The notes beneath the pieces are model-generated. The model worked only from the letters and a program-made list of their open reading frames with translations, did not search any database and had not been told where the DNA came from. Source: Octopus sinensis (taxonomy: Eukaryota). From it: a stretch of 64,000 nt of DNA. This document shows positions 1-64,000 of this stretch, one piece after another (position 1 is the stretch's first letter; every line of letters begins with the position of its first letter). The stretch is from contig NC_043000.1 of NCBI RefSeq assembly GCF_006345805.1, positions 67,890,001 through 67,954,000 of the forward strand, given 5' to 3'. The position numbers and the translations under genes are program-made.

Positions 1-1
1 A

Positions 2-8
<7 letters not shown>

Positions 9-82
<74 letters not shown>
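9..82. repeat. (TA)n(TG)n compound microsatellite
   Basis: Direct reading of the sequence. Confidence 0.95.
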
Positions 83-84
<2 letters not shown>

Positions 85-227
85 TTTTCCCTTGTTCAGG
101 GCAGCAAAAAATCACACAAGTAATATGGATGTAATACCCTGTTTGTAAAGGTAGAAACTCCAGGTTGATGTGAAATATTTTGTATAATATATATAAATAA
201 ATAAATGGAGTTAAACGCAGGTGTTAA

Positions 228-1300
228 TCAAATTCTTTTATTTCCGACATATGTTTTGAAGACAACATTGGTATTATACCAAAGGAATAAAATTGTGTAA
301 AACAATGTAATCTTCTCATCAGGGGAAGAAAGAAAGAAACCAAACTCATCAATAAGGCATTTTAAAAGAATGTGATAGATGTGTATAATGATGAACGGAA
401 CGCTATTAAATTTTGTTTTAAAAACCGTTAGAAGATATAACGTCAAAGGTAGCCTATAGAAAGAGGAGGGGTAAAAGAAAGAAATAAGTAGAAAACTAAT
501 AAATGAGAAATATAGAGCGAAATGTGAGCTAAAATAAAAGCTTAAAGGATTGGAAAAAGATATATTTAGTGGAAGTGAAATGTAAGAAGAAAATCAATGT
601 TCAAATTATATATAATGGTAGATATCACTTATATGAACTAAAGGTATGTTCCTGCCAATGTTTACATCGATAAGCACGCTCTATAACCGTGTTTACAAGG
701 GGATTCTTAGAAAATAGAATAGAAAATAGTTCACTATTACAGAGTTGGCAGAATTCTTTGCCTTTACCATATGGGAGTAAAATGAAGAGAATCAACCAAT
801 CTAAATTAAATTGTTTATTATGGTCTTTTAGATACCAAATTAATTTACTAAACCCTGTACTATTGCGTTTATTGCTATCCCTAAATGTAGAGTAACGATT
901 AGAAATTCTTTTAGATAACTGAGAAGAACTACCTATATAAAAAAAGACACTGGTACCTGAAATAATTTTACACTGGTATATAGAGTTTTTAATCTTAGAA
1001 TTACTAGATATAAATTTAATTCTGTTTGAATTGACTTCAGAGACAATGACCTTACTATTAATATTTCTAGGGGGATGATTAGTATTAGCTAAATTAATGT
1101 CAGTATTAGTAATTGGATTCTTATTTAACAGACTAATATTATGTGAGAAGATAATTTGTGAGAGATTTTTTGCGTTGGAAAAACCAATCCTAACCTTGTG
1201 CAAGTTGATAATCGAGTAATACCTAGAATTCTTTGGAAAATTCCTAATAGCTTCCCGAAACTACGGTTATAGAGCGTGCTATCGATATTGATAGTAATGG
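228..1300 (-). mobile_element. Penelope-like element 3' remnant (GIY-YIG endonuclease region plus 3' pLTR/UTR)
   Basis: ORF 625-1203 shows IYQC..FYIG..KR...F....NSTGFSKLIWYLK...DW....CQLC..E, the GIY-YIG C-terminal pattern of Penelope-like elements. Upstream in the same frame is FREAIRNFPKNSRYYSIIN (~HFP..H.L.KIFN), with stops further 5'. Confidence 0.75.
241..328 (-). ncRNA. Degenerate type I hammerhead ribozyme motif in the Penelope 3' region
   Basis: Minus strand reads ttccc-CTGATGA-gaaga...tcttc-AAAAC-atat-GTC-ggaaa. Stem II is gaaga/tcttc. The core GAAA is mutated to AAAA and stem I is partly mispaired. Confidence 0.5.
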
Positions 1301-1559
1301 TAAGACAACAAAAGAATGAAAGAGACCTCGATATTATGTAAATAGAGGAATTTATCTGTAAATATAATATGTGACAATTATTCGGTAGCCATGATAAAAC
1401 TCCGAGTTTCGGGTGTCGGGGCAGAAACCCGCACCAATATCTCTTCAGATATCGGGCCATCAAAAAATGCTATGAAAATGACCGTTAAACAAAGGGAAAT
1501 TACTGTGTGATTGACCGTTATTAAGACAAAAGAGCTATTAGAATGACCGCTAAATAAGG

Positions 1560-1966
1560 GGTGGGTGTAAAAGGTAAAGGAGTAAACACACTCATAGCAA
1601 TCGCGTATGCACGTATGTCCATACATACACATGCACGCGCGCACATCCACATACATGTGCCTATATGCATATGCTCATCCACACTCGCTTGAAACACACA
1701 CATGCGCACCCACACATTCGCCAAACAAAATTTATATATACCCGCACACACGCGCACAAAAAAGGTTCATATACACGTCTATATACGCACATGCACAGGA
1801 AAAAAAACCTGGGTGAAAGGTAAAACGAGAAAAAATGTGTAAAGATATATAAAGCAATAAAGATATAAAAAGTAAAGGAGTAAAAATGCTCAAAGCAATC
1901 GCGCATGCGCACACGCACATCCACGTACATGTGCTTATATGCATATGCCCATCCACACTCGTGGAA
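1560..1966 (+). repeat. Imperfect direct duplication of a ~100-130 bp CA/TA-rich unit
   Basis: gtaaaggagtaaa..agcaatcgcg.atgc..cacatccac.tacatgtgc.tatatgcatatgc.catccacactcg occurs at ~1573-1688 and ~1872-1960. Confidence 0.7.
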
Positions 1967-1969
1967 ACA

Positions 1970-2446
1970 AAACCACGATCAAATCTTTGACGGATCAGGA
2001 CGGACTCGTGCTATTCGGTTCTGTGTAGATGTGTGCGGCTTCCCGGCAGCACTTTGCGCAGCTGTTTGGGGGAGGGTGATGGGTCGACGACGGTAGCGGA
2101 CTTTACTTCAAACCTAGACTGCCTACCAAGGCTCTCGGTAACGGACGCGAGACTGTGAAAAGCCGATACAGCCACTGAAATACGGGAGGTGATGAGTGGT
2201 TGCACAAGTCGCAAATCGTCCAGTTTGAAATGGTCTGCCCTACGAATTCTATGTATTCATGCCAGATTTGTTTCGCAGCCTCTTGTCAGATATCTACAGT
2301 AACTGGTAACAAAACGGAAGAATTCCCAGTGCTGTTAGCTGGGCTATTGTAAAACTGCTGAGAAAAGACGTCGACAATGGGGACGTGCTAGGGAGTTTTC
2401 GGCCCATAACTCTACTAAACACAGAGTTTAAGATTTAGACCAAAGC
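1970..2446 (+). mobile_element. L1/Tx1-clade LINE fragment (RT N-terminal region), pseudogenised
   Basis: Translates to NGLPYEFY..MPDLF....IYSNW*..GRIP..VSWAIVKLLRKD..NGD.LGSFRPITLLNTEFKI*, matching the Tx1/L1 RT domains 0-1 pattern (GLPxEFY; RPITLLNxDYKI). Confidence 0.75.
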
Positions 2447-3276
2447 TTCTAGAGTCAGCTCATCTTATCGATTCCCATCATGCCTCTAACGCTTCGACAA
2501 CCCAATCTTTGAGAGACTCGAATGCTTAGTCAATGTTAGACTCTCTCCAACGTCCCGCGATCAGGCTGCATTGCCCAAGCGATTTGGAGGTCTTGGTCTT
2601 CGTAAGTGTTCGTCCCTCTCTCTTCCCTCTTCCTTTCCTCCACCCACGCCTGCTCCACCCTGGTGAGCAACATCCTCTCCTCTTCGACTCCCTCTTCATC
2701 CAGTCGGACCAGTTTTTAAGGCGCCGCTTACTGTCAGCTAGCGCAAAATACTCAGGTGACTGGATTGATGCCATCCCTGTGGCTAATGTTGGCAGCCTAC
2801 TCAGCTTGGACGAACTTCGTGTCCCCATTGCCCTCAGAGTGGGAGATGACGTATCCATGGGTCTGATCTGTCGTGACAGGCTCCTCGACTCCACAGGCCT
2901 CCGTGGCCGTTCTTGCCGTCTGGTCGCTTCGCGCGTCATACAGAGTTTGAACCTGATATTCAAGAGAAGCTTAGCCCGGTCAAACATCCCCTCCATCGTG
3001 GAACCATCTGGATTGTCCAGATGTGATGGGAAGTGACATAACGGTCTCACCCTGTACCCTTGGTTGCAAGGCAGATGCCTTGTCTGGGATGTCACAGATA
3101 ACGACTCCTTTGTTTCTCACATCCTGGATGCTGCGGGCAAGATCCACAGCTTCTGCGCCGTGCGGAATAAAATCCTGAAATTTCGCGATCTGTCGGCCAA
3201 CTATATTTTCCATTCTGTGGCCATTATTTACATTATTTACAATTGATGGATATTTGTCCTCATCTTGTTTGTTGTT

Positions 3277-3322
3277 GACACAACGTTTCGGCTGATATAC
3301 CCTCCAGGCCTCATCAGGTGTC
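3277..3322 (-). ncRNA. Minimal type I hammerhead ribozyme (antisense copy)
   Basis: Reverse complement reads gacac-CTGATGA-ggcctg(gagggtatat)cagcc-GAAAC-GTT-gtgtc. Confidence 0.7.
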
Positions 3323-3560
3323 TTGAGGAAATTTCGAACCTGGGTATTTTTCGATGTTGTTGTTGGTGGTGGTGTTGTTATTATCATCATCATCATTATG
3401 CAGGTCACTGTCTGGAATCGAACTCGGAATCTTGGGGTTAGTAGCCCGCGCTCTTAATCCCAGAATTCCGAGTTCGATTCCAGGCAGTGACCTGAATAAT
3501 AACAACAACAACATCGAAAAATACCTTAGGAATGAGAACCCAGGTTCGAAATTTCCCCAA

Positions 3561-3606
3561 GACACCTGATGAAGGCTGGAGGGTATATCAGCCGAAACGT
3601 TGTGTC
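3561..3606 (+). ncRNA. Minimal type I hammerhead ribozyme
   Basis: gacac-CTGATGA-a-ggctg(gagggtatat)cagcc-GAAAC-GTT-gtgtc. Core, stem I and stem II are intact; stem III is a palindromic AAC/GTT, typical of PLE minimal hammerheads that act as dimers. Confidence 0.75.
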
Positions 3607-4242
3607 AACAACAAACAAGATGAGGACAAATATCCGTCAATTGTAAATTATGTACATAATTCCTCATCTGTGGCCTTCGAGACGTTTGGTGGGGTCAGAG
3701 CACTAACTGCGAGATTCCTGTCTTCAGTTGCAACTCGCCTTGCAGAGGTAACTGGTGAGGCTCGTGAGGGCGCTTGGCTGTTCCAGCGCATCAAGCCTCG
3801 CCATCACCCGCAGCAACGCTGCAGGCGTGCTGGCGTGTCTCAATAGCAATTAAAGAGGTTTCCCAGCACCCCAACTTTTCAACCCAAGGTGGTGAATTGT
3901 TTTGGTTTTTTTCTTTTAATTTTTTCAATTGTGTTCTCTGTGGCCGTTATTTTCTATCGAGACGTTACAACCGAATCTAATTCTTCAAGCGCTTTAATTC
4001 TGTATATATTCATATACTCGATTGCTGACATTTATAAATGGTTTCTCTTATTATCATAATGCCCTTTTCTTTCATTAATAACCCTCTCGGCATTTTTGAC
4101 GAGACAGGTATGCTAGTTATTCGATAATTACGCAATAATATGTCATAATTAGAAATATGTCATAAGAAATTGGAATATAGTTTTCCCCCATTTAACGTCA
4201 CAAAACAGGCCAGAAGTTTCGTCAAATTTCTCAAGGATAATC

Positions 4243-5049
4243 ATGTCGTGGAAAGATGTTATGAATAATTTAAGTGGGTTTTATGAACGAGAACAGCAGC
4301 AGAAAAAAGTAAGGAATTATTTGGAAAACCAATCATTTACTGCAGAAGATCGTGCGGCAGTGATCGACTGGATGGTAGCTTGTGTAGATCATTATGTAGT
4401 TTCTTTCGAAGTCTTTTATCTTGCAGTTTCTTATTTTGATATATACATGTCTGGAAAAGACACAAAACTAATTACTTCCTCTAAGCTGCAATGTCTCGGA
4501 GCCTCATGTCTTTGGATTGCTTTTACTCAGTTATCTCAAGACCAGGATAAACTGGAAAATTTTCTGGATATGGTATCGGTCACAGACCCTCACTCTAGTG
4601 AAAAGGATCTTTATGACATGTTTAGTCATATTATGAATCGATTCCACTACAAAACGTATTTAATAACACCGTATAATTTTCTAATGAGCTTCATTTTTAT
4701 TCTCCGTTTGGAACGTCATCACAATCTGACCTGGATGTCACGTTATATACTGGAGCTAGCGCAATACGATGCGGATATTTGTGTAACAAATAGGTTTAGA
4801 CCGAGTCTTATAGCAACAGCTGCTCTTTACACAGGATTAGTAGCTTTGAGACTCACTGTTGAATGGATCTCTGACTTGTCTATTTTAACACCGTATACTG
4901 GAAGGGAATACGAATTAAAAATTGTTCATCGTCGAATGTTGAAATTATTAAAAATCGCTTCTCCATACATATATAGGTCAGTATACACGAGATACAGCAG
5001 AAAAGAATTTAATCACGTTGCTTTGGTTGATTTTTCATTTATTTATTAA
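4243..5049 (+). CDS. Intronless divergent cyclin A/B-like protein (268 aa; N- and C-terminal cyclin folds, no destruction box)
   Basis: DRAAVIDWMV (MRAILxDW), EVFYLAVSYFD, KLQCLGASCLWIA, RYILELA.YD, PSLIATAAL..., W...L...T.Y, SVYTRYSRKEFNHVA. Uninterrupted ORF; ATTAAA at 5089-5094. Confidence 0.85.
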   Translation: MSWKDVMNNLSGFYEREQQQKKVRNYLENQSFTAEDRAAVIDWMVACVDHYVVSFEVFYLAVSYFDIYMSGKDTKLITSSKLQCLGASCLWIAFTQLSQDQDKLENFLDMVSVTDPHSSEKDLYDMFSHIMNRFHYKTYLITPYNFLMSFIFILRLERHHNLTWMSRYILELAQYDADICVTNRFRPSLIATAALYTGLVALRLTVEWISDLSILTPYTGREYELKIVHRRMLKLLKIASPYIYRSVYTRYSRKEFNHVALVDFSFIY

Positions 5050-6220
5050 AAGTTTTCGCGTTATTTCTGTAGCTCGTATTCTAGAAATATTAAATACATA
5101 AGTTGTATTACATTTTATTTATCTTATGATTTAAAACTTTTCTAACTCTCTACTTTTGGAAGTTGACACGAGCACGCCAGTGGCGTCTAGAAACTAGCTT
5201 CGCGATCATGAGATCTCAAGTTCAATCCTTACTTCGTATCAAATGATTTTTACTAGTGCTTCAATTCGATCCGACCTTCACAGGAAAATGGGGTCAGCAA
5301 AAATTATATGGTAGTTCATCGGATACAGTGAAACCGAAAGGTGAAGCCTTGTCACACACTGAATCATAATTCTATCAGAATTATATTAAGAATACATGTC
5401 TTTGGACTACTCGGCTACTTACAGAACGTTAATTTAACGATTGCTGAATATTCCCGCTACACATCTGTTGATCGAACAACTACATGTTCGTCGTTGAAAG
5501 TAACGGAGGATCCATGATCATTATTTTACAAAATCTCCTGCACAAAACAAAACATTTGTTAATAACTACACTAATTTTAGGGAAAGTAACTATATATTAT
5601 CCATTGAACACTATTAAGCGAGGCAACGAAGGCGCTATTATGCCGTTGCGCGACCTGCCCAAAATAAGACAAATCTTCCCCGCGAACAACACTCTGCCAT
5701 CTTAAAATAATGAACACATTGGATAATGTAATCCTGGATACATTGTCTGAAAAAAGATGAGATGGCCATAGCTGGAAGGTCATACATCTTCACATCTTCT
5801 CGATCCAATGTAATCCTTGAATTAAATAACACAACTTTTAACTATAAAAATGCACTAATAATTCCTCCTCCTCCTCCTTTTAAGATTTTAAGAAAACAAA
5901 AGGTTGTTTGGTGAAAAGAGCCTAGAATTTTGGCAGAAAATGAAAGAGAATGAAAGATTGGTATCATTTGTTCAGTAGAAATAGGGCTGGAAATATAAGT
6001 ATAACTGGGGTTCAATAAAATCGATAGTGTAAAATAGCGAGAGGCCTGTCAGCACATGAGATAAAGTAAACTTGTGATGTAAAATGGGAGGTTGTCATGA
6101 CAGAAATAGATGAAAGCTTTATTGTCAAAGGTAAGAATGTTTCAAAGAAAAGAAGGACAAGTGTATGGGTGGAGACGAGCTGACTTCCGATTATGTGACT
6201 CCATGGAAACTATATTGCAG

Positions 6221-6399
6221 TTCGCCTGCCGTTACGTTCTGAGTTCAAATTCCGCCGAGGTCGACTTTGCCTTTCATCCTTTCGGGGTCGATTAAATAAG
6301 TACCAGTTACGCACTGGGGTCGATATAATCGACTTAATCCGTTTGTCTGTTCTTGTTTGTCCCCTCCGTGTGTAGCCCCTTGTGGACAGTAAATAAATA
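6221..6399 (+). mobile_element. tRNA-derived SINE (Octopus-type), 5'-clipped, 16-bp TSD
   Basis: B-box-like gagttcaaattcc; tail agccccttgtggacagtaaataaata; TSD GGAAACTATATTGCAG at 6205-6220 and 6400-6415. Confidence 0.85.
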
Positions 6400-6674
6400 G
6401 GAAACTATATTGCAGGTTACTAGGAAGAGGGAAAGGCTCGAGGTGATATACAAGTGCTGTGATTGCCTCCTTGATTTTTGGTATGCGGAAAGTGACAGGA
6501 TGATTATAAGAAAGATTACTGTTACTATAAATTGTTTCTATTAAGATAAAAATCTGGGCAAGACTTCCTTTTGTAGCCCCCCCCCCCCCAACACCCCTTT
6601 TTTAAATTTCATTTTTTTTCTACTCAAACCCCTGTTTTCGGCTACGGAGAATACGAATCTGCAAAAAAAAAAAA

Positions 6675-6975
6675 GGCAAAAATCGGCATTTTGAAATTAC
6701 CCCCCAATTTCTTCATTTTTCACTTTTTTTAGAAATTTTTTTTTTGGGGGGTCAAAATATGCGGAAAAATACGGAGATTATGATTCGGAATAAAAATTTC
6801 CAAAAATTTTTCTTTTTACGGCTGGGGTTAGGGTTAGGGTTTTAGGGTTAAGATTAGGGTTAGGATTTTAGGGTTAGGGTTACGGAAAAAAATTGAAAAA
6901 TGAAGAAATTGTGGGGTTTAGGGTTAAGGGAGTAAGAGGGTGGGGGGCAAATAAATTTCAAAATTCCGATTTTTG
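6675..6975. repeat. Fold-back repeat enclosing an interstitial degenerate (TTAGGG)n tract (~6826-6885)
   Basis: caatttcttcattttt (6705-6720) pairs with 6896-6911; ggcaaaaatcggcattttgaaatt (6675-6698) pairs with ~6953-6976; TTAGGG units lie between the arms. Confidence 0.65.
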
Positions 6976-7329
6976 GCAATTTTCCGGAATTTCCGTATTC
7001 AAAAAAGTGGGATTTTGGCAAAAAAAATTTTTCAAAGCAATAATTTGTGAGAAAATGGTGGCGGAGAGGAAGTTTTTCTAAAATCTGTTAGAAAGCGAGA
7101 GAGAAGTAGAGAGACAGTTAATCAGAGAACAATTGTAGAGTTTCATAGAAATAGAAGCGAGTATAGCTTTAGTTAAGCTGTACTTAAAATAACAAACAAC
7201 AGTGGTTTTTTGAACTGTTATTTATATTGCGTGTCAAACAATTACGAACATGAGAAAGAGCAACCCACCATTAAATCCTAGGGGTGTGCTATCTGCTTCA
7301 TTGGAAGTGTCTCTTCAGCCAATTAGATC

Positions 7330-8410
7330 AATAACTAGTCCTTGTCCACAGTTTGTCTCTTATGAGTTCATGGGTAATGCTCTACATAGCTCCCCCTCAG
7401 AACTGTTGACTGTCATTAGAACCAATAAGGCGTTTGTACCACCCAATCCGTGTGTACTTACTTGGCTCTTTGACCAATGTTTGTCATCAGGGGTCAGCGT
7501 GACTTGCTCAGGACAGCCTCTGTTTGGTGGTTGAGCTATTAGAATGGGGCTATCAATGTCAAGATAGGCTGGTTTCAATCAATGGATGGAAACTGTGTAC
7601 TGTTGTCCTCCAATCAGGGGTTGTATGACTTGTCTCCTGGATGAATCACTTTGTATGGTCCATCATAGGGTGACTGAAGGGGTTTTCGAGATGCATCGTG
7701 ATGTATGATAACAAGCTTCACCTTGTGGAGGCCATTGGGTACAGAGGACTTAGGTGCACCATATGTTGACATGGGGGTCGAGTGTAACTGGCCCGTGTTG
7801 TCTCTCAGTTGTTCAAGATACCTTTTGGCATCCGGGTCTAACTTCATGTTCAAAATTAATTACCCCAGCACTGTAAACGGAGTACCGTACATTATTTCTA
7901 TGCAATACGTGTTGAGGCCTTCCTTTAGGACAGTGCAGATTCCTGGCATGATCCTTGGAAGTTGATCCAATTCAGCCAGTTACATTTGGTTAAGAGGGAT
8001 TCCTTCAAGCGACAGTGAAATCTCTCCACTAAGCCATTGGCTTCAGGATAGTTGGCTGTTGTGTGTTTCATGTTAATGCCAAAAGGTTCATATCATTCCA
8101 CAACTTTCAGAGTGACTTGAGGTCAGCAGTCAGATGAGATGCTGTCTGTGATGAAGGTACAGGTGATTTCCTCTTTCTATACTGCAGTGAGGTATGGCCT
8201 TAGGGTAATGAGTGAAGTGGTCCACAGCATTTAAATGAAGGTGGTAGGGGGATTACTAAGTCAATGTTGACAGGGCCAAAACGGGCCTGTAGGGGATTCA
8301 TGGCTGCCAAGAGGTGCTTTGGTGTGCCAATGGATTTTGGTTTGTTGGCAGCAGATACAGATTTTGGTCCACTCCCCAGTTTGTTTGGCCATACCTTACC
8401 AGACAATTTT
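7330..8410 (-). mobile_element. Ty3/Gypsy integrase remnant
   Basis: RFGPVNIDLVIPLPPS (~HIDLVGPLPPS), RKPLQSPYDGPYKVI (GPY/F motif), LKPAYLD...QPP.RG.P; many stops and frameshifts. Confidence 0.75.
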
Positions 8411-8412
8411 CT

Positions 8413-8622
8413 TTTTCTACTCTAGGCACAAGGCCTGAAATTTTGGGGGAGGGGACCAGTCAATTAGATCGAACCCAATATGTAACTGGTACTTAATTTA
8501 TTGACCCCAAAAGGATGAAAGGCAAAGTTGACCTCAGTGGAATTTGAACTCAGAAGTAAAGACAGATTTAATACTGCTAAGCATTTCACCTGATGTGCTT
8601 AAGCTTCTGCCAGCTCACTGCC
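8413..8622 (-). mobile_element. tRNA-derived SINE
   Basis: Reverse complement shares gagttcaaattcc..gaggtcaactttgcctttcatcc..ggggtc..aaataagtaccagt with the 6221 SINE. Confidence 0.7.
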
Positions 8623-8906
8623 TTTGTACCAGACAATTTTGCATGATAGCAGGCACTGTGTGACTCTTGTACAAGGGTGAGAGAGTTCGTGAATGACATC
8701 AAAAACCTTTTGGTACCAGAGAGAGATAGAAAGAGATACATATGTACATACATACATTAGAGAAGCAGACAAACAGAGAGATACTACAACCAAAGAAAAT
8801 ATTCACAGTAAAAAAATTCCACTTCACATTCTGTAGGTGTTTATAGTGATGCATATACAAACACTTGCTTACACATATACCCCCCCCCCTACACACACAC
8901 AGAAAT

Positions 8907-8970
8907 ATTCCAAATTGTTATCTACTTTGATCTTAGTTAAACTAAGATCAAAGTAGTTAACAATTTAGAA
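8907..8970. repeat. Near-perfect ~30-bp-arm palindrome with 3-nt loop
   Basis: aattgttatctactttgatcttagt-taa-actaagatcaaagtagttaacaatt (24/25 paired). Confidence 0.85.
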
Positions 8971-9814
8971 AGTATCAAGAAGCAATCTTTTGGCTCAGAA
9001 GAAAGAGTAGTTATTAAATTCTTGAAATTTTTCTGAATTTTGTAAGAGTAAAATTAGACTATACCTTGAAATTAGTGGTCATACTTTGCAATTTCTGTAA
9101 GTATGAAATTTCATAACCTGAGGTAGCCATAACAACTGTGCAGTTGTGCCTATGTTTTCTATTCTGCTAAATTATCTATATTTATTTTTTATATAATTGT
9201 TTATCACTTGTAGAACTAATGAACAGAGTAAAGCTTTCAAGTTCTTTGGATTCAATCCTCCAAAGTATTTTCAATAAAAAATTTTATTATTTTTATTATA
9301 TAAGTCTATATCAAATATATGAAATGTTTGTTATATTAATATATTTGTTAAATACCAGTTTCAGCTTCTTACTTATAAAATCCTATAAATGCATGTGTGT
9401 GTGTGTGTGCATGCACACACACTCACACATATTGCCTTATATATTTTATAAAAATATCATTATCAAAAGATGAGAGAATATTCATTGTCTTTGTTGTATA
9501 AATGACACAATATTACAATAATCTTTGCCCAGTTGTTTAGGCTGGTTCAGACAGTAGGCTGTATTGATGGCAAAGAAGTAAACCAGCTATACTGGAATTC
9601 CTGAGCCAAGACAGTCAATGTGAAAACTGGGATCAGGATAATTAACAAATGCAGAGAGAATGAAAATGATTACAGTAGTGAGGAGTGGGGAAAGTTGAGG
9701 TAGGATAAAGAGATTGGAAGAAATGATGTACATAAAAATGCTCAGCTTGGCTGTCAGTTACTTTATATGAAAGAAAAAGGGACTTCTGAATCACCTTGTC
9801 TATATTCTTTTATT

Positions 9815-10030
9815 TGTTTGTCATCTGACTGCGGCCATGCTGGAGCACTGCCATTTAGTTAAACAAATCAACCCCCAGGAGTTATTCTTTGTAAGCCTAG
9901 TACTTATTCTCTTGGTCTCTTTTGCCGTACCGCTAAGTTACAGGGGTGTAAACACACCAGCATCAGTTGTCAAGAAATGGTGGGGGGACAGACACACAAA
10001 CATATACACATACACACACATATATATATA
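9815..10030 (-). mobile_element. SINE 3' part
   Basis: Reverse complement of the family seen at 41440-41662 (aagtactaggcttacaaagaataa..ccagcatggc.gcag). Confidence 0.6.
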
Positions 10031-10099
10031 TATATGGGCTTCTTTCAGTTTCCATCTACCACACAGCCACTCCTGCACACACACACATATATATATATA

Positions 10100-10445
10100 T
10101 CATCATCATCATCATCGTTTAACGTTTGCTTTCCATGCTGGCATGGGTTGGACAGTTTGACTGAGGTCTGGAAAGTCAGTGGCTGCACCAGACTCCAATC
10201 TGATCTGGCAATGTTTCTACAGCTGGATGCCCTTCCTAATGCCAACCACTCCGAGAGTGTAATGGGTGGTTTTTACATGCCACCAGCACGGGAGCCTGTC
10301 AAGCGATCCTGGCATCAATCACATTCGGATAGTGCTTTTTATGCGCTACAAGCACAGGAGCCAGTCAGGGGGCACTGGCATCAACCACATTCAAATAGTA
10401 CTCTTTATGTGCCACCATCACAGGAGCCTGTCAAGTGTCCCTGGC
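10100..10445 (-). mobile_element. RTE-LINE 3' tail
   Basis: (CAT)n-cgtttaacg..ttccatgctggcatgggttggac...ggatgcccttcctaatgccaaccact, the reverse complement of the tail at 24290-24450. Confidence 0.8.
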
Positions 10446-10671
10446 ATCGATCACATATATATATATTATTATTATTATAAAGTGGTTGGTTTTAGGAATG
10501 GCATCCAGCTGTAGAAACCATGCCAAATCAAACTGGAGTCTGGTGCAGACCCCATCTTGCCAGTTCTGGTCACACTGTCCAGTGCATGCGAACATATAAC
10601 ATTCTTTGTATTTGTCTGTCTTATTATGTCCCCATCTATGTAAGATTGCATGATTGTAATAAAGATTTCGC

Positions 10672-10703
<32 letters not shown>

Positions 10704-10708
10704 TATAT

Positions 10709-12139
10709 AAAAAGTGCCACACCCTGGCAGTTGAGGGGACCTGTGGAAGAGGTAGACCCAGGAAAACCTGGGTCGAGGTGGTGAAGCACGACCTTCGAAC
10801 TCTAGGTCTCACCAAGGAAATGACCAGAGACCGAGACCTATGGAAGTATGCTGTGCGTGAGAAGACCCGGCAAGACCAGTGAGAACAATCAAAATCAAAT
10901 CATATATCAGAAAGCAGGGGTTAAGTGACCCATCCGTTCGTGTCCGCTGTCAGCCTCGTCTGGCACCCGTGCCGGTGATACGTAAAAGCACCATTCGCTC
11001 GTGGCCGTTTGCCAGCTCTGCCTGGCCCCGTGTCGGTGGCACGTAAAAGCACCATCCGTTTGTGTTCGTTGCCAGCCTCGCCTGGCCCCGTGCCGGTGAC
11101 ACGTAAAAGCACCATCCGTTCGTGGCCGTTTGCCAGCTCTGTCTGGCAACCGTGTCGGTGGCACGTAAAAGCACCATCCGTTCGTGGCCGTTTGCCAGCT
11201 CTGTCTGGACCCGTGTCGGTGGCACGTAAAAGCACCATCCGTTCGTGTCCGTTGCCAGCCTCGGCTGGCCCCCGTGCCGGTGACACGTAAAAGCACCGTC
11301 CGCTCGTGGCCGTTTGCCAGCTCTGTCTGGCAACCGTGTCGGTGGCACGTAAAAGCACCATCCGTTCGCGTCCGTTATCAGCCTCGGCTGGCCCCCGTGC
11401 TGGTGACACGTAAAAGCACCGTCCGCTCGTGGCCGTTTGCCAGCTCTGTCTGGCAACCGTGTCGGTGGCACGTAAAAGCACCATCCGTTCGCGTCCGTTA
11501 TCAGCCTCGGCTGGCCCCCGTGCTGGTGACACGTAAAAGCACCGTCCGTTCGTGGCCGGTTGCCAGCTCTGTCTGGCCCCGTGTCGGTGGCACGTAAAAG
11601 CACCATCCGTTCGTGTCCGTTGCCAGCGTTGCCTGGCCCCGTGCCGGTGACACGTAAAAGCACCATCCGTTCGTGGCCGTTTGCCAGCTCTGTCTGGCAA
11701 CCGTGTCGGTGGCACGTAAAAGCACCATCCGTTCGCGTCCGTTGCCAGCCTCGGCTGGCCCCCGTGCCGGTGACATGTAAAAGCACCGTCCGTTCGTGGC
11801 CGGTTGCCAGCTCTGTCTGGCCCCGTGTCGGTGGCACGTAAAAGCACCATCCGTTCGTGTCCGTTGCCAGCATCGCCTGGCCCCGTGCCGGTGACACGTA
11901 AAAGCACCATCTGTTTGTGGCCGTTCGCCAGCTCTGTCTGGCACCTGTGCAGGTGGCACGTAAAAAACACCCACTACACTCGCGGAGTGGTTGGCGTTAG
12001 GAAGGGCATCCAGCCGTAGAAACACTGCCAGATCTGACTGGGCCTGACGAAGCCTTCCAGCTTCACAGACCCCGGTTGGCCCGTCCAACCCATGCTAGCA
12101 TGGAAAGCGGATGCTAAACGATGATGATGATGATGATGA
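10709..12139 (+). mobile_element. RTE-LINE 3' end (ORF2 C-terminus, 3'UTR with expanded minisatellite, (GAT)n tail)
   Basis: KCHTLAVEGTCGRGRPRKTWVEVVKHDLRTLGLTKEMTRDRDLWKYAVREKTRQDQ*, then 3'UTR ending ccatgctagcatggaaagcggatgctaaac(gat)n. Confidence 0.85.
10925..11970 (+). repeat. GC-rich minisatellite, 17 units of ~60-62 bp with alternating A/B variants
   Basis: The core cacgtaaaagcacc recurs 17 times between ~10982 and ~11960 at 60-62 bp spacing (one copy catg, the last aaaaacacc). Confidence 0.9.
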
Positions 12140-12140
12140 T

Positions 12141-12173
<33 letters not shown>

Positions 12174-12854
12174 TATATTCATCCACATATATATATACAC
12201 ACACACACACATATATATACACATTCATAACTGGATCCCATGTCTCATTCTATATGTCTATATGTGCTTGATCATCTTTATAAAATCATTCATCTTCATT
12301 TACATTTAGTTTTATGTGTGTCGTCTGTCAGTTTACACACACACACATGCATAGTGTAGTCTTCCTGGCAAATTTAAATCTTGGATATATCAGCATAGAT
12401 TCCTTTCACCGATTCTTTGGTCGCTTTTAGTATATGTAACTCAAGTATACACAGTAGAAGGCCTTGAGTGGAGAGTCAACAGTTGAGATCCACTTATCCA
12501 TGCCATTGGCACTTTCTTCTACAGACCAACTGACATGTCAATAGTTCAAATAGCCTCACAGAGATATAAAAGCTGAGTGATTGTGTTATGATGCAACTCA
12601 TGCTTATTACATCCAAAGTGCATGTATTACTTCCCTAACAATAGTCCATCAAAATGAAAATTAGGCACTGATTTTGTTTCACAATTTAATTAAATTTTTT
12701 TCAAAAAATGAAAAAAAATATTAACTTTGAAATTACATGTAAGTAATTGAATTTATTAAAATATCCCAGCCAATAAAAGCATAGACAATATGAAAAAATA
12801 AAATATCACAAAACAACAATAAACCTTTCAACTGTCAGACCTGTTATTTTTATT

Positions 12855-13460
12855 TTATTGTTTTCTTTTTCCCACTGACTTGGAAATTACTTTAAACTTT
12901 GAAGCTGAAAGAGGAATTGTATCACTGGAATGTGATAGATATTTTTGGTAAACAATTTCTTCATCTTCACAATTTTTCTTTTGTTTCAGTAAGACTTTTT
13001 TGCATTGTTTTTCTACACCTTTTTGTTTAGTATTTGCAATATTATGATCCTTTTTTGGTTTCTCCTTGTTTGTAAAACATTCCAGGAAAGATAACATTTT
13101 TCTTCCAGCTCATATCACAATGTTCTTTTTTCAGAGCTTGTATTAATTTGTTATGTTTACCACCACTTTTAACTAGTTTTGTATCAGTGTCTCCATGATG
13201 ACAATCAGTTTTCTTCATACTGTTATTATGTTTCATTTTCACATCTTTACTGTCATTCACATTTAATTTATTACTGTGATCTTTTGCTTTTTGCTTTTAC
13301 CTTATAGCATCATTTACATTTGTCTTATTCAGTTTATTTATGGAATTTGAGGTAATTATTTTGTATAAACCTTCTTTCAATTCACAATCAAGCATTAAGT
13401 GAGTGATATCAAGTAATACAAAGTTTCTTGACACATTGTCTCTGTCTGCATTCACATTTT
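12855..13460 (-). pseudogene. Lys/Asn-rich coding-like stretch with an in-frame stop and a frameshift; product unknown
   Basis: The frame of ORF 13042-13260 extends upstream through TAA 13297-13299 to ATG 13395. It overlaps ORF 12855-13097 in another frame. No domain recognised. Confidence 0.25.
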
Positions 13461-13599
13461 AGTAAACGGTACATATATGCAGACCTTATATTAGCTTTGT
13501 AAATGGCCTAGCAACTGGTCAAAGCTGAGTGATTTCCTGGCTCTAACAAGAAATCCTAGTCTTTGTGAAATAGTTTTGATATTCTTATATAGTATATGT

Positions 13600-13920
13600 G
13601 AAAGCACATGACTCAAATGGTTAAAGTGTCGGGCTCACAATTATGAGGTAGTGAGTTTGCTGTGTTCTTCAGCAAGACACTTTATTTCACATTGCTCTAG
13701 TTCACTCAGCTGTAGAAAAGAGTTGTGATGTTACTGGTGCCAAGCTGCTTCAACCTTTACGTTTCCTTTGGACCAGTGGCATGGAGAGGGGAGGCTGGTA
13801 TGCATGGGTGACTGCCGGTTTTCCATAAACAACCTTGCTTGGACTTGTACCTCAGAGGATAACTTTCTAGGTGCAATCCCATGGTCATTCATGACCAAAG
13901 GGGTTCTTCACCCTTTACTA
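13600..13920 (+). mobile_element. tRNA-derived SINE (second family), degraded
   Basis: tRNA-like head (gactcaaatggttaaagtgtcgggctcacaa), core gcaagacactttatttcac, tail ccatggtcattcatgaccaaagggg; recognised from memory. Confidence 0.55.
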
Positions 13921-14419
13921 TATATGTATGCGACCACCATAAGAGATCATCAGAAATTGTGAGACCTGATATTTGTTCTGAATTTAAGGTTTTTAGCTAT
14001 GTGTTGTTCACAGCTAGAGAGAAAGGGACTCTAGACTATTTTCAAGACATGTTTAGTAATTGAGTATGTATGCTGTTGAAAGGACTTGGCTGCCATATCC
14101 CCATTAAAGAATACTCAAAACATCTTTATTTAAGTAGCAGTATAAATGTTTAGGTTGCAAGTATAAAGTTACATAGTAGTAGTAGTAGTAGTATCATCAG
14201 CATCAAAATCTGCCTTGGATGTGACGGGAAATGGGCCATTGATATTCAGAAAGAATATGGTGAAGATGACCAGGGAGTGTGAATAACTCAGTGCAAACAT
14301 CACTTTACCTTTTTTTTTTTTTTGCCAATGTTTATATTTATCATCAATATACATTATACACACACACATACAGAGAAACATACTTATATGATGATGATCA
14401 TCTTTTTACAACAGCTTTT

Positions 14420-15480
14420 CCACACTTTTAGTGTCTCAACATTTGTTAGATTCTTTTATCATCTCATTTGTGGGGTTCAACATCTTGAGATTAGCTTTAA
14501 CCACTGTTGTTCATGTCTTCTTTGGTCTTCCTCTTTTACAGTTTTCTTCCACTTCGATATTCTGGCACATCACTCATCTATTACACTACCTGTCCACTCC
14601 AATGCAGTCTTATATCTTGTATATCTAGTTTATCTTACAGCTGATAACATTACACATTCAGTGAAATATGCTTGCTTCATTTCTCTCCAACCTTTGCACG
14701 TCTTGTGTTCAGTGCCTACATCTCACTAACTTGCAGTGTTACATTTCATATACAGCAACATACAGAGCACCTTTGATTCATAGAATCCCCTTATTGCCTG
14801 CTGAGGTAATAACTCCTTGAACATGCTTCCACTGTTGATTAGGTTGTCTAGGTAAGAGAAGCTATCAACTACTTCTATAGCGTCTTCCATGTATTGAAAG
14901 AAACTACCCCAACTATTCCTGTACATCTGCTACATACAAAGTGTTTATTCACCTTCAACCTGTCAGTGATCCTTGTACAGTACATCTCTTGTACACTAAA
15001 AATTCATATAGTGTACAGTGTAAGAACTTCTTATCTATCTCTTTTCTGCATATCAAGCATGGCCACTTCTCTGATGGTAGCAGAATTACATCTTCTTCCC
15101 TACTAACTAAAACTCTGAACTTCAAGTTTACCCTGAGGCCTTTTGATTCTATGTTTAACCCTTTCATTACCAGCCCGGCTGAAACTGGCTCTGACTCTGT
15201 AGTACAAATATCTTGTTTTCATAAGTTTTGAATTAAAATCTTCTACCAAACATTAGTCACGATTTATGTTCCTAACATTAGCTTAATGATAACTAAGTTA
15301 TTTCACCAAATTCTTTGCTGTATTTAAAATTAATTGAAAGAAATACAGAACATCTCAAAATAAATACAGTAACGGAAGGGTTAACTTCCATTATAGAATA
15401 ATTACTTTTCTAAATCTGTCAGATTCTGCTGTAAGGATTAGGTCTTCAGCATATAGAAGCTCCTATAGACAGCCAGACTT
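14420..15480 (-). mobile_element. RTE-LINE RT/C-terminal remnant interrupted by a MITE
   Basis: IESKGLRVNLK...KWPCLICRK, EVVDSFSYL; homologous to 25437-25871. Confidence 0.65.
15159..15380. mobile_element. piggyBac-type MITE (TTAA TSD, CCCTT termini)
   Basis: TTAA-ccctttcattacc ... agtaacggaaggg-TTAA (TTAA at 15155-15158 and 15381-15384). Removal restores the RTE sequence. Reverse-orientation homolog at 27629-27847. Confidence 0.8.
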
Positions 15481-16132
15481 AGTTATTAGAGAACTATAAT
15501 AAATAGCAAAGGGTTGATAATCATGCTTTAGAAACATTTACTTGCACACTAAATTACTGAGTTCATTGATAATTCACACTTTGCTGATAGCATCCATATA
15601 GAACGTTTGCACGTTCATCCAGTTTTCTTAAAGACTATCAGACTACAAATTGTGGTCCTCTGTCAATGCCCTTCTCAACAAATGCTAAGTTGCGAGGTTT
15701 ATTTTTGGCCAAGAAAAACACACACACACATACACCCGTGTGCGCACGTACGTGTGTACGTGTGCGAAAAGTTTCTGCACAGTTTATGACTACCAAATTC
15801 CACTTACAGAATATTGGTCAGCCCTGAATTAGGGTATGAAATGCTGTACAGTGACACTGAAATTCAGAACCATATGGTTACTAAGTAAACTCCATGTACC
15901 ACTTCGCATGCATTAATCTATGACCTTGATTTAACTCACGACATCCCTCAATACTAAGACCATAGAGCCTTTGTACCTTCTTGAGAGAAAAACTCCTTGA
16001 TATTATCAACTACAAATAGAAAACATTTCTGCTTCTTTAGTAAATTCCAATATTTTGAACAATTTTGTCTTCGTTCATTATCAAGAGCTATGTGTATGTG
16101 CTCAGATTGTATTAAAGAACAGTCGCATTTTT

Positions 16133-16534
16133 GGGAACTTTTCGGTTTGAACGGCAGTTTTTTCTAGCGGTGTCATATGAAATTGTCACCCATAATTATG
16201 ACCCTAGTATCAATCTATTGCATTTCAATCTGTTTTAGGGTTAGGGATGGGGGGAAGGGTATCTTTTTTTCTTCACAAATGTAAATAAACCCAATCTGTT
16301 TCTTAAACGAGGGACATATTTATACGGCACAGAATGTTTTTTACCTCAATAGACGTCAGTGTTTGGTTGAAATTGCAGAAAAAAAAACAAATATCTTACA
16401 AACTATAGAATTTTCTCAATAAAGCCAATAGAAAAAGATGTTTTATAAACACATTCTACCAGTATATGAAGTTTAAAATTTTTTAGTTACCTAGAAATTA
16501 TGTTAAAAACTGCCGTTCAAACCGAAAAGATCCC
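16133..16534. mobile_element. MITE with ~29-bp TIRs and apparent 6-bp TSD (ATTTTT)
   Basis: gggaacttttcggtttgaacggcagtttt ... aaaactgccgttcaaaccgaaaagatccc; ATTTTT at 16127-16132 and 16535-16540; internal ttttagggttaggg. Confidence 0.85.
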
Positions 16535-18225
16535 ATTTTTGCAACAATAAAGAAGTACAAATTTCTTTTATTAAAGATAATCCTAGGAATATATGAGTAA
16601 CAAGATACCTTTCTATGATCCGCAAAAACTTTTCCGTGATCGCTGGAGCTGAGAAAAAAAGGGAGCTAAATCACCGTCGGATCACACCCTACTAAGGGCG
16701 CACGCTAGATTATCCTAGATAACCTTTAAACAGATTTGATGGTCACGGATGTAATGTCTTTGTCGTAGATTTACTTGATCAGAGATAAGGTGGAACTAAA
16801 ATACAACAACAATTAATTTATTCACTCCGGAGGAATGACAGGCAAAGATGACTTAGTCGTGTTTGAACTGAAAACGTAGATAGGCCTAATTAAATGTTGC
16901 CGGCCATTTGTGTTATCACCAGGTTAGCCTTGATCGAGTAGACACATAGACAAATATCATCTGTCATCCAGCTTCTGTCCTTTTTATTCTCGGGGATAAA
17001 GACTGTCCGATAAGTCCTGATTAATTCAATACGCTAAAATATAATTTGAAGGATATTAGACTTGTTTCTAGCAGGTGAAATGACACGAAGAGGGCCGTAC
17101 GGAAAGACTTCCGTTCCCCTCCCCATTTTCTCCGAATTTTTTTTGCCAAGTGTTTAGTCCGGTACTGCAGAGCATTTTCTGTTATTCCATCATTGTCATA
17201 TACATAACAATAGTTTCTGTTAATTAACAAAGTACAAAAACCTGAGAATTTATAGTGGTAAATGAGAGATGGCGTTTGCGCCTTTCGGAGGACGAACAGT
17301 ATGAATAGAATCAATGACCAGTCAAACCACGCAACAATCTCGGTTTGCTTGGAGCTCATCTTACGGCCTTACCAAAGTCTCGAAGAAATTAAAATTTCTA
17401 TAACAATTATTCATGAAGCAGAATACAAACTGAAAGATCTCGAACAAAATGCTCCTTTTTAGATTATTTATCATTAACTTTATATTATATATGAAACGAA
17501 ATTTTTAAAAATACGATTTATTTTAATAAATCAATAAAATTTAAGCTTTCTCGTTAAAACCTGTATTTTGATATTCAAACAAGTTCATAGGTTGCTGTTA
17601 TTTTTTAATTATCTTTTTAAGAAAACATTTTGTAGTTAATGCTCTGAGAATATATTGCAAGTTATAGTTTACATCATACAGCCAACCTTTTTAAGATCCT
17701 TTCAAGGTTCCTTTTCCTGTCTTTGAAAATGTTCGTGATACTGTATTTAATTCAATGCATACATATGTGCGTGTAGTTGCATACTTCATACTTATCGGAG
17801 ACGTGTATATCTTGAATATTCTAAATTAAATAGGTTTCAATTCACATGGGTCAAATTTATAATAAGAAACTGGGGAAAGAAGGAGGAAGAAACGTTTTGA
17901 AAGGAAAATGTATCGGAGATAAATGTATTTTCGAATAAAAATTATTTGTAGGTTATTAATGAAAGAAATACTCCCACTTTTATACAGATGTGTAATTTAG
18001 TAATCAGCAACGATTTTAACAAATTATAGCCACAATTTGATTAGTAAACATTTTGGAAAGTAATATCTAGAGGAAAAAATCTGTTTTAATAATTTCCAAA
18101 ATTAATTTTAATAATTCTAATACGTAACTTCCGCCTTAAAATGCCACTACACACGAACCAGGTAATGTCACAAGAAACCATCTGAAAAAGGGGAAGAAAA
18201 GTGAAATTAAAAAGAAATAAATAAA

Positions 18226-18333
18226 TCTACAATATCTCCCATAATTCATCTATTGCACTGGAGGGTTGTTTGCTTGTTCATGTCTCAGCTCCATAGTTTG
18301 GAGCGAGGTGTTATAATATGCCCAAGATGAAAG
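18226..18333 (+). CDS. Putative first exon (5'UTR plus coding 18318-18333, MPKMK-G, phase-1 donor), paralogous to eIF1A exon 1
   Basis: taatATGCCCAAGATGAAAG|gtaa versus eIF1A taatATGCCAAAGAATAAAG|gtaa (21/24). The 5'UTR block 18226-18255 aligns with 52583-52615 (28/33 columns). Confidence 0.65.
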
Positions 18334-20274
18334 GTAACGTACAGTTAGCATGTAACAGTTGCCTGTAAGAATGTAACATGTTCGGTGATTTTGGCTGCTA
18401 CATTTGCCTTCTGCTTGCCGTGCATTTCCTCGTGGATTTATGTGTTGTATGTTTGCTTTGTACTACAAATCTTCCCGTCGAAAAAATAGAACAGTGCTGC
18501 ATAGGCAGCCTGTGAATTAATTCTCTGTCTTTAATAATAATACTTTTGCAATACACGACTTTAAAAAGGGTACATTTTTTTTAGCTAGTTTTAATTATAA
18601 GTTCATACATATGTTTAATGTTTTAATAATTAAAATAACTGTTCTTGTCTATGCTTTTTCTTTTTTTTTTTTCTGGAATGGCCTAATTGCTAGTCTGGGA
18701 ACGTACTCTTGCTAATGTTCTGTAAAATAATTAACAACCATGCTTTTTATCGAACTAACAATTCCAATAATCCTATATCTTATACTTGAAGAAATCAGAA
18801 GTAATTATTGTAATTTCTTCTTTTAGTATGTACTATAACCAAACATATTTTCAATAACTTAAGCTGTTTGCTCCGTGAAAATGTTCAATATACCATCGTG
18901 TAGCCATACATCATTCCTTTGCGCATCTTGCGAAAATACTGTATTTTTCTAACGAAATATTCAAAATTGGTTGTTTGTTTTTTGATTAAACTGTCTATTC
19001 TTATTATTTTTAACTGTAAGCTTATTTTGCATTCTAAAACTCATTTTTATAAGAAATCTGACGTAATTGATTCTTGTAAATTACCAAATAATCGGTAAAA
19101 ATATTTCATTGCTTGTACATGCCTTTTCTCACTGATATTTGTCATGCTATTTATTGGATTAATATTATCGTTAATCGGGAAATTTAATTGTTAAGCTTAT
19201 TTTTTGATTAACAATAAAATGAGTATCTTAATTTTGATTCATAATTCTATACCAACACCTATGGTTTTTCTATATTCCTCGATTTTCCAATCTAACCCGA
19301 TGAATTACTTACTGTTACTCTTTTGCCGACTCAATTCACTGTTAATTTTCTCGGATTGTTTTACAAAATTATTTGCCGGTCAAAATAGTTTTTTGTGATG
19401 TAAGCTTAGATAAACGCCTTATTCGTTATGGGAACACCTGTTCCCTATCTAAGTGTAGATTTTAATCATTTAAATGTGTCTTGGTACAAGCTGCTTGATA
19501 ACTGCTAAATGTTTTTTGACTGCTAAGGGTTGCTGTAGGTAAGTATTTATAAGCTATTGGAATTGAACTGAATACTTCATATTTATACCGTTTATTTTCT
19601 CGGGGGGGTGTGCGAGAAAAAGAGAATTTGAGTCCAGCTATGTAAGCTAACGAAACGTTTCGCCAGTCACGGAGTGCTTAACGCCTGTTGTTTACAGTGG
19701 TGATTTTTTTTTCACCTCTCTGGTTACGTAGGCTGACCAATTAAGCACTCGCTGGTTTGCCTGTAGCAAGACTATAGACACAAAAAGGTCGTGTAATCCA
19801 CCGGAATGGTCGTCTGTAACTTGTGAGATCATTAAACCAACGTTATAATACGACTGACCTCAGGTAACGAGTCGACATAATGCTAAAATTTCAATTTAGC
19901 AGTAAAAACATTTAAAAGTATCTATGATGCGAAGCACCAAAGTTAAGCAAACTTGAATGTATAGATATTATAAGCTTAAAAATTATATTTGTTTTTGAAA
20001 TATCTTTAATTATTTCATTAAATAATTAAAAAAAATTATTCCATTATTTTAGTAAAGCAAAGAAAACAATATCTTGTTGAGGTTTCTATTCAATTTATTT
20101 TCCGATAGGAACTCAGTCTTACCCATTAAATTTTAGTGTGTAACAATTCAGCACCGATAGGTTTATGAGATTAACAAAAAACAATAGCTGTGGTTTCAAC
20201 CAATTAGTTCTGATGAGTTGCTAATCAAATTCCCTCCCTATTTATATTCAAGTTTAAATGTTAGTAGGTATCGT

Positions 20275-20376
20275 CGGCAGAGGTAAAGAAATACGCACAC
20301 CATCCATTTTCGGTGTAACTCTAAACTCTAGTCCTAACCCCAAACTCCGGGTGTGCATATTCTTTACCTTCGCTGG
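20275..20376. repeat. Small fold-back with degenerate (CCCTAA)-like spacer
   Basis: aggtaaagaaatacgcacacc (20281-20301) pairs with ggtgtgcatattctttacct (20350-20369); spacer contains ctaaactctagtcctaaccccaaac. Confidence 0.6.
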
Positions 20377-22133
20377 TAACGTCATTGTTTCCTTTCGCCA
20401 AATTAAATTATATTAAATATATTTGTAAAATGAGCACACATAACAGCAGAGTACAGATAGATATATCATATACCATAAAAAAAAAATTCTTGATTTCTAT
20501 GAATTATCTTCACCTCTAGAGGATGTGTTTTGGCCCCTACCTTCATACTGTATCTCCCTCTCTACTGTATCCCATTCAGTCAAAGGGGTTCATAGTCTTG
20601 CAGATCTCACATTTTTGTTTCCAATAAAAGGACATAGTGCAATAGAAAATATACCAAAGCAAAGACTGAGGCACTGTGCAGTCCTTTCACCCATTGTATT
20701 CTGTCAAACCATCCAATACATGCCAGTCGTGAAGATAGATGTTACATGATGATGTTTTATATATCATCATCATCATCCTCATTTAATATTCATTTTCCAT
20801 ACTGACATGAGTTGGATGATTTCATTGGAGCTGGTAAGACCAAGGGCCATACCAGGCTCCATTGTCTGTTCTGGTATGGTTTCTGCAACTGGATGCCCTT
20901 CCTAACACTAACCACTCCACAGAGCATATTGGGTGCTTTTTATGTGGCATCAACACCAGTATCAATTCTGCTGTGTACTTCTTTGAGTACAGCAATGTGC
21001 CATGTATCTCAGTCCTTAGTCATCTCCTTTGTAAGGCTCAGTGTCTTGAGATCAGCCTTCAGTACTTTATTCTGGGTCTCCCTCCTCCACATGTTCAATC
21101 CACTTAGACACACTCACACACCATGTGGTTTTGTATTCAGTTCAGCTGCATAGTACCGTGGGCAAGAGTCTTCTATTATAACCTCAAGCCAATCCAAACC
21201 TTGTGGGTAGATTTTGTAGTTCATCCTTTGTGTGCATGTGTACCTTTTGTCTTGACATCACGTAATTGTTGTAAATGAGCATCATCTTCATAAAAGCAAT
21301 CTTATTTTGTTTCCAGTCTTCTATGAATTTTTTTTTTTTTTGACCATGAGAAGTATTACCTTGTTTGAAAACAGGTCAGAGTTGGTGGCAGGAATGGCAT
21401 CTGGTGGTAAAAAAGATGTCTCTTCAAATTCTGTCTGACCCATACAAGCATGGAAAAGTGGACATTAAATTATTAAATGAAAATTGTATATGTATTTTAA
21501 ATAATTGATAGGAAAGACAGTGTACTATTATCTTTACAGACCATTTTATAGACCGGACAGGATAGGTATTAGAGTTGCTTTGTTTGCTGTAAGATTAGAT
21601 AACCCTCACCTTCCCATGGTATATTCATTCACTCAAGGTTTTGTAACTGAGGTGAAGAGGAGAAAGTTATGACAGTAAAACCAAAATGGTTTGTGGAAGG
21701 AAACAGGAGTGTTTAGGAGATTGTAATTAGGTTTTGGTGAAATTAATGTTGCAGTGTATTTTGCATTTGAAAGTAGTGGACTTGTAATTGAAGTACTTAT
21801 TCTGCTCTGGTGTTTGGTGTGGAGGAACATCTTGTTGGGATGAAAGGTTGACATAGTTCAGTTAAGGGAGTAATTGGTGAAGTTGGTGGGAGCTTCATAC
21901 AAATTGACTTTGCTTAGTGGTTCACATATATATATATATTTCTGCTCACCTCAGCCATGTAACCACACACATGCCTTTTGTAAACTTCTTTTCTGGACCT
22001 TTCCTTCCTCCTTTTTCTGATGAAGAGCTATGTTTGAAATGTAAAAAACTCCACACTTTTTTCCACTTTTACTGACCATCAAGCTAATATGTTCCATATA
22101 TATTGTTTTGATATTTTTAATATTTGATTTGAC

Positions 22134-22192
<59 letters not shown>

Positions 22193-22193
<1 letters not shown>

Positions 22194-24450
22194 ATCAGAG
22201 TAAGTGACAGAATACTTAAGATTAGAATAGTGCTTCATCATAGATTAGCAACCATTATATCGGCCTATGCCCCTCAGCCAGGGCTACCCGATGGACAGAA
22301 AGACAGTTTCTATGACACCGTACTGCAGACCACCTCATTGACGAACGACAGGGACCTTCTCTTTGTGGCTGGTGATTTCAATGGGCATGTTGGACGACAT
22401 GCTGGGGGCTTCCATGGGGTACATGGAGGCTACGGTTATGGTTCCCGCAACGAGGAGGGAACCAGGCTGCTGGAGTTCTGCGATGCGAATAGTCTTATGG
22501 TTTGCAACACTAACTTCAGGAAACCGACAAACCACCTTGTCACCTACTGATCGGGCCGGCATACTAGCCAAATCGACTACATCCTTGCCAGAAAAAGGGA
22601 AAGATGGCTGCTTATAAATGCCAAAACCTTCCCAGGCGAAGAATGCACCTCACAACATAGACTGGTAGTTAGTGACTTTAGGATCAGGACTAAGAGGGCG
22701 ACTAGAAGACGACCAACATGGAGAAGAAGGGTCTGGAAGCTTAAAGACCCTGTGAATGGACAGAGATTTAGAGACATGTTACTTGAAGCCTTTGACGAAA
22801 TGGAAGGGGGTATAGCTACACATGGGGTAGAAGACAACTGGACACTTCTGAGGGACTACCTGCTGAAAGCCACTGACCAGATCTGTGGCTGGTTCAAAGT
22901 CCCCTTAAGACCCAAAATAACGTGGTGGTGGAACAATATTGTTGACAGGGCTATTAGACCAAAGAAACAGGCTTGGAAGGACTGGAAGAATGGTGGTAGC
23001 AGGGAAGTGTATCAGACTGCCAGAAGGGAAGCTAGGAGACAGGTCTATCTAGCCAGAGGGGAAGCAGATAAGAAAAAATTTGCCAATGTCCTGCGCCGTG
23101 AGGATGAAAGACTTGAGGTATTTCGTGTTGCAAGACAGTGTGTGAGAGAGAATCGTGACGTGATAGGAGAGAAATGTGTTCGCAAGGATAACAGTTCACT
23201 TGCGCTAAATGAGGATGCAAAGAGAGAGGCTTGGAGACGCCACTATGAAAGGTTGCTGAATGAGGAAAATGAATGGGATAAAGAGAGTCTGCCGAATGTT
23301 GACCCAACAGAGGGACCAGCAATCCGAGTTAACAGTTCCTTAGTAGTTAAGGTAATTACAAGCATGAAAACAGGGAAAGCCCCAGGCCCATCAGGAATTA
23401 CTGCAGAGATGCTCAAAATATCTGGTAGTGTCGGCTATAGCCTAGTCACCCGTATAGTTAACCAGGTGATACACGAAGGAGTCATACCCAATGACTGGTG
23501 TAGCAGCATAATAGTCAACTGCTACAAAGGTAAAGGTGACACTCTAGATACAAATAACTACAGGGGTATCAAGTTGCTGGATCAGGTAATGAAGGTTACG
23601 GAGAGGGTTATAGCCCAATTAATTAGAGAGAGAGTTAGCTTAGATGAGATGCAGTTTGGGTTCGTGCCGGGGAAAAGTACTACTGATGCTATATTCCTGG
23701 TAAGCCCCTGTACCTGGCTTTTGTTGACATGGAGAAAGCCTTTGACATGGTCCCCTGATCCCTTATCTGGTGGTCAATGAGGAAACTAGGGATAGATGAA
23801 TGGTTAGTGAGAGCTGTGCGAGCCATGTACAGAGACACTGCTAGTAAGGTGAGGGTTGGCAACGAGTACAGTGAAGAATTCCGGGTAGAGGTTGGGGTCC
23901 ACCAAGGTTTAGTCCTCAGTCCCCTCCTATTTATCATAGTCCTCCAGGCAATAACGGAGGAATTCAAGACAAGATGCCCCTGGGAGCTCCTCTATGCTGA
24001 TGACCTTGCTCTAATTGCTGAGTCACTATCAGAACTGGAGAAGTTTCAGGTGTGGAAACTTGTTGAGGCAAGTGAAAATCAAACCAAATCAAAATAGATG
24101 AACATCAATGGAATTTGTATCTTTGTGGTACCAGTGCCGGTGGCACATAAGAAAACCATCCGAACGTGGCTGTAGCCAGTACCACATCGACTGGCCTCCA
24201 TGCTGTGGGCACGTAACAAACACCATCCGATCGTGGCCGTTCGCCAGCCTCGTCTGGCACCTGTGTCGGTGGCACATAAAATCACCCACTACACTCTCGG
24301 AGTGGTTGGCGTTAGGAAGGGCATCCAGCTGTAGAAACACTGCCAGATCTGACTGGCCTGGTGCAGCCTTCGGGCTCCCCAGACCCCAGTTGAACCGTCC
24401 AACCCATGCTAGCATGGAAAGCGGACGTTAAACGATGATGATGATGATGA
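22193..24450 (+). mobile_element. 5'-truncated RTE-clade LINE (partial APE, RT, internal deletion, 3' tail)
   Basis: ISAYAPQ...AGDFNGHVG (APE); GKAPGP, NYRGIKLL, QFGFVPGKSTTDAIF, GVHQG.VLSPLLF, LLYADDL (RT). Stop at 22548-22550, deletion/frameshift near 23700, (GAT)n tail. Confidence 0.9.
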
Positions 24451-24999
24451 TATATACAAGCATGAATGCAGGGTTATATGAACATGTAACCACACACATT
24501 CTGTATGAGGATGCAAGGAAACATACATGCACATGAGCATACACAGCATTCAGGTGCACATGCATACATCTACATATGTATATGAATGTGTCTTTAAACA
24601 TGTATATGTCTTATTGGCTGTTGGTGCAAAATGCACTCTTGTTTAGATCACATGATTTTAACCTTTCTTGGTCTTGTCAGTGATGGATGCTTGACCACTA
24701 TGTATGCATATACTTATTTATATATATATGTATGTTTGTATATAAGGATCTATGTGTGTGTGCACACACACATGTAAACTATCATCATTTAACATCCATG
24801 TTCCATGCTGGCATTGGGTGGACAATTTAATAAACTCTGGTGGATCCAAGGATTGCATCACATTCCAGTATCTGTTGTAGCATAGTTTCTAGGACTGGAT
24901 ATCCTTCCTAACGCCACCCATTTTGTAGCATATACCACAACCTCTTATACTGCTTTCACTTGCCAGGGATATCTTCTTGCTGGCTTTGTTCAGTTGCTT

Positions 25000-26270
25000 C
25001 GGTTCCCAACTAATCTTATGGGTAAGGCTCACCGAGGCAATGGCTAGTGACTAGGCTCAGTCACTAGTCATTGCCTCAGTGAGGCCTAGTGTTCGAAGGT
25101 CATACTTCACCACCTCATCACAGGTCTTCCTGGGTCTATCTCTTCCACAGGTTCCCTCAAACACTAGGGTGTGGCACTTTTTCACACAACTATTCTCATC
25201 TATTCTTGCCACATGACCATACCAGCACAGTTGTCTCTCTTGCACAGCACATCTGATGCTTCTTAGGTCCAACTTTTCTCTCAAGGTACTTACATTCTGT
25301 CAAGTATGCACACTGACATTACACATCCAGTGGAACATACTGGCTTCATTCCTTGTGAGCTTACGCATGTCCTCAGCAGTCATGGCCCATGTTTCACTGC
25401 CATGTAGCATGGCTGTTTGTACACGTGTCATACAGTCTACCTTTTACTCTGAGTGAGAAGCCCTTTGTCACTAGCAGAGGTAAGAGCTCTCTGAACTTTG
25501 CCCAGGCTATTCTTATTTATAGCAGCTACACTTTCAGTGCACCCACTGACTTGGTCACCTAGGTAATGGAAGCTATCAACTACTTCTAGTTTTTCTCCTT
25601 GAAATGTGACAGAAGTTGTTCTCTGCACATTTTCAGTGTTTACTGCTCCTGAGCATTTGCCAAATACAAACACTATCTTCCCCGTTAGCCTTCCTTTGAT
25701 ATTGCTACACCTCTTATGTGTCCATAGCTTGTACTGGGTACATCTTATAGAGTTGCTACCTACACCTTTTCTACAGATCAAGCAGGGCCATCTACTTGAA
25801 GGGATTTGTGGTTTGTCTACCTTCCTACTTAGAACTTTGGTTTTAGCTAGGTTAACTCTAAGGCCCTTCAATTCTAATCTTTGCTTCCACCCCTGAAACT
25901 TCTCCTCTAGTTCTGATAGTGTCTCAGCAATTAGATCAACATCGTCAGCATAGAGGAGGTCCCATGGGCATCCTGTCTTGAATTCTTCTGTTATTGCCTG
26001 GAGGACTATGATAAATAGGAGAGGGCTGAGGACTGAACCTTGGTGGACCCCCTACCTCTACCCGGAATTCTTCACTGTACTCGTTGCCAACTCTTACCTT
26101 ACTGACAGTGTCCCTGTACATGGTTTGCACAGCTCACAATAACCATTCATCTATCCCTAGTTTCCTCATTGACCACCAGATAAGGGATCGGGGGACCCTG
26201 TCAAAGGCTTTCTCTATGTCAACCAAAGCCAGGTACAAAGGTTTATCTTTGGCTTTTCCCTGTCATACAT
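25000..26270 (-). mobile_element. RTE-LINE RT/C-terminal remnant
   Basis: YRDTVSKVRVGNEYSEEF, KGLRVNLAKTK, EVVDSFHYLG, EGTCGRDRPRKT. Confidence 0.85.
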
Positions 26271-26516
26271 GTAGAAAGAGAAGGTCGACTCAAATATTTG
26301 AGATGATAAGCAATCTAGTATAAATATATATTTTTGTAGAGCAAACTTACTCAGTTTACATAGACTCAAAGAATTAGAAGGGAGAAGGCATTACAAGTGT
26401 GGCAGCTGTTTCTGAGGGCTCAGAGATATTTCATAATGTTAGCACATATAGTTGATAAAAAAAAATTTGCAGCCAGTAACAGAAACAAGCAAACATTGGT
26501 GACCTCCAGAGCCTCC

Positions 26517-26556
<40 letters not shown>

Positions 26557-27583
26557 ACTTGATTGTTTATCATCTGAAATTTTTGAGTCTGCCTTTTTTT
26601 AAAATCTTGTATACATGTTTATATATTTTGTACGTTAAAACCCAAGGTTTTATCTGTTTATTTGAATCATTATCTCCATATCTGCTCACTTGGATTCCAC
26701 TTATAGCCACTCATTACCCTGCTGATGTAGATATCGAAGTGTAAGTTCAAATCATTTGAATGCTACTGAGTATTTTCGATACTGAAATTCTCTTGATTTC
26801 ATCTATTGAAACATATATAAACATTTAAATATCCAGATTTCCATATTTGTTTGAGCTGGACAGAATTTATTGAGACAGATTTTCTATTGCTGGATGCCTA
26901 TTTTGTCACCAATCTTCACTCATTTCCAAGCAAGGTAATGTTTCCTCATGGTCAGACATGTTCTCACAGAATATTGGAAAAGAGTGACACTGATTGTATC
27001 ACTGTGACACTCATTTACACATGATGTCAAACACACACATTCCTCTTTCAGTTTCTAACTACCAAATCCACTCAAGAAAGCTGTGGTCAACCCAGGACTA
27101 TAGCTGCAAAACTCAAAAATAACTATATCTTCTTTTATACAAAAGACTCGAAGCAGCATGTGACTCCTTGTTTTCCCTTCTTCTCAACCATCTTTATTAT
27201 GTTTGTTATACATGTTTAAGTAAATTATATATGCCAAACTCACCTTTAAAATACCAATATAATTTCAGCTAAGCTGTAATATAAGAACACTTATTCTGTG
27301 AAAAAAGTATTGTTATATTTCTACTTTTCATACATATAAACACAGCATTAAATGATTTTTAACTTATGTTTGAAGTTAAACTGGTTTTAATTACACAGCA
27401 TCAAACTAATACACCAGCTTGTTGTTCCCTCACCGGTCTTGTTTTGTTTTCTGTACATTTGAACTAATATATATGTGTGTGTGTGTGAATACTTTGAGCT
27501 GCGCAGATAATACCGGACTGACTTGGTGCTTCAACTTAAGTAACTAATACAGCTGAATCTTAATTATTTCTCTGTGTGTGTGC

Positions 27584-27621
<38 letters not shown>

Positions 27622-27628
27622 TATTTAA

Positions 27629-27847
27629 CCCTTTTGTTACCATATTTCTGTTGAGATGCTCTGTGTTTCTTTCAATTAATTTTAAATATAACAAAGAATT
27701 TAGTAAAATAACTTAATCATTAAGATAGTTTTAAGAACATAAATTGTGACTAAGGTTTGATGGAAGATTTTAATTCAGAACTTTTGAAAACAAGACATTT
27801 GTACTACAGAGCCAGAAGCGGTTTCAGGTGGGTTGGTATCAAAAGGG
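27629..27847. mobile_element. piggyBac-type MITE (TTAA TSD)
   Basis: TTAA-cccttttgttacc ... ggtatcaaaaggg-TTAA (27625-27628; 27848-27851). Confidence 0.8.
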
Positions 27848-28099
27848 TTAATAAAGACAATATGTGTTTTTATATGCTACTATTATTAGTTTCATGTGAT
27901 GAGAGTATGCCATGTAGATTGTTAAACCCAGCAGGAACTAAAATTGGGCTAGTAGTTAAAAAAAAATACTAAGAAACATTAATAATAAAATTAAAGAGAC
28001 CAAGTTTTACTGTAATAGTTTAGTTCAAGAACATTAAGAATAAACATAGGGCTAGTTTTACTCAGTTTGACATAGTGTTATCCCTCCATACCAAGATTG

Positions 28100-29300
28100 C
28101 TACTTGATAAAGCCATCAAGTTTGCTAAATCATGTTGATATAGACCCTGTAAACCTAAGCTTTATCACCATGTGAGGAAAACACTACTGTTTAGTAAGAG
28201 CTCAGCATGGATAAAAATGTTAGATAATGATGAATTGTTTGATGTATCAATGGAATTATGTAATAGTGCTGATGTCTGTGATCTTGTGGGTCTCTGTATT
28301 AAACACATTGAGATCTAATGATGTTGGTCTATACTGAAATGACAAATTGGGTATTTCCCATGGCTGTAATGATCACACCCTAGATAAATTTAGGAGTCAA
28401 CTTACTTCAACCTTCAGTCAATTAGGCCTTAAAATCACAGTTGCTACTAATCAGTCTAAAGTTGATTTTTTAGATGTTTCATTAGTCCTGAACTCCTCTT
28501 ATAAACCTTATCATATGCCCAATGAGAAACTTTTTTATATACATAGCCTTGTCACCCTGTAGAATCTTAAAATCTAATAGCTAACATTAGTAACAGAATT
28601 TCTAACCTTTGTTCCTCTAAAGAAATTTTCAAGAAGGCAGCCACCTACTACAACAGTGCCCTAACTAACCGTGACTTTAAGGATGAATTAATAACCCATC
28701 TAATATTAATAGGAATGATAATAATATGACCTAAGAAAATCCCCCCCTCCATTAATGTAAAAACTAACACAGGTAAAAGATTCTTGTCTCTCCTAGACAA
28801 AACATTTTCCAGAAAATCACAGGTATGGGAAAATATTTAACAGGCATACAGTGAAATTATATAGCTGCTGCCCCAATATGAAAAGCATCATTACATGAGA
28901 ACAACACCAAGATCCCTCTCCCAGTTGTAACTTTCGAGACCCAGGAACCTGTCCACTCAACCAGAGATATATGATTAAATCTGTCATATATGAGGCAGAA
29001 GTTACAGCAATGCAATATCATAACACAATCTTTAAAAAGAGCTATATCAGACTGAAGGCAAATTCAGAAATCACTATGCTAATCACATATCTTCCTTCTG
29101 ACACAAGGACATAAAAAAAAGTAAAGCTAGCAACATATGGGGTTTGAAGTTGAAAAATCCACGCCATATGTTAACAGATCAAAAAATGTAAGCTATGCAT
29201 AGCTGAAAGAACTAGGATCTAAAAACACTAACACACTATTGAATTCTAGATCCAAAATTTTCAGTAGTTGTAAGCATATGGCTAAGTTCCTGTTGATGAA
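28100..29300 (+). mobile_element. Penelope-like element remnant (RT plus GIY-YIG), heavily degraded
   Basis: FDVSM..ADVCDLVGL; TFSQLGLKIT...KVDFLDVSL..YKPY..PN..YIH; NVKTN.GKRFL.LLDK; C....CPL...VIYEAEV. Confidence 0.7.
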
Positions 29301-29935
29301 TTGGAAAGTGCCGCCCTTTCTGGTTTGAACAGGTGTACCACAGACTCTAAGCTGCTATCTTATCAAACTTATATTTTACAGTCAAAGGGAAGAGTACTCT
29401 GATCCCCCTCTCTTTTGCTTCTTTGTTTTCCAATTTTTCAACTTTCTAACTTCTTTCTCGCCGTTTCTCACTTTTTCTTTCATCCTATTGTCCCATTTTC
29501 AGTTATGTCATGTAGTCAGTGCCCGAAGGTTGTGCTAGGACACCAGATGTGTTAAAAAAAATACTGTCTGGCATGTTCTCATCACATGAAACTAATAGTA
29601 GCACATAAAACATTGTTTATTAAATAATATTTATCTCTTACCAGGTAGAGTACTTTTTTTGTGGTCTTACTATCACAGAACAGTACACCATACACACACA
29701 CATAAAATGTTATATATATATATATATATATATATATAACATTTTTCCATTTTCTTCATTAAAATATACAATACCATACATTACTGCTGTGTTAACTAGG
29801 CTCCCTGTTGAAAGGTTACTGGTATATGTAATCTAAGGTACTTCAGTTAAATCTTGTCTTGTGATTTGGACAATCAGTGTTGTGATGTTGCTTTTGTGTA
29901 GTGGTTAGTATGAGTATATAGATGTGCATATATAT

Positions 29936-30268
29936 ATATATTGTATAAAAGATTGTGGGTAAGGCCAAAACAATGCGAAGTAAATGCTAGATAAATCACA
30001 AGAAAACTAATATGTGAATTAAAGTAGACTTACCTTATATTCAGTATTTCGGGGTTATGACCCCATTTTCAGGAAATTGACAAATGTTGCCAATATGCGT
30101 GTGTGTGAGCGCTCACGCACATCAGCAACATTCGTCAATTTCTTGAAAATTTTTGTCATAACCCCAAAATATTGAATACATGATAAGTCTACATTAATTC
30201 ACATATTTGTTTCTTGTGATTTACTTTGCATTGTTTTGGCCTTACCCACAATCTTTTATACAATATAT
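29936..30268. mobile_element. TA-flanked fold-back element (~160-bp arms), probably a Tc1/mariner-type MITE
   Basis: ttgtataaaagattgtgggtaaggccaaaacaatgc... pairs with ...gcattgttttggccttacccacaatcttttatacaa; centre near 30110. Confidence 0.85.
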
Positions 30269-30297
30269 TCTACACAATGCTTCACAGTAATTATTCC

Positions 30298-30328
<31 letters not shown>

Positions 30329-30684
30329 TACACATGGATATGTATGCATATATATGTTAAATTCCATAAATTAGTAAAAAATTTGTGAAGTACAAGATTT
30401 GTTAGAGACTTTATATTATTAAAATGTATGGTATTTATATGTAATTCTGATGAAAAGAAACATTTTCTTCATGGAAGGGGCCCCACTCAAAAAGTTACAT
30501 TTCTTCCTCAATGTGTAAAATATTTTCTCTATTTTAATTTCTACTGCTTCACTATTTATTCTTAAAGTAAGAATTATTTTTCTGTATTGTTTTGTTCTCG
30601 ATTATATGTATATAAATATTTATTTTAAGAATTTTTTAAAGACACATTTTAAGAGTTCTTTTGTGATGTCTTTTTTTTTTCCAG

Positions 30685-31769
30685 AACTTGATAAAATTAG
30701 GCTGCAGAGGCAAGTGTTTTCTATGAAACTGCAAAATCGAGACTTTCGAGACATGATATTCTTACATTACTGTGAGGGAAAAACTGTTGCTGAATCCCAA
30801 GAGGTACTTCATGAAGTATTTCAAGACCAAAGCCCCCCATATTGTACTGTTGAATTTTGGTTTAAAGAATTTGAACAAACTAATGAATGTGCGGATAGCG
30901 AAATTCTTAACACAACTGTCACACCTCAAAACATTGAAGCAGTTAAACTGTTATTAAAAGAAGATTCTAGAGTGACTTATAAAGAGTTAGAAAGTGTATT
31001 GAATATTGGATCAGAAAGTGTTCGATCAATCCTTCATGATTATTTATATGTTCGCAAACTAAATATGTGCTGGGTTCCTCAAATCTTAAGTGAAGAGCAG
31101 AAGTTGGCCAGAATGGAATGGTGTGAGTTTATGCTAAAAAAGTTTCAAAATGGAGCACATCAGAAAATTGAAAATATTGTTCTTGGAGTTGAATTCCAAC
31201 TTTATCAATATACTGAATCTAAAAAGCCATCTACAGTATGGACTTTCCTCGATGAAGATTACTATCTTAAATGGAAACATCCACCAAATGTACAAAAAAA
31301 AACAATTGTAAATTTTTTTAGTAAATCTGGTAACCTTGCTACTATTTTACTCAAAGACAAATCCAAAGTTAATCCTAGTTGGTATTTAACAAAATGTTTA
31401 CCTGAATTATTTGAAAAGATCAAAGAAGTAAGAAAAGATTCTGGACTCCAAGGTATTCTTCTCCATCATAGTAATATAAATGTTCTTACTGCTGCAGTGA
31501 CTATGGACTGTCTTGCTGAGAATAGCATTCAATTAATTACACATCCTGCTCACAGTCCTGATTTATCTCCTTGGGATTATTTTGTATATCCTAAAGTGAA
31601 AAAAGATCTTATTGGAATTAAATTTAACAAGCCTGGAGATGCTCTTAGTGCATTTATTCAAGCTACTATGTTGCTAACCCCTCAAGATTGGATTGAATGC
31701 TTTGAAAGCTGGTTTAAACATATGGAATTATGTGTGGAATCTCAAGGGAACTATTTCAAAGTAACTTGA
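30685..31769 (+). CDS. Domesticated mariner-family transposase exon, catalytically inactive (SETMAR-like transposase domain, no SET domain seen)
   Basis: Intact frame with two HTH regions, WVPQIL and HSPDLSPWD. Triad D/D/D34 is V(31188)/S(31470)/D(31575). Polypyrimidine plus CCAG acceptor at 30671-30684 (phase 1); no TIRs. Confidence 0.85.
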
Positions 31770-34700
31770 CTATATGATTTTTTTTTTTTTTATGCAGAAT
31801 GAAACTAAACATAAATATGTTTAAAAAGGAAAAGAAGTTATGTTTTTTTCAAATTACCTTCTTACCAAATTATTAGATTTTGTTTATGTAAAAAAAATTT
31901 TTCTAAGTGTATTGTAATTGTTAGATTAGTTCATGAATGTCTTTAGAGTTCTTAATGACTTTTTCTGTGATAGTATGTTTTTTTATAATAGAAATATATT
32001 TTTCAGTTGAAGAGGAAAACCTCACTAATTATAGATACTAAATACAATATTAACACTTGAAAATCTGAAAAATACTGAATCATAGGAAAATGTTCAAAGA
32101 AGTTTTAAGTTTAAAAAGAAACCCACTAACTTTGAATCAAATCTTCAATCTCAGTGAATATTCAGAGGCTTATACTGAGCAAAGGAGCTTGTCAGTTATT
32201 ATGAAGGCAGCTGTTTTCTAGCTACTTGAATTACTAGAAAAAACAGCCAAATTTCCATCAAATTGCATACTATACCTTCTTAAAAGCAAAAAGCACATTA
32301 AATACACACTACATCTGAAGTAAAAAAAAAAGATGGGATGGTCACAATTAGAATGCTTTTGATCACAGATCTATTTGCTCAGTTTAGGCTGACCTGAGCT
32401 AAACAACCACAACAATATCATTGTAAAAATATTGGCTATATTATTTATATTAAGCTGTCTTTTAAATTTCATCAATTACATGTCTTCACCTTCATTCAGA
32501 TGCGATATGTGAAACAGGTTCAGGATTTCATACATTGAAAGAATTCTGCTTGTGAAACAAAAACTTACTGGTTCCTTACTGTTTACTTGTGTTTGACTCA
32601 AAACAGCTTGCAGGATGCTTTTGTGATGTTTCAGGTTTTCTGGTTTACAAAAGGAGAAATAAGTACCCTGTTCTCATTGTTTTGTTTTGCTTTTTAATTA
32701 TTTATTTTAATATATATATTTTTTTTTCATGTTGCATGGGTTAAATGGGTTTGCAATATATTTTTCTATTTGTCTCATTTCTGTAAGGCTCCTCAGGTGT
32801 AGCCTAACTAATTCTCAAGTCTTCCTTGGTTTGATTCTAAAATGAATATTCTCCACCATCACTTCACTGCGCTTTCACTCAGCAAGCATCAGTCAGTTAC
32901 ATTAGTATTGACCTATGCTTTGATATGCAGTTATTTTCTCACTTCATGTTTTTTGTACTTCCACTAGATTACAATCAATCATTTCTCTCTCGTCACTGTA
33001 GTTTCTCTGCTTTCACTGCTATACATCTTTTATACAAGCTTGATATAGCCTTGCTCTCATACAGTGAGTAGAAACCTTTATTACCAACAGATATGCCTTC
33101 TCTAATCTCTCTACTTCCAAATTCCAATCACCATGCTGCCATTGACTCTACATGTAGCTCTAATTATATCATCTAGTTAGCAGAACTTATCTATAACTTC
33201 CAGCAAACAATTTAAACTATTCACAGTCCTCAGTGCATCGTAGCTGCTCATACTGTCATTTTCTTTATGTTCTTTTCACTTACACTATTAATTTTATGAT
33301 GTCAGTTCCTGCTAAAATCTCACTACACTTCCTGAATACACAGTATTGTGCTCCTGTACATTTTCTGAATGTCAAAAAATGTTACACTCTTGATTATGAT
33401 TGGAATTTTGTGATCTCTTGTATGAAATAATTAATTTGCTGCCTGTCAGTCTTTTAACTCTAGCCTGAGATAGAGTTGATTGCTTGGTTGCAAAGCCTTC
33501 ATTCTCAAAGTAAATTACTACTGTGACACAAACATATTTTGAAAGTTTCAGTAACTATCATGGAAGATCTTAAGTTCTCCTTATGTCATAAATTGCTCAA
33601 CTGATCTCTGTTGCTGACCATATTCCATTTATATTCCTTTTTCAGCAATTTTGCATGGTGACACTTGCATGCCACTTTCTTTTCTTTGTCTCTGGGAACA
33701 AATTTTTTTTTCCATCCAATCAGGATTCCTCACAATACAGACCTAAACATATCACTCATTTTAGCTTCATACTTTGCAGTATCCAACTATGAGTAATTTT
33801 CTGTCCATTCAGCTGTCTTTCTTTATATAAAAAGCTGTGCTTATCTTGTTTTAGTTTGAACTCATCTAGCATTATTCTGATTTGAGGCACATTCCTTTCC
33901 AGATAAGAAAAAGAAAAAAAATTAGTTCATAATTGTCAAACCCTTAATCAGAAGAATATTAATCAAGATCTCATTCTCACCTAATTGGTGAAAAACCTGT
34001 TTTTTGGCTTGCTCTCAGAGGTTTGTATTACAGACACTGAATTGATTTTCTTCACAGAACTCCAGAAACCTTACGATGCTTAGAATATTGATTGGCAATA
34101 CAACAGGCACCATGATACTCATTAGACATATGTAGGATTAACAAACAGTAGAATTGATTTTATGAGGCTCTAATGAAAGCTAAGCTGTCAAAATAGGACC
34201 ATCATAATCCCAGTTGGAGATTTCATAATAGATATTCAAGTGTTGGTTGATGATTGAAAGCTGCTGAATAAATTTATACATCTTAAAGATAATCTGTAAA
34301 AAATTTCATTTATCATGTAAAACTTGATTCATACTTTTTTTATTTTAAGATTTCAAAGATGCTGCTAAATTTTGAAGCAAAGTCAGTGTTTTTCAGCTTA
34401 AAATATTACACAAAATATATATCTGTTAAAATATATTCAACAAAACATATAACTTAATTTTTTTTTTTTTTACATCACAGATCATGTCTTTTGTAAATAT
34501 TTATACCATGATAGTATTTTTCTAAATTTACTCCATGCAGCTTCTGGTCATCCTTCATAATTCAAGAAAATGTTTTGAATCATTCTTGCTTGCAAACAAT
34601 GTAAGTATAGCAATTAACTGTGAATGGAGCATATGTGCTTCATTGTTGTAATTGTATCACTCATTATAAAAATCATACTTATCTCATTGGAAGAGATGTT

Positions 34701-36599
34701 AACCTGGTTCTTGTTTTAACTATGTTTAGGGCAATATTCAGTGTAAATCAGAAAATAAAAACTTACAAATTCCTTAATGTGCTGTTGATATATTTTGTTC
34801 TAAATGCCAGCATAAACTTTTGAGAAAGTTTTTATTCTACTTCATTATTTAAATGATCCTTTTGTTTCTTTTTGACTGTGAAATCTTTCCCTAAGGAATC
34901 TGTTGTCTCACACTAATCAGGTTTACCAAGCCAACAAAGAGTGCACCACTCAGCATGTTAAAAGTAGTGACCAAATCTCCTTCAAATCACATCCCATCAT
35001 CTTCAATTAAGAGATGGTTTTGGCTCAATATAAAAAATAAAAAGAACTGCTCCAAATATTATTGGTCATATCATCATCGTTTAACATCCGTTTTCCATGC
35101 TAGCATGGGTTGGATGGAAATATATGTGACAGAATTGTTTTATCTATATCAAACTTATTTGCATAGTAAGAGCAAAATATCAAGATTGAATCAGTTGTCT
35201 ATAAGTGAAGCAGCTGTTGAATTATCTTAAGTAAATAGTGAATTTTTTTTTTTTAAATTTCAAGTCAAATGAATAAACTTCCAATGTAACTAGTTTTACC
35301 AACTCTAGAATGCAATATCATACTCTTTATGATGAAACAAATATAAGTTGACTACACTGTATGCAGGCCAGATAACTACTGTATATACTGAAGTTATAGA
35401 TCAACATTTTCAGACCAATTTTTAAACCTGTAATTAGGTCAAACATGCCTCAATTCTGCAGGTATTGCCACAGCCCAAAATGTTTGCTTTTTCAAAAGAA
35501 TACCTGTATAGTGTTCAGCTTTCTAAATATAGGTTTCAAAACTGGTCTTGAAGTGCATGAGAAATGTGTTCATATGTTTGGTTGGTAATATAAATGCCTA
35601 TATGAAGCTCTTACAAATAATCAAGCAAATACGCAAACAAAATCACATATTTAATTACCTTAGTTATACATCCTGTATCACTGCTTGTTGGTAGTTGGCA
35701 TGTCTTTGCACAGAACACTACATCAGATTTTGATACCAAAGTTTGTGCTTTATTTCAGTATTGAATTGAGATGTGTATCTAATCTGAAGTTGAGACTTCA
35801 CATGTGCTTCTGAATAGTAGCATAACCTTTGTGGCCAAACATTTAATCATAGGATAATTTGCTCAAATAGACACTTGGAAACTCTGTAATGCAGAATTAC
35901 ACTGGCAGTCATTTAATTCTCACTGGAAATATTCTCGTACCATATTGGTTTCTAATTTTAGTTCAAGGCCAGCAATTTCAGAGGAGAGGTAAGTCAATTA
36001 CTTTGACCTCACTGCCCAACTGGTATTTTTTTCATCAACCCTGAAAGGATGAAAGGAAAAGTTGAACTCAGATTGTAAAGGTAGATAAAACACTGCTAAG
36101 CATTTTGCTCAGCGTCCTAACAATTCTGCCAGCAAGCTGTTTTGTTCTTATGCTATATTATTTCTAACAAAATGAGTCCCAGTAAACTGAAAAATCATTA
36201 TTGAAGTTTTTGAAGTTAGCAAGTCTTTGGAACTCATTCATTAACTTTAAAATTTTGATTAGTTTTCAATATTAATATGAAACATTTTGCAGTGACTTTA
36301 AAGTAGGGAAATGTATATTACCATTTAATAGTTGATAGTCAAAAAGGTTAAGTTTTATCTCAAAGGCACAAGTAAAGTCATATAAATTTATTTCTAATAT
36401 ATTGTCCTTGAGGCTATGTATTCAAGTAATTTAAATGCTCTAACTACCATGTAAACTAGACATTGAATTGTTTGACTATTTTTCAGTTTCTAGCATATCC
36501 CTTCTTTTCTGTTGCAGAAATATCTATTTCACATGACAATTCATAAAATCACTTTAGTACAACTCCCCACCTTAACCAACAAAGTTCATTATGTTATGG

Positions 36600-37260
36600 C
36601 AGTCTAGTCTACATTGTGACTTGTAAAAACAGCTGAACTCTGTGGTTCAGACTTTATAACATCCATAGCATTACACTTCAGTATTTTACTGCACAACTAC
36701 TATACCCCAAATGATGGAATGGACATAATGAAATTGATAGTTTAAGTTCACAGCTAGCAGTTATTTTAATTTTGCAGCCAAATTTTCTATCAATCATTTG
36801 CAGCGCTCCAACTGTATGAGACTCATACTTTGCATACCCCTGTGAAACTAATAAAATCCATTCTTGATATTCCTTCATTAGTACCAGTTCTACAAATTCA
36901 CATGATACATGCATATTTTTATCCATATCATGTATGTAAACATCATTTACCCATGTCATCATTTGCAATGGAAAATGTTAAGTAATATCTTTGAGTTTCC
37001 TATTAAGATTCTTCCATAAGTCACCAATTCTTTCTGTAACTGTTTCTTGAGACACAAGAGGTTTGACTTTTTTTTTTAGCAAAATCTTTTGCAGCTATCA
37101 ACCTACATTTCTTTATAAAATTCCCTTCTGATAATGGTTTCTGTGACAGCTTATAGCTTGTCTTAACTGCAATATCACTGACTTTATGGGCATATTTAAA
37201 TACTGACAATATTCCATGATGGCTCCTCTACAATTCTCTCAAGGGGTTGAAGGTTCAAGA
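36600..37260 (-). mobile_element. hAT (Charlie/SPIN, GTF2IRD2-like) transposase remnant
   Basis: AVKTSYKLSQKPLSEGNFIKKC.L.AA...; TVTERIGDL..NL...LK...FSIA.DD. Confidence 0.55.
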
Positions 37261-37501
37261 CAAAATGTTTGTATTTATATATTCTTTTAATTAGCAGAAA
37301 AATTACAAAAGTAACTCAAGAGTTTTGCACATCTGTGCCGTGCATAAAACTCTCAGGTCTTGAATCACTTTGGTAAATTTTCTGCTGATTAAAAGAATAT
37401 ATTAACTAATTGAGTTCTATTTACTATTCATTCTACCTAATGTATGTATTTTACTGTGTGCCTATAAATATATATATATATATAATATATATATATATAA
37501 G

Positions 37502-38371
37502 TTATTTTATTCCACACAGATAGAAATATAGGAAAAATAGAAGTTGAAAATACACTGAAAATATTTTTTGCTAAAATATTTAAAGCTTTTACCGGTTTCA
37601 CAGTTTACACTGATTTTCACGCAGCTATCTAGCTTCTGACTAGTGTTTGAAGCTTCCCCTGTTTTTGTAGGGAGATCATGGCTGAAATTAGTATATGTTT
37701 TCAATAGGATTTGATTGACAGAGGATAGTCACATGACTGGTCTTAGAAATTTTTGTAGGTTCCCTCTACCTACGTCCATCGAGTGGCAATGTTTGGCATA
37801 GTAAGTTAAGGCTGACACGGTTGACTGAACAAGTCCAAACAATCAATGCTCTGAATGTTTTCTGCCAGGTGTTTGTAGGGAATGAACATATGATTAAGCT
37901 TATAGCCTTTTGTACGTTTCCTGCTATGACACTAATGCACAGACATAGCAGGAAACGTACAAAAGGCTATAAGCTTAATCATGTGTTCATTCTCTACAAA
38001 CACCTGACAGAAAACATTCAGAGTATTGATTCTTTGGGCATGTTCAGTCAACTGTGTCAGCCTTAACTTACTACGCCAAACATTGTCACTTGATACTAAC
38101 ACATGGACGTAGCGGGGAACCTACAAAAATTTCTAAGACCAGTCATGTGACTATCCTCTGTCAAGCAAATCCTATTGAAAACATACTAATTTAAGCTATG
38201 AACTACCTATAAAAACAGGGCAAACTTCAAACACTAGTCAGAAGTAACATTTTTTTGAACTTTTTGAAAATCAGTGTAAACTGTGAAACTGGTTAAAGCT
38301 TCATATATATTAATAAAAAATATTTTGACTATTCTCAGTGTATTTTCAACTACCCATGTGGAATAAAATAA
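37502..38371. repeat. Long fold-back palindrome (~430-bp arms), plus a third partial arm at ~38630-38815
   Basis: ttattttattccaca pairs with tgtggaataaaataa. The inner stem attaagcttatagccttttgtacgtttcctgctatg / catagcaggaaacgtacaaaaggctataagcttaat closes on a short loop near 37935. Confidence 0.9.
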
Positions 38372-38809
38372 TTTTGTTTTCTATATATATATACTCACCA
38401 CACGAGGAACAAAAATCCAATCAAAGTGAAAGTACATTGAACCTAGTGATACTAAAAGAACTGAAACAGATCTCCTTCAAGCTCACAGTTTTATACAGGA
38501 AAACCAACGGTATGCAGACCGCTAAAGAAATGCTTGAAGAAGGAAGGAAAACGGAAGAAACAGCAGTTGTCCAAACCCTCAACCAGTTATGTAAAACTAT
38601 AGAAACATGATATTCCAGAAGCCGGAACAAAATCCCAATAAAAATAGGGCAAACTTCAAGCACTAGTCAGAAGCAAGGCAGCTGCAATATAAACCATGTC
38701 TTTCACTTGAACTTTTTGAAAATCTGTGTAAACTGTGAAACCGGTTAAAGCTTCAAATATTTTAGCAAAAAATATTCTAACTATTCGCAGTGCATTTTCA
38801 ACTTCTATT

Positions 38810-38848
<39 letters not shown>

Positions 38849-39305
38849 TGCCACTGATGGGTTTTTCCACCCAGGTCTGGGTTTTTTTGAGCAATGATGG
38901 GTTTATGGGTTTTAATTTCCAAATTTACATTAAATATGGATTTTTAAGTTAGTTTTGGCTGCAAACTTATCTTTTAAGGAGAATTCGGTGTCATACTCTT
39001 TGTATGCAATCTGTACCAAAGTTGTACCTCTTCTAATACTTTGTAAACTTTCTTTATATATCATCCATAATCATCTCACGTAACGAGTTTATCGATACAA
39101 ATGTTGTATGTGACGTAATTACCGATCGTATGCGTTCATTATTTGTTTATACTTATATCATACTGGGCAACCACAAGTTACAACGCGTTGGTGGCCGCTT
39201 GTACACTTGTCTGAAACTCTGACACCGCCATTTGACAGCTTCGATTGTTACTCGCGATTTAAAATTTGTCTAACAACATTTTGTTTTGTAACCCTTTGCG
39301 AAGTA

Positions 39306-40620
39306 ATGGCAGATAATAGTGCGTCCAAAAAGAGGAAGTGATACACTCAAAATTTCAAGAAGTCGTGGTTGGAGGATACTGAGCTTAAAGATTGGTTACG
39401 GCAAGATGATAAAAATATTAACACCCGCTACTTACGTTTGTTGCAACGTTGTGTTGCAAAATGCTAAAAAATCAATGCTGATAGCTCATAAAAACACTGC
39501 CAAACAAAAGAAAGCTTTTGATTGTGCGAAATCTGCTATTAAATTAGATTCATTTATTAAAAAACACAGATGATACATTAAATGAAAAAGTAGTTAAGGT
39601 AGATTTGCTACTAATACGTTATGTTGCTGAACATCACGTACCTTTCATCCATATAAATCACTTTGTAAAAGGGCCTTTCCCGATAGTGAAATAGCTAAAA
39701 AATCTACAAATGAAAAAAAAAAATTAACATACATTATTATGCAAGACGAAATTGCACATTGTTAACAAAATGAAATCTTGGAAGTTCTCAAGAAACAAAA
39801 GTTTTCATTATTGATAGATGAAAGTACGGAGATCTCAGTGACAAAAATCATAGCAATAGTTGTTCGCTTTTTTTGATGAACGGATGCTTTTCCGGATGCA
39901 ATTGTAGTAGAAAATGATTCGTCTCAGGGTTTGTATGATGATGTCAAGTTTACTCTTACAAAAGATGTATCTACGAGCAGCATACTTGGATTTGCTAGTG
40001 ACAATTGCTCAACAATGATGGGTAACAAGAGCAGGTTTCAAAAGTTATTGAGAAACGATAGGCTGTGTTTGCCATTCGTTTGCATTTTGTTCAAGTCATG
40101 CAGTGAAGGTGTTACCTTCGTATCTCGAGTCCTTTTTAGAGGACTTAACTTTTTACTTTTCTCGAAGTAGCAAACGTCAAAATGACTTCAATAGTGTTGT
40201 TGGCACAAAAGAAAACAAGATTCCAAAGCTTTCGCAAACTAGATGGTTGTTGCGTGAAAATGTAATTAACGTTTCAGAGGCTAAAGTAGAAAAAGTGGAC
40301 GGAGCGAAAAGGATATATGAAACAATGTGGTGGGGTAGATAATCAGTAATTATGCCAACAAATTTGACACATGCCTTCTAGGCATGGTTATATATGTATA
40401 CAGAAATACATGTGTGCAGAAGATAGTAAACAATGAAAATAACTTCGTAACGGAAATTATGTTTCTTAATATTATGCGCAGAAAGTAAATTTTAACGGAA
40501 AATAAAATATTGAATGGGTTGAAGTGAAATTTGTCACTCAGTGAACCAAAGAGCCAGTATTGAAGGAACAAGAAAGAAACCGTCGACAACAGAAATACAC
40601 AAAATCGTACAGATTGAAGT
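39306..40620 (+). mobile_element. hAT transposase remnant (ZNF862-like family)
   Basis: MADNSASKKRK*YTQNFKKSWL..WL, C..C..H zinc-finger-like region, FSLLIDESTEIS..IAIVVRFF, GFASDNCSTMMG, YFSRSSKRQ...KLSQTRWL; many stops. Right-end-like motif tacgccactg near 40893. Confidence 0.75.
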
Positions 40621-41186
40621 AAAATTTATGAAGATACTTCTGTCAGTAAATTATGAAATTACTTACATCAGTAATTTGTGTTGTTTGTTTGTAAATAGTA
40701 ATTCAAAACTTAGACTTACAGTGAAAACAATAACATGGAAATTAAACAATGGTGTATGAAAATTGAAAGTGAAAAAGCGTAAGAAAAATGAAAGTGAAAA
40801 CAAGAGATATAGATACATACAGAGATATATTAGAGAGAGATAGATATAGATAGAGAGAGATGAATAGAGAGATATACATAAAAAGATATGTTTACGCCAC
40901 TGATACTAGAAGTGAATCTTCTTAAAACTTTCAAAGACGTGAATGTAATATAAAAAGCAATATTTTTTTATTTTTAATAATTTTAAATAAAAAAATTTAA
41001 TGAATAGCCTATTATTTGTCCGAGGTCAAATTATTCATGCATCACAAGCATGAGAGCAATTGGTGAAGCTGTTTTGTTTGAAAAATGAATATGCATACAT
41101 CTCTATTTTATATATTATTAGATTAGATTAGGTATATATATCTGCCTGTATGTCTGTCTATCTCTATATATATATATGTGTATGTG

Positions 41187-41190
<4 letters not shown>

Positions 41191-41266
<76 letters not shown>
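41191..41266. repeat. (TA)38 microsatellite
   Basis: Direct reading. Confidence 0.95.
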
Positions 41267-41268
<2 letters not shown>

Positions 41269-41662
41269 TGCAGGAGTGTCTGTGTGGTAAGTAGCTTGCT
41301 TACCAACCACATGGTTCTGGATTCAGTCCTACTGCATGGCACCCTGGGCAAGTGTCTTCTACTATAGCCTCAAGCCTACCAGAACCTTGTGAGTGGATTT
41401 GGTGAATCGAAACTAAAAGAAGCCCGTTTTATAAATGTGTGTGTGAGTGTGTATGTTTGTGTGTCTGAGTTTGTCCTCCCACCATCACTTGACAATCGAT
41501 GTTGGTGTGTTTACATCTCGTTATCTTAATGGTTTGGCAAAAGAGACCGATAGGATAAGTACTAGGCTTACAAAGAATAAGTCCTGGGGTCGATTTGTTC
41601 AGCTAAAGGCGGTGCACCAGCATGGCTGCAGTGAAATGACTGAAACAAGTAAAAAAGAAAAG
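41267..41662 (+). mobile_element. Near full-length tRNA-derived SINE
   Basis: Head tgtgtggtaagtagcttgcttaccaaccacatggttctggattcagtcc; core ggcaccctgggcaagtgtcttctactatagcctc; tail ccagcatggctgcagtgaaatgactgaaacaagtaaaaaag. Confidence 0.75.
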
Positions 41663-44276
41663 ATAATATATATATTCTATTATTCTTTTCTTCTTTTACG
41701 CTTATATTCTTTTACTTGTTTCAGTCATTTGACTACGGCCGTGCTGGAGGACTGCCTTTAGTCAAGCAAATCGATCCCAGGACTTATTCTTTGGAAGCCT
41801 AGTACTTATTCTTCCTAAGCGCATTGAAGCCACATGAAATATTAACAATGTACAGTAACTTCTTGAAATGAACATTGTGTAATAAGTTTTTATTATAGAC
41901 ATTTTTCTGTTTTAAAACACAGTATCTTGATTGGTTTATGTGAGGTGGCCGAAAACTTTCGCACGGCCATTTTTGGTGTTCGTCTCGCATCTTCCCCTCT
42001 CATTCAGAACCCCTACTACAAAATATGATTTTGTATGGAAATGACTCCAACAGGGTCAATGTTTCATCTGTAAAAAACGCAATGCGAAACATCCACTTAT
42101 AAGTTGGCAAATAGTAGAAATTTACAATAGTTTAAAGTGGCCGAAGACTTTTGCATGGTACTGTACAATGCGTCATGAAAGATATCTAATGCATTAAAAA
42201 TAACCCAAAAGTTGATAAACATTTGCCCAACTTTCCTAAGCTCAAAGCAAAACAATAGCTAAAAAAAAAACACGTGATAAATCGTGTCAGTCTTTGTACA
42301 ATGTCCAGTTGTCGAATAATCACAATGCTTCAACAATAGTTAGGTGCTTAAATTTGATTGAATATGTACCTTAAAAGTCTTCCTTTTACTATAGACATTT
42401 TATAAATAGGATCAATAAAATAAGTAGCTGACAGAAATATCTAATGATGTTGATGTGATCAACAGTTTAATAAATGAAAACTAGTTATATAATACAACTG
42501 ACCAGTACTCTATCACTATTTGTACTACCTGTACCACTAACCAGCAAACTCCATGAGCCCACAAGGAAACCCGTCTTGGTTACTCAACCAGCCAGAAATT
42601 ACAGCCAAATCTGTCGCAAACCACACTGTACCACGTTTAAATTAAAAAATTAAAAGGCAAGGTAACATTGGATAATGTATAAAAAAAAGGAAAGAAAAAA
42701 AACAGCACAGGATGGTCATAGTGGACATATCTTTGATCGTAGGTCTGCTTGCGGCTATTTAGCAAAGGAAGAAGCAGAAAGAGAGAGGCGTGAGAATCAA
42801 AGGTATTCCGGATTGCAAGGCAGTGTATCAGAGTCAAGATGTTGTAGGAGAGAAGAGTGTGCGGAAAGATAAGTACTCTTAGTGTACTTAATGATTCTGG
42901 GAAGAGAGAGATAGAGGTGTTATTATGAAAGACTACTAAACGAAGAGAATGAATGGAAGAAAGAGAATCTTCCTAATGTGAACCCGACAAAAAGGTCCAA
43001 GAATTCTTGTTGACAGCAATGTGATATACAAAGTAATTAAGGATATGAAGACAGGCAAAGTTTCTGGTCTATTCGGAATTACCGTTGAGTTGCTTAAAAT
43101 ATTTGGCGTAGTGGGATACGTTCTAGTCACCTGTATGTTAATCAGGTTGTACCGGAAGGTATCATACCGAACGGTTTTATGATAAACTATTTTCACACAT
43201 CAAAAACTCCTTAGAAAATGATTCCTCCAAATTCGAAACTGATTCTTTATTTTATTGCTGTATTCTTTCCTTTATTTTTTTATTATATAGGCTGTTAATA
43301 TCCAATTGTTTGTGAATATTTTTAATCAGTAAGGAATCAATATCCTGCCAAGAATTAGTATATAATGAGATGCGTCAGACAGATGGGTTACAGCTCACTT
43401 AATTAGGCAAAGTTAACCTAGAAGAGATGCAGTTTTGGTTTCGCACCAGGAAAAAGTACTACTTAATGCTCTTGTAGTGATGCTACAGTGTAGGGTTCGG
43501 CGCGCATGCGCAGAATGGGACTACTTCCGGGTGGCCACCGGAAGTCTTCCCCATGCGCATGTGCGGGAAAACATCTCTCGAGCCCGCGAACCTCAAATCT
43601 CTCTCTTCGGCTCAAGACAGCACTGCGATCGGTCACGGTTTTCCTGGCTCTGACAGCCACACACCAGCTTCAACCAACTTCAACCAACCTCAACGACCAA
43701 CACCAGCAATACATCAGAGGCTGTCTATTCCCCCATCAGACAACGTACAACCATGAATCAATAAACCAAGTTGTCTGTTCACCTTTAACCTGAGTTTCGT
43801 CTGTTTGTTTTCTGCAAGAATTTTTGTATGTGACTAGAAAGGATCTCGACACCCTGCCAGTGCTTCGATGATAGATCCTTTCACGTTACAATTGGTGACC
43901 CCTAGTTGAGAAAAAGAACAGGATAGAAAAAGACACAGCGAACAGGTTTTTTTGGGGGCCGAAGAGCGCGGAAATTCACATTTATTTTCCTATTTTCTCC
44001 TTTTCAGCACGGCGAGGTGGGTAAAATAGCCTTATTCATCGCACACAGTACAAAAAAAAAAAAAAAAAAACAAAGAAAAAAGAAAACACACACACATTCA
44101 TTTTTTTTTCCTTTCTGTATTTTGTTTTCCTTGTACACACCTATCCCTTTTTTTTGCTACCCACGAGGTGCACACACAAACACAATTTTGAATTGCCTTC
44201 TCGGTTCCACGTGTTCTCTCTCCACTTCTAGACCATACCTTCTGCCCCCTTCTCACAGATTCCTTCCGACAAAGGC

Positions 44277-44757
44277 ATGGCTTCAGGTTTGCCTTCATTT
44301 ACGGGGGATATGGGCCTGTGGTTTGCCCAAGTGGAGTGGTATTTTGATGCACATGCCATTTCTCCACAGCAGCAGTTGCACCTGCTATATTCCGGCTTAC
44401 ATCCCCGACTCGCCGCATCGATCAGGGATCTAATAATAAGTCCCCACCCGGATGCCACATACGCGTCTGTGAAAGCAGAAATCCTCCGCCGCAACACACG
44501 TTCGGGGAGAGCAATATTCAGATTGCCACGATGGCCGATGGAATACTGGAATTTCCGAATCCATCTCCATCGCGAGGCCTCTGTGCATGTATAGGGGGCC
44601 CTGCGCAAATTTCACTAGCCGAGCGGATTGATGCGCTCACGCGGCGAATCGACGATCTATCCGTGCGATCGAGCGCCGACAACGCAGTCGTAGTCGCTCT
44701 ACCAAAAGGGCAGATCGGTGTACCCAGCCGTGCACTTTCAAGCCCTCGGAAAACTAA
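44277..44757 (+). pseudogene. Gypsy gag, internally deleted/frameshifted
   Basis: LPSFTGDMGLWFAQVEWYF...YASVKAEILRR, then IATMADGILE in another frame, then ADRCTQPCTFKPSEN* in a third. Possible -1 slippery site GGAAAAC at 44748-44754 leading into the pol frame. Confidence 0.75.
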
Positions 44758-47700
44758 ATCCGGAGGAGGTGAGCACGTCACCTTCTTCCATCTCGTTTCC
44801 CAAACATCGTGCATTCTATGTAAAAGATCTGGTGTCGAAGACATTCTTCATGGTAGACACCGGTTCCTGTTGCAGCATCTGGCCCCTTCGTCTGGCTGCA
44901 GACAAGCCGAAGCGCTCTTCGATTGTCTTGCATGCTATTGACTCGTCTCCCATAACCACTTACGGTCAGATTTCGCTGCGCCTCAACCTCAACCTTCGTC
45001 GAGATTTTCGATGGGTTTTCGTCATCGCTGATATCCCACATCCTATTCTCGGCGCTGATTTCCTGGATAGGTTTAACCTATTGGTGGATGTCAGGCGTCG
45101 GAGGCTTCTTGATAGCACGACGTCGCTCTCTACACCGACTGGGAGTTCCACCACTGCGGTCCTTAGCCCGACATTCTTTGTTGCCACCTCTGGAGACCCT
45201 TTTCACTCTCTTTTGGTTTCATTTCCGGAGCTAGTGGACATTGCCTTTAAACCGGAAAATCCTACCCACTCGACCCTCCATTTCATCACCACCAATGGGC
45301 CACCTGTATTCTCACGCCCCCGGCGCCTAGCGCCAGACCGACTTAAAACGGCCAGAGCCGAGTTTGAGCACATGCTTCAACTTGGCATTATACGCCCCTC
45401 CACCAGCCCATGGGCATCTCCCCTTCATTGGCGCGAAAGGGCGAGTCTGATTTTCGCCCGGTTGGAGACTATCGACGCCTCAATGCCGTCACAATAGCCG
45501 ATCGCTATCCGATTAGAAATCTCCGGGACTTTACAGCAAATCTCCATGGTTGTACCATTTTTTCGAAGGTCGATCTGATACGCGCTTACCACCAAATACC
45601 GGTCAACCCAGCCGACGTTCCAAAAACTGCAATCACTACCCCGTTTGGGTGTTTTGAGTTTTTGTACATGAGTTTCGGTTTGCGGAATGCTACTAGCACC
45701 TTCCAGCGTTTCATTGATGAGGTTGTCCGCGGTCTTGATTTTGTGTTTGCCTATGTCGATGACATACTCATTGCGAGCGACACACGAGAAAATCATCTCC
45801 GGCACCTTTCTCAACTCTTCCAGCGTCTTCGTGCGTATAGCATACGCATAAACCCCGACAAGTGTGTTTTCGGACGCTCTTCCCTAGATTTTCTAGGGCA
45901 TCATATTGATTCGACTGGAATCAGCCCCCTCTCGTCAAAAGTCGATGCCATTCAACGCATCGCACCCCCCACTTCCTTGCGCCAGCTCAGGCATTATCTA
46001 GGGATGGTCAATTTCTACCGACGCTTCATTCCCGGTTGTGCAGATAAGCTGCTACCTCTCACCAGGCTGTTAAAGGACTCTCCTAGAAAGGACAGTCAAG
46101 TCACCCTCTCTGTTGAGGCAGTGACAGCCTTTGAGTCCATTAAGAAGGAGCTGGCTTCTGTTTCTTTGCTTGCACATCCAGTTCCTGGTGCTTCTCTCTC
46201 TTTGACTGTGGACGCATCGGACACTGCGATTGGCGCTGTGTTACAACACACAGTGGATGACCATGTTCGACCTCTAGCCTTCTTTTCCCGTCAACTGCAA
46301 CCAGCTGAACGACGATACAGCACCTTTGATCGTGAGCTCCTAGCGATCTATCTATCGGTTCGTCATTTCCAGCATCAACTTGAAGGGCGAGATTTTGTGA
46401 TCTATACGGATCACAAGCCCCTTACGTTTGCCCTGTTTTCAAAAACGGACAAACTCTCACCCCGTGCTTTTCGGCACCTGGATTTTATCTCTCAATTTAC
46501 TAGCAACATTCGACACATACCTGGAAAAGAGAACGTTCCTGCTGACGCTCTCTCTCGCCTTCCAGTTTGCGCCCTTTCGTCTCCTGCTGCTATCGACTTA
46601 GCTGCCATATCGCAGGAGCAGCCACCTTTGGCGTCGTTAGATTTAACTTCTCCCAAGTTCTCCTGTTGCCAGTTTTCCTACCTTCCGCTTCCGTCAGCCG
46701 AAGGCACCATTCTTTGTGACACTTCAACTGGATCTCCCAGGCCACTGGTGCCTGAGACCCATCAACGCTCAGTGTTTGAAGCACTGCACTCCTTATCACA
46801 TCCTGGCATCGCTGCCACCCTCAAACTAATCACTGCTCGGTTTTTCTGGCCGAATATGCGTCGCACAATTACTTGTTGGACACGCACCTGCTCCAAGTGT
46901 CAACGATCCAAGATTCAACGGCACGTTCGTGCCCCGCTTGGACAATTCCCCCCACGGAGGCCCGTTTTCGCCATGTCCACATCGATCTGGTTGGACCATG
47001 GCCTGTGAGTCGCGGGTTCTCTTATCTATTAACTTGTGTCGATCGTTTCTCCCGCTGGCCAGAAGCCATTCCGATAGCAGACATTTCTGCTGAGACTGTT
47101 GCGCGAGCTTTCGTTTCAAACTGGATTTCTCGCTTCGGAGTCCCGTCCCGATTGACAACTGATCGTGGACGACAGTTTGAGGCCTCGCTATTTCGCGAAT
47201 TGTCGCGAATTTTGGGTATGCACCATATCCACACCACAAGCTACCATCCAGCGTCTAATGGATTGGTTGAGCGGTTCCATAGACAGCTCAAGGCCGCTCT
47301 TCGTGCCTCTTCGGACCCACAGTCCTGGATCGAATTTCTGCCATTGTGCTTCTCGGCTGTCGGACTGCTGTCAAGGCAGACCTGGGGTTTTCTGCTGCAG
47401 AGCTGCTGTATGGTACCACACTGGCATTGCCCGGTACGATGTTGGTGCCAGACACTTCCCCGCCCCATGATCCGGCGACCTATGTCACCAGACTGCGGGA
47501 ATATTTTTCAAACCTTCCGCCCATGCTTCCCAGAAAGCAATCTCCACCGTCCCATTCCACCGGATATGACACCTGGTCGCATGTTTTTGTTCGGGACGAT
47601 TCTGTGAAGGGCCCACTTGTTTCTCCCTATAAAGGACCTTTTCGTGTGCTTTCTCGCACACCAAAGGTTTTCACGATTGTGATAAATGGTCGTTCGGAGA

Positions 47701-47995
47701 CCGTTTCCGTGGACCGTTTAAAAAAGGCACATTTTGAGACGTCTTCATCTTTTGATGACAACCTTGACACACCCCCTATGCACCTTTAACAACACTTTCA
47801 CCTGCACAAACGCCTTCACCTGCACAAACGCCTTCACCTGCACAAACACCTTCACCGGCTCCTACAACACCACCCTCGCCGTCAACGGGTGCCCCGAGCA
47901 CACCGTATGTTACAAAATCGGGCAGAACAGTGCATTGGCCAAGAAACTTTCAAAAACAATTTACATTTAACTTTAAAATGTTTCTTATTGTATAA
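44718..47995 (+). pseudogene. Gypsy pol (protease, RT, RNase H, integrase) with four frameshifts
   Basis: VDTGS; SPWASPLH|..DFRPVGDYRRLN; YVDD; VDASD..ELLAIY..TDHKPL..ADALSR; H..HPG..C..CQ; [21 protein letters not shown]; PYKGPF; TKSGRTV. Breaks near 45430, 46950, 47340 and 47770. Confidence 0.9.
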
Positions 47996-49216
47996 TAGTA
48001 TGTACCAAGTCTTCTGGGGGATCGGCAAGCCTTCTGTTTTCTGCAGCACCACCACAATATTCTGGTTGCCGTACTTCGCACTCGGAGGGGAGCCCTGTAG
48101 TGATGCTACAGTGTAGGGTTCGGCGCGCATGCGCAGAATGGGACTACTTCCGGGTGGCCACCGGAAGTCTTCCCCATGCGCATGTGCGGGAAAACATCTC
48201 TCGAGCCCGCGAACCTCAAATCTCTCTCTTCGGCTCAAGACAGCACTGCGATCGGTCACGGTTTTCCTGGCTCTGACAGCCACACACCAGCTTCAACCAA
48301 CTTCAACCAACCTCAACGACCAACACCAGCAATACATCAGAGGCTGTCTATTCCCCCATCAGACAACGTACAACCATGAATCAATAAACCAAGTTGTCTG
48401 TTCACCTTTAACCTGAGTTTCGTCTGTTTGTTTTCTGCAAGAATTTTTGTATGTGACTAGAAAGGATCTCGACACCCTGCCAGTGCTTCGATGATAGATC
48501 CTTTCACGTTACACTCTCTTTACTTCAACTGCAGAAGTATTTAGCTAAAAGTAAATCAGTGTAATTAGTATTCATCGAAGTGGAGAAGGCGTTCATCAGG
48601 GTTCCACACTCCTTGATCTGGTAGTCACTGAGGGAACTAAAGGTAGAGGAAAATCTAGTGAGAACTGTTAGAGCCATGTGCAGGGATGCTGTCAGTACAC
48701 TGAGAGTTAATGTGTACAGTATTGAATTTAGTGTGCTGGTAGTTCACCAGGGTTCGCCTGTCATTCCCCATCTATTTATCATAGTCCTCCAGGCCATAAC
48801 AGAGGATTTTAAGACCAATTGCCCATGGAAACTCCTCTATGCTGATGACATGTTTCTTATAGCTGAAACTGCAGTAGAATTAGAAATAAAATTCCAGGTG
48901 TGAAAACTGAGCCTGAAATCAAAGGGTCTTAAAGTTAACTTAACGAAGACTGGAGTGTTAGGCTGCTGGAAAACAGGATGCCAATCCCGTTAGGTAAATG
49001 ACCCTTTTCGATATTTAGAAGAGGCGTAGGTAGAAATTTTATAAAGTGCACTCAGTGCAAGCTATGAACACATGAGCTGCAGTGGAATCACAGGAAATGT
49101 AACCGAGAAAATAATTTTTGTTTGTGGCTGTTGCGTAGATATAATAAACCCTAAGAGCACACGAGAAGTAGATATTCTAGAATGTTCAGAAGGATCCTCA
49201 GAGCTATTAGTTTCTA

Positions 49217-50099
49217 CAGGGTGGCCCAGAAGTCACGAAGGGGTTTCAATATTTAATAACTTTTAAAATAATTATTCAATTTTTATTTTATTTCAGATTT
49301 ATATGAAGAAGACTCTAAAATTTAAGCGTAGAAAAGTACACTACTGAACAGCGAACACATATATTGTGAAATTTCATTATCAAAATCAAGGATCAATAAT
49401 TCGGATTCAATGAGCATATCGTTGTCATTATGGAGCAATGAATTGTCCAAGTGAATCAATCGTCAAGCGATTAATTTGTTTTGAGGATCAAGGATCAGTA
49501 AGTGACCTTCCAAGAAAAGGCAGACCTCGCTCCGTTAGAAATGAAGCCACGGCCAGGCGTATGGGGGAGAGTATTAAAGAAGACCCGACAACATCAACGC
49601 GAAGACACTCTGGACAAATTGGAGTCTACAGGATATTGCTCTAACGAATTTTAAAAACAATGGAACTTTTACCATATGAAATCCAATTGGTGCAACAGCT
49701 GGAAGAACCAGATTATGCTGCTATATTATGATATGCCACAAGATTCCAAGAATTAGCAAGAGATCTATCTCGTTCTCCAGACTTTTTTCTATGGGATTAT
49801 CTTAAGGAAAAAGTTAATGTCAACAAGCCCCCCACCCAAAAAAAAAATTGCAGACTTAAAAAATAACATTGTTTCAGAAATCAGATCACTGTAGCCACAA
49901 ACGTTAAGGTCTGTTATAGAAAGAGCATGTTTATGCGAATTGGAAAATGGACGCCATTTAAAAGATATCATCTTTCACACCTAGGGAAAAAAATCTCACA
50001 CCCTTTTTTATAATTTACCAACTAAAATATCGCAATTTTTAAACAAAAGAAATGAGATATTAAATATTGAAACTCCTTCGTGACTTCTGGGCCACTCTA
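49217..50099 (+). mobile_element. Internally deleted Tc1/mariner element (DUF4817-type HTH), ~42-bp TIRs, TA TSD
   Basis: cagggtggcccagaagtcacgaaggggtttcaatatttaata pairs with tattaaatattgaaactccttcgtgacttctgggccactcta; TA at 49215-49216 and 50100-50101. FEDQGSVSDLPRKGRPRSVR; PDFFLWDYLKEKV. Confidence 0.85.
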
Positions 50100-50739
50100 T
50101 ATTATCTAGGTGGAGGAAACATTGTTGAAAGTATAGTTGCTAGAATAAGAACTAGCTAAAGAAAATTCAGAGAATAGTTACCTCTGTTGGTAACAAATAG
50201 GCCTATCTCTCAGAGTGAAAGGATGTTTGTACGATGCTTGTGTACAACTAGCAGTGCTAAGTGGTTGTGAAACGGGCTATAAATGCAGAGGACAAACGAA
50301 AACTTGAATGAAATGGGGCTAGCTAGCATGTCCGCTAGAAGTGCATTGTGTCATCAGTGTGTATGTACGACAAAGTGTATATGTTGAAAGAAAAATTGGG
50401 CATAAGAGACATCAGATATGGTGTGCAAGAGACAAAACTGTGCTGGTATGGTCATATGATGCGGAGGATGAGAACAGGTGAATAAAGAAGTGCCGTGGAT
50501 AAAACCTGCGAAAGAGGGAAACCCAAGAAGGTTTCGGATGAACTAGTGAAGACCGACCTCAAGATGTTGAGCCTCACAGAAGAGATGACAAAGAACTGAG
50601 AAGAATGGCAATATGCTGCGCTTGAGAAAACCCGTCCATTTTAGCAAAAACTGTCAAGCTTTCCCTCCACAAGCCATATTCAATGGGGTAAAAAAATTAA
50701 TATTCTTATTGTAAATGTATCAAAAATTGTCGTGGCTGA

Positions 50740-51070
50740 AATATTATCTCAGGAAGGACACTCAGTAGATTTTGTAAGTCACAACTTGATTCAGTCACAA
50801 AAGAATTAGCCAAACATTGAAAAGGTGGCCTATGCAGTAGTAATAGTGTGCAGATACCTTGTAGCACTTTCTTTCAGGAAAGTAATTTTGTTTGGAAACT
50901 ATCAACCTTTAAAAACACTCTTTGTGAAGGATCTAGATGTGTCTCGACGTGCTTCATTTCAAATAGCCAGGTGGGGCATAATTATTTTGCAATATGATTT
51001 CATCATTAAGCATATTCTTAACAAAAGTATTCCACGTGTTGATGCTCTTCTGCCGTTTGACATACAACAG
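50740..51070 (+). mobile_element. LTR-retrotransposon RNase H fragment
   Basis: IEKVAYAVV..CRYL...YQPLK.LF...ARWGIIILQYDFIIKHI..KSIPRVDALL (~EKEALA...RW.L.L..YDF.I.Y..G..IPHADALSR). Confidence 0.55.
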
Positions 51071-52657
51071 AAATAATGGTAATGGTATATAACTTTCTTA
51101 CTTTCATCTTTACAAAAATATACTAATTCTTAGCAGGATATTGATTCCTTACTGATTCAAAACATTCACAAACAATTGGATACCAATAAAGGAAAGAATA
51201 CAACAATAAAATAAGGAATCAGTTTCGAATTTGGAGGAATCATTTTCTAAGGAGTTTTTTATGTGTGAAAATAGTTAATCATAAAAATCGCCCATTTTTT
51301 CTACCTCCTTATAGAGCCTCGATATTGACTAGAATACATGACACTGATATAGACAAATGACTAAGAAAGCACGATTCTATGTTTAGTATTGGCCCGTCGG
51401 CAGACTTTGGTGCCTGGGGTTGTTTCAGAATATTCTTGGCGGGCACTAATTAGTATTGCGAGAAGATTTTTGGAAACTGCATTTTCTAAATTTGAGGGTG
51501 TAGTGCCGTCCAGTGCCCCTACCCACCACCTTAGCGACAAGCATGGTTTGGCTTACTCCATTGAAAAATTTATTAAATACTGTGACAGTCAAATGTTTAG
51601 ACCGCGTCTAATAAAAGAATGATACACGACCTGTTTGTGAACCCTGGGAATTTGCCCGTGTGGATTTAGGTATATGTCCCAAATATTGGTAGCATTGTAG
51701 TCATCGCAGATTCATCTGTGTTCATTAATTAACATTCGACATGGTTGAACAATCAATCCCAACCACTCGGGATTCACAGTACGGGTTGTACTGTTCATCC
51801 TTTCGATCGCTGAATATAAAACGTGTCTCGCAAGACCTTCCTCCTTTCGGCTGACTTTCTTGAGTCAACACCTCACGCTCGTACACCAATCTGTTACACG
51901 GTCACCCACTTATAGCCGAGTGGACTGAAGCAGCGTGAAACGAAGTTTTTTGCGTTCATTTGAAATTCAAAACCATCTTAATTTCTTTAAAGATGAAAGG
52001 TTGTTTACCTTTTTCTCAACACTCACAACTCAACTCTAATGAGAAATACTACTCTAAACTATTCAATTTTTATAATGAAGTTGGATCCACCAACTTCATT
52101 ATAGCAGTTGGAGCCACCAAATATTTTAATTGTATCTGGATGTAGTGATGATATGAAACACGCTGAAGACCCTCATCATTACCTCTGGAATGTACTTAAG
52201 TTTGTCACTGCTAACACATTTTTCAAATAAAAACTATCTCTAGTGCAATTCATCAAGTTCATCTACTTTTAGACGTATGGCATGGTAAGCGTTAATTGTC
52301 TATGATACCACTTCCACTTTTTGCAGTCAAAATAACTTTTTGACCTGGAAAACACAAAAGCGTCAGTCAATGTACACATAAACTGTTAATTACGATATTT
52401 TGCTTATGGAACAAAATACAAAATCTTTTTTAAATATAACTTGATCTTCCTCTTCAGGAAATTACTGGATATGGTTTAATTTTAATTTGTAAGTGTATAT
52501 ATAAAAATAAATGATTAAAAAATACAGTTACTGAAAGCCTACAAGTAAGAACCGGAACTTGAAAAATTAGAAGGTCACTTCCTCTACAGATATTTCCCAT
52601 CATTCCATCTATTTGACACCTTATCTATTTTATTGAGTTAAATTACGAAGCTTTAAT

Positions 52658-52673
52658 ATGCCAAAGAATAAAG
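52658..52673 (+). CDS. EIF1A: Eukaryotic translation initiation factor 1A, coding exon 1 (MPKNK-G)
   Basis: ATGCCAAAGAATAAAG|gtaag, 16 nt, phase 1; same size as vertebrate EIF1AX coding exon 1. Confidence 0.9.
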
Positions 52674-54949
52674 GTAAGACATCAAATCTATTTTATATAA
52701 TTTGTACATTTTATTTTTTAAAAAAATCAATTTAATTAGCAATATGGATTAGTACTTTTACTCTCCTTTAGTATTTCCTGGTTGCTTCTAGGGTCGCCTT
52801 ACTTCGCCATATCAATTTCTCATCTTATGCAACAAATATTTCTTTAGAATAATTAATATATAAATAACTCTTTGCTCCGTCACGTACATTATTCATTTTG
52901 CAAATAGAAGAAAAAATATCAGCTTGTTTATAACTAATTTTCATTAGCGTATTTCTAAATGTAAAACAACAGCATCCAGAAGCCATATTGCACTTTATTT
53001 TTAAAACTTATTTCAGATAACATGTGCTTTGCTTCAGGATTTAAATCGACATTTGGAAAAATGCTCTCTTTAATCTTCACAACTTATATTTTCATTTGAT
53101 ATCAACGAACATTTTCTGTTTGTGTAAATTATTTTGTGTTCAACTGTTGCTAGAAGTTTATAATTTTTATTACTACAATTATTCGTTGTCTATTAATTAC
53201 GACGTATGAAATTTAAATTTGCAATATATTCCTGAGAGTTAGGCTAAAGTGTCAGTAATTCACGTTTTCTTTATACAGTCAACTAGAGGGTATTGGAAAC
53301 TACTATAGTTACCAAAATGATTTGTGGTATTTATTTCAGCACCCTGTCATTTTTAGTTCAATTATTGCACTCGATTATAATTAACTGAGTACATTATATG
53401 GACCAATAAAATCTAATGACTAAAATTTATTTCAGGATATCAATTCCGCCGATGATCAAACTTCATAAAATCCTTACTTAAATTAGTTGATCTCGTAACT
53501 GGATTTTATATTTTGAAATAATTCTAAGTTATAGACAATAAAATTTTAGCTTCTGAAGAAGTTTTTGAACTGTTTACTTCATCTAATTTGGTAAATCATA
53601 TTCATAATCCATGTGATGTCGGATGAATCAGTGTCATGTTTATGAACACTTGCTATTTTTGATTAAACTCACTTAGAGACGCTTCTTCGTTATTATCCGA
53701 CACAGACTGACATTTCAAATTATAATTTACGGAAAATTCAAGTAGAAACTATGGACAGTTATCTTACGGTAGAAATGTTGAAGTAAACAGGATTTTCCCA
53801 TGGAATATAACACATGAGGTGAAATGAGTAAATCCAAGCCATATTGTGGAGATGGCAGACGTTGGCGATACCACCGAAAAGAAATATCCTTGGGAAAAGT
53901 AAGTTAAGATTGGAAAAAAATAGAGATATTCATGCGAGTACATTTTTTGAATTCATTTTTGATGTGCGGTAAAGTAATAAACGTAGAAGCGCCCTCTAAG
54001 GTTCAATTCACGTTCTTAACGACTATTCTAAAATGCCCATAAAGGGTCCACTTTTTTTAAGTAGTACCGATCCTCTCCCATGCCTCCCTCGCGGGTGATA
54101 TTTTATCCACTGACGACGAAGGACCCTATAAAGTCAATGATAAAAAAGAATAGCAAAACAAATCGATAATTATAAGTTGATTGCTTATAAAATATTTGGT
54201 ACCTTTTTGAAGTAAAGAGTCCGTACCTATGCGCCTACGTAATAATAGATTGAACTGTTATTGTCCAAAAGATTTTCTTCTACATTTTTGCCGCGAATTG
54301 TGTGCTTTTTTTCTTGTAAACTTTTACAATTTACCGAAATAACAGCCAAATCTTACTTCAGCCACAGTGCTGTCTACAGAAAGGAGTGCACATTGGAAGA
54401 TGTAATTGCACATCCAATGTTTGGTTGGAAGGTTGGATATTGACTTCAGACAGTATTTGCTAGAATATCTGAAGGAAACAGGTGGTCGAAATTCTTCTCT
54501 ATCAGGGCTGACTTGAGTCTAAAGAAAAACTGATAAAAGGAGTCCAAAAATGTCCCTATCAATATTCATTTTGTGCACTGGAGGTCTGCTATTGACAAAT
54601 GTGCTCTACTTAAACCAGATCAGATGTATGCAGATTTTATCGTTAAAATATGCTTTTTCTTATCTCTGATTCTCAACATAAAATTATTTTTTATAGTTTG
54701 ACGAGCTACTTTTGTATCAATTTAGCTGTCTAGAATAAATAATAAGGAAAGCTGAGTCAGTACATTCTTCCAGAATACTTTGGAGAGAAGAAGGTTATTC
54801 TGCTCTGGAAATGTATAAAAAATTGTATATTATAACTGCAAATTTTCCGAACCAGTCCAATGAAAGCTGCAAGTCAGAGGATATTGAGTCTTTATGTCAC
54901 GTTTTGTACCAAACGTAACTAGTGTCACCTAGTGAAAATTTCTCCTGGA

Positions 54950-55175
54950 GCTGTGGTCCTGAACCTTTTTTTTTGCCTAGGGACCTATTTAATTCCTATT
55001 ATTCTACTGTCCCTCCTCCCATATTAAAAATCTTATATATTTGTAATTCAATATTACTGGGAATTACATAAAAAAAAAATTGTTGAAATACTTTGTATTG
55101 TAGAAAAGTAACCAATTTTTTGCTCAAAAGCTTTAACAAAATCTTATATGGACCCCGGTTGAAAACCATTGCCCT
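54950..55175. mobile_element. hAT/Charlie-type MITE, degraded
   Basis: ctgtggtcctgaacctttttt ... ggaccccggttgaaaaccattg (cagtggtt.tcaacc-type ends). Confidence 0.5.
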
Positions 55176-56539
55176 AGAGCCAAAAGGATCACTGAAAATT
55201 TTTTTCATCCTTGTGCAAATCGAAGGTTAGTTTTTCCTGCTTGAAAAACACCTACCCCATTGAACAAGGTTGAGTAGTGAGAAAGTGATGAAGATTCGTC
55301 ACATTCATTATGTTGCTGCTAGTATAAGAAATTCAAGGATCAAATACTGTTGCTTTATCTGCGTTTCGTTTTTTTTATTTAATGTCACACTCACCATTCA
55401 AATGCAAAACACCCCAGTGGTAGATTTTGACACACAATACCTTTTGTGATTATTTAACTTCCTCTAAAATTTGAGTAACCTTCTTTAGATGATTCCTTTT
55501 TTGAAACGTCTTTTCCTTAAAATTTGTGTTGTATATCTAAAAAGATTTTTCGTGTTTATTTACTGTTAGAAATTGCATATCAATTTTCCGCGCTATATGA
55601 GTATAGTAATTTGTAACTCCTCCTCCTAACTTCTTAATAAAGGGAGTTAATTTAAGATTTCTAACGTCAGTCGTAAGACGCATAAGAATTTTAGAAAATG
55701 TTTGTTAAAAATTGTCAGTTCATCTTTTAAAAACAAAGCTTTTGCAAAAGATAATTTCTTCTAAAAGTTACTGCAATATTCGTCATTTATTTAAAAAATG
55801 TTTGTTAGTTCTGGGTACAAATTCCCTCAGGACCAACTTTTCCTTTTGTTCCCTTGGGATCGACTAAATGAAAAACTGATGTAGATTTCACCCCCCCCCC
55901 CCGACAAATGAACAAAACGGTATTTAATTTCCGTTTCTTAGTTTTATGTCCGCATTTCATTGGGTAAACTTAAACCTTTCATTCTTTCCCGGGTTGATAA
56001 CAGTTAAGTTCTAGGATCAATTAAATATTAACTGTAGCACTCTTGAAATTTCTGGTCATATGCCGGAAGCTGGCATCAGTGACAACCAGCTTATATAGCT
56101 ATACCCTCAAATAAAATGTTGAATATTTTCCTGCTATGTGTTGCAATGTATAGTCCGTTCTGTCTTCAAAAAGAAATTTTTGTCTGTACAATTTTTGAGC
56201 AACATAGTTTTAAAATAAAATAAAAGATTCTTTTTTATTTGAAAGCTGTATGGATGGACTGTATTTAACATAAGGTCTGATGACTGCCGACTGTTTTAAA
56301 AGTGAAGAGTGGCAAGTGGATAAAAAACATTTAGTAGGATCTGTAAGGGAAGCCTGAACTAGTAAGGTGCTCTAATAGAAGATAGGAATCAGTATTTTTC
56401 ACACGAAATATTAGTGATGGATAGGACCCTAAATGGCAGAATTGTTCATCATACTGGATACTTTCCGTGTTGAAGCTCCTAGGAGCTTGTTCACAGGTCC
56501 TTTTCCACTCGTACAATTAATTTGTCGTGTATAGTACAA

Positions 56540-57375
56540 CACTTTGACAGTTACAGCTAATAGTAGCAGACACGGTCAAATTTTGCTGGAAGCTCCCTCC
56601 AGTGTGCGTCAAGCTTGTTCTTGAAGGCATTGACTGATGGAGCTGCAACCATACTATTTGGCAAACTGTTGAACCTGCAGTGTGATCTTTCTAATTTCAG
56701 GCTGTGTCCTTGTATTTCTGCCTTGGAAGTAGTTGAATTGGGGGCAGTTGGTCAGGTACAGGTCGTGCGTATACTTATACATGTTGATCATATCCCTGTT
56801 TGAGACTAGGCAGGTTTAGTGCAGCCAAGCGCTCTGGGTATGGCTTTTCTTTCAATGATGCAGTGAGTTTGGTGGCACACCGCTGAACATCCTCCAACTT
56901 GCAACACATTGCCTTATGCCGGGGTTGCCAAACTATGTGTCTATATTCAAGAATCAGGCGAACTAGAGACTTGTACAGCTGGACGAAGACAACAAGGGTA
57001 ATGAAGTCAAATGATTGGCAGATAACTCCAAGGATTCAATTTGCTTTTGCAGTTGCTTGGTTTATATGGTTCCTGAAGGTCAGCCCTTTGTCGATCAAGA
57101 TGCCAAGATCCCCCTCTACTTCACTTCCTGCTAGCTCCACCACAGTCCATTCTCCTTGTGCATCCTGGCCTCTTATGTAGTATTTCTTGTCTGTCTTTGG
57201 GTTCCCCACTCTCAAGACTGAACACTTCTCAGGATGGAACCACATTTGCCAGTTTGACCACTCATGGAGGCGATCCAGGTCGTCTTGCAGTGTTGCCATG
57301 GTCACATTGTCATTCCTTGCGAAGATCTTTGTGTCGTCAGCAAATAACCTGAAGTGGCTCTGGACATGCTGAGGT
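56540..57375 (-). mobile_element. CR1-clade LINE 3' fragment (RT C-terminal half)
   Basis: RLFADDTKIF...LQDDLDRLHEW..WQM.FHPEKCSVL...DLGILID..LTF..HI...TAKAN; NSLPNSMVAAPSVNAFKNKLDAHW. Confidence 0.85.
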
Positions 57376-57532
57376 AGAGTGTTTATATACAAGTGTAGTG
57401 GTATGGAGTTTCTTAACAGTAAAAAGTTCTACCAACCAGCTATATCATATATGTAGATAGTTTCACTACTGAATGAAAAGGTTTTATCTTTTAATGTGTG
57501 ACAACAAAACTGGCAATCTCTACTATTTCAAA

Positions 57533-58376
57533 CTAGCAGAATTGCCCGGCGTTGCTCGGGGCTGAATTGCTTGAAAGTACTGTTAATGATTGCACTGAAT
57601 TATGATGATTATTCAGGCAAATATTGATATAAGTTTACGGTGGGAGATAAGGACTTAACGATCAAACGTGTGCCATTGCATTGTTTTGGGGGAATCAAAT
57701 TTCTGATGAGCATTATAGGGGCACCAACTTTAAGTTTGAGAATGTGTGGTGGTAGTCCGGGGTGCTCAAAGGAATTGAGTACCTCTATTGGATAGTTGAT
57801 GACGTCCTCTGGGTGAGGAGTTGTATCGATAGACTGATATACATAGACTTCCCCAGGAATGAGTTTTAGCATTTCATCATTAATATGGTGAACAGTTTTA
57901 TTCCTTGGGGCCAGTATAGCCTTTTGGCCAATCCAATCCATATTCTGATAATTAGCTTGTAGATCTGGGAACACTGCATCTCTGAGATCAGAAGGCGTCT
58001 TAACAATGGTACAAATGGAATCGATGGCAATATTACCATTTTCATCCCCTGGTATTTTGCCTTCGTCAAGTGCAAGGAGGGTGTGAGGAAATGCTGCTGA
58101 TGTGATATTACGTCGCATATGAGCACGCATATTGGTGTGAAGTTTGAGAGTTACTTCCCTTTATTAAAAAAAATATGCATTAAAATGGAAAAAAATGATG
58201 GTAAATTATTTGTAAAATCGTAGCCTCATCGTAGACGTGCGCTAATACCCAGAAGGGCTCGATATGAATCACGACTATAAGATACCCGGTTTTGGTTAAA
58301 CTGCATCGCGAAATGTGGGAGTAAGGAATCTAAATCGGAGTAGACAGACACACAACCTTTCTTTTATATATAAAGA
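57533..58376 (-). mobile_element. Non-autonomous Helitron carrying a Pif1-helicase fragment (ORF 57609-58130)
   Basis: Minus strand: A|TC 5' end (58376), 3' hairpin cccgagcaacgccggg then CTAG|T (57533), AT target. AILAPRN..INDEML..YPIEVLNS...GLPPHILKLKVGAPIMLIRNL..CNGTRLIV. Confidence 0.85.
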
Positions 58377-58377
58377 T

Positions 58378-58935
58378 TTTCGTCGTAAAAAACTTTGTAT
58401 GGAGTGAATGGTTACCTCTATGGAAATATATACACACACATTATACATACATGTGTGTATAGATGAATATATAAATACATTTAAATATCTATATACACTT
58501 TTGGGCGATCTTTCTGCTTCTTAGAGATAACTTTAGATCTTATTTTCGTCCTAAAAAACTTTGTATGGAGTGAATGGTTACCTCTATGGAAATATATACA
58601 CACACGTTATACGTACATGTGTACATAGATGAATATATAAATACATTTACATGTGTGTATAGATGAATATATAAATACATTTAAATATCTATATACACTT
58701 TTGGGCGATCTTTCTGCTTCTTAGAGATAACTTTAGATCTTATTTTCGTCCTAAAAAACTTTGTATGGAGTGAATGGTTACCTGTATGGAAATATATACA
58801 CACACGTTATACATACATGTTTGCATAGATGAATATATAAATACATTTATATATCTATATACACTTTTGGGTGATCTTTCTGCTACTTGGATATACTTTA
58901 GATCTTATATTTGTCCTAAAAAACTTTGTATGAAT
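58378..58935 (+). repeat. Tandem repeat, ~3.3 units of ~166 bp (middle unit 200 bp)
   Basis: aaaaaactttgtatg at 58387, 58553, 58753 and 58918. Confidence 0.9.
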
Positions 58936-59167
58936 TGAAATTTTTAAGAAAGGAATTTGTTTACATACATGTGTGAAATGGCAAATGTTTGTGCAGTTGT
59001 CCGAAATGGAACCAGGGTAAATGTGTGGAACTGATGTATTATAATGAATAGTCCTTGTTGTGAATATTAATTTGATTAATATGAACTGAAAACCAGTGGT
59101 GTAGCAAATAAGACCATAGGTGATCTTGTAGCAAAAAGGATGACCATTCTGAATGGCTCATTCCTGT

Positions 59168-59202
<35 letters not shown>

Positions 59203-59284
59203 CCTCACACACACACTCACACAGACACACACGTTAGCTTACAATGTCTGTCAACAATTGACACTGTTGTATATATTAGCGTGT

Positions 59285-59848
59285 CTATGTGTCTAAAGAG
59301 GAAGTGGGAGTAATAGGCAGAGTAAAGGCTTCAAAGTGAAAGAGTGAAAAGTTAAAATATTGAGTTTTCTCGAATTTTGTCTTAATTGGGGGTGAAATTG
59401 AAAGAAATTTTGTATGGCATGACCGAATGGAAGTACTTGTAAAAATCATAGGTAAACTGTAATTGAAGAAATTGTGTGAGGAGTAAATCGTTATGTATTT
59501 ATTTGTTTCTGTTTGCTGTTTTTTTTTTTTTTGAGTAGTGTTGTAAGGTACACTTGCAAAGTGAAAGTAGGAGAAATTAGGGTGATAGCATGAGTGAAGC
59601 AGTTCGCTCCGTTTGTGTGTGTGTGCTGTAGCACACACTAAGAAAAGCACTTCACTTACACACCACAATGTGAGTTTTCTCGAAATTTTGCTTAATTGGG
59701 GGTGAAATTTGAAAATCTGTACCTGGCACGACCCGATGTATTCTACTCTTAAAAATGCTAGGTAAATTATAATTGAAGAAATCCTATATTGTAGATTTCT
59801 ATAAGAGACAAAGGGAGGCAGATAAAATCTGCCTTTTATAATAAGAGA
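59285..59848 (-). mobile_element. Second Helitron-like element, 5' part
   Basis: Minus A|TCTCTTATTATAAAAGGCAG terminus with subterminal hairpin aggcagat-aaa-atctgcct; internal direct repeat gagttttctcgaa..ttaattgggggtgaaatt. 3' end not located. Confidence 0.45.
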
Positions 59849-59939
59849 TTATTAAAAATTAGTTATTTTCTTATTTTGTTTATTTCTTTGAAGATTAAAA
59901 TAATTGGCAGACTTGATCAAATACAATAATTATTTACAT

Positions 59940-60190
59940 AGTTGCAGATGTGGTGATAGGGTAAGAAGATTGCTTCCCAACCATATAGTTCCAGGTTCAG
60001 TCTCACTGAGTGACACCTTGAAGATGTCTTCCACTAAAACTCCAGGCTGACCAAAGCCTTGTAAGGGGATTTGGTAGATGGAAACTGAAAGAAGCCAGTC
60101 TTATATGTATGTGTTATTGTCTCCTGGCTTTGATATTGTGTGATAATTGTGAGTGAATATCACTATCATGCAAGCAGTATCCTTCATTTC
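59940..60190 (+). mobile_element. tRNA-derived SINE (same family as 41267)
   Basis: gtggtgatagggtaagaagattgcttcccaacca..ccaggttcagtctcactg..ccaaagccttgtaaggggatttggtagatggaaactgaaagaagcc. Confidence 0.65.
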
Positions 60191-62768
60191 CAATCTCATG
60201 GGTGTAATTTTACATGATTTAGAATTCTTTTTGGCGTAATGCATTAAATATGTTAGCCCACAGTCAGAAAGTTGTAGATGAATAATTACTCTTACAATAG
60301 TTACTAGAAGATAAGCAGTGAATTTGAGAGAATAATTTTAGTGTTAGAGCTCAATCCTTTATCCTTTTACCATAATTCTGGAGGTGATAATACAAAGACT
60401 AGAGAGAATCAAAGATGACTTTTAGATGAAGTAGGTCCATCAGAGTTGCAAATATTACAAACATATCCTATCCTATCCTATCTTCAAAATTTCAATATGC
60501 TGGTAACCTAATTCATATTAGTTAAAGAGTTGTTGAAAATGTTCCAGGCTTGGAAGAATGATTGATAGTTAAATAGCCTTAAGGTCAATATGCAAAAAAT
60601 TAATTAGTGATAGGACAAAATTTTGCTTGATATGTAGCAAGGGAGAAGGTAGGATGTGATAACTCTCTACCAGACATGGGTAACTTTTTCCAAAAGCAGG
60701 CATCATGAGATGTGGCTCATCATCAGGTGAGCTTCACTACTTCATTAACTTTTCATTAGGCTTGCCATCAGAAGGTCCTGTGGACTGCAGGGTGCCCATA
60801 ACTGCTTTATATGCTATGTTAACATTGAGCACTCTATAATGTAGTAGGATTTCTGATGTTAAAGAACCAGAACTTCTGTTGTAATAAATGTTGGGCAATA
60901 GGTAAATGAGATTCATAATCTGTGTAGATGGTTTGTTGGATATAGATAGCTTGTTTTCTCTGAATGAAAGTGTAATGCCTGGAGTAAGAACTGCATGGAA
61001 GAAATTAACTCTATATGCAAAAGAATGTAGGAATATGGTACTATAGGAGTAAGATATTAACATCAAATACAGATCTGTAGAGCAAGAGAAAAACGAATTT
61101 CATATGATTTGATTGCTATATGTTAATTTACATGAAAGGCAGGGCACGCTAAGTATTAATGACAAGGTGATATAGATGAGTGTTGAAGAGTAATATGGGC
61201 TTGTATAGTGAAGTCATCATGATTGATAGGTAAAAATTGTATATTGATAAAGATATTTATGAGAATCATGGCCAGTGCTTCACAATAGATGCTATAGAAA
61301 CTGAATGAAACTGCACTACAAATCAATCTGACTTCTGCCAACATGGAATAAATCATAAGTTTTAATAGAGATAAGGGATTTTATTTATAAGATTTTTTGC
61401 AAAAATAACTGGGAATTATTTCAAATTGATTTTCATTCACTATTTGAGTAAATTAAAATATTTCTGAAATTTTAACCTTTTTCATGTTTATTTACATTTT
61501 GTCAACCCAAGGTTTTAGTAGAAGGCACTTGCTCAAGGTACTATACATTGAAACTGAATTTCAAACTATGTGGTTGGGAAACCAGCTTCCTACCACGCAG
61601 CCATGCCTACTGCTAGACAGCCACTGCTGATGTGTTTACATCCCCTTAACTTAGCAGTTTGCCAAATGAGTCTGATAGAATAAGTATCAAGCTTTAAAAA
61701 ATAAATACTGGGATTGGTTGATTTGACTAAAAATTTTCCAAGCTAGTGCCTCAGCATGGCCACAGTCTAATGACTGATACAAGAAGGTAAAAGTATATTT
61801 GTAAATTATGTCCCATATCTGCATTTATCAAGACACTTGTTGATTAGCTGTGATCAACAGATGCATTGTTCAGTTGGTAGTCCTGAGTAATAGTGGTTGT
61901 GTGCTGTTGGAAGTGGTGGGATGTAATGCAGTGGCCTTTATTAATGGTTGTATGACAGGTTTCCCAGAATCTGTTTTGCTGACATCTATCCAAGGCAGCG
62001 TGCAGTGTTATTTTTTATTTATTTTTTTTGAAGATGGTAGGGTTTTGCAAGAGATTTTACAGTTGTTTCTAGGAAGTCTCATGACCACATAGAAGCCTGT
62101 CATTGACCTGAGTATATCTAAGTCTCTCAGCTAGGTCTGTATACAAAGTATTATACATGTTGAAATATTTTTTTCCTGCTTTCATTAATTGCTATTTGTA
62201 CATACCTTTTCTCTTATTAACTCTAAATCTTTTTCTTTTAAACCTCTTTGGTATAAACATAGATTTAACATACTGGTAGATTCCTTCCTGAAGTTTTTTA
62301 ATCATTTTAATTTCTGATCAGAATGGCATCATTTGACTGGTTTAAAAAAATGCTTGCTGCAGACTTGCACTACAGAATTCTAATTTTACTCCATAGAAAC
62401 ATCAATATGTACAACAGAATTACTTCGATACTTGCTGATTTTGTCAGTCAGTACTCCTGAAATAGGACTTATTTCAAATGCAATGATACAGATTTTAGTA
62501 TTGTATCAGAATGTTCATTTACTAAGTCTTCCTATAATCAGTGACTTATTTTTTAAAGTTATAACTGGTTATTATTTATAGGAACAGTTTGCAAAACGTT
62601 TTTAAAATGACTGGAAAACACTCACCAGTGATAACAGAATTTATTTAGGTGAAGTGAACAAGATTTTTTTAAAAAGTAGGGCTTTGTAGTAGATGCAAAT
62701 GAAGACTGTATGATTTAAGTGTAATGTTAACAATTATAACAATTTTCCTTTACGGCTTATTTTTTTAG

Positions 62769-62852
62769 GTAAGGGAGGTAAAAACAGAAGGCGAGGTAAA
62801 AACGAAAGTGAGGATGTGAAAAGAGAACTTGTTTTCAAAGAAGATGGTCAAG
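62769..62852 (+). CDS. EIF1A: Eukaryotic translation initiation factor 1A, coding exon 2
   Basis: ttttttag|GT AAG GGA GGT AAA AAC AGA AGG CGA GGT AAA AAC GAA ... GAT GGT CAA G|gtatgt = [28 protein letters not shown]; 84 nt, in frame with exon 1. Confidence 0.95.
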
Positions 62853-63626
62853 GTATGTAATTTATCTATGTATTTCAGAGCTCCATTACTTCTTAAATAC
62901 TCTTTTTATTAGGAAAAAGAAAATAATGCTAAAGATAGCTGTGAAAATGTTTCACTATTCAAATAATTTAGTTTGTTTTTTTCACAAATGTATTTCAATA
63001 GTAAACATATTTTTAATATTACTACCATTTTAATCCCTTTCTTTCCTACACCATTATAGATTGTAAGAACCATCTTGCTTGGGATTCTGGGTGTATAACC
63101 AGTGTTTATCTTTGGCCATTGATGTAAAAAATTAAAATAATGTTAAACCAATCCATGCTGGTGGGACTAGGTGTGGTTTGAAATGCAACATTTTGAAATG
63201 ATATCCTATTGGCAAGTGATAATGGGAAGGCGAAGATTTAACTGAATGAATATTTGTGTGTTTGTCCCTACCAGTAAGTAATTGATATTTTATCCATTCA
63301 AGACATGTCTTGAAGTAGAGTAATATAGAAAATAAATAAATCTGCTTCAAGATAAGGTGGCCAACTGTTTCTAGACTTCATTGGATAATTAGTATTTTCC
63401 AACATGATCATTGCCTACCAACTGGCTGGTACCAATGAAATTTTAAGTTATATTTCACAGTTGTCAAAATAAATTGTTCTATAAACAAAAATTGGTTTAC
63501 ACAAAGGTAATACTACTTATCTATTCTGCATGATTAACAAATATTTTCTGTGTGAAAGCATATTTAACACTGGAATTATTATACTTAAAGTATATTTATC
63601 ATTCCTACAAATTAATTTTGGGCTTG

Positions 63627-64000
63627 TGACCAAGTCAGCAGCGGGGGCGGGTGTGCTGAAAGTGTAACTGCTAGAGTAAGAATAGCTTGGGCAAAGTTCA
63701 GAGAGCTCTTACCTCTGCTGGTGACAAAAGCCTCTCGCACAGAGTGAAAGGCAGACTGTATGATGCGTGTGTACGAACAGCCATGCTACATGGCAGTGAA
63801 ACATGGGCCGTGACTGCTGAGGATATGCATAAGCTCGCTAGAAATGAAGCCAGTATGCTCCGATGGATGTGTAATGCCGGTACTCACACTCGGCAGAGTG
63901 TAAGTACCTTGAGAGAAAAGCTGGACCTAAGAAGCATCAGTTGTGGTGTGCAAGAGAGACGTTTGCGCTGGTATGGTCATGTGGCGAGAATGGATGAAGA
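63627..64000 (+). mobile_element. 5'-truncated RTE-LINE fragment running off the window
   Basis: DQVSSGGGCAESVTARVRIAWAKFRELLPLL; RLYDACVRTAMLHGSETW; RLRWYGHVARMDE. Confidence 0.85.

Follow-up and report, generated by a model that had tools for sequence, protein, structure and literature searches.

In primates, SETMAR (Metnase) unites a SET domain with the mariner transposase Hsmar1, whose catalytic change is a single D>N substitution. In vertebrates, host–transposase fusions that arise via alternative splicing typically combine a KRAB, SCAN or BTB domain with the DNA-binding domain of a transposase (Cosby et al., bioRxiv 10.1101/2020.05.07.082677). In Drosophila, the domesticated Tc1/mariner genes CG14478 and CG4570 keep one of two parts, the DNA-binding module or the DDE fold (PMC13548663).

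Here we analyse a 64,000-nt stretch of the Octopus sinensis genome (the window) that is likely to hold a real, conserved two-exon host gene of octopods, with a 366-aa domesticated mariner transposase as its product. A preliminary description had proposed a chimeric gene at this locus, in which the duplicated 5' end of eIF1A is spliced onto a dead transposase, and the chimeric model agrees with independent annotations of two octopods. Every sequence feature named in that description is found where it had been placed. The gene and its surroundings comprise:

18012..18317 (+): 5' leader and the region upstream of it, also conserved in Argonauta (L001 9718-10051, by blastn and MAFFT); presumed to contain the promoter
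about 18125-18147 (+): AACTTCCGCCTTAAAATGCCAC, within the upstream region
18318..18333 (+): exon 1, coding portion ATGCCCAAGATGAAAG, encoding MPKMK and position 1 of the following codon; its phase-1 donor is G|gtaacg
18334..30684 (+): intron 1, 12,351 nt long, against 3.55 kb in Argonauta
18673-18732: 60-nt block of intron 1 that is kept in Argonauta
22128-24097 (+) and 25057-26051 (-): LINE endonuclease/RT fragments in intron 1
30685..30722 (+): start of exon 2, formerly mariner 5'UTR, read as (E)LDKIRLQRQVFS
30723..31769 (+): coding sequence derived from the transposase, which starts at the ancestral Met (MKLQNRDF...) and ends at the stop codon; contains HTH_48, another HTH and an RNase-H-like domain
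31798..31854 (+): conserved 3' block, 86% identical to Argonauta; presumed 3'UTR

The phase-1 donor of exon 1 fits the phase-1 acceptor ...ttttccag|AACTTGAT at 30684|30685, as described before, and from there no stop interrupts the frame before the TGA at 31767-31769. The 366-aa spliced product that had been predicted, MPKMK followed by ELDKIRLQ…KVT, exists letter for letter as CAI9721526.1 of Octopus vulgaris. The Argonauta hians ortholog GAB1597971.1 begins MPKMKELDKIRLQ, and its N-terminus, MPKMKELDK, is as in Octopus. Annotation of O. vulgaris gives two isoforms, of 366 aa (CAI9721526.1) and 413 aa (CAI9721525.1), from a pipeline that took Iso-Seq and RNA-seq as input and added isoforms with PASA (PMC10700109); transcript-level support for the gene is that of the annotation itself, namely these two isoforms. 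Splicing of exon 1 to exon 2 is a prediction with the junction AAGATGAAAG|AACTTGATAAA, supported by the two annotations and by the substitution pattern described below. The 413-aa isoform uses an alternative donor, AAAG|gtaact at 31761|31762, which is absent from Argonauta, and continues into two further exons:

34541..34602 (+): exon 3, used by the 413-aa isoform (O. vulgaris CAI9721525.1)
36519..36607 (+): final coding exon of the same isoform, ending in a TAG stop at 36605-36607

Octopus and Argonauta hians share the gene order cyclin, transposase gene, eIF1A, and a comparison of the two revealed no further conserved exon in between. The transposase exon is present once in the 2.72 Gb genome; the next match, on chromosome 17, is 48% identical, and after it come over 100 mariners at 24-30% identity. 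Pairwise comparison of the exon with Argonauta gave a dN/dS (NG86 omega) of 0.076 at a dS of 0.79, and comparison with a 97% relative gave 0.11 at a dS of 0.13. By domain, omega is 0.04 in the DNA-binding part and 0.10 in the catalytic fold, and the 361-codon frame is unbroken in three octopods. Judged by these substitution rates, the transposase exon is under strong purifying selection and has been since before the split of Octopus and Argonauta; as far as sequence comparison reaches, the age and polarity of the gene are bounded by that split only.

These data bear on the reading that the gene is an annotation artefact, in which predictors attached a chance upstream ATG to a transposon copy in decay. 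Such a copy would fit the loss of catalytic residues and the fact that HTH_48 alone passes its Pfam threshold, but the artefact reading is contradicted by the intact frame in three octopods, an omega of 0.076 at a dS of 0.79, the single-copy, syntenic location, and the abrupt fall of conservation at the acceptor, and we consider it extremely improbable. The transposase, called dead in the preliminary description, is so in its catalysis, as set out below, but is not a pseudogene.

The stretch between the acceptor and the ancestral Met is coding solely if exon 1 is joined on. Its 12 full codons carry three synonymous and no non-synonymous changes relative to Argonauta, which argues that the stretch is translated. 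It was conceivable that exon 1 serves in practice as a non-coding leader, with translation from the ancestral Met (30723, MKLQ...) and an irrelevant upstream ATG and ELDK extension, given that relatives start at this Met (the chromosome-17 copy among them, in its O. bimaculoides annotation) and that the N-terminal 14 residues of the product are predicted to be disordered (pLDDT below 50). Against this, none of the three differences from Argonauta changes an amino acid in the extended frame, the 16-nt coding start of exon 1 with its ATG at 18318 is identical in Octopus and Argonauta, and both annotations call the upstream ATG, making a non-coding exon 1 very improbable. The acceptor itself pre-existed in the mariner 5'UTR, because the 48%-identical chromosome-17 relic carries the same cag|A(A/G)CTTGA junction.

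The product of the two-exon gene matches Mos1 over residues 24-358 (phmmer against PDB, E 1.4e-21). Its N-terminal Mos1-type HTH was recognised by Pfam as HTH_48 (E 6e-8, 33.1 bits, cut-off 24.1), the sole Pfam domain above threshold, and the N-terminal helices are modelled at pLDDT 86-93. An AlphaFold model of the whole product has a pLDDT of 81; Foldseek matched it to Mos1 (E 7e-21), with the catalytic domain superposing on Mos1 at TM 0.85-0.90 and also on SETMAR. The fold, as predicted by the model, is that of a full Mos1-type transposase. Its DD34D triad is not intact, as two of the three catalytic aspartates are gone: the first is now V (GDETW to GVEFQ) and the second S (HHDNA to HHSNI), while the third persists in Octopus, with E in its place in Argonauta. 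The GRP linker motif has been lost from the octopod gene, which may have altered DNA binding of the product. Searches of the Octopus and Argonauta flanks for inverted repeats yielded only weak AT-rich matches, none of them convincing or placed TIR-like and symmetric to the ORF as at the chromosome-17 copy, and the gene lacks the features of an autonomous mariner, i.e. TIRs with a TA duplication and multiple copies. The product would probably bind DNA sequence-specifically, likely as a dimer, without being able to cut it.

Exon 1 resembles the first coding exon of the neighbouring eIF1A gene, for which the relevant features are:

18226..18255 (+): 5' block resembling the eIF1A leader block, tctaca-atatctcccataattcatctattg
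52583..52615 (+): eIF1A leader block tctacagATATTTCCCATCATTCCATCTATTTG, conserved in Argonauta eIF1A; presumed parent of the 18226 block
52658..52673 (+): coding part of eIF1A exon 1, ATGCCAAAGAATAAAG, encoding MPKNK, with a phase-1 donor |gtaa; presumed parent of the MPKMK exon
62769..62852 (+): eIF1A exon 2, with a phase-1 acceptor

The eIF1A leader block has an acceptor-like cag| at its start (52589|52590), and eIF1A exons 3-5 lie past the end of the window. With flanks counted, the MPKMK exon and eIF1A exon 1 match at 21 of 24 nt, in line with the preliminary description, which had also reported a shared 5'UTR block. That block, 18226-18255 against 52583-52615, gives a local alignment score of 38; 300 mono-nucleotide shuffles averaged 20 and reached 33 at most (z 6.9). 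Genome-wide, the exon pattern ATGCCNAARNNNAARGGTRA has 18 matches in 2.72 Gb (both strands) versus 5 for the reversed control, and two of the 18 are the MPKMK exon and eIF1A exon 1, on the same strand and 34 kb apart. A second, collinear 5' pattern, ATATYTCCCATMATTN{0,1}CATCT, occurs at these two sites only (control 0). Both patterns were built after the pair had been seen, so that their counts overstate significance and the shuffle z-score is the fairer measure.

Since both patterns are rare in the genome and the two blocks are collinear, we consider the MPKMK exon a likely paralogue of eIF1A exon 1, a homology claim of the preliminary description that is thereby supported, although drawn from the about 24 + 31 nt (about 55 nt) to which the similarity is limited. 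The alternative is that the gene is real but that its 5' exon came from elsewhere in the host or arose de novo, and is like eIF1A by chance or convergence. The likeness at issue consists of MPK-K, the 16-nt coding length, phase 1 and the TAATATGCC context, with a good initiation context as the target of any convergence. An unrelated exon would fit the shortness of the similarity, confined to two blocks, the lack of any other duplication trace, shuffled scores that reach 33 against the observed 38, and the state of Argonauta, where the exon block is kept, as is the 5' block at eIF1A, but the 5' block ahead of the MPKMK exon is largely missing owing to a 16-nt gap. However, 18 matches of the exon pattern in 5.4 Gb of strand sequence mean that about 3e-4 would be expected on one strand inside 50 kb, the second block, collinear with the first, is found nowhere but at the two sites, and Argonauta shows the same adjacency and the same exon; an origin outside eIF1A thus appears unlikely.

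No trace of a longer segmental duplication is left, and tblastn (E<=10) found no copy of eIF1A exons 2-5 between 18 and 52 kb, extending an earlier statement on exons 2-3. Matches to Pfam eIF-1a in the genome are the true downstream eIF1A gene and two unrelated loci. The block common to the two genes probably belongs to a transcribed leader or exon, not to a promoter. Of the earlier proposal that a duplicated eIF1A 5' end supplied promoter and start codon, the start exon thus stands as a supported conclusion from similarity, but the promoter does not.

The same neighbourhood allows a reading as one complex locus, with MPKMK as an alternative first exon of eIF1A and the transposase as an alternative terminal exon within a long first intron. 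Because the MPKMK exon is phase-compatible with eIF1A exon 2, it could serve as an eIF1A first exon and give eIF1A with N4M, through a predicted junction AAGATGAAAG|GTAAGGGAGG. Each of the two first exons has a phase-1 end with a terminal G and eIF1A exon 2 has a phase-1 acceptor, O. vulgaris transcripts run beyond the transposase exon to 36.6 kb, and a model in a related species joins an upstream exon into the eIF1A leader. Yet the annotations of O. vulgaris and Argonauta separate the two genes, with products of 366/413 aa and 361 aa only, and no product starting with MPKMKGKGG is found among eIF1A homologs; we regard a single locus as improbable. A stronger form, in which the eIF1A locus has MPKMK as an additional, functional first exon that yields both the transposase-derived DNA-binding protein and an N4M eIF1A isoform tuning start-codon selection, strikes us as very doubtful; if true, this two-product exon would link the regulation of a translation factor in octopods to a tamed transposase. 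N4M would fall in the N-terminal tail of eIF1A.

We favour separate genes, with exon 1 derived from eIF1A. Exon 2 is an immobilised mariner copy that keeps the whole Mos1-type architecture. In the origin we propose, exon 1 with part of the leader would be a diverged duplicate of the adjacent eIF1A exon 1, 34 kb downstream on the same strand. As annotated, exon 1 supplies the ATG, five codons (MPKMK) and a phase-1 donor; splicing enters the acceptor already present in the transposon 5'UTR, and the 38 nt of former UTR, being free of stops in that frame, are read through into the transposase ORF. With a duplicated eIF1A exon 1 as its source, the host contribution would be a module for expression and translation start and not a protein domain: the host-derived part of the fusion is five residues, with no eIF-1a or other domain in it.

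The gene adds a new cephalopod case to the known host-tamed transposons. Its closest relative, the chromosome-17 mariner relic (G000:C17:15188340-15189440), is 48% identical in amino acids, belongs to the same mariner subfamily and has cag|A(A/G)CTTGAYAAARTTA in its 5'UTR. Unlike the octopod gene, the relic still has DDD, the GRP linker and an inverted repeat of 27 nt that resembles a TIR, and this copy is annotated in O. bimaculoides as a single exon from the Met ('SETMAR-like'); no eIF1A-like exon was found in the two stretches 0-10 kb and 20-30 kb upstream of it. Like CG14478 and CG4570 of Drosophila, the octopod gene is single-copy, syntenic, TIR-less and under purifying selection, but it has both domains, its active site is dead, and it gained a spliced 5' exon whose host origin is recognisable. 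With the fusions of Cosby et al. it shares the use of transposon-borne splice sites to join a transposase ORF to host exons, whereas this molluscan gene has a full-length transposase and no added host domain.

The analogy with SETMAR drawn in the preliminary description holds for the logic of splicing. In both, splicing that starts at a host exon upstream captured an immobilised mariner, the acceptor lies inside the 5' end of the element (here pre-existing in the transposon 5'UTR), and a whole transposase fold with a changed catalytic triad is under purifying selection; SETMAR structures match the catalytic domain of the octopod model at TM 0.86-0.89. The analogy fails for domain fusion, because the host gives five codons and no protein domain. 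SETMAR, in primates, joined a functional SET methyltransferase to its transposase, whereas the octopod gene has lost two catalytic aspartates (to V and S) and gained from its host five codons and an expression module, on an exon that seems to be a duplicate of its neighbour's exon and not the neighbour's own.

The gene model set out in the preliminary description is reproduced in the sequence, with exon 1, the first exon of eIF1A, the acceptor and the open frame all where it had placed them, and comprises the following features, listed with those of a longer isoform and of the neighbouring eIF1A gene:

18318-18333, + strand: coding part of exon 1 (MPKMK), ATGCCCAAGATGAAAG, followed by gtaacg
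30684/30685, + strand: exon 2 acceptor, ttttccag/AACTTGAT, with the frame open up to TGA 31767-31769
18333/30685, + strand: exon 1-exon 2 junction of the gene model, which would read AAGATGAAAG/AACTTGATAAA
34541-34602 and 36519-36607, + strand: exons added in a 413-aa isoform (O. vulgaris CAI9721525.1)
52658-52673, + strand: coding part of eIF1A exon 1 (MPKNK), ATGCCAAAGAATAAAG, followed by gtaaga

The window covers G000:C4:67890001-67954000 in an octopus genome of 2.72 Gb. The stop-to-stop frame of the transposase ORF begins at 30519, upstream of the acceptor, and the ORF by itself is therefore no proof of splicing. An exact-sequence cluster look-up showed that the predicted 366-aa spliced protein is letter-identical to the public Octopus vulgaris protein CAI9721526.1. 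The O. vulgaris annotation is based on Iso-Seq and RNA-seq, with alternative forms from PASA (PMC10700109), which thus rest on transcript assemblies. The second O. vulgaris isoform, of 413 aa, exits exon 2 at 31761/31762 via a donor (AAAG/gtaact) that overlaps the last codons of the exon; this donor is absent in Argonauta, so the isoform is probably Octopus-specific or noise. An Argonauta hians ortholog (GAB1597971.1), independent of the O. vulgaris annotation, is 86% identical and has the N-terminus MPKMKELDKIRLQRQVFSMKLQ. As annotated in O. vulgaris and Argonauta, we regard the gene structure as established.

Public records label the product a hypothetical protein or 'Mos1 transposase HTH domain-containing protein', and we found no published description of the gene in the literature. 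The Argonauta record carries the name 'serine-rich adhesin for platelets-like isoform X6'; we sought serine-rich exons in the window to account for it and found none, nor does the record itself contain any, and the misleading name is probably a best-hit transfer.

Pfam recognises only HTH_48 in the 366-aa protein; a phmmer search against the PDB matches residues 24-358 to Mos1 transposase (E 1.4e-21). The AlphaFold model (pLDDT 81) matches full-length Mos1, and its catalytic domain reaches a TM-score of 0.85-0.90 to Mos1 and SETMAR. Aligned with canonical relatives, the protein lacks the GRP linker that joins the two HTH motifs, and it has GVEFQ and HHSNI where they have the catalytic motifs GDETW and HHDNA; Octopus keeps the third catalytic aspartate, and Argonauta has E in its place. 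The gene is single-copy, with its next best genomic match 48% identical, followed by more than 100 ordinary mariners at 24-30%; among 1.84 billion representatives searched, none came closer than the 48% paralog. The gene has no convincing terminal inverted repeats on either side. By the usual criteria it is a domesticated transposase, as catalytically dead as had been described, with the fold retained.

The dN/dS comparison that had been proposed indicates strong constraint: omega is 0.076 (dS 0.79) over the whole CDS against Argonauta and 0.11 (dS 0.13) against a 97%-identical Octopus contig, and, against Argonauta, 0.04 (dS 0.88) in the DNA-binding part and 0.10 (dS 0.77) in the catalytic-fold part. 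Conservation with Argonauta collapses directly upstream of the exon 2 acceptor. From there to the ancestral transposase Met (30723) lie 12 full codons with three differences, none of which changes an amino acid in the extended frame, the pattern expected if translation enters by way of an exon further 5'. Octopus and Argonauta have the same 16 coding nucleotides in exon 1.

Synteny, also put forward as a check, holds in Argonauta, where the gene spans 4.6 kb and sits between a cyclin-like gene and eIF1A in the same order and on the same strand. Blastn of the window locus against the Argonauta locus returned these collinear conserved blocks, and no further conserved exon:

Cyclin gene
18012-18374: exon-1 region
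18673-18732: intronic block of 60 nt, 82% identical
30671-31788: transposase exon, 84.5% identical
31798-31854: block just 3' of the stop codon, 86% identical
eIF1A exon-1 region

Both the intronic and the 3' block are non-coding; the former lies ~350 nt into intron 1 and reads CTGGAATGGCCTAATTG...GTCTGGGAA; the Argonauta counterpart of the 3' block is shifted by an insertion with a 44-nt inverted repeat (Argonauta locus, 14721-15000).

The 48% relative, on chromosome 17 (G000:C17:15188340-15189440, minus strand; L004 1498-2601), is a single-copy mariner ORF with an intact DDD triad and a 27-nt, 81%-complementary TIR-like inverted repeat whose arms are symmetric about the ORF; its own closest relatives are ordinary mariners of many animals. 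Its 5'UTR holds the same acceptor-like sequence, ...tttcag/AGCTTGACAAAGTTAAGCAGCAGA, from which we infer that the ancestral element already possessed both the acceptor and the 38 nt free of stops. No exon of the MPK-K type was found in the 10 kb directly upstream of this copy or in the stretch 20-30 kb upstream of it. The 4.1-kb chromosome-17 locus is 94.7% identical to that of O. bimaculoides, in which the ortholog (L018 3001-4062) differs at 11 of 1062 coding nucleotides (8 synonymous, 3 not); this copy, too, may be a mariner-derived gene under constraint.

As for exon 1, sequence similarity makes it probable that it is paralogous to eIF1A exon 1. Both exon regions share GCTT(G)TAATATGCC.AA.A..AAAGGTAA in Octopus and in Argonauta, the two genera on which the comparison rests (the eIF1A homolog search gave no squid or cuttlefish genome locus). 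The suggested alignment of the two 5' regions revealed a second collinear block in the Octopus pair, 31 columns long and 60-90 nt upstream, scoring 38 where shuffles averaged 20 and peaked at 33; it is mostly deleted in the Argonauta copy. With both patterns defined post hoc, after the pair had been seen, ATGCCNAARNNNAARGGTRA has 18 genome-wide matches against 5 for a reversed control, two of the 18 being exon 1 and eIF1A exon 1, and the upstream-block pattern occurs at these two sites only in 2.72 Gb. A widespread motif, for instance a ZNF143/Staf-like TTCCCA..AAT site, was considered as the explanation of the shared block and rejected: restriction of the block to two sites excludes both a common promoter motif and a repeat, and the 246-nt exon-1 region is present nowhere else in the genome. 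The MPKNK start is kept in all animal eIF1A homologs inspected, which makes eIF1A the presumed parent.

The proposed duplication of the eIF1A 5' end finds support in these two blocks of similarity and not in any longer trace: comparing 16-52 kb with 52-64 kb yielded transposon matches and the exon block alone. Nor is a duplicated promoter favoured, because a related-species eIF1A model reads the upstream block in frame after an acceptor-like tctacag, so that the block is likely a transcribed leader.

This model, a 209-aa record from a related octopus (P0194), has an N-terminal extension covering the leader block (window 52588-52657), preceded by a Tc1/mariner-like fragment with an 81% match to 49438-49560, which implies that the model splices an upstream transposon-derived exon into tctacag/ATATTTCCC (52589/52590). 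The MPKMK copy of the leader block lacks the G of the acceptor-like AG. Two eIF1A mRNA contigs, 95% identical in protein and considered in the search for outgroups, have an unrelated 5'UTR. If exon 1 also fed eIF1A, the junction would read AAGATGAAAG/GTAAGGGAGG. The sequence ATGCCAAAGAAAAAAGGTAA (MPKKK/gt) occurs seven times, at G000:C27:12059706, 12192254, 13099574 and 13119645 and on three unplaced contigs, suggesting a gene or element present in several copies whose first exon has an eIF1A-like shape; these copies are unrelated to Pfam eIF-1a matches.

Octopods are known for transposon-rich genomes. Intron 1 contains LINE endonuclease/RT pieces (22128-24097, +; 25057-26051, -), the interval from the gene to eIF1A carries a Gypsy-type RT-RNaseH-integrase element (44.3-47.8 kb, +), and eIF1A intron 1 holds RT and Pif1-helicase (Helitron-like) pieces (57036-58160, -). 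A GC-rich tandem array (GC 0.53; 10.9-12.1 kb, -) has long repetitive open frames (RTDGAFTCHRHG...), with similar short pieces at 20.8-21.0 kb, 24.1-24.4 kb and Argonauta locus 18978-19119.

Domesticated mariner transposases are few, with SETMAR the textbook case. The octopod gene is a genuine transposase domestication and a further member among those known; it would be a well-supported molluscan domesticated mariner, with a complete fold at omega ~0.08 and a dead active site. Its birth appears traceable to a cryptic acceptor in the transposon 5'UTR and a start-codon exon that seems to be a duplicate of one in the adjacent housekeeping gene, eIF1A. The ancestral mariner, its 5'UTR carrying the acceptor and 38 stop-free nucleotides, would have needed just an upstream phase-1 donor; the exon may have been duplicated before or after insertion, and the mariner may, for example, first have sat in eIF1A intron 1. 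Expression would come from the eIF1A-like 5' module, translation would begin at ATG 18318, and the protein would act as a non-cutting DNA-binding protein, a candidate lineage-specific regulator in octopods. A host could thus equip a captured transposase with no more than an expression and initiation module, in place of a protein domain. The SETMAR analogy drawn in the preliminary description holds for the splicing logic but not for a host protein domain: capture follows the same logic as in SETMAR and in the host-transposase fusions of Cosby et al., but, unlike in those, the octopod host part is five codons without a protein domain.

Follow-up and report, generated by a model that had tools for sequence, protein, structure and literature searches.

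Genes and features of the locus

The window, by which we mean the whole stretch of 64,000 nucleotides analysed here, carries on its plus strand an intronless cyclin gene, a short conserved leader exon, a long exon related to the transposases of the mariner (DD34D) group and, further downstream, the gene encoding eIF1A. The coordinates of these features are collected in Table 1. The eIF1A gene was located by tblastn, with a human EIF1AX query, and by an Argonauta gene call with the Pfam domain eIF-1a. We consider it very probable that a host gene descended from a mariner transposase has its main coding exon at 30685-31769 (plus strand) and that this interval is no longer a transposon.

Table 1. 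Features of the mariner-related gene and its neighbours, in window positions; a slash marks a splice junction and L001 is the Argonauta locus.
Feature	Position	Strand	Remarks
Intronless cyclin gene, upstream end of the synteny block	4243..5049	+	Pfam Cyclin_N and Cyclin_C; aligns with Argonauta L001 4781-5587
Conserved 5' region (putative promoter, 5'UTR, first exon)	18012..18374	+	Aligns with Argonauta L001 9718-10051, 67% over 374 nt
Coding exon 1, ATGCCCAAGATGAAAG, MPKMK and first base of codon 6	18318..18333	+	16 nt; donor GTAACG at 18334
Intron 1	18334..30684	+	12.35 kb; polypyrimidine tract and AG at 30670-30684; follows the annotated splice pattern
Exonised linker, (E)LDKIRLQRQVFS, now translated	30685..30722	+	Precedes the ancestral start codon
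Mariner transposase-derived CDS	30723..31769	+	348 codons and stop TGA at 31767-31769; begins at the ancestral ATG
First helix-turn-helix (Pfam HTH_48, PF17906, Mos1 transposase HTH)	30738..30878	+	E 6e-8, residues 18-64 of the 360-aa translation
WVPQIL, counterpart of the mariner WVPHEL linker motif	31071..31088	+	Read from the sequence and the Mos1 alignment
Catalytic position 1, Val for Asp (LGVE for TGDE)	31188..31190	+	Aligns with Mos1 D156; identical in 3/3 orthologs
Catalytic position 2, Ser for Asp (HHSN for HDN)	31470..31472	+	Aligns with Mos1 D249; identical in 3/3 orthologs
SPDLSP, counterpart of the mariner YSPDLAP motif	31554..31571	+	S-P-D-L invariant in a 12-sequence alignment
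Catalytic position 3, Asp kept (PWDY)	31575..31577	+	Aligns with Mos1 D284; exactly 34 residues between positions 2 and 3
Alternative donor, CAAA/GTAACT	31761..31762	+	Isoform CAI9721525.1; continues into 34541-34600 and about 36503-36604
eIF1A exon 1, ATGCCAAAGAATAAAG/GT, MPKNK	52658..52673	+	Length and phase as in exon 1 of the mariner-related gene
eIF1A exon 2	62768-62851	+	tblastn

Counted from the nearest upstream ATG, the open frame runs from 30606 to 31769 on the plus strand (387 codons). With the local base composition, the probability of meeting no stop over this length is about 1.6e-13, and the two remaining plus-strand frames contain 21 and 47 stops over the same stretch; no further ORF longer than 61 aa was found between 29.5 and 33 kb. 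An earlier note on this DNA had described an intact frame of about 361 codons, and we could confirm it, with 0 stops. An end-to-end alignment was obtained between the protein and the Mos1 transposase (PDB 3hos/4u7b; E 1.4e-21, query residues 23-357 against Mos1 12-341), the transposase domain of SETMAR also aligns with it, and a HMMER search recovered 6045 relatives. The start Met of mariner relatives lines up with the ATG at 30723, which had been proposed as the likely original start, and the WVPQIL and SPDLSP motifs are retained as had been read.

The short linker between the two helix-turn-helix (HTH) regions of the window protein has lost four residues, including an R-x-G-R-P-like stretch present in most relatives, so that its DNA recognition may depart from that of canonical mariner transposases. 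Two other changes, R to C before WVPQIL and H to Q within it, are common to the window protein and its closest relative (paralogue B, see below) and seldom occur among 87 other mariner proteins. For the structure prediction suggested in the earlier note, an AF2 model of low confidence (pLDDT 61, built from a 7-sequence alignment) was used for fold assignment only, with no claims at residue level; it still matches Mos1 in a structure search (E 1e-18) and superposes on the catalytic domains of Mos1 and SETMAR with TM 0.76-0.81 and an rmsd of 3.4-4.6 A. On this model, the window protein is assigned a predicted RNase-H-like catalytic fold.

The mariner exon does not stand alone, which refines the earlier description: it is spliced to a leader exon of five codons located 12.3 kb upstream. 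Exon 1 joined to 30685-31769 reproduces the O. vulgaris protein CAI9721526.1 over 366/366 residues, and the A. hians model GAB1597971.1 has the same exon 1, donor and acceptor. The coding sequence and donor position of exon 1 are identical in Argonauta (L001 10001-10016, G/GTAATG). The 5' region that contains it is among the few blocks within 5.1-30.6 kb that align to the Argonauta locus, and the Octopus/Argonauta alignment of the 150 nt upstream of the exon-1 ATG is significant by shuffling (p<0.002).

At the other end of the intron, the acceptor cttttttttttccAG/AACTT places the exon start at 30685, which is a codon position 2 (phase 1) and thus not itself in frame. This acceptor is kept in Argonauta and in a Logan Octopus contig, the rest of the intron being poorly conserved. 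The linker that follows is identical to that of a second Octopus species at 38/38 positions, against 84% with many gaps just upstream, and differs from Argonauta by 0 nonsynonymous and 3 synonymous changes; it is probably the former 5'UTR of the element. An exonised linker behind a strong acceptor had been predicted before, and both stand, the exon boundary being present in two independent annotations, CAI9721526.1 and GAB1597971.1, and conservation beginning at that point.

Two isoforms of the window gene, CAI9721526.1 and CAI9721525.1, are annotated in O. vulgaris, by a pipeline that combined Iso-Seq, RNA-seq and ab initio models (PMC10700109). Nothing in the Argonauta locus corresponds to the tail of CAI9721525.1, and the extra exons that encode it, at 34.5 and 36.5 kb, were for this reason left out of the conserved gene; CAI9721525.1 is probably a minor, non-conserved isoform. 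At present the databases list the gene as 'hypothetical protein' for O. vulgaris, and the A. hians entry bears the misleading name 'serine-rich adhesin for platelets-like'.

The leader exon resembles exon 1 of eIF1A, the block TAATATGCCnAAGAnnAAAGGTAA matching the eIF1A sequence at 52654-52677 in 21 of 24 positions. Homology of the region upstream to that of eIF1A is significant for the within-window (O. vulgaris) pair only (p<0.002); the three comparisons mixing species or using Argonauta were not significant (p 0.14-0.34). As one of four upstream comparisons is significant, we word the paralogy between the two first exons as no more than probable. Our pattern search for exon 1 is circular, the pattern having been built from both sites, and serves as a uniqueness check. 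No decayed eIF1A duplicate or hidden eIF1A-like exon was found between 18.3 and 52.6 kb.

Catalytic residues, transposon hallmarks and selection

The three catalytic positions of the window protein, corresponding to Mos1 D156, D249 and D284, read V/S/D, in accordance with the earlier reading that two of the three catalytic Asp had been lost and that the third had kept the D34D spacing, being located 34 residues after position 2. The third residue is a Glu in Argonauta (PWEY), which gives V/S/E, against V/S/D in Octopus. An intact D,D(34)D triad is therefore lacking in both, with 2/3 Asp replaced in Octopus and 3/3 in Argonauta. From these replacements we infer that the window protein would be unable to cut DNA.

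Active mariner elements have terminal inverted repeats (TIRs) of about 28-30 bp flanking the ORF. A search of 29.8-32.7 kb found no inverted repeats bracketing the ORF of the window gene, only AT-rich chance pairs and a separate, unrelated foldback, which agrees with the absence of TIRs noted previously. Conservation with Argonauta ends 14 nt 5' of the exon and 19 nt 3' of the stop. Neither the window nor about 160 kb of related octopod loci yielded a further copy, and the protein databases (annotated or assembled proteins) contain only the window gene and one 48%-identical paralogue. What was seen of the other transposable elements of the window agrees with their earlier description as broken: the pol region of a Ty3/gypsy element (44.5-47.8 kb) is split across several frames, and there are fragments of LINE-like and Pif1/Helitron-like sequences. 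The foldback at 29936-30268 is single-copy in the window and missing from the related loci.

The order cyclin, exon 1, mariner exon and eIF1A is colinear between the window and A. hians (BAAFZT010000002.1). The sole length change among the orthologs is an in-frame deletion of five codons in Argonauta; disabling changes in orthologs, for which a check had been proposed, were not found. The dN/dS ratio against Argonauta is 0.06-0.12 by four methods, with a dS of 0.5-1.0 (about 0.8) and a dN of 0.06, and the NG86 omega is 0.076 (bootstrap 95% 0.047-0.113). By segment, omega is 0.012 for HTH1, 0.041 for the DNA-binding half and 0.097 for the catalytic half, HTH1 being the most constrained segment, with 2 nonsynonymous versus 18 synonymous changes against Argonauta. 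Against the second Octopus species the dN/dS ratio is 0.11-0.16; the ORF is 96.5% identical and gapless, with flanks at 84-92% and many gaps. These values bear out the purifying selection that the earlier note had proposed, and show it to be strong along the entire length of the exon. In squid, cuttlefish, vampire squid and nautilus, few genomes of which have deposited proteins, word-indexed and exhaustive HMMER searches recovered no protein closer than the paralogue.

The criteria applied to domesticated transposases are loss of TIRs and target site duplications (TSDs), purifying selection, conserved microsynteny and expression (PMC13548663), and the window gene shows TIR loss, purifying selection and conserved microsynteny. 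Domestication is thus a reading that is strongly supported at the sequence level, by which the window gene is a catalytically depleted mariner-derived gene, nearly unchanged since Octopus and Argonauta diverged.

A paralogue next to SMARCE1 and comparison with known systems

Among 1.84e9 representatives, the closest relative of the window protein is XP_014783185.1 of O. bimaculoides ('SETMAR-like', 48% identity), which we call paralogue B; its A. hians counterpart is GAB1609329.1, a protein of 1243 aa annotated as SMARCE1, a S/T-rich region and mariner. The window gene and paralogue B form a clade in 482/500 NJ bootstraps and have 17 rare residues in common, including CW(V/I)PQ, which makes the window gene one of the two members of a gene family in octopods. 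Acceptor position, phase 1 and translated linker of paralogue B are homologous to those of the window gene, its linker, ELDKVKQQTNLSVFT in O. bimaculoides and LYKVRQQTNLSVFS in Argonauta, being homologous by position, phase and sequence. The common acceptor, phase and linker imply either that a single exon was captured and afterwards duplicated, or that the two genes come from two acceptor-carrying copies of one element family. Paralogue B keeps 3/3 Asp (VEDQ, HHDD, PCDY) and an R-x-S-R-P stretch between the two HTH regions; its omega between Octopus and Argonauta is 0.06, and its rate of evolution is lower than that of the window gene.

Paralogue B lies on a chromosome other than that of the window gene, directly downstream of SMARCE1/BAF57. 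In O. bimaculoides an HMG-box gene is found upstream of it on the same strand, and in A. hians the N-terminus of GAB1609329.1 matches human SMARCE1 (E 1e-88). A putative SMARCE1-mariner fusion is annotated in Argonauta; this one annotation, the gene order, the strand and phase-compatible donors point to it. A whole-protein search with GAB1609329.1 returned ordinary SMARCE1 proteins only and no second fusion. The micro-exon of O. bimaculoides measures 14 nt and not 15 nt, and the frame would break if it were included.

Mariner-derived host genes are rare, and the textbook case is SETMAR (Metnase) of anthropoid primates, in which an Hsmar1 mariner transposase was captured as the 3' exon of a SET methyltransferase gene. 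Like SETMAR, the window gene contains a full-length and immobile mariner transposase under purifying selection, joined to upstream host sequence via an acceptor just 5' of the transposase ATG, with an altered triad and an HTH DNA-binding domain that is the best conserved part. By contrast, it arose independently, from another mariner lineage and in another phylum, its upstream exon adds five residues (MPKMK) and no host domain in frame, its 5' exon looks copied from eIF1A, and its paralogue is linked to a BAF subunit rather than to a histone methyltransferase. The triad of SETMAR carries a single D to N change, whereas two Asp are lost from the window gene in Octopus and three in Argonauta. 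In its architecture paralogue B, with SMARCE1 next to mariner, is a closer analogue of SETMAR than the window gene.

Compared with Mos1, Himar1 and Hsmar1 (IS630-Tc1-mariner, DD34D), the window gene has the same order of HTH1, HTH2, WVPHEL-type linker and RNase-H-like domain, together with a YSPDLAP-type motif and the 34-residue spacing, but it differs from them by its V/S/D residues, the lack of TIRs and of any sign of multiple copies, splicing to a host exon, a fixed chromosomal position and purifying selection. Fusions of host genes and transposases through alternative splicing to transposase exons have been described in tetrapods (Cosby et al., bioRxiv 10.1101/2020.05.07.082677), and the window gene resembles these in its apparent birth via an acceptor upstream of the transposase ORF and a phase-compatible host donor. 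A few mariner-derived genes have lately been reported in Drosophila, in a catalogue of Tc1/mariner-derived genes of drosophilids (PMC13548663), with which the window gene shares the same sequence criteria (TIR loss, purifying selection, microsynteny). Our literature search found no published description of the window gene, of a mollusc mariner-derived host gene, of any such gene in cephalopods or of a SMARCE1-transposase fusion. A mollusc gene with these sequence characteristics would add to the rare mariner-derived host genes. It also makes the process of birth visible, since what appears to be a 'transposase exon cassette' of phase 1, made up of an acceptor, a linker that is translated and the ORF, is found at two loci, behind a chromatin-remodeller subunit in one case and behind an apparently copied housekeeping first exon in the other.

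Alternative readings and proposed function

Full-length transposase homology would also be expected of an ordinary mariner copy, inserted recently or in slow decay, that owed its open frame to chance or to its young age, and mariner copies are common in octopus genomes (PMC13282606). This reading is nevertheless extremely improbable: the exon occupies the same locus in Argonauta with a dS of about 0.8 but a dN of 0.06, its catalytic Asp are replaced and TIRs are absent, its splice sites and leader exon are conserved, and so long an open frame would arise by chance with a probability of about 1e-13. We consider it ruled out by synteny, by the orthologous splice and indel pattern and by dN/dS. 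In a different arrangement, eIF1A would be an extended unit with the MPKMK exon at 18318 as an alternative first exon, normally spliced to 62768, and with the mariner exon as an alternative terminal exon used in a side isoform only. This arrangement agrees with the length, phase and near-identical sequence that exon 1 shares with eIF1A exon 1, with their position on the same strand 34 kb apart and with the lack of intervening eIF1A-like exons. We judge it quite unlikely, as exon 1 is joined straight to the mariner exon in both annotations. Even if the transcription unit were shared, the mariner exon itself is strongly constrained at the protein level, which argues that its product is functional; this alternative bears on the architecture of the gene and not on its domestication.

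For the domesticated gene, we infer a sequence-specific DNA-binding role. The window protein would bind, probably as a dimer, through its bipartite HTH region and the transposase scaffold that has been kept, and its targets would most likely be TIR-derived sites of the extinct source family, as for the MAR domain of SETMAR. The leader exon, and probably the promoter, would derive from the 5' end of eIF1A and could provide broad expression. A stand-alone protein of this kind may share target sites with the SMARCE1-linked paralogue or compete for them. Alternatively, a dead protein could have been kept as a transposon repressor: by entering into mixed dimers with active mariner transposases of its own family, or by occupying their TIRs, it would poison them and so shield the genome. 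The conservation, despite lost catalysis, of the parts related to dimerisation (HTH1, WVPQIL and the catalytic scaffold, the catalytic half having an omega of 0.10) is consistent with this, as is the abundance of Tc1/mariner elements, including recently active families, in O. vulgaris (PMC13282606, repeat table). However, the searches turned up no close intact relative: apart from the paralogue, the nearest proteins, from marine samples, do not exceed 44% identity, which leaves no visible active partner to repress. Constraint as strong and lasting as an omega of 0.08 across Octopus and Argonauta also typifies a cellular function more than a repressor engaged in an arms race, and we regard repression as unlikely.

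In our preferred reading, the window gene is a candidate for a DNA-binding factor with sequence specificity and may also be a module that targets BAF. Its binding sites may be the scattered remains of transposons, which would be relevant to the regulation of the repeat-rich octopus genome. A more ambitious and rather unlikely proposal is that octopods have a two-part mariner-derived chromatin system. The paralogue, as the C-terminal exon of SMARCE1/BAF57, would serve as a tether between the BAF remodeller and hundreds of old sites throughout the genome that derive from mariner TIRs, and the stand-alone, catalytically dead window gene, under an eIF1A-derived housekeeping promoter, would tune this tethering by competition for sites or by forming heterodimers. 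If true, octopods, a lineage known to have reorganised its genome on a large scale, would possess an invertebrate equivalent of SETMAR by which a core chromatin remodeller is rewired.

A spliced, positionally conserved gene of mariner origin

The window gene is an immobile, spliced and positionally conserved protein-coding gene of mariner-transposase origin. The intact frame that the earlier note had described at 30685-31769 is confirmed, being uninterrupted for 387 codons counted from the nearest ATG, a length expected with a probability of ~1.6e-13 at the local G+C of ~30%; the remaining two plus-strand frames carry 21 and 47 stops over the same stretch and no other ORF exceeds 61 aa in 29.5-33 kb. 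Position 30685 is the first base past an AG acceptor and falls on codon position 2, so that it is a phase-1 exon start and not a codon start. Splicing of a 16-nt leader exon to 30685-31769 gives the Octopus vulgaris isoform CAI9721526.1 (366 aa), identical at 366/366 residues, so the window is O. vulgaris DNA or matches it exactly at this point. The longer O. vulgaris isoform CAI9721525.1 (413 aa) uses a donor two codons upstream of the stop and then two extra exons at 34.5 and 36.5 kb, with no counterpart in Argonauta. Both belong to the cluster of a protein from a Logan assembly of a second Octopus species (P0001, 97% identity).

Over its full length, the translation matches Mos1, a mariner transposase (E 1.4e-21; PDB 3hos/4u7b); it also aligns with the human SETMAR transposase domain and contains a Mos1-type HTH (Pfam HTH_48, E 6e-8). 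All motif coordinates of the earlier note proved correct: WVPQIL and SPDLSP are kept, two of the three catalytic Asp are replaced, with loss of metal-binding residues, and exactly 34 residues lie between the second position and the third. Four residues, kept by most relatives including the paralogue described below, are missing between the HTH regions, which calls for caution over the predicted DNA binding. The structure prediction suggested in the earlier note gave a low-confidence model (pLDDT 61) that retrieves Mos1 as well as the catalytic domains of SETMAR and Mos1. No inverted repeats bracket the ORF, as had been noted, and the gene thus differs from an active mariner in its altered triad and absent TIRs. 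Dispersed near-identical copies were likewise not found: protein and DNA queries match only themselves in the window, five related loci (~160 kb in total) hold no further copy, and the protein databases contain only this gene and one 48%-identical paralogue, so that single-copy status is likely, judged from the window, these loci and the databases.

The gene order of the window is colinear with the orthologous Argonauta hians locus (L001), and the mariner exon is alignable from 14 nt 5' of the exon to 19 nt 3' of the stop. The Argonauta protein (GAB1597971.1, P0002, 361 aa, 86% identity) has the same 16-nt first exon, donor position and acceptor position; its annotation as "serine-rich adhesin for platelets-like isoform X6" was probably carried over from the S/T-rich fusion gene described below. 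Against Argonauta, dN is about 0.06, dS 0.5-1.0 and omega 0.06-0.12 by four methods (NG86 0.076, codon-bootstrap 95% interval 0.047-0.113), which bears out the purifying selection proposed earlier. Constraint is strongest on the first HTH (omega 0.012; DNA-binding half 0.041) and substantial on the remaining scaffold (catalytic half 0.097), and the exonised linker behind the strong acceptor, another feature of the earlier note, shows 0 nonsynonymous and 3 synonymous changes. In the second Octopus species the ORF aligns without gaps at 96.5% identity (omega 0.11-0.16); identity drops to 84-92% in the flanks, where gaps take up dozens of columns. Among three orthologues the only length change is the loss of five codons, in frame, from the Argonauta gene. 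There the third catalytic residue is Glu (PWEY), and conservation therefore does not maintain the active site. With dS near 0.8 the Octopus-Argonauta split is likely to be deep, and a fossil minimum of ~29 Ma has been used as its calibration (PMC12682272).

Coordinates of features in the window and in related loci
Feature	Window (strand)	Counterpart	Remark
Uninterrupted frame	30606 to TGA 31767-31769 (+)
Leader exon	18318-18333		ATGCCCAAGATGAAAG, donor GTAACG
Leader exon with context	18314-18337		TAATATGCCCAAGATGAAAGGTAA
eIF1A exon 1 with context	52654-52677		TAATATGCCAAAGAATAAAGGTAA
Catalytic position 1	31188-31190 (+)	Mos1 D156	Val in LGVE
Catalytic position 2	31470-31472 (+)	Mos1 D249	Ser in HHSN
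Catalytic position 3	31575-31577 (+)	Mos1 D284	Asp in PWDY
WVPQIL	31071-31088 (+)
SPDLSP	31554-31571 (+)
Colinear block, intronless cyclin	4262-5055	L001 4800-5593
Colinear block, exon-1 region	18012-18374	L001 9718-10051
Colinear block, mariner exon	30671-31788	L001 13557-14660	84.5% nt identity
Colinear block, eIF1A exon 1	52519-52714	L001 22385-22583
Paralogue B, O. bimaculoides		L003 9954-11062 (CM046617.1)	directly downstream of SMARCE1/BAF57
Paralogue B, A. hians		L005 6001-41542 (BAAFZT010000080.1)	annotated SMARCE1 + S/T-rich + mariner fusion
DKNDK micro-exon, A. hians		L005 40192-40206	15 nt
DKNDK counterpart, O. bimaculoides		L003 9660-9673	14 nt
Cyclin gene	4243-5049 (+)		268 aa, Cyclin_N + Cyclin_C
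Intron 1 block	18673-18732	L001 10478-10536	60 nt, 82% identity
Block just past stop	31798-31854	L001 15348-15405	57 nt, 86% identity
Foldback	29936-30268		333 nt
Tandem array	10930-11965		61-nt unit, 17 copies
Ty3/gypsy-type pol	44500-47800 (+)		RVT_1, RT_RNaseH, Integrase_H2C2, rve
Pif1 2B helicase ORF	57609-58130 (-)		173 aa

A paralogue beside SMARCE1

An exhaustive HMMER search of 1.84e9 representatives gave one clear closest relative, the O. bimaculoides protein XP_014783185.1 (353 aa), with 48% identity at E 9e-108; the runners-up reach at most 38%. Its 90% cluster contains Argonauta GAB1609329.1 (1243 aa), of which the N-terminus is SMARCE1/BAF57 (human SMARCE1 E 1e-88, HMG box), the middle a long Ser/Thr-rich region and the C-terminus the mariner protein. 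On one strand of O. bimaculoides, 4.4 kb separate the annotated end of an HMG-box gene from the mariner ORF downstream, and a homologous S/T-rich exon between them ends in a consensus phase-1 donor (ACTTCAG|gtaggt). This paralogue B keeps all three Asp (VEDQ, HHDD, PCDY) and is 91% identical between Octopus and Argonauta (omega 0.06).

Both paralogues have the same acceptor position (cag|ARCTTGAYAAARTT) and phase 1, and their translated linkers are homologous (window gene ELDKIRLQRQVFS-M, paralogue B ELDKVKQQTNLSVFT-M). They are sisters in 482/500 NJ bootstraps of 93 mariner proteins, and 17 residues that are rare in the other proteins are common to both, among them the R->C and H->Q changes of the (R)WVPH motif. 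Separate capture of two copies from a single element family, each with the same cryptic acceptor, could explain the likeness; on parsimony, we favour a single captured exon, later duplicated, as the source of both.

A DKNDK micro-exon lies between the S/T-rich and mariner exons of the paralogue, and inclusion of its shorter O. bimaculoides counterpart would break the frame; the mismatch could reflect skipping of the exon, a misassembled run of A or a difference between the species.

Leader exon, proposed function and known systems

The leader exon and its context are identical at 21/24 positions to the first exon of eIF1A, the gene downstream, with equal coding length (16 nt), phase and donor, and encode MPKMK against MPKNK. 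This likeness suggests eIF1A as the source from which both the exon and its promoter were copied. The 150 nt upstream of both exons in the O. vulgaris pair align better than 500 shuffles; comparisons across species or using Argonauta (n=3) do not. Argonauta possesses both exons, and any duplication is therefore older than the split. No additional eIF1A-like exons occur between the two. The probable origin of the leader is a copied eIF1A 5' end that now drives the mariner exon; alternatively, it could belong to eIF1A as a second, more distant first exon.

Domestication, as the earlier note proposed, is supported by orthology, selection, splice-site conservation and TIR absence, and our confidence in a functional host gene is high. 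Action without cleavage is established for the SETMAR MAR domain, and by analogy the window gene would work like SETMAR's transposase half, its product being a sequence-specific DNA-binding protein, probably dimeric, that does not cleave. Its likely targets would be remnants of the TIRs of the source family, and it may act on sites common with the SMARCE1-linked paralogue; the transposon-repressor role also proposed earlier is possible and less likely. The gene arose by the splice-capture route described for the birth of vertebrate host-transposase fusions (bioRxiv 10.1101/2020.05.07.082677), and it displays the sequence-based signs of domestication used for Drosophila Tc1/mariner-derived genes (PMC13548663). 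The literature searched describes neither a mariner-derived gene of cephalopods nor a SMARCE1-transposase fusion; a metazoan survey reported pogo/CENPB, THAP, ZBED and other families in Octopus, and not mariner (PMC10027918). The paired paralogues and the BAF57 link could raise the importance of the window gene.

Other elements of the window

The intronless cyclin gene, a single exon at the syntenic Argonauta position, may be an old retrogene. The conserved block of intron 1, 340 nt past the leader exon in an intron otherwise unalignable to Argonauta, may be a regulatory element, and the block past the stop, about 700 nt farther downstream in Argonauta, is probably a conserved 3'UTR element split off there by an insertion.

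Upstream of the mariner exon, at a distance of 400 nt, (TA)n/(CA)n runs flank a near-perfect foldback of nested inverted repeats, whose 50-nt outer arms show 98% complementarity; the foldback occurs once in the window, is missing from the related loci and was rejected as a TIR pair of the mariner. Reverse-transcriptase-like ORFs at 22.1-23.8 kb and 25.4-25.9 kb (-) have no Pfam match at E<=1e-3. The pol region is broken across at least three overlapping frames and is therefore a degraded LTR retroelement, and the helicase ORF probably represents part of a broken Helitron-like or Pif1-like element. The tandem array is G+C-rich, with higher-order periods of 123 and 244 nt (82-91% matches), and gives rise to spurious long ORFs (up to 349 aa) on both strands.
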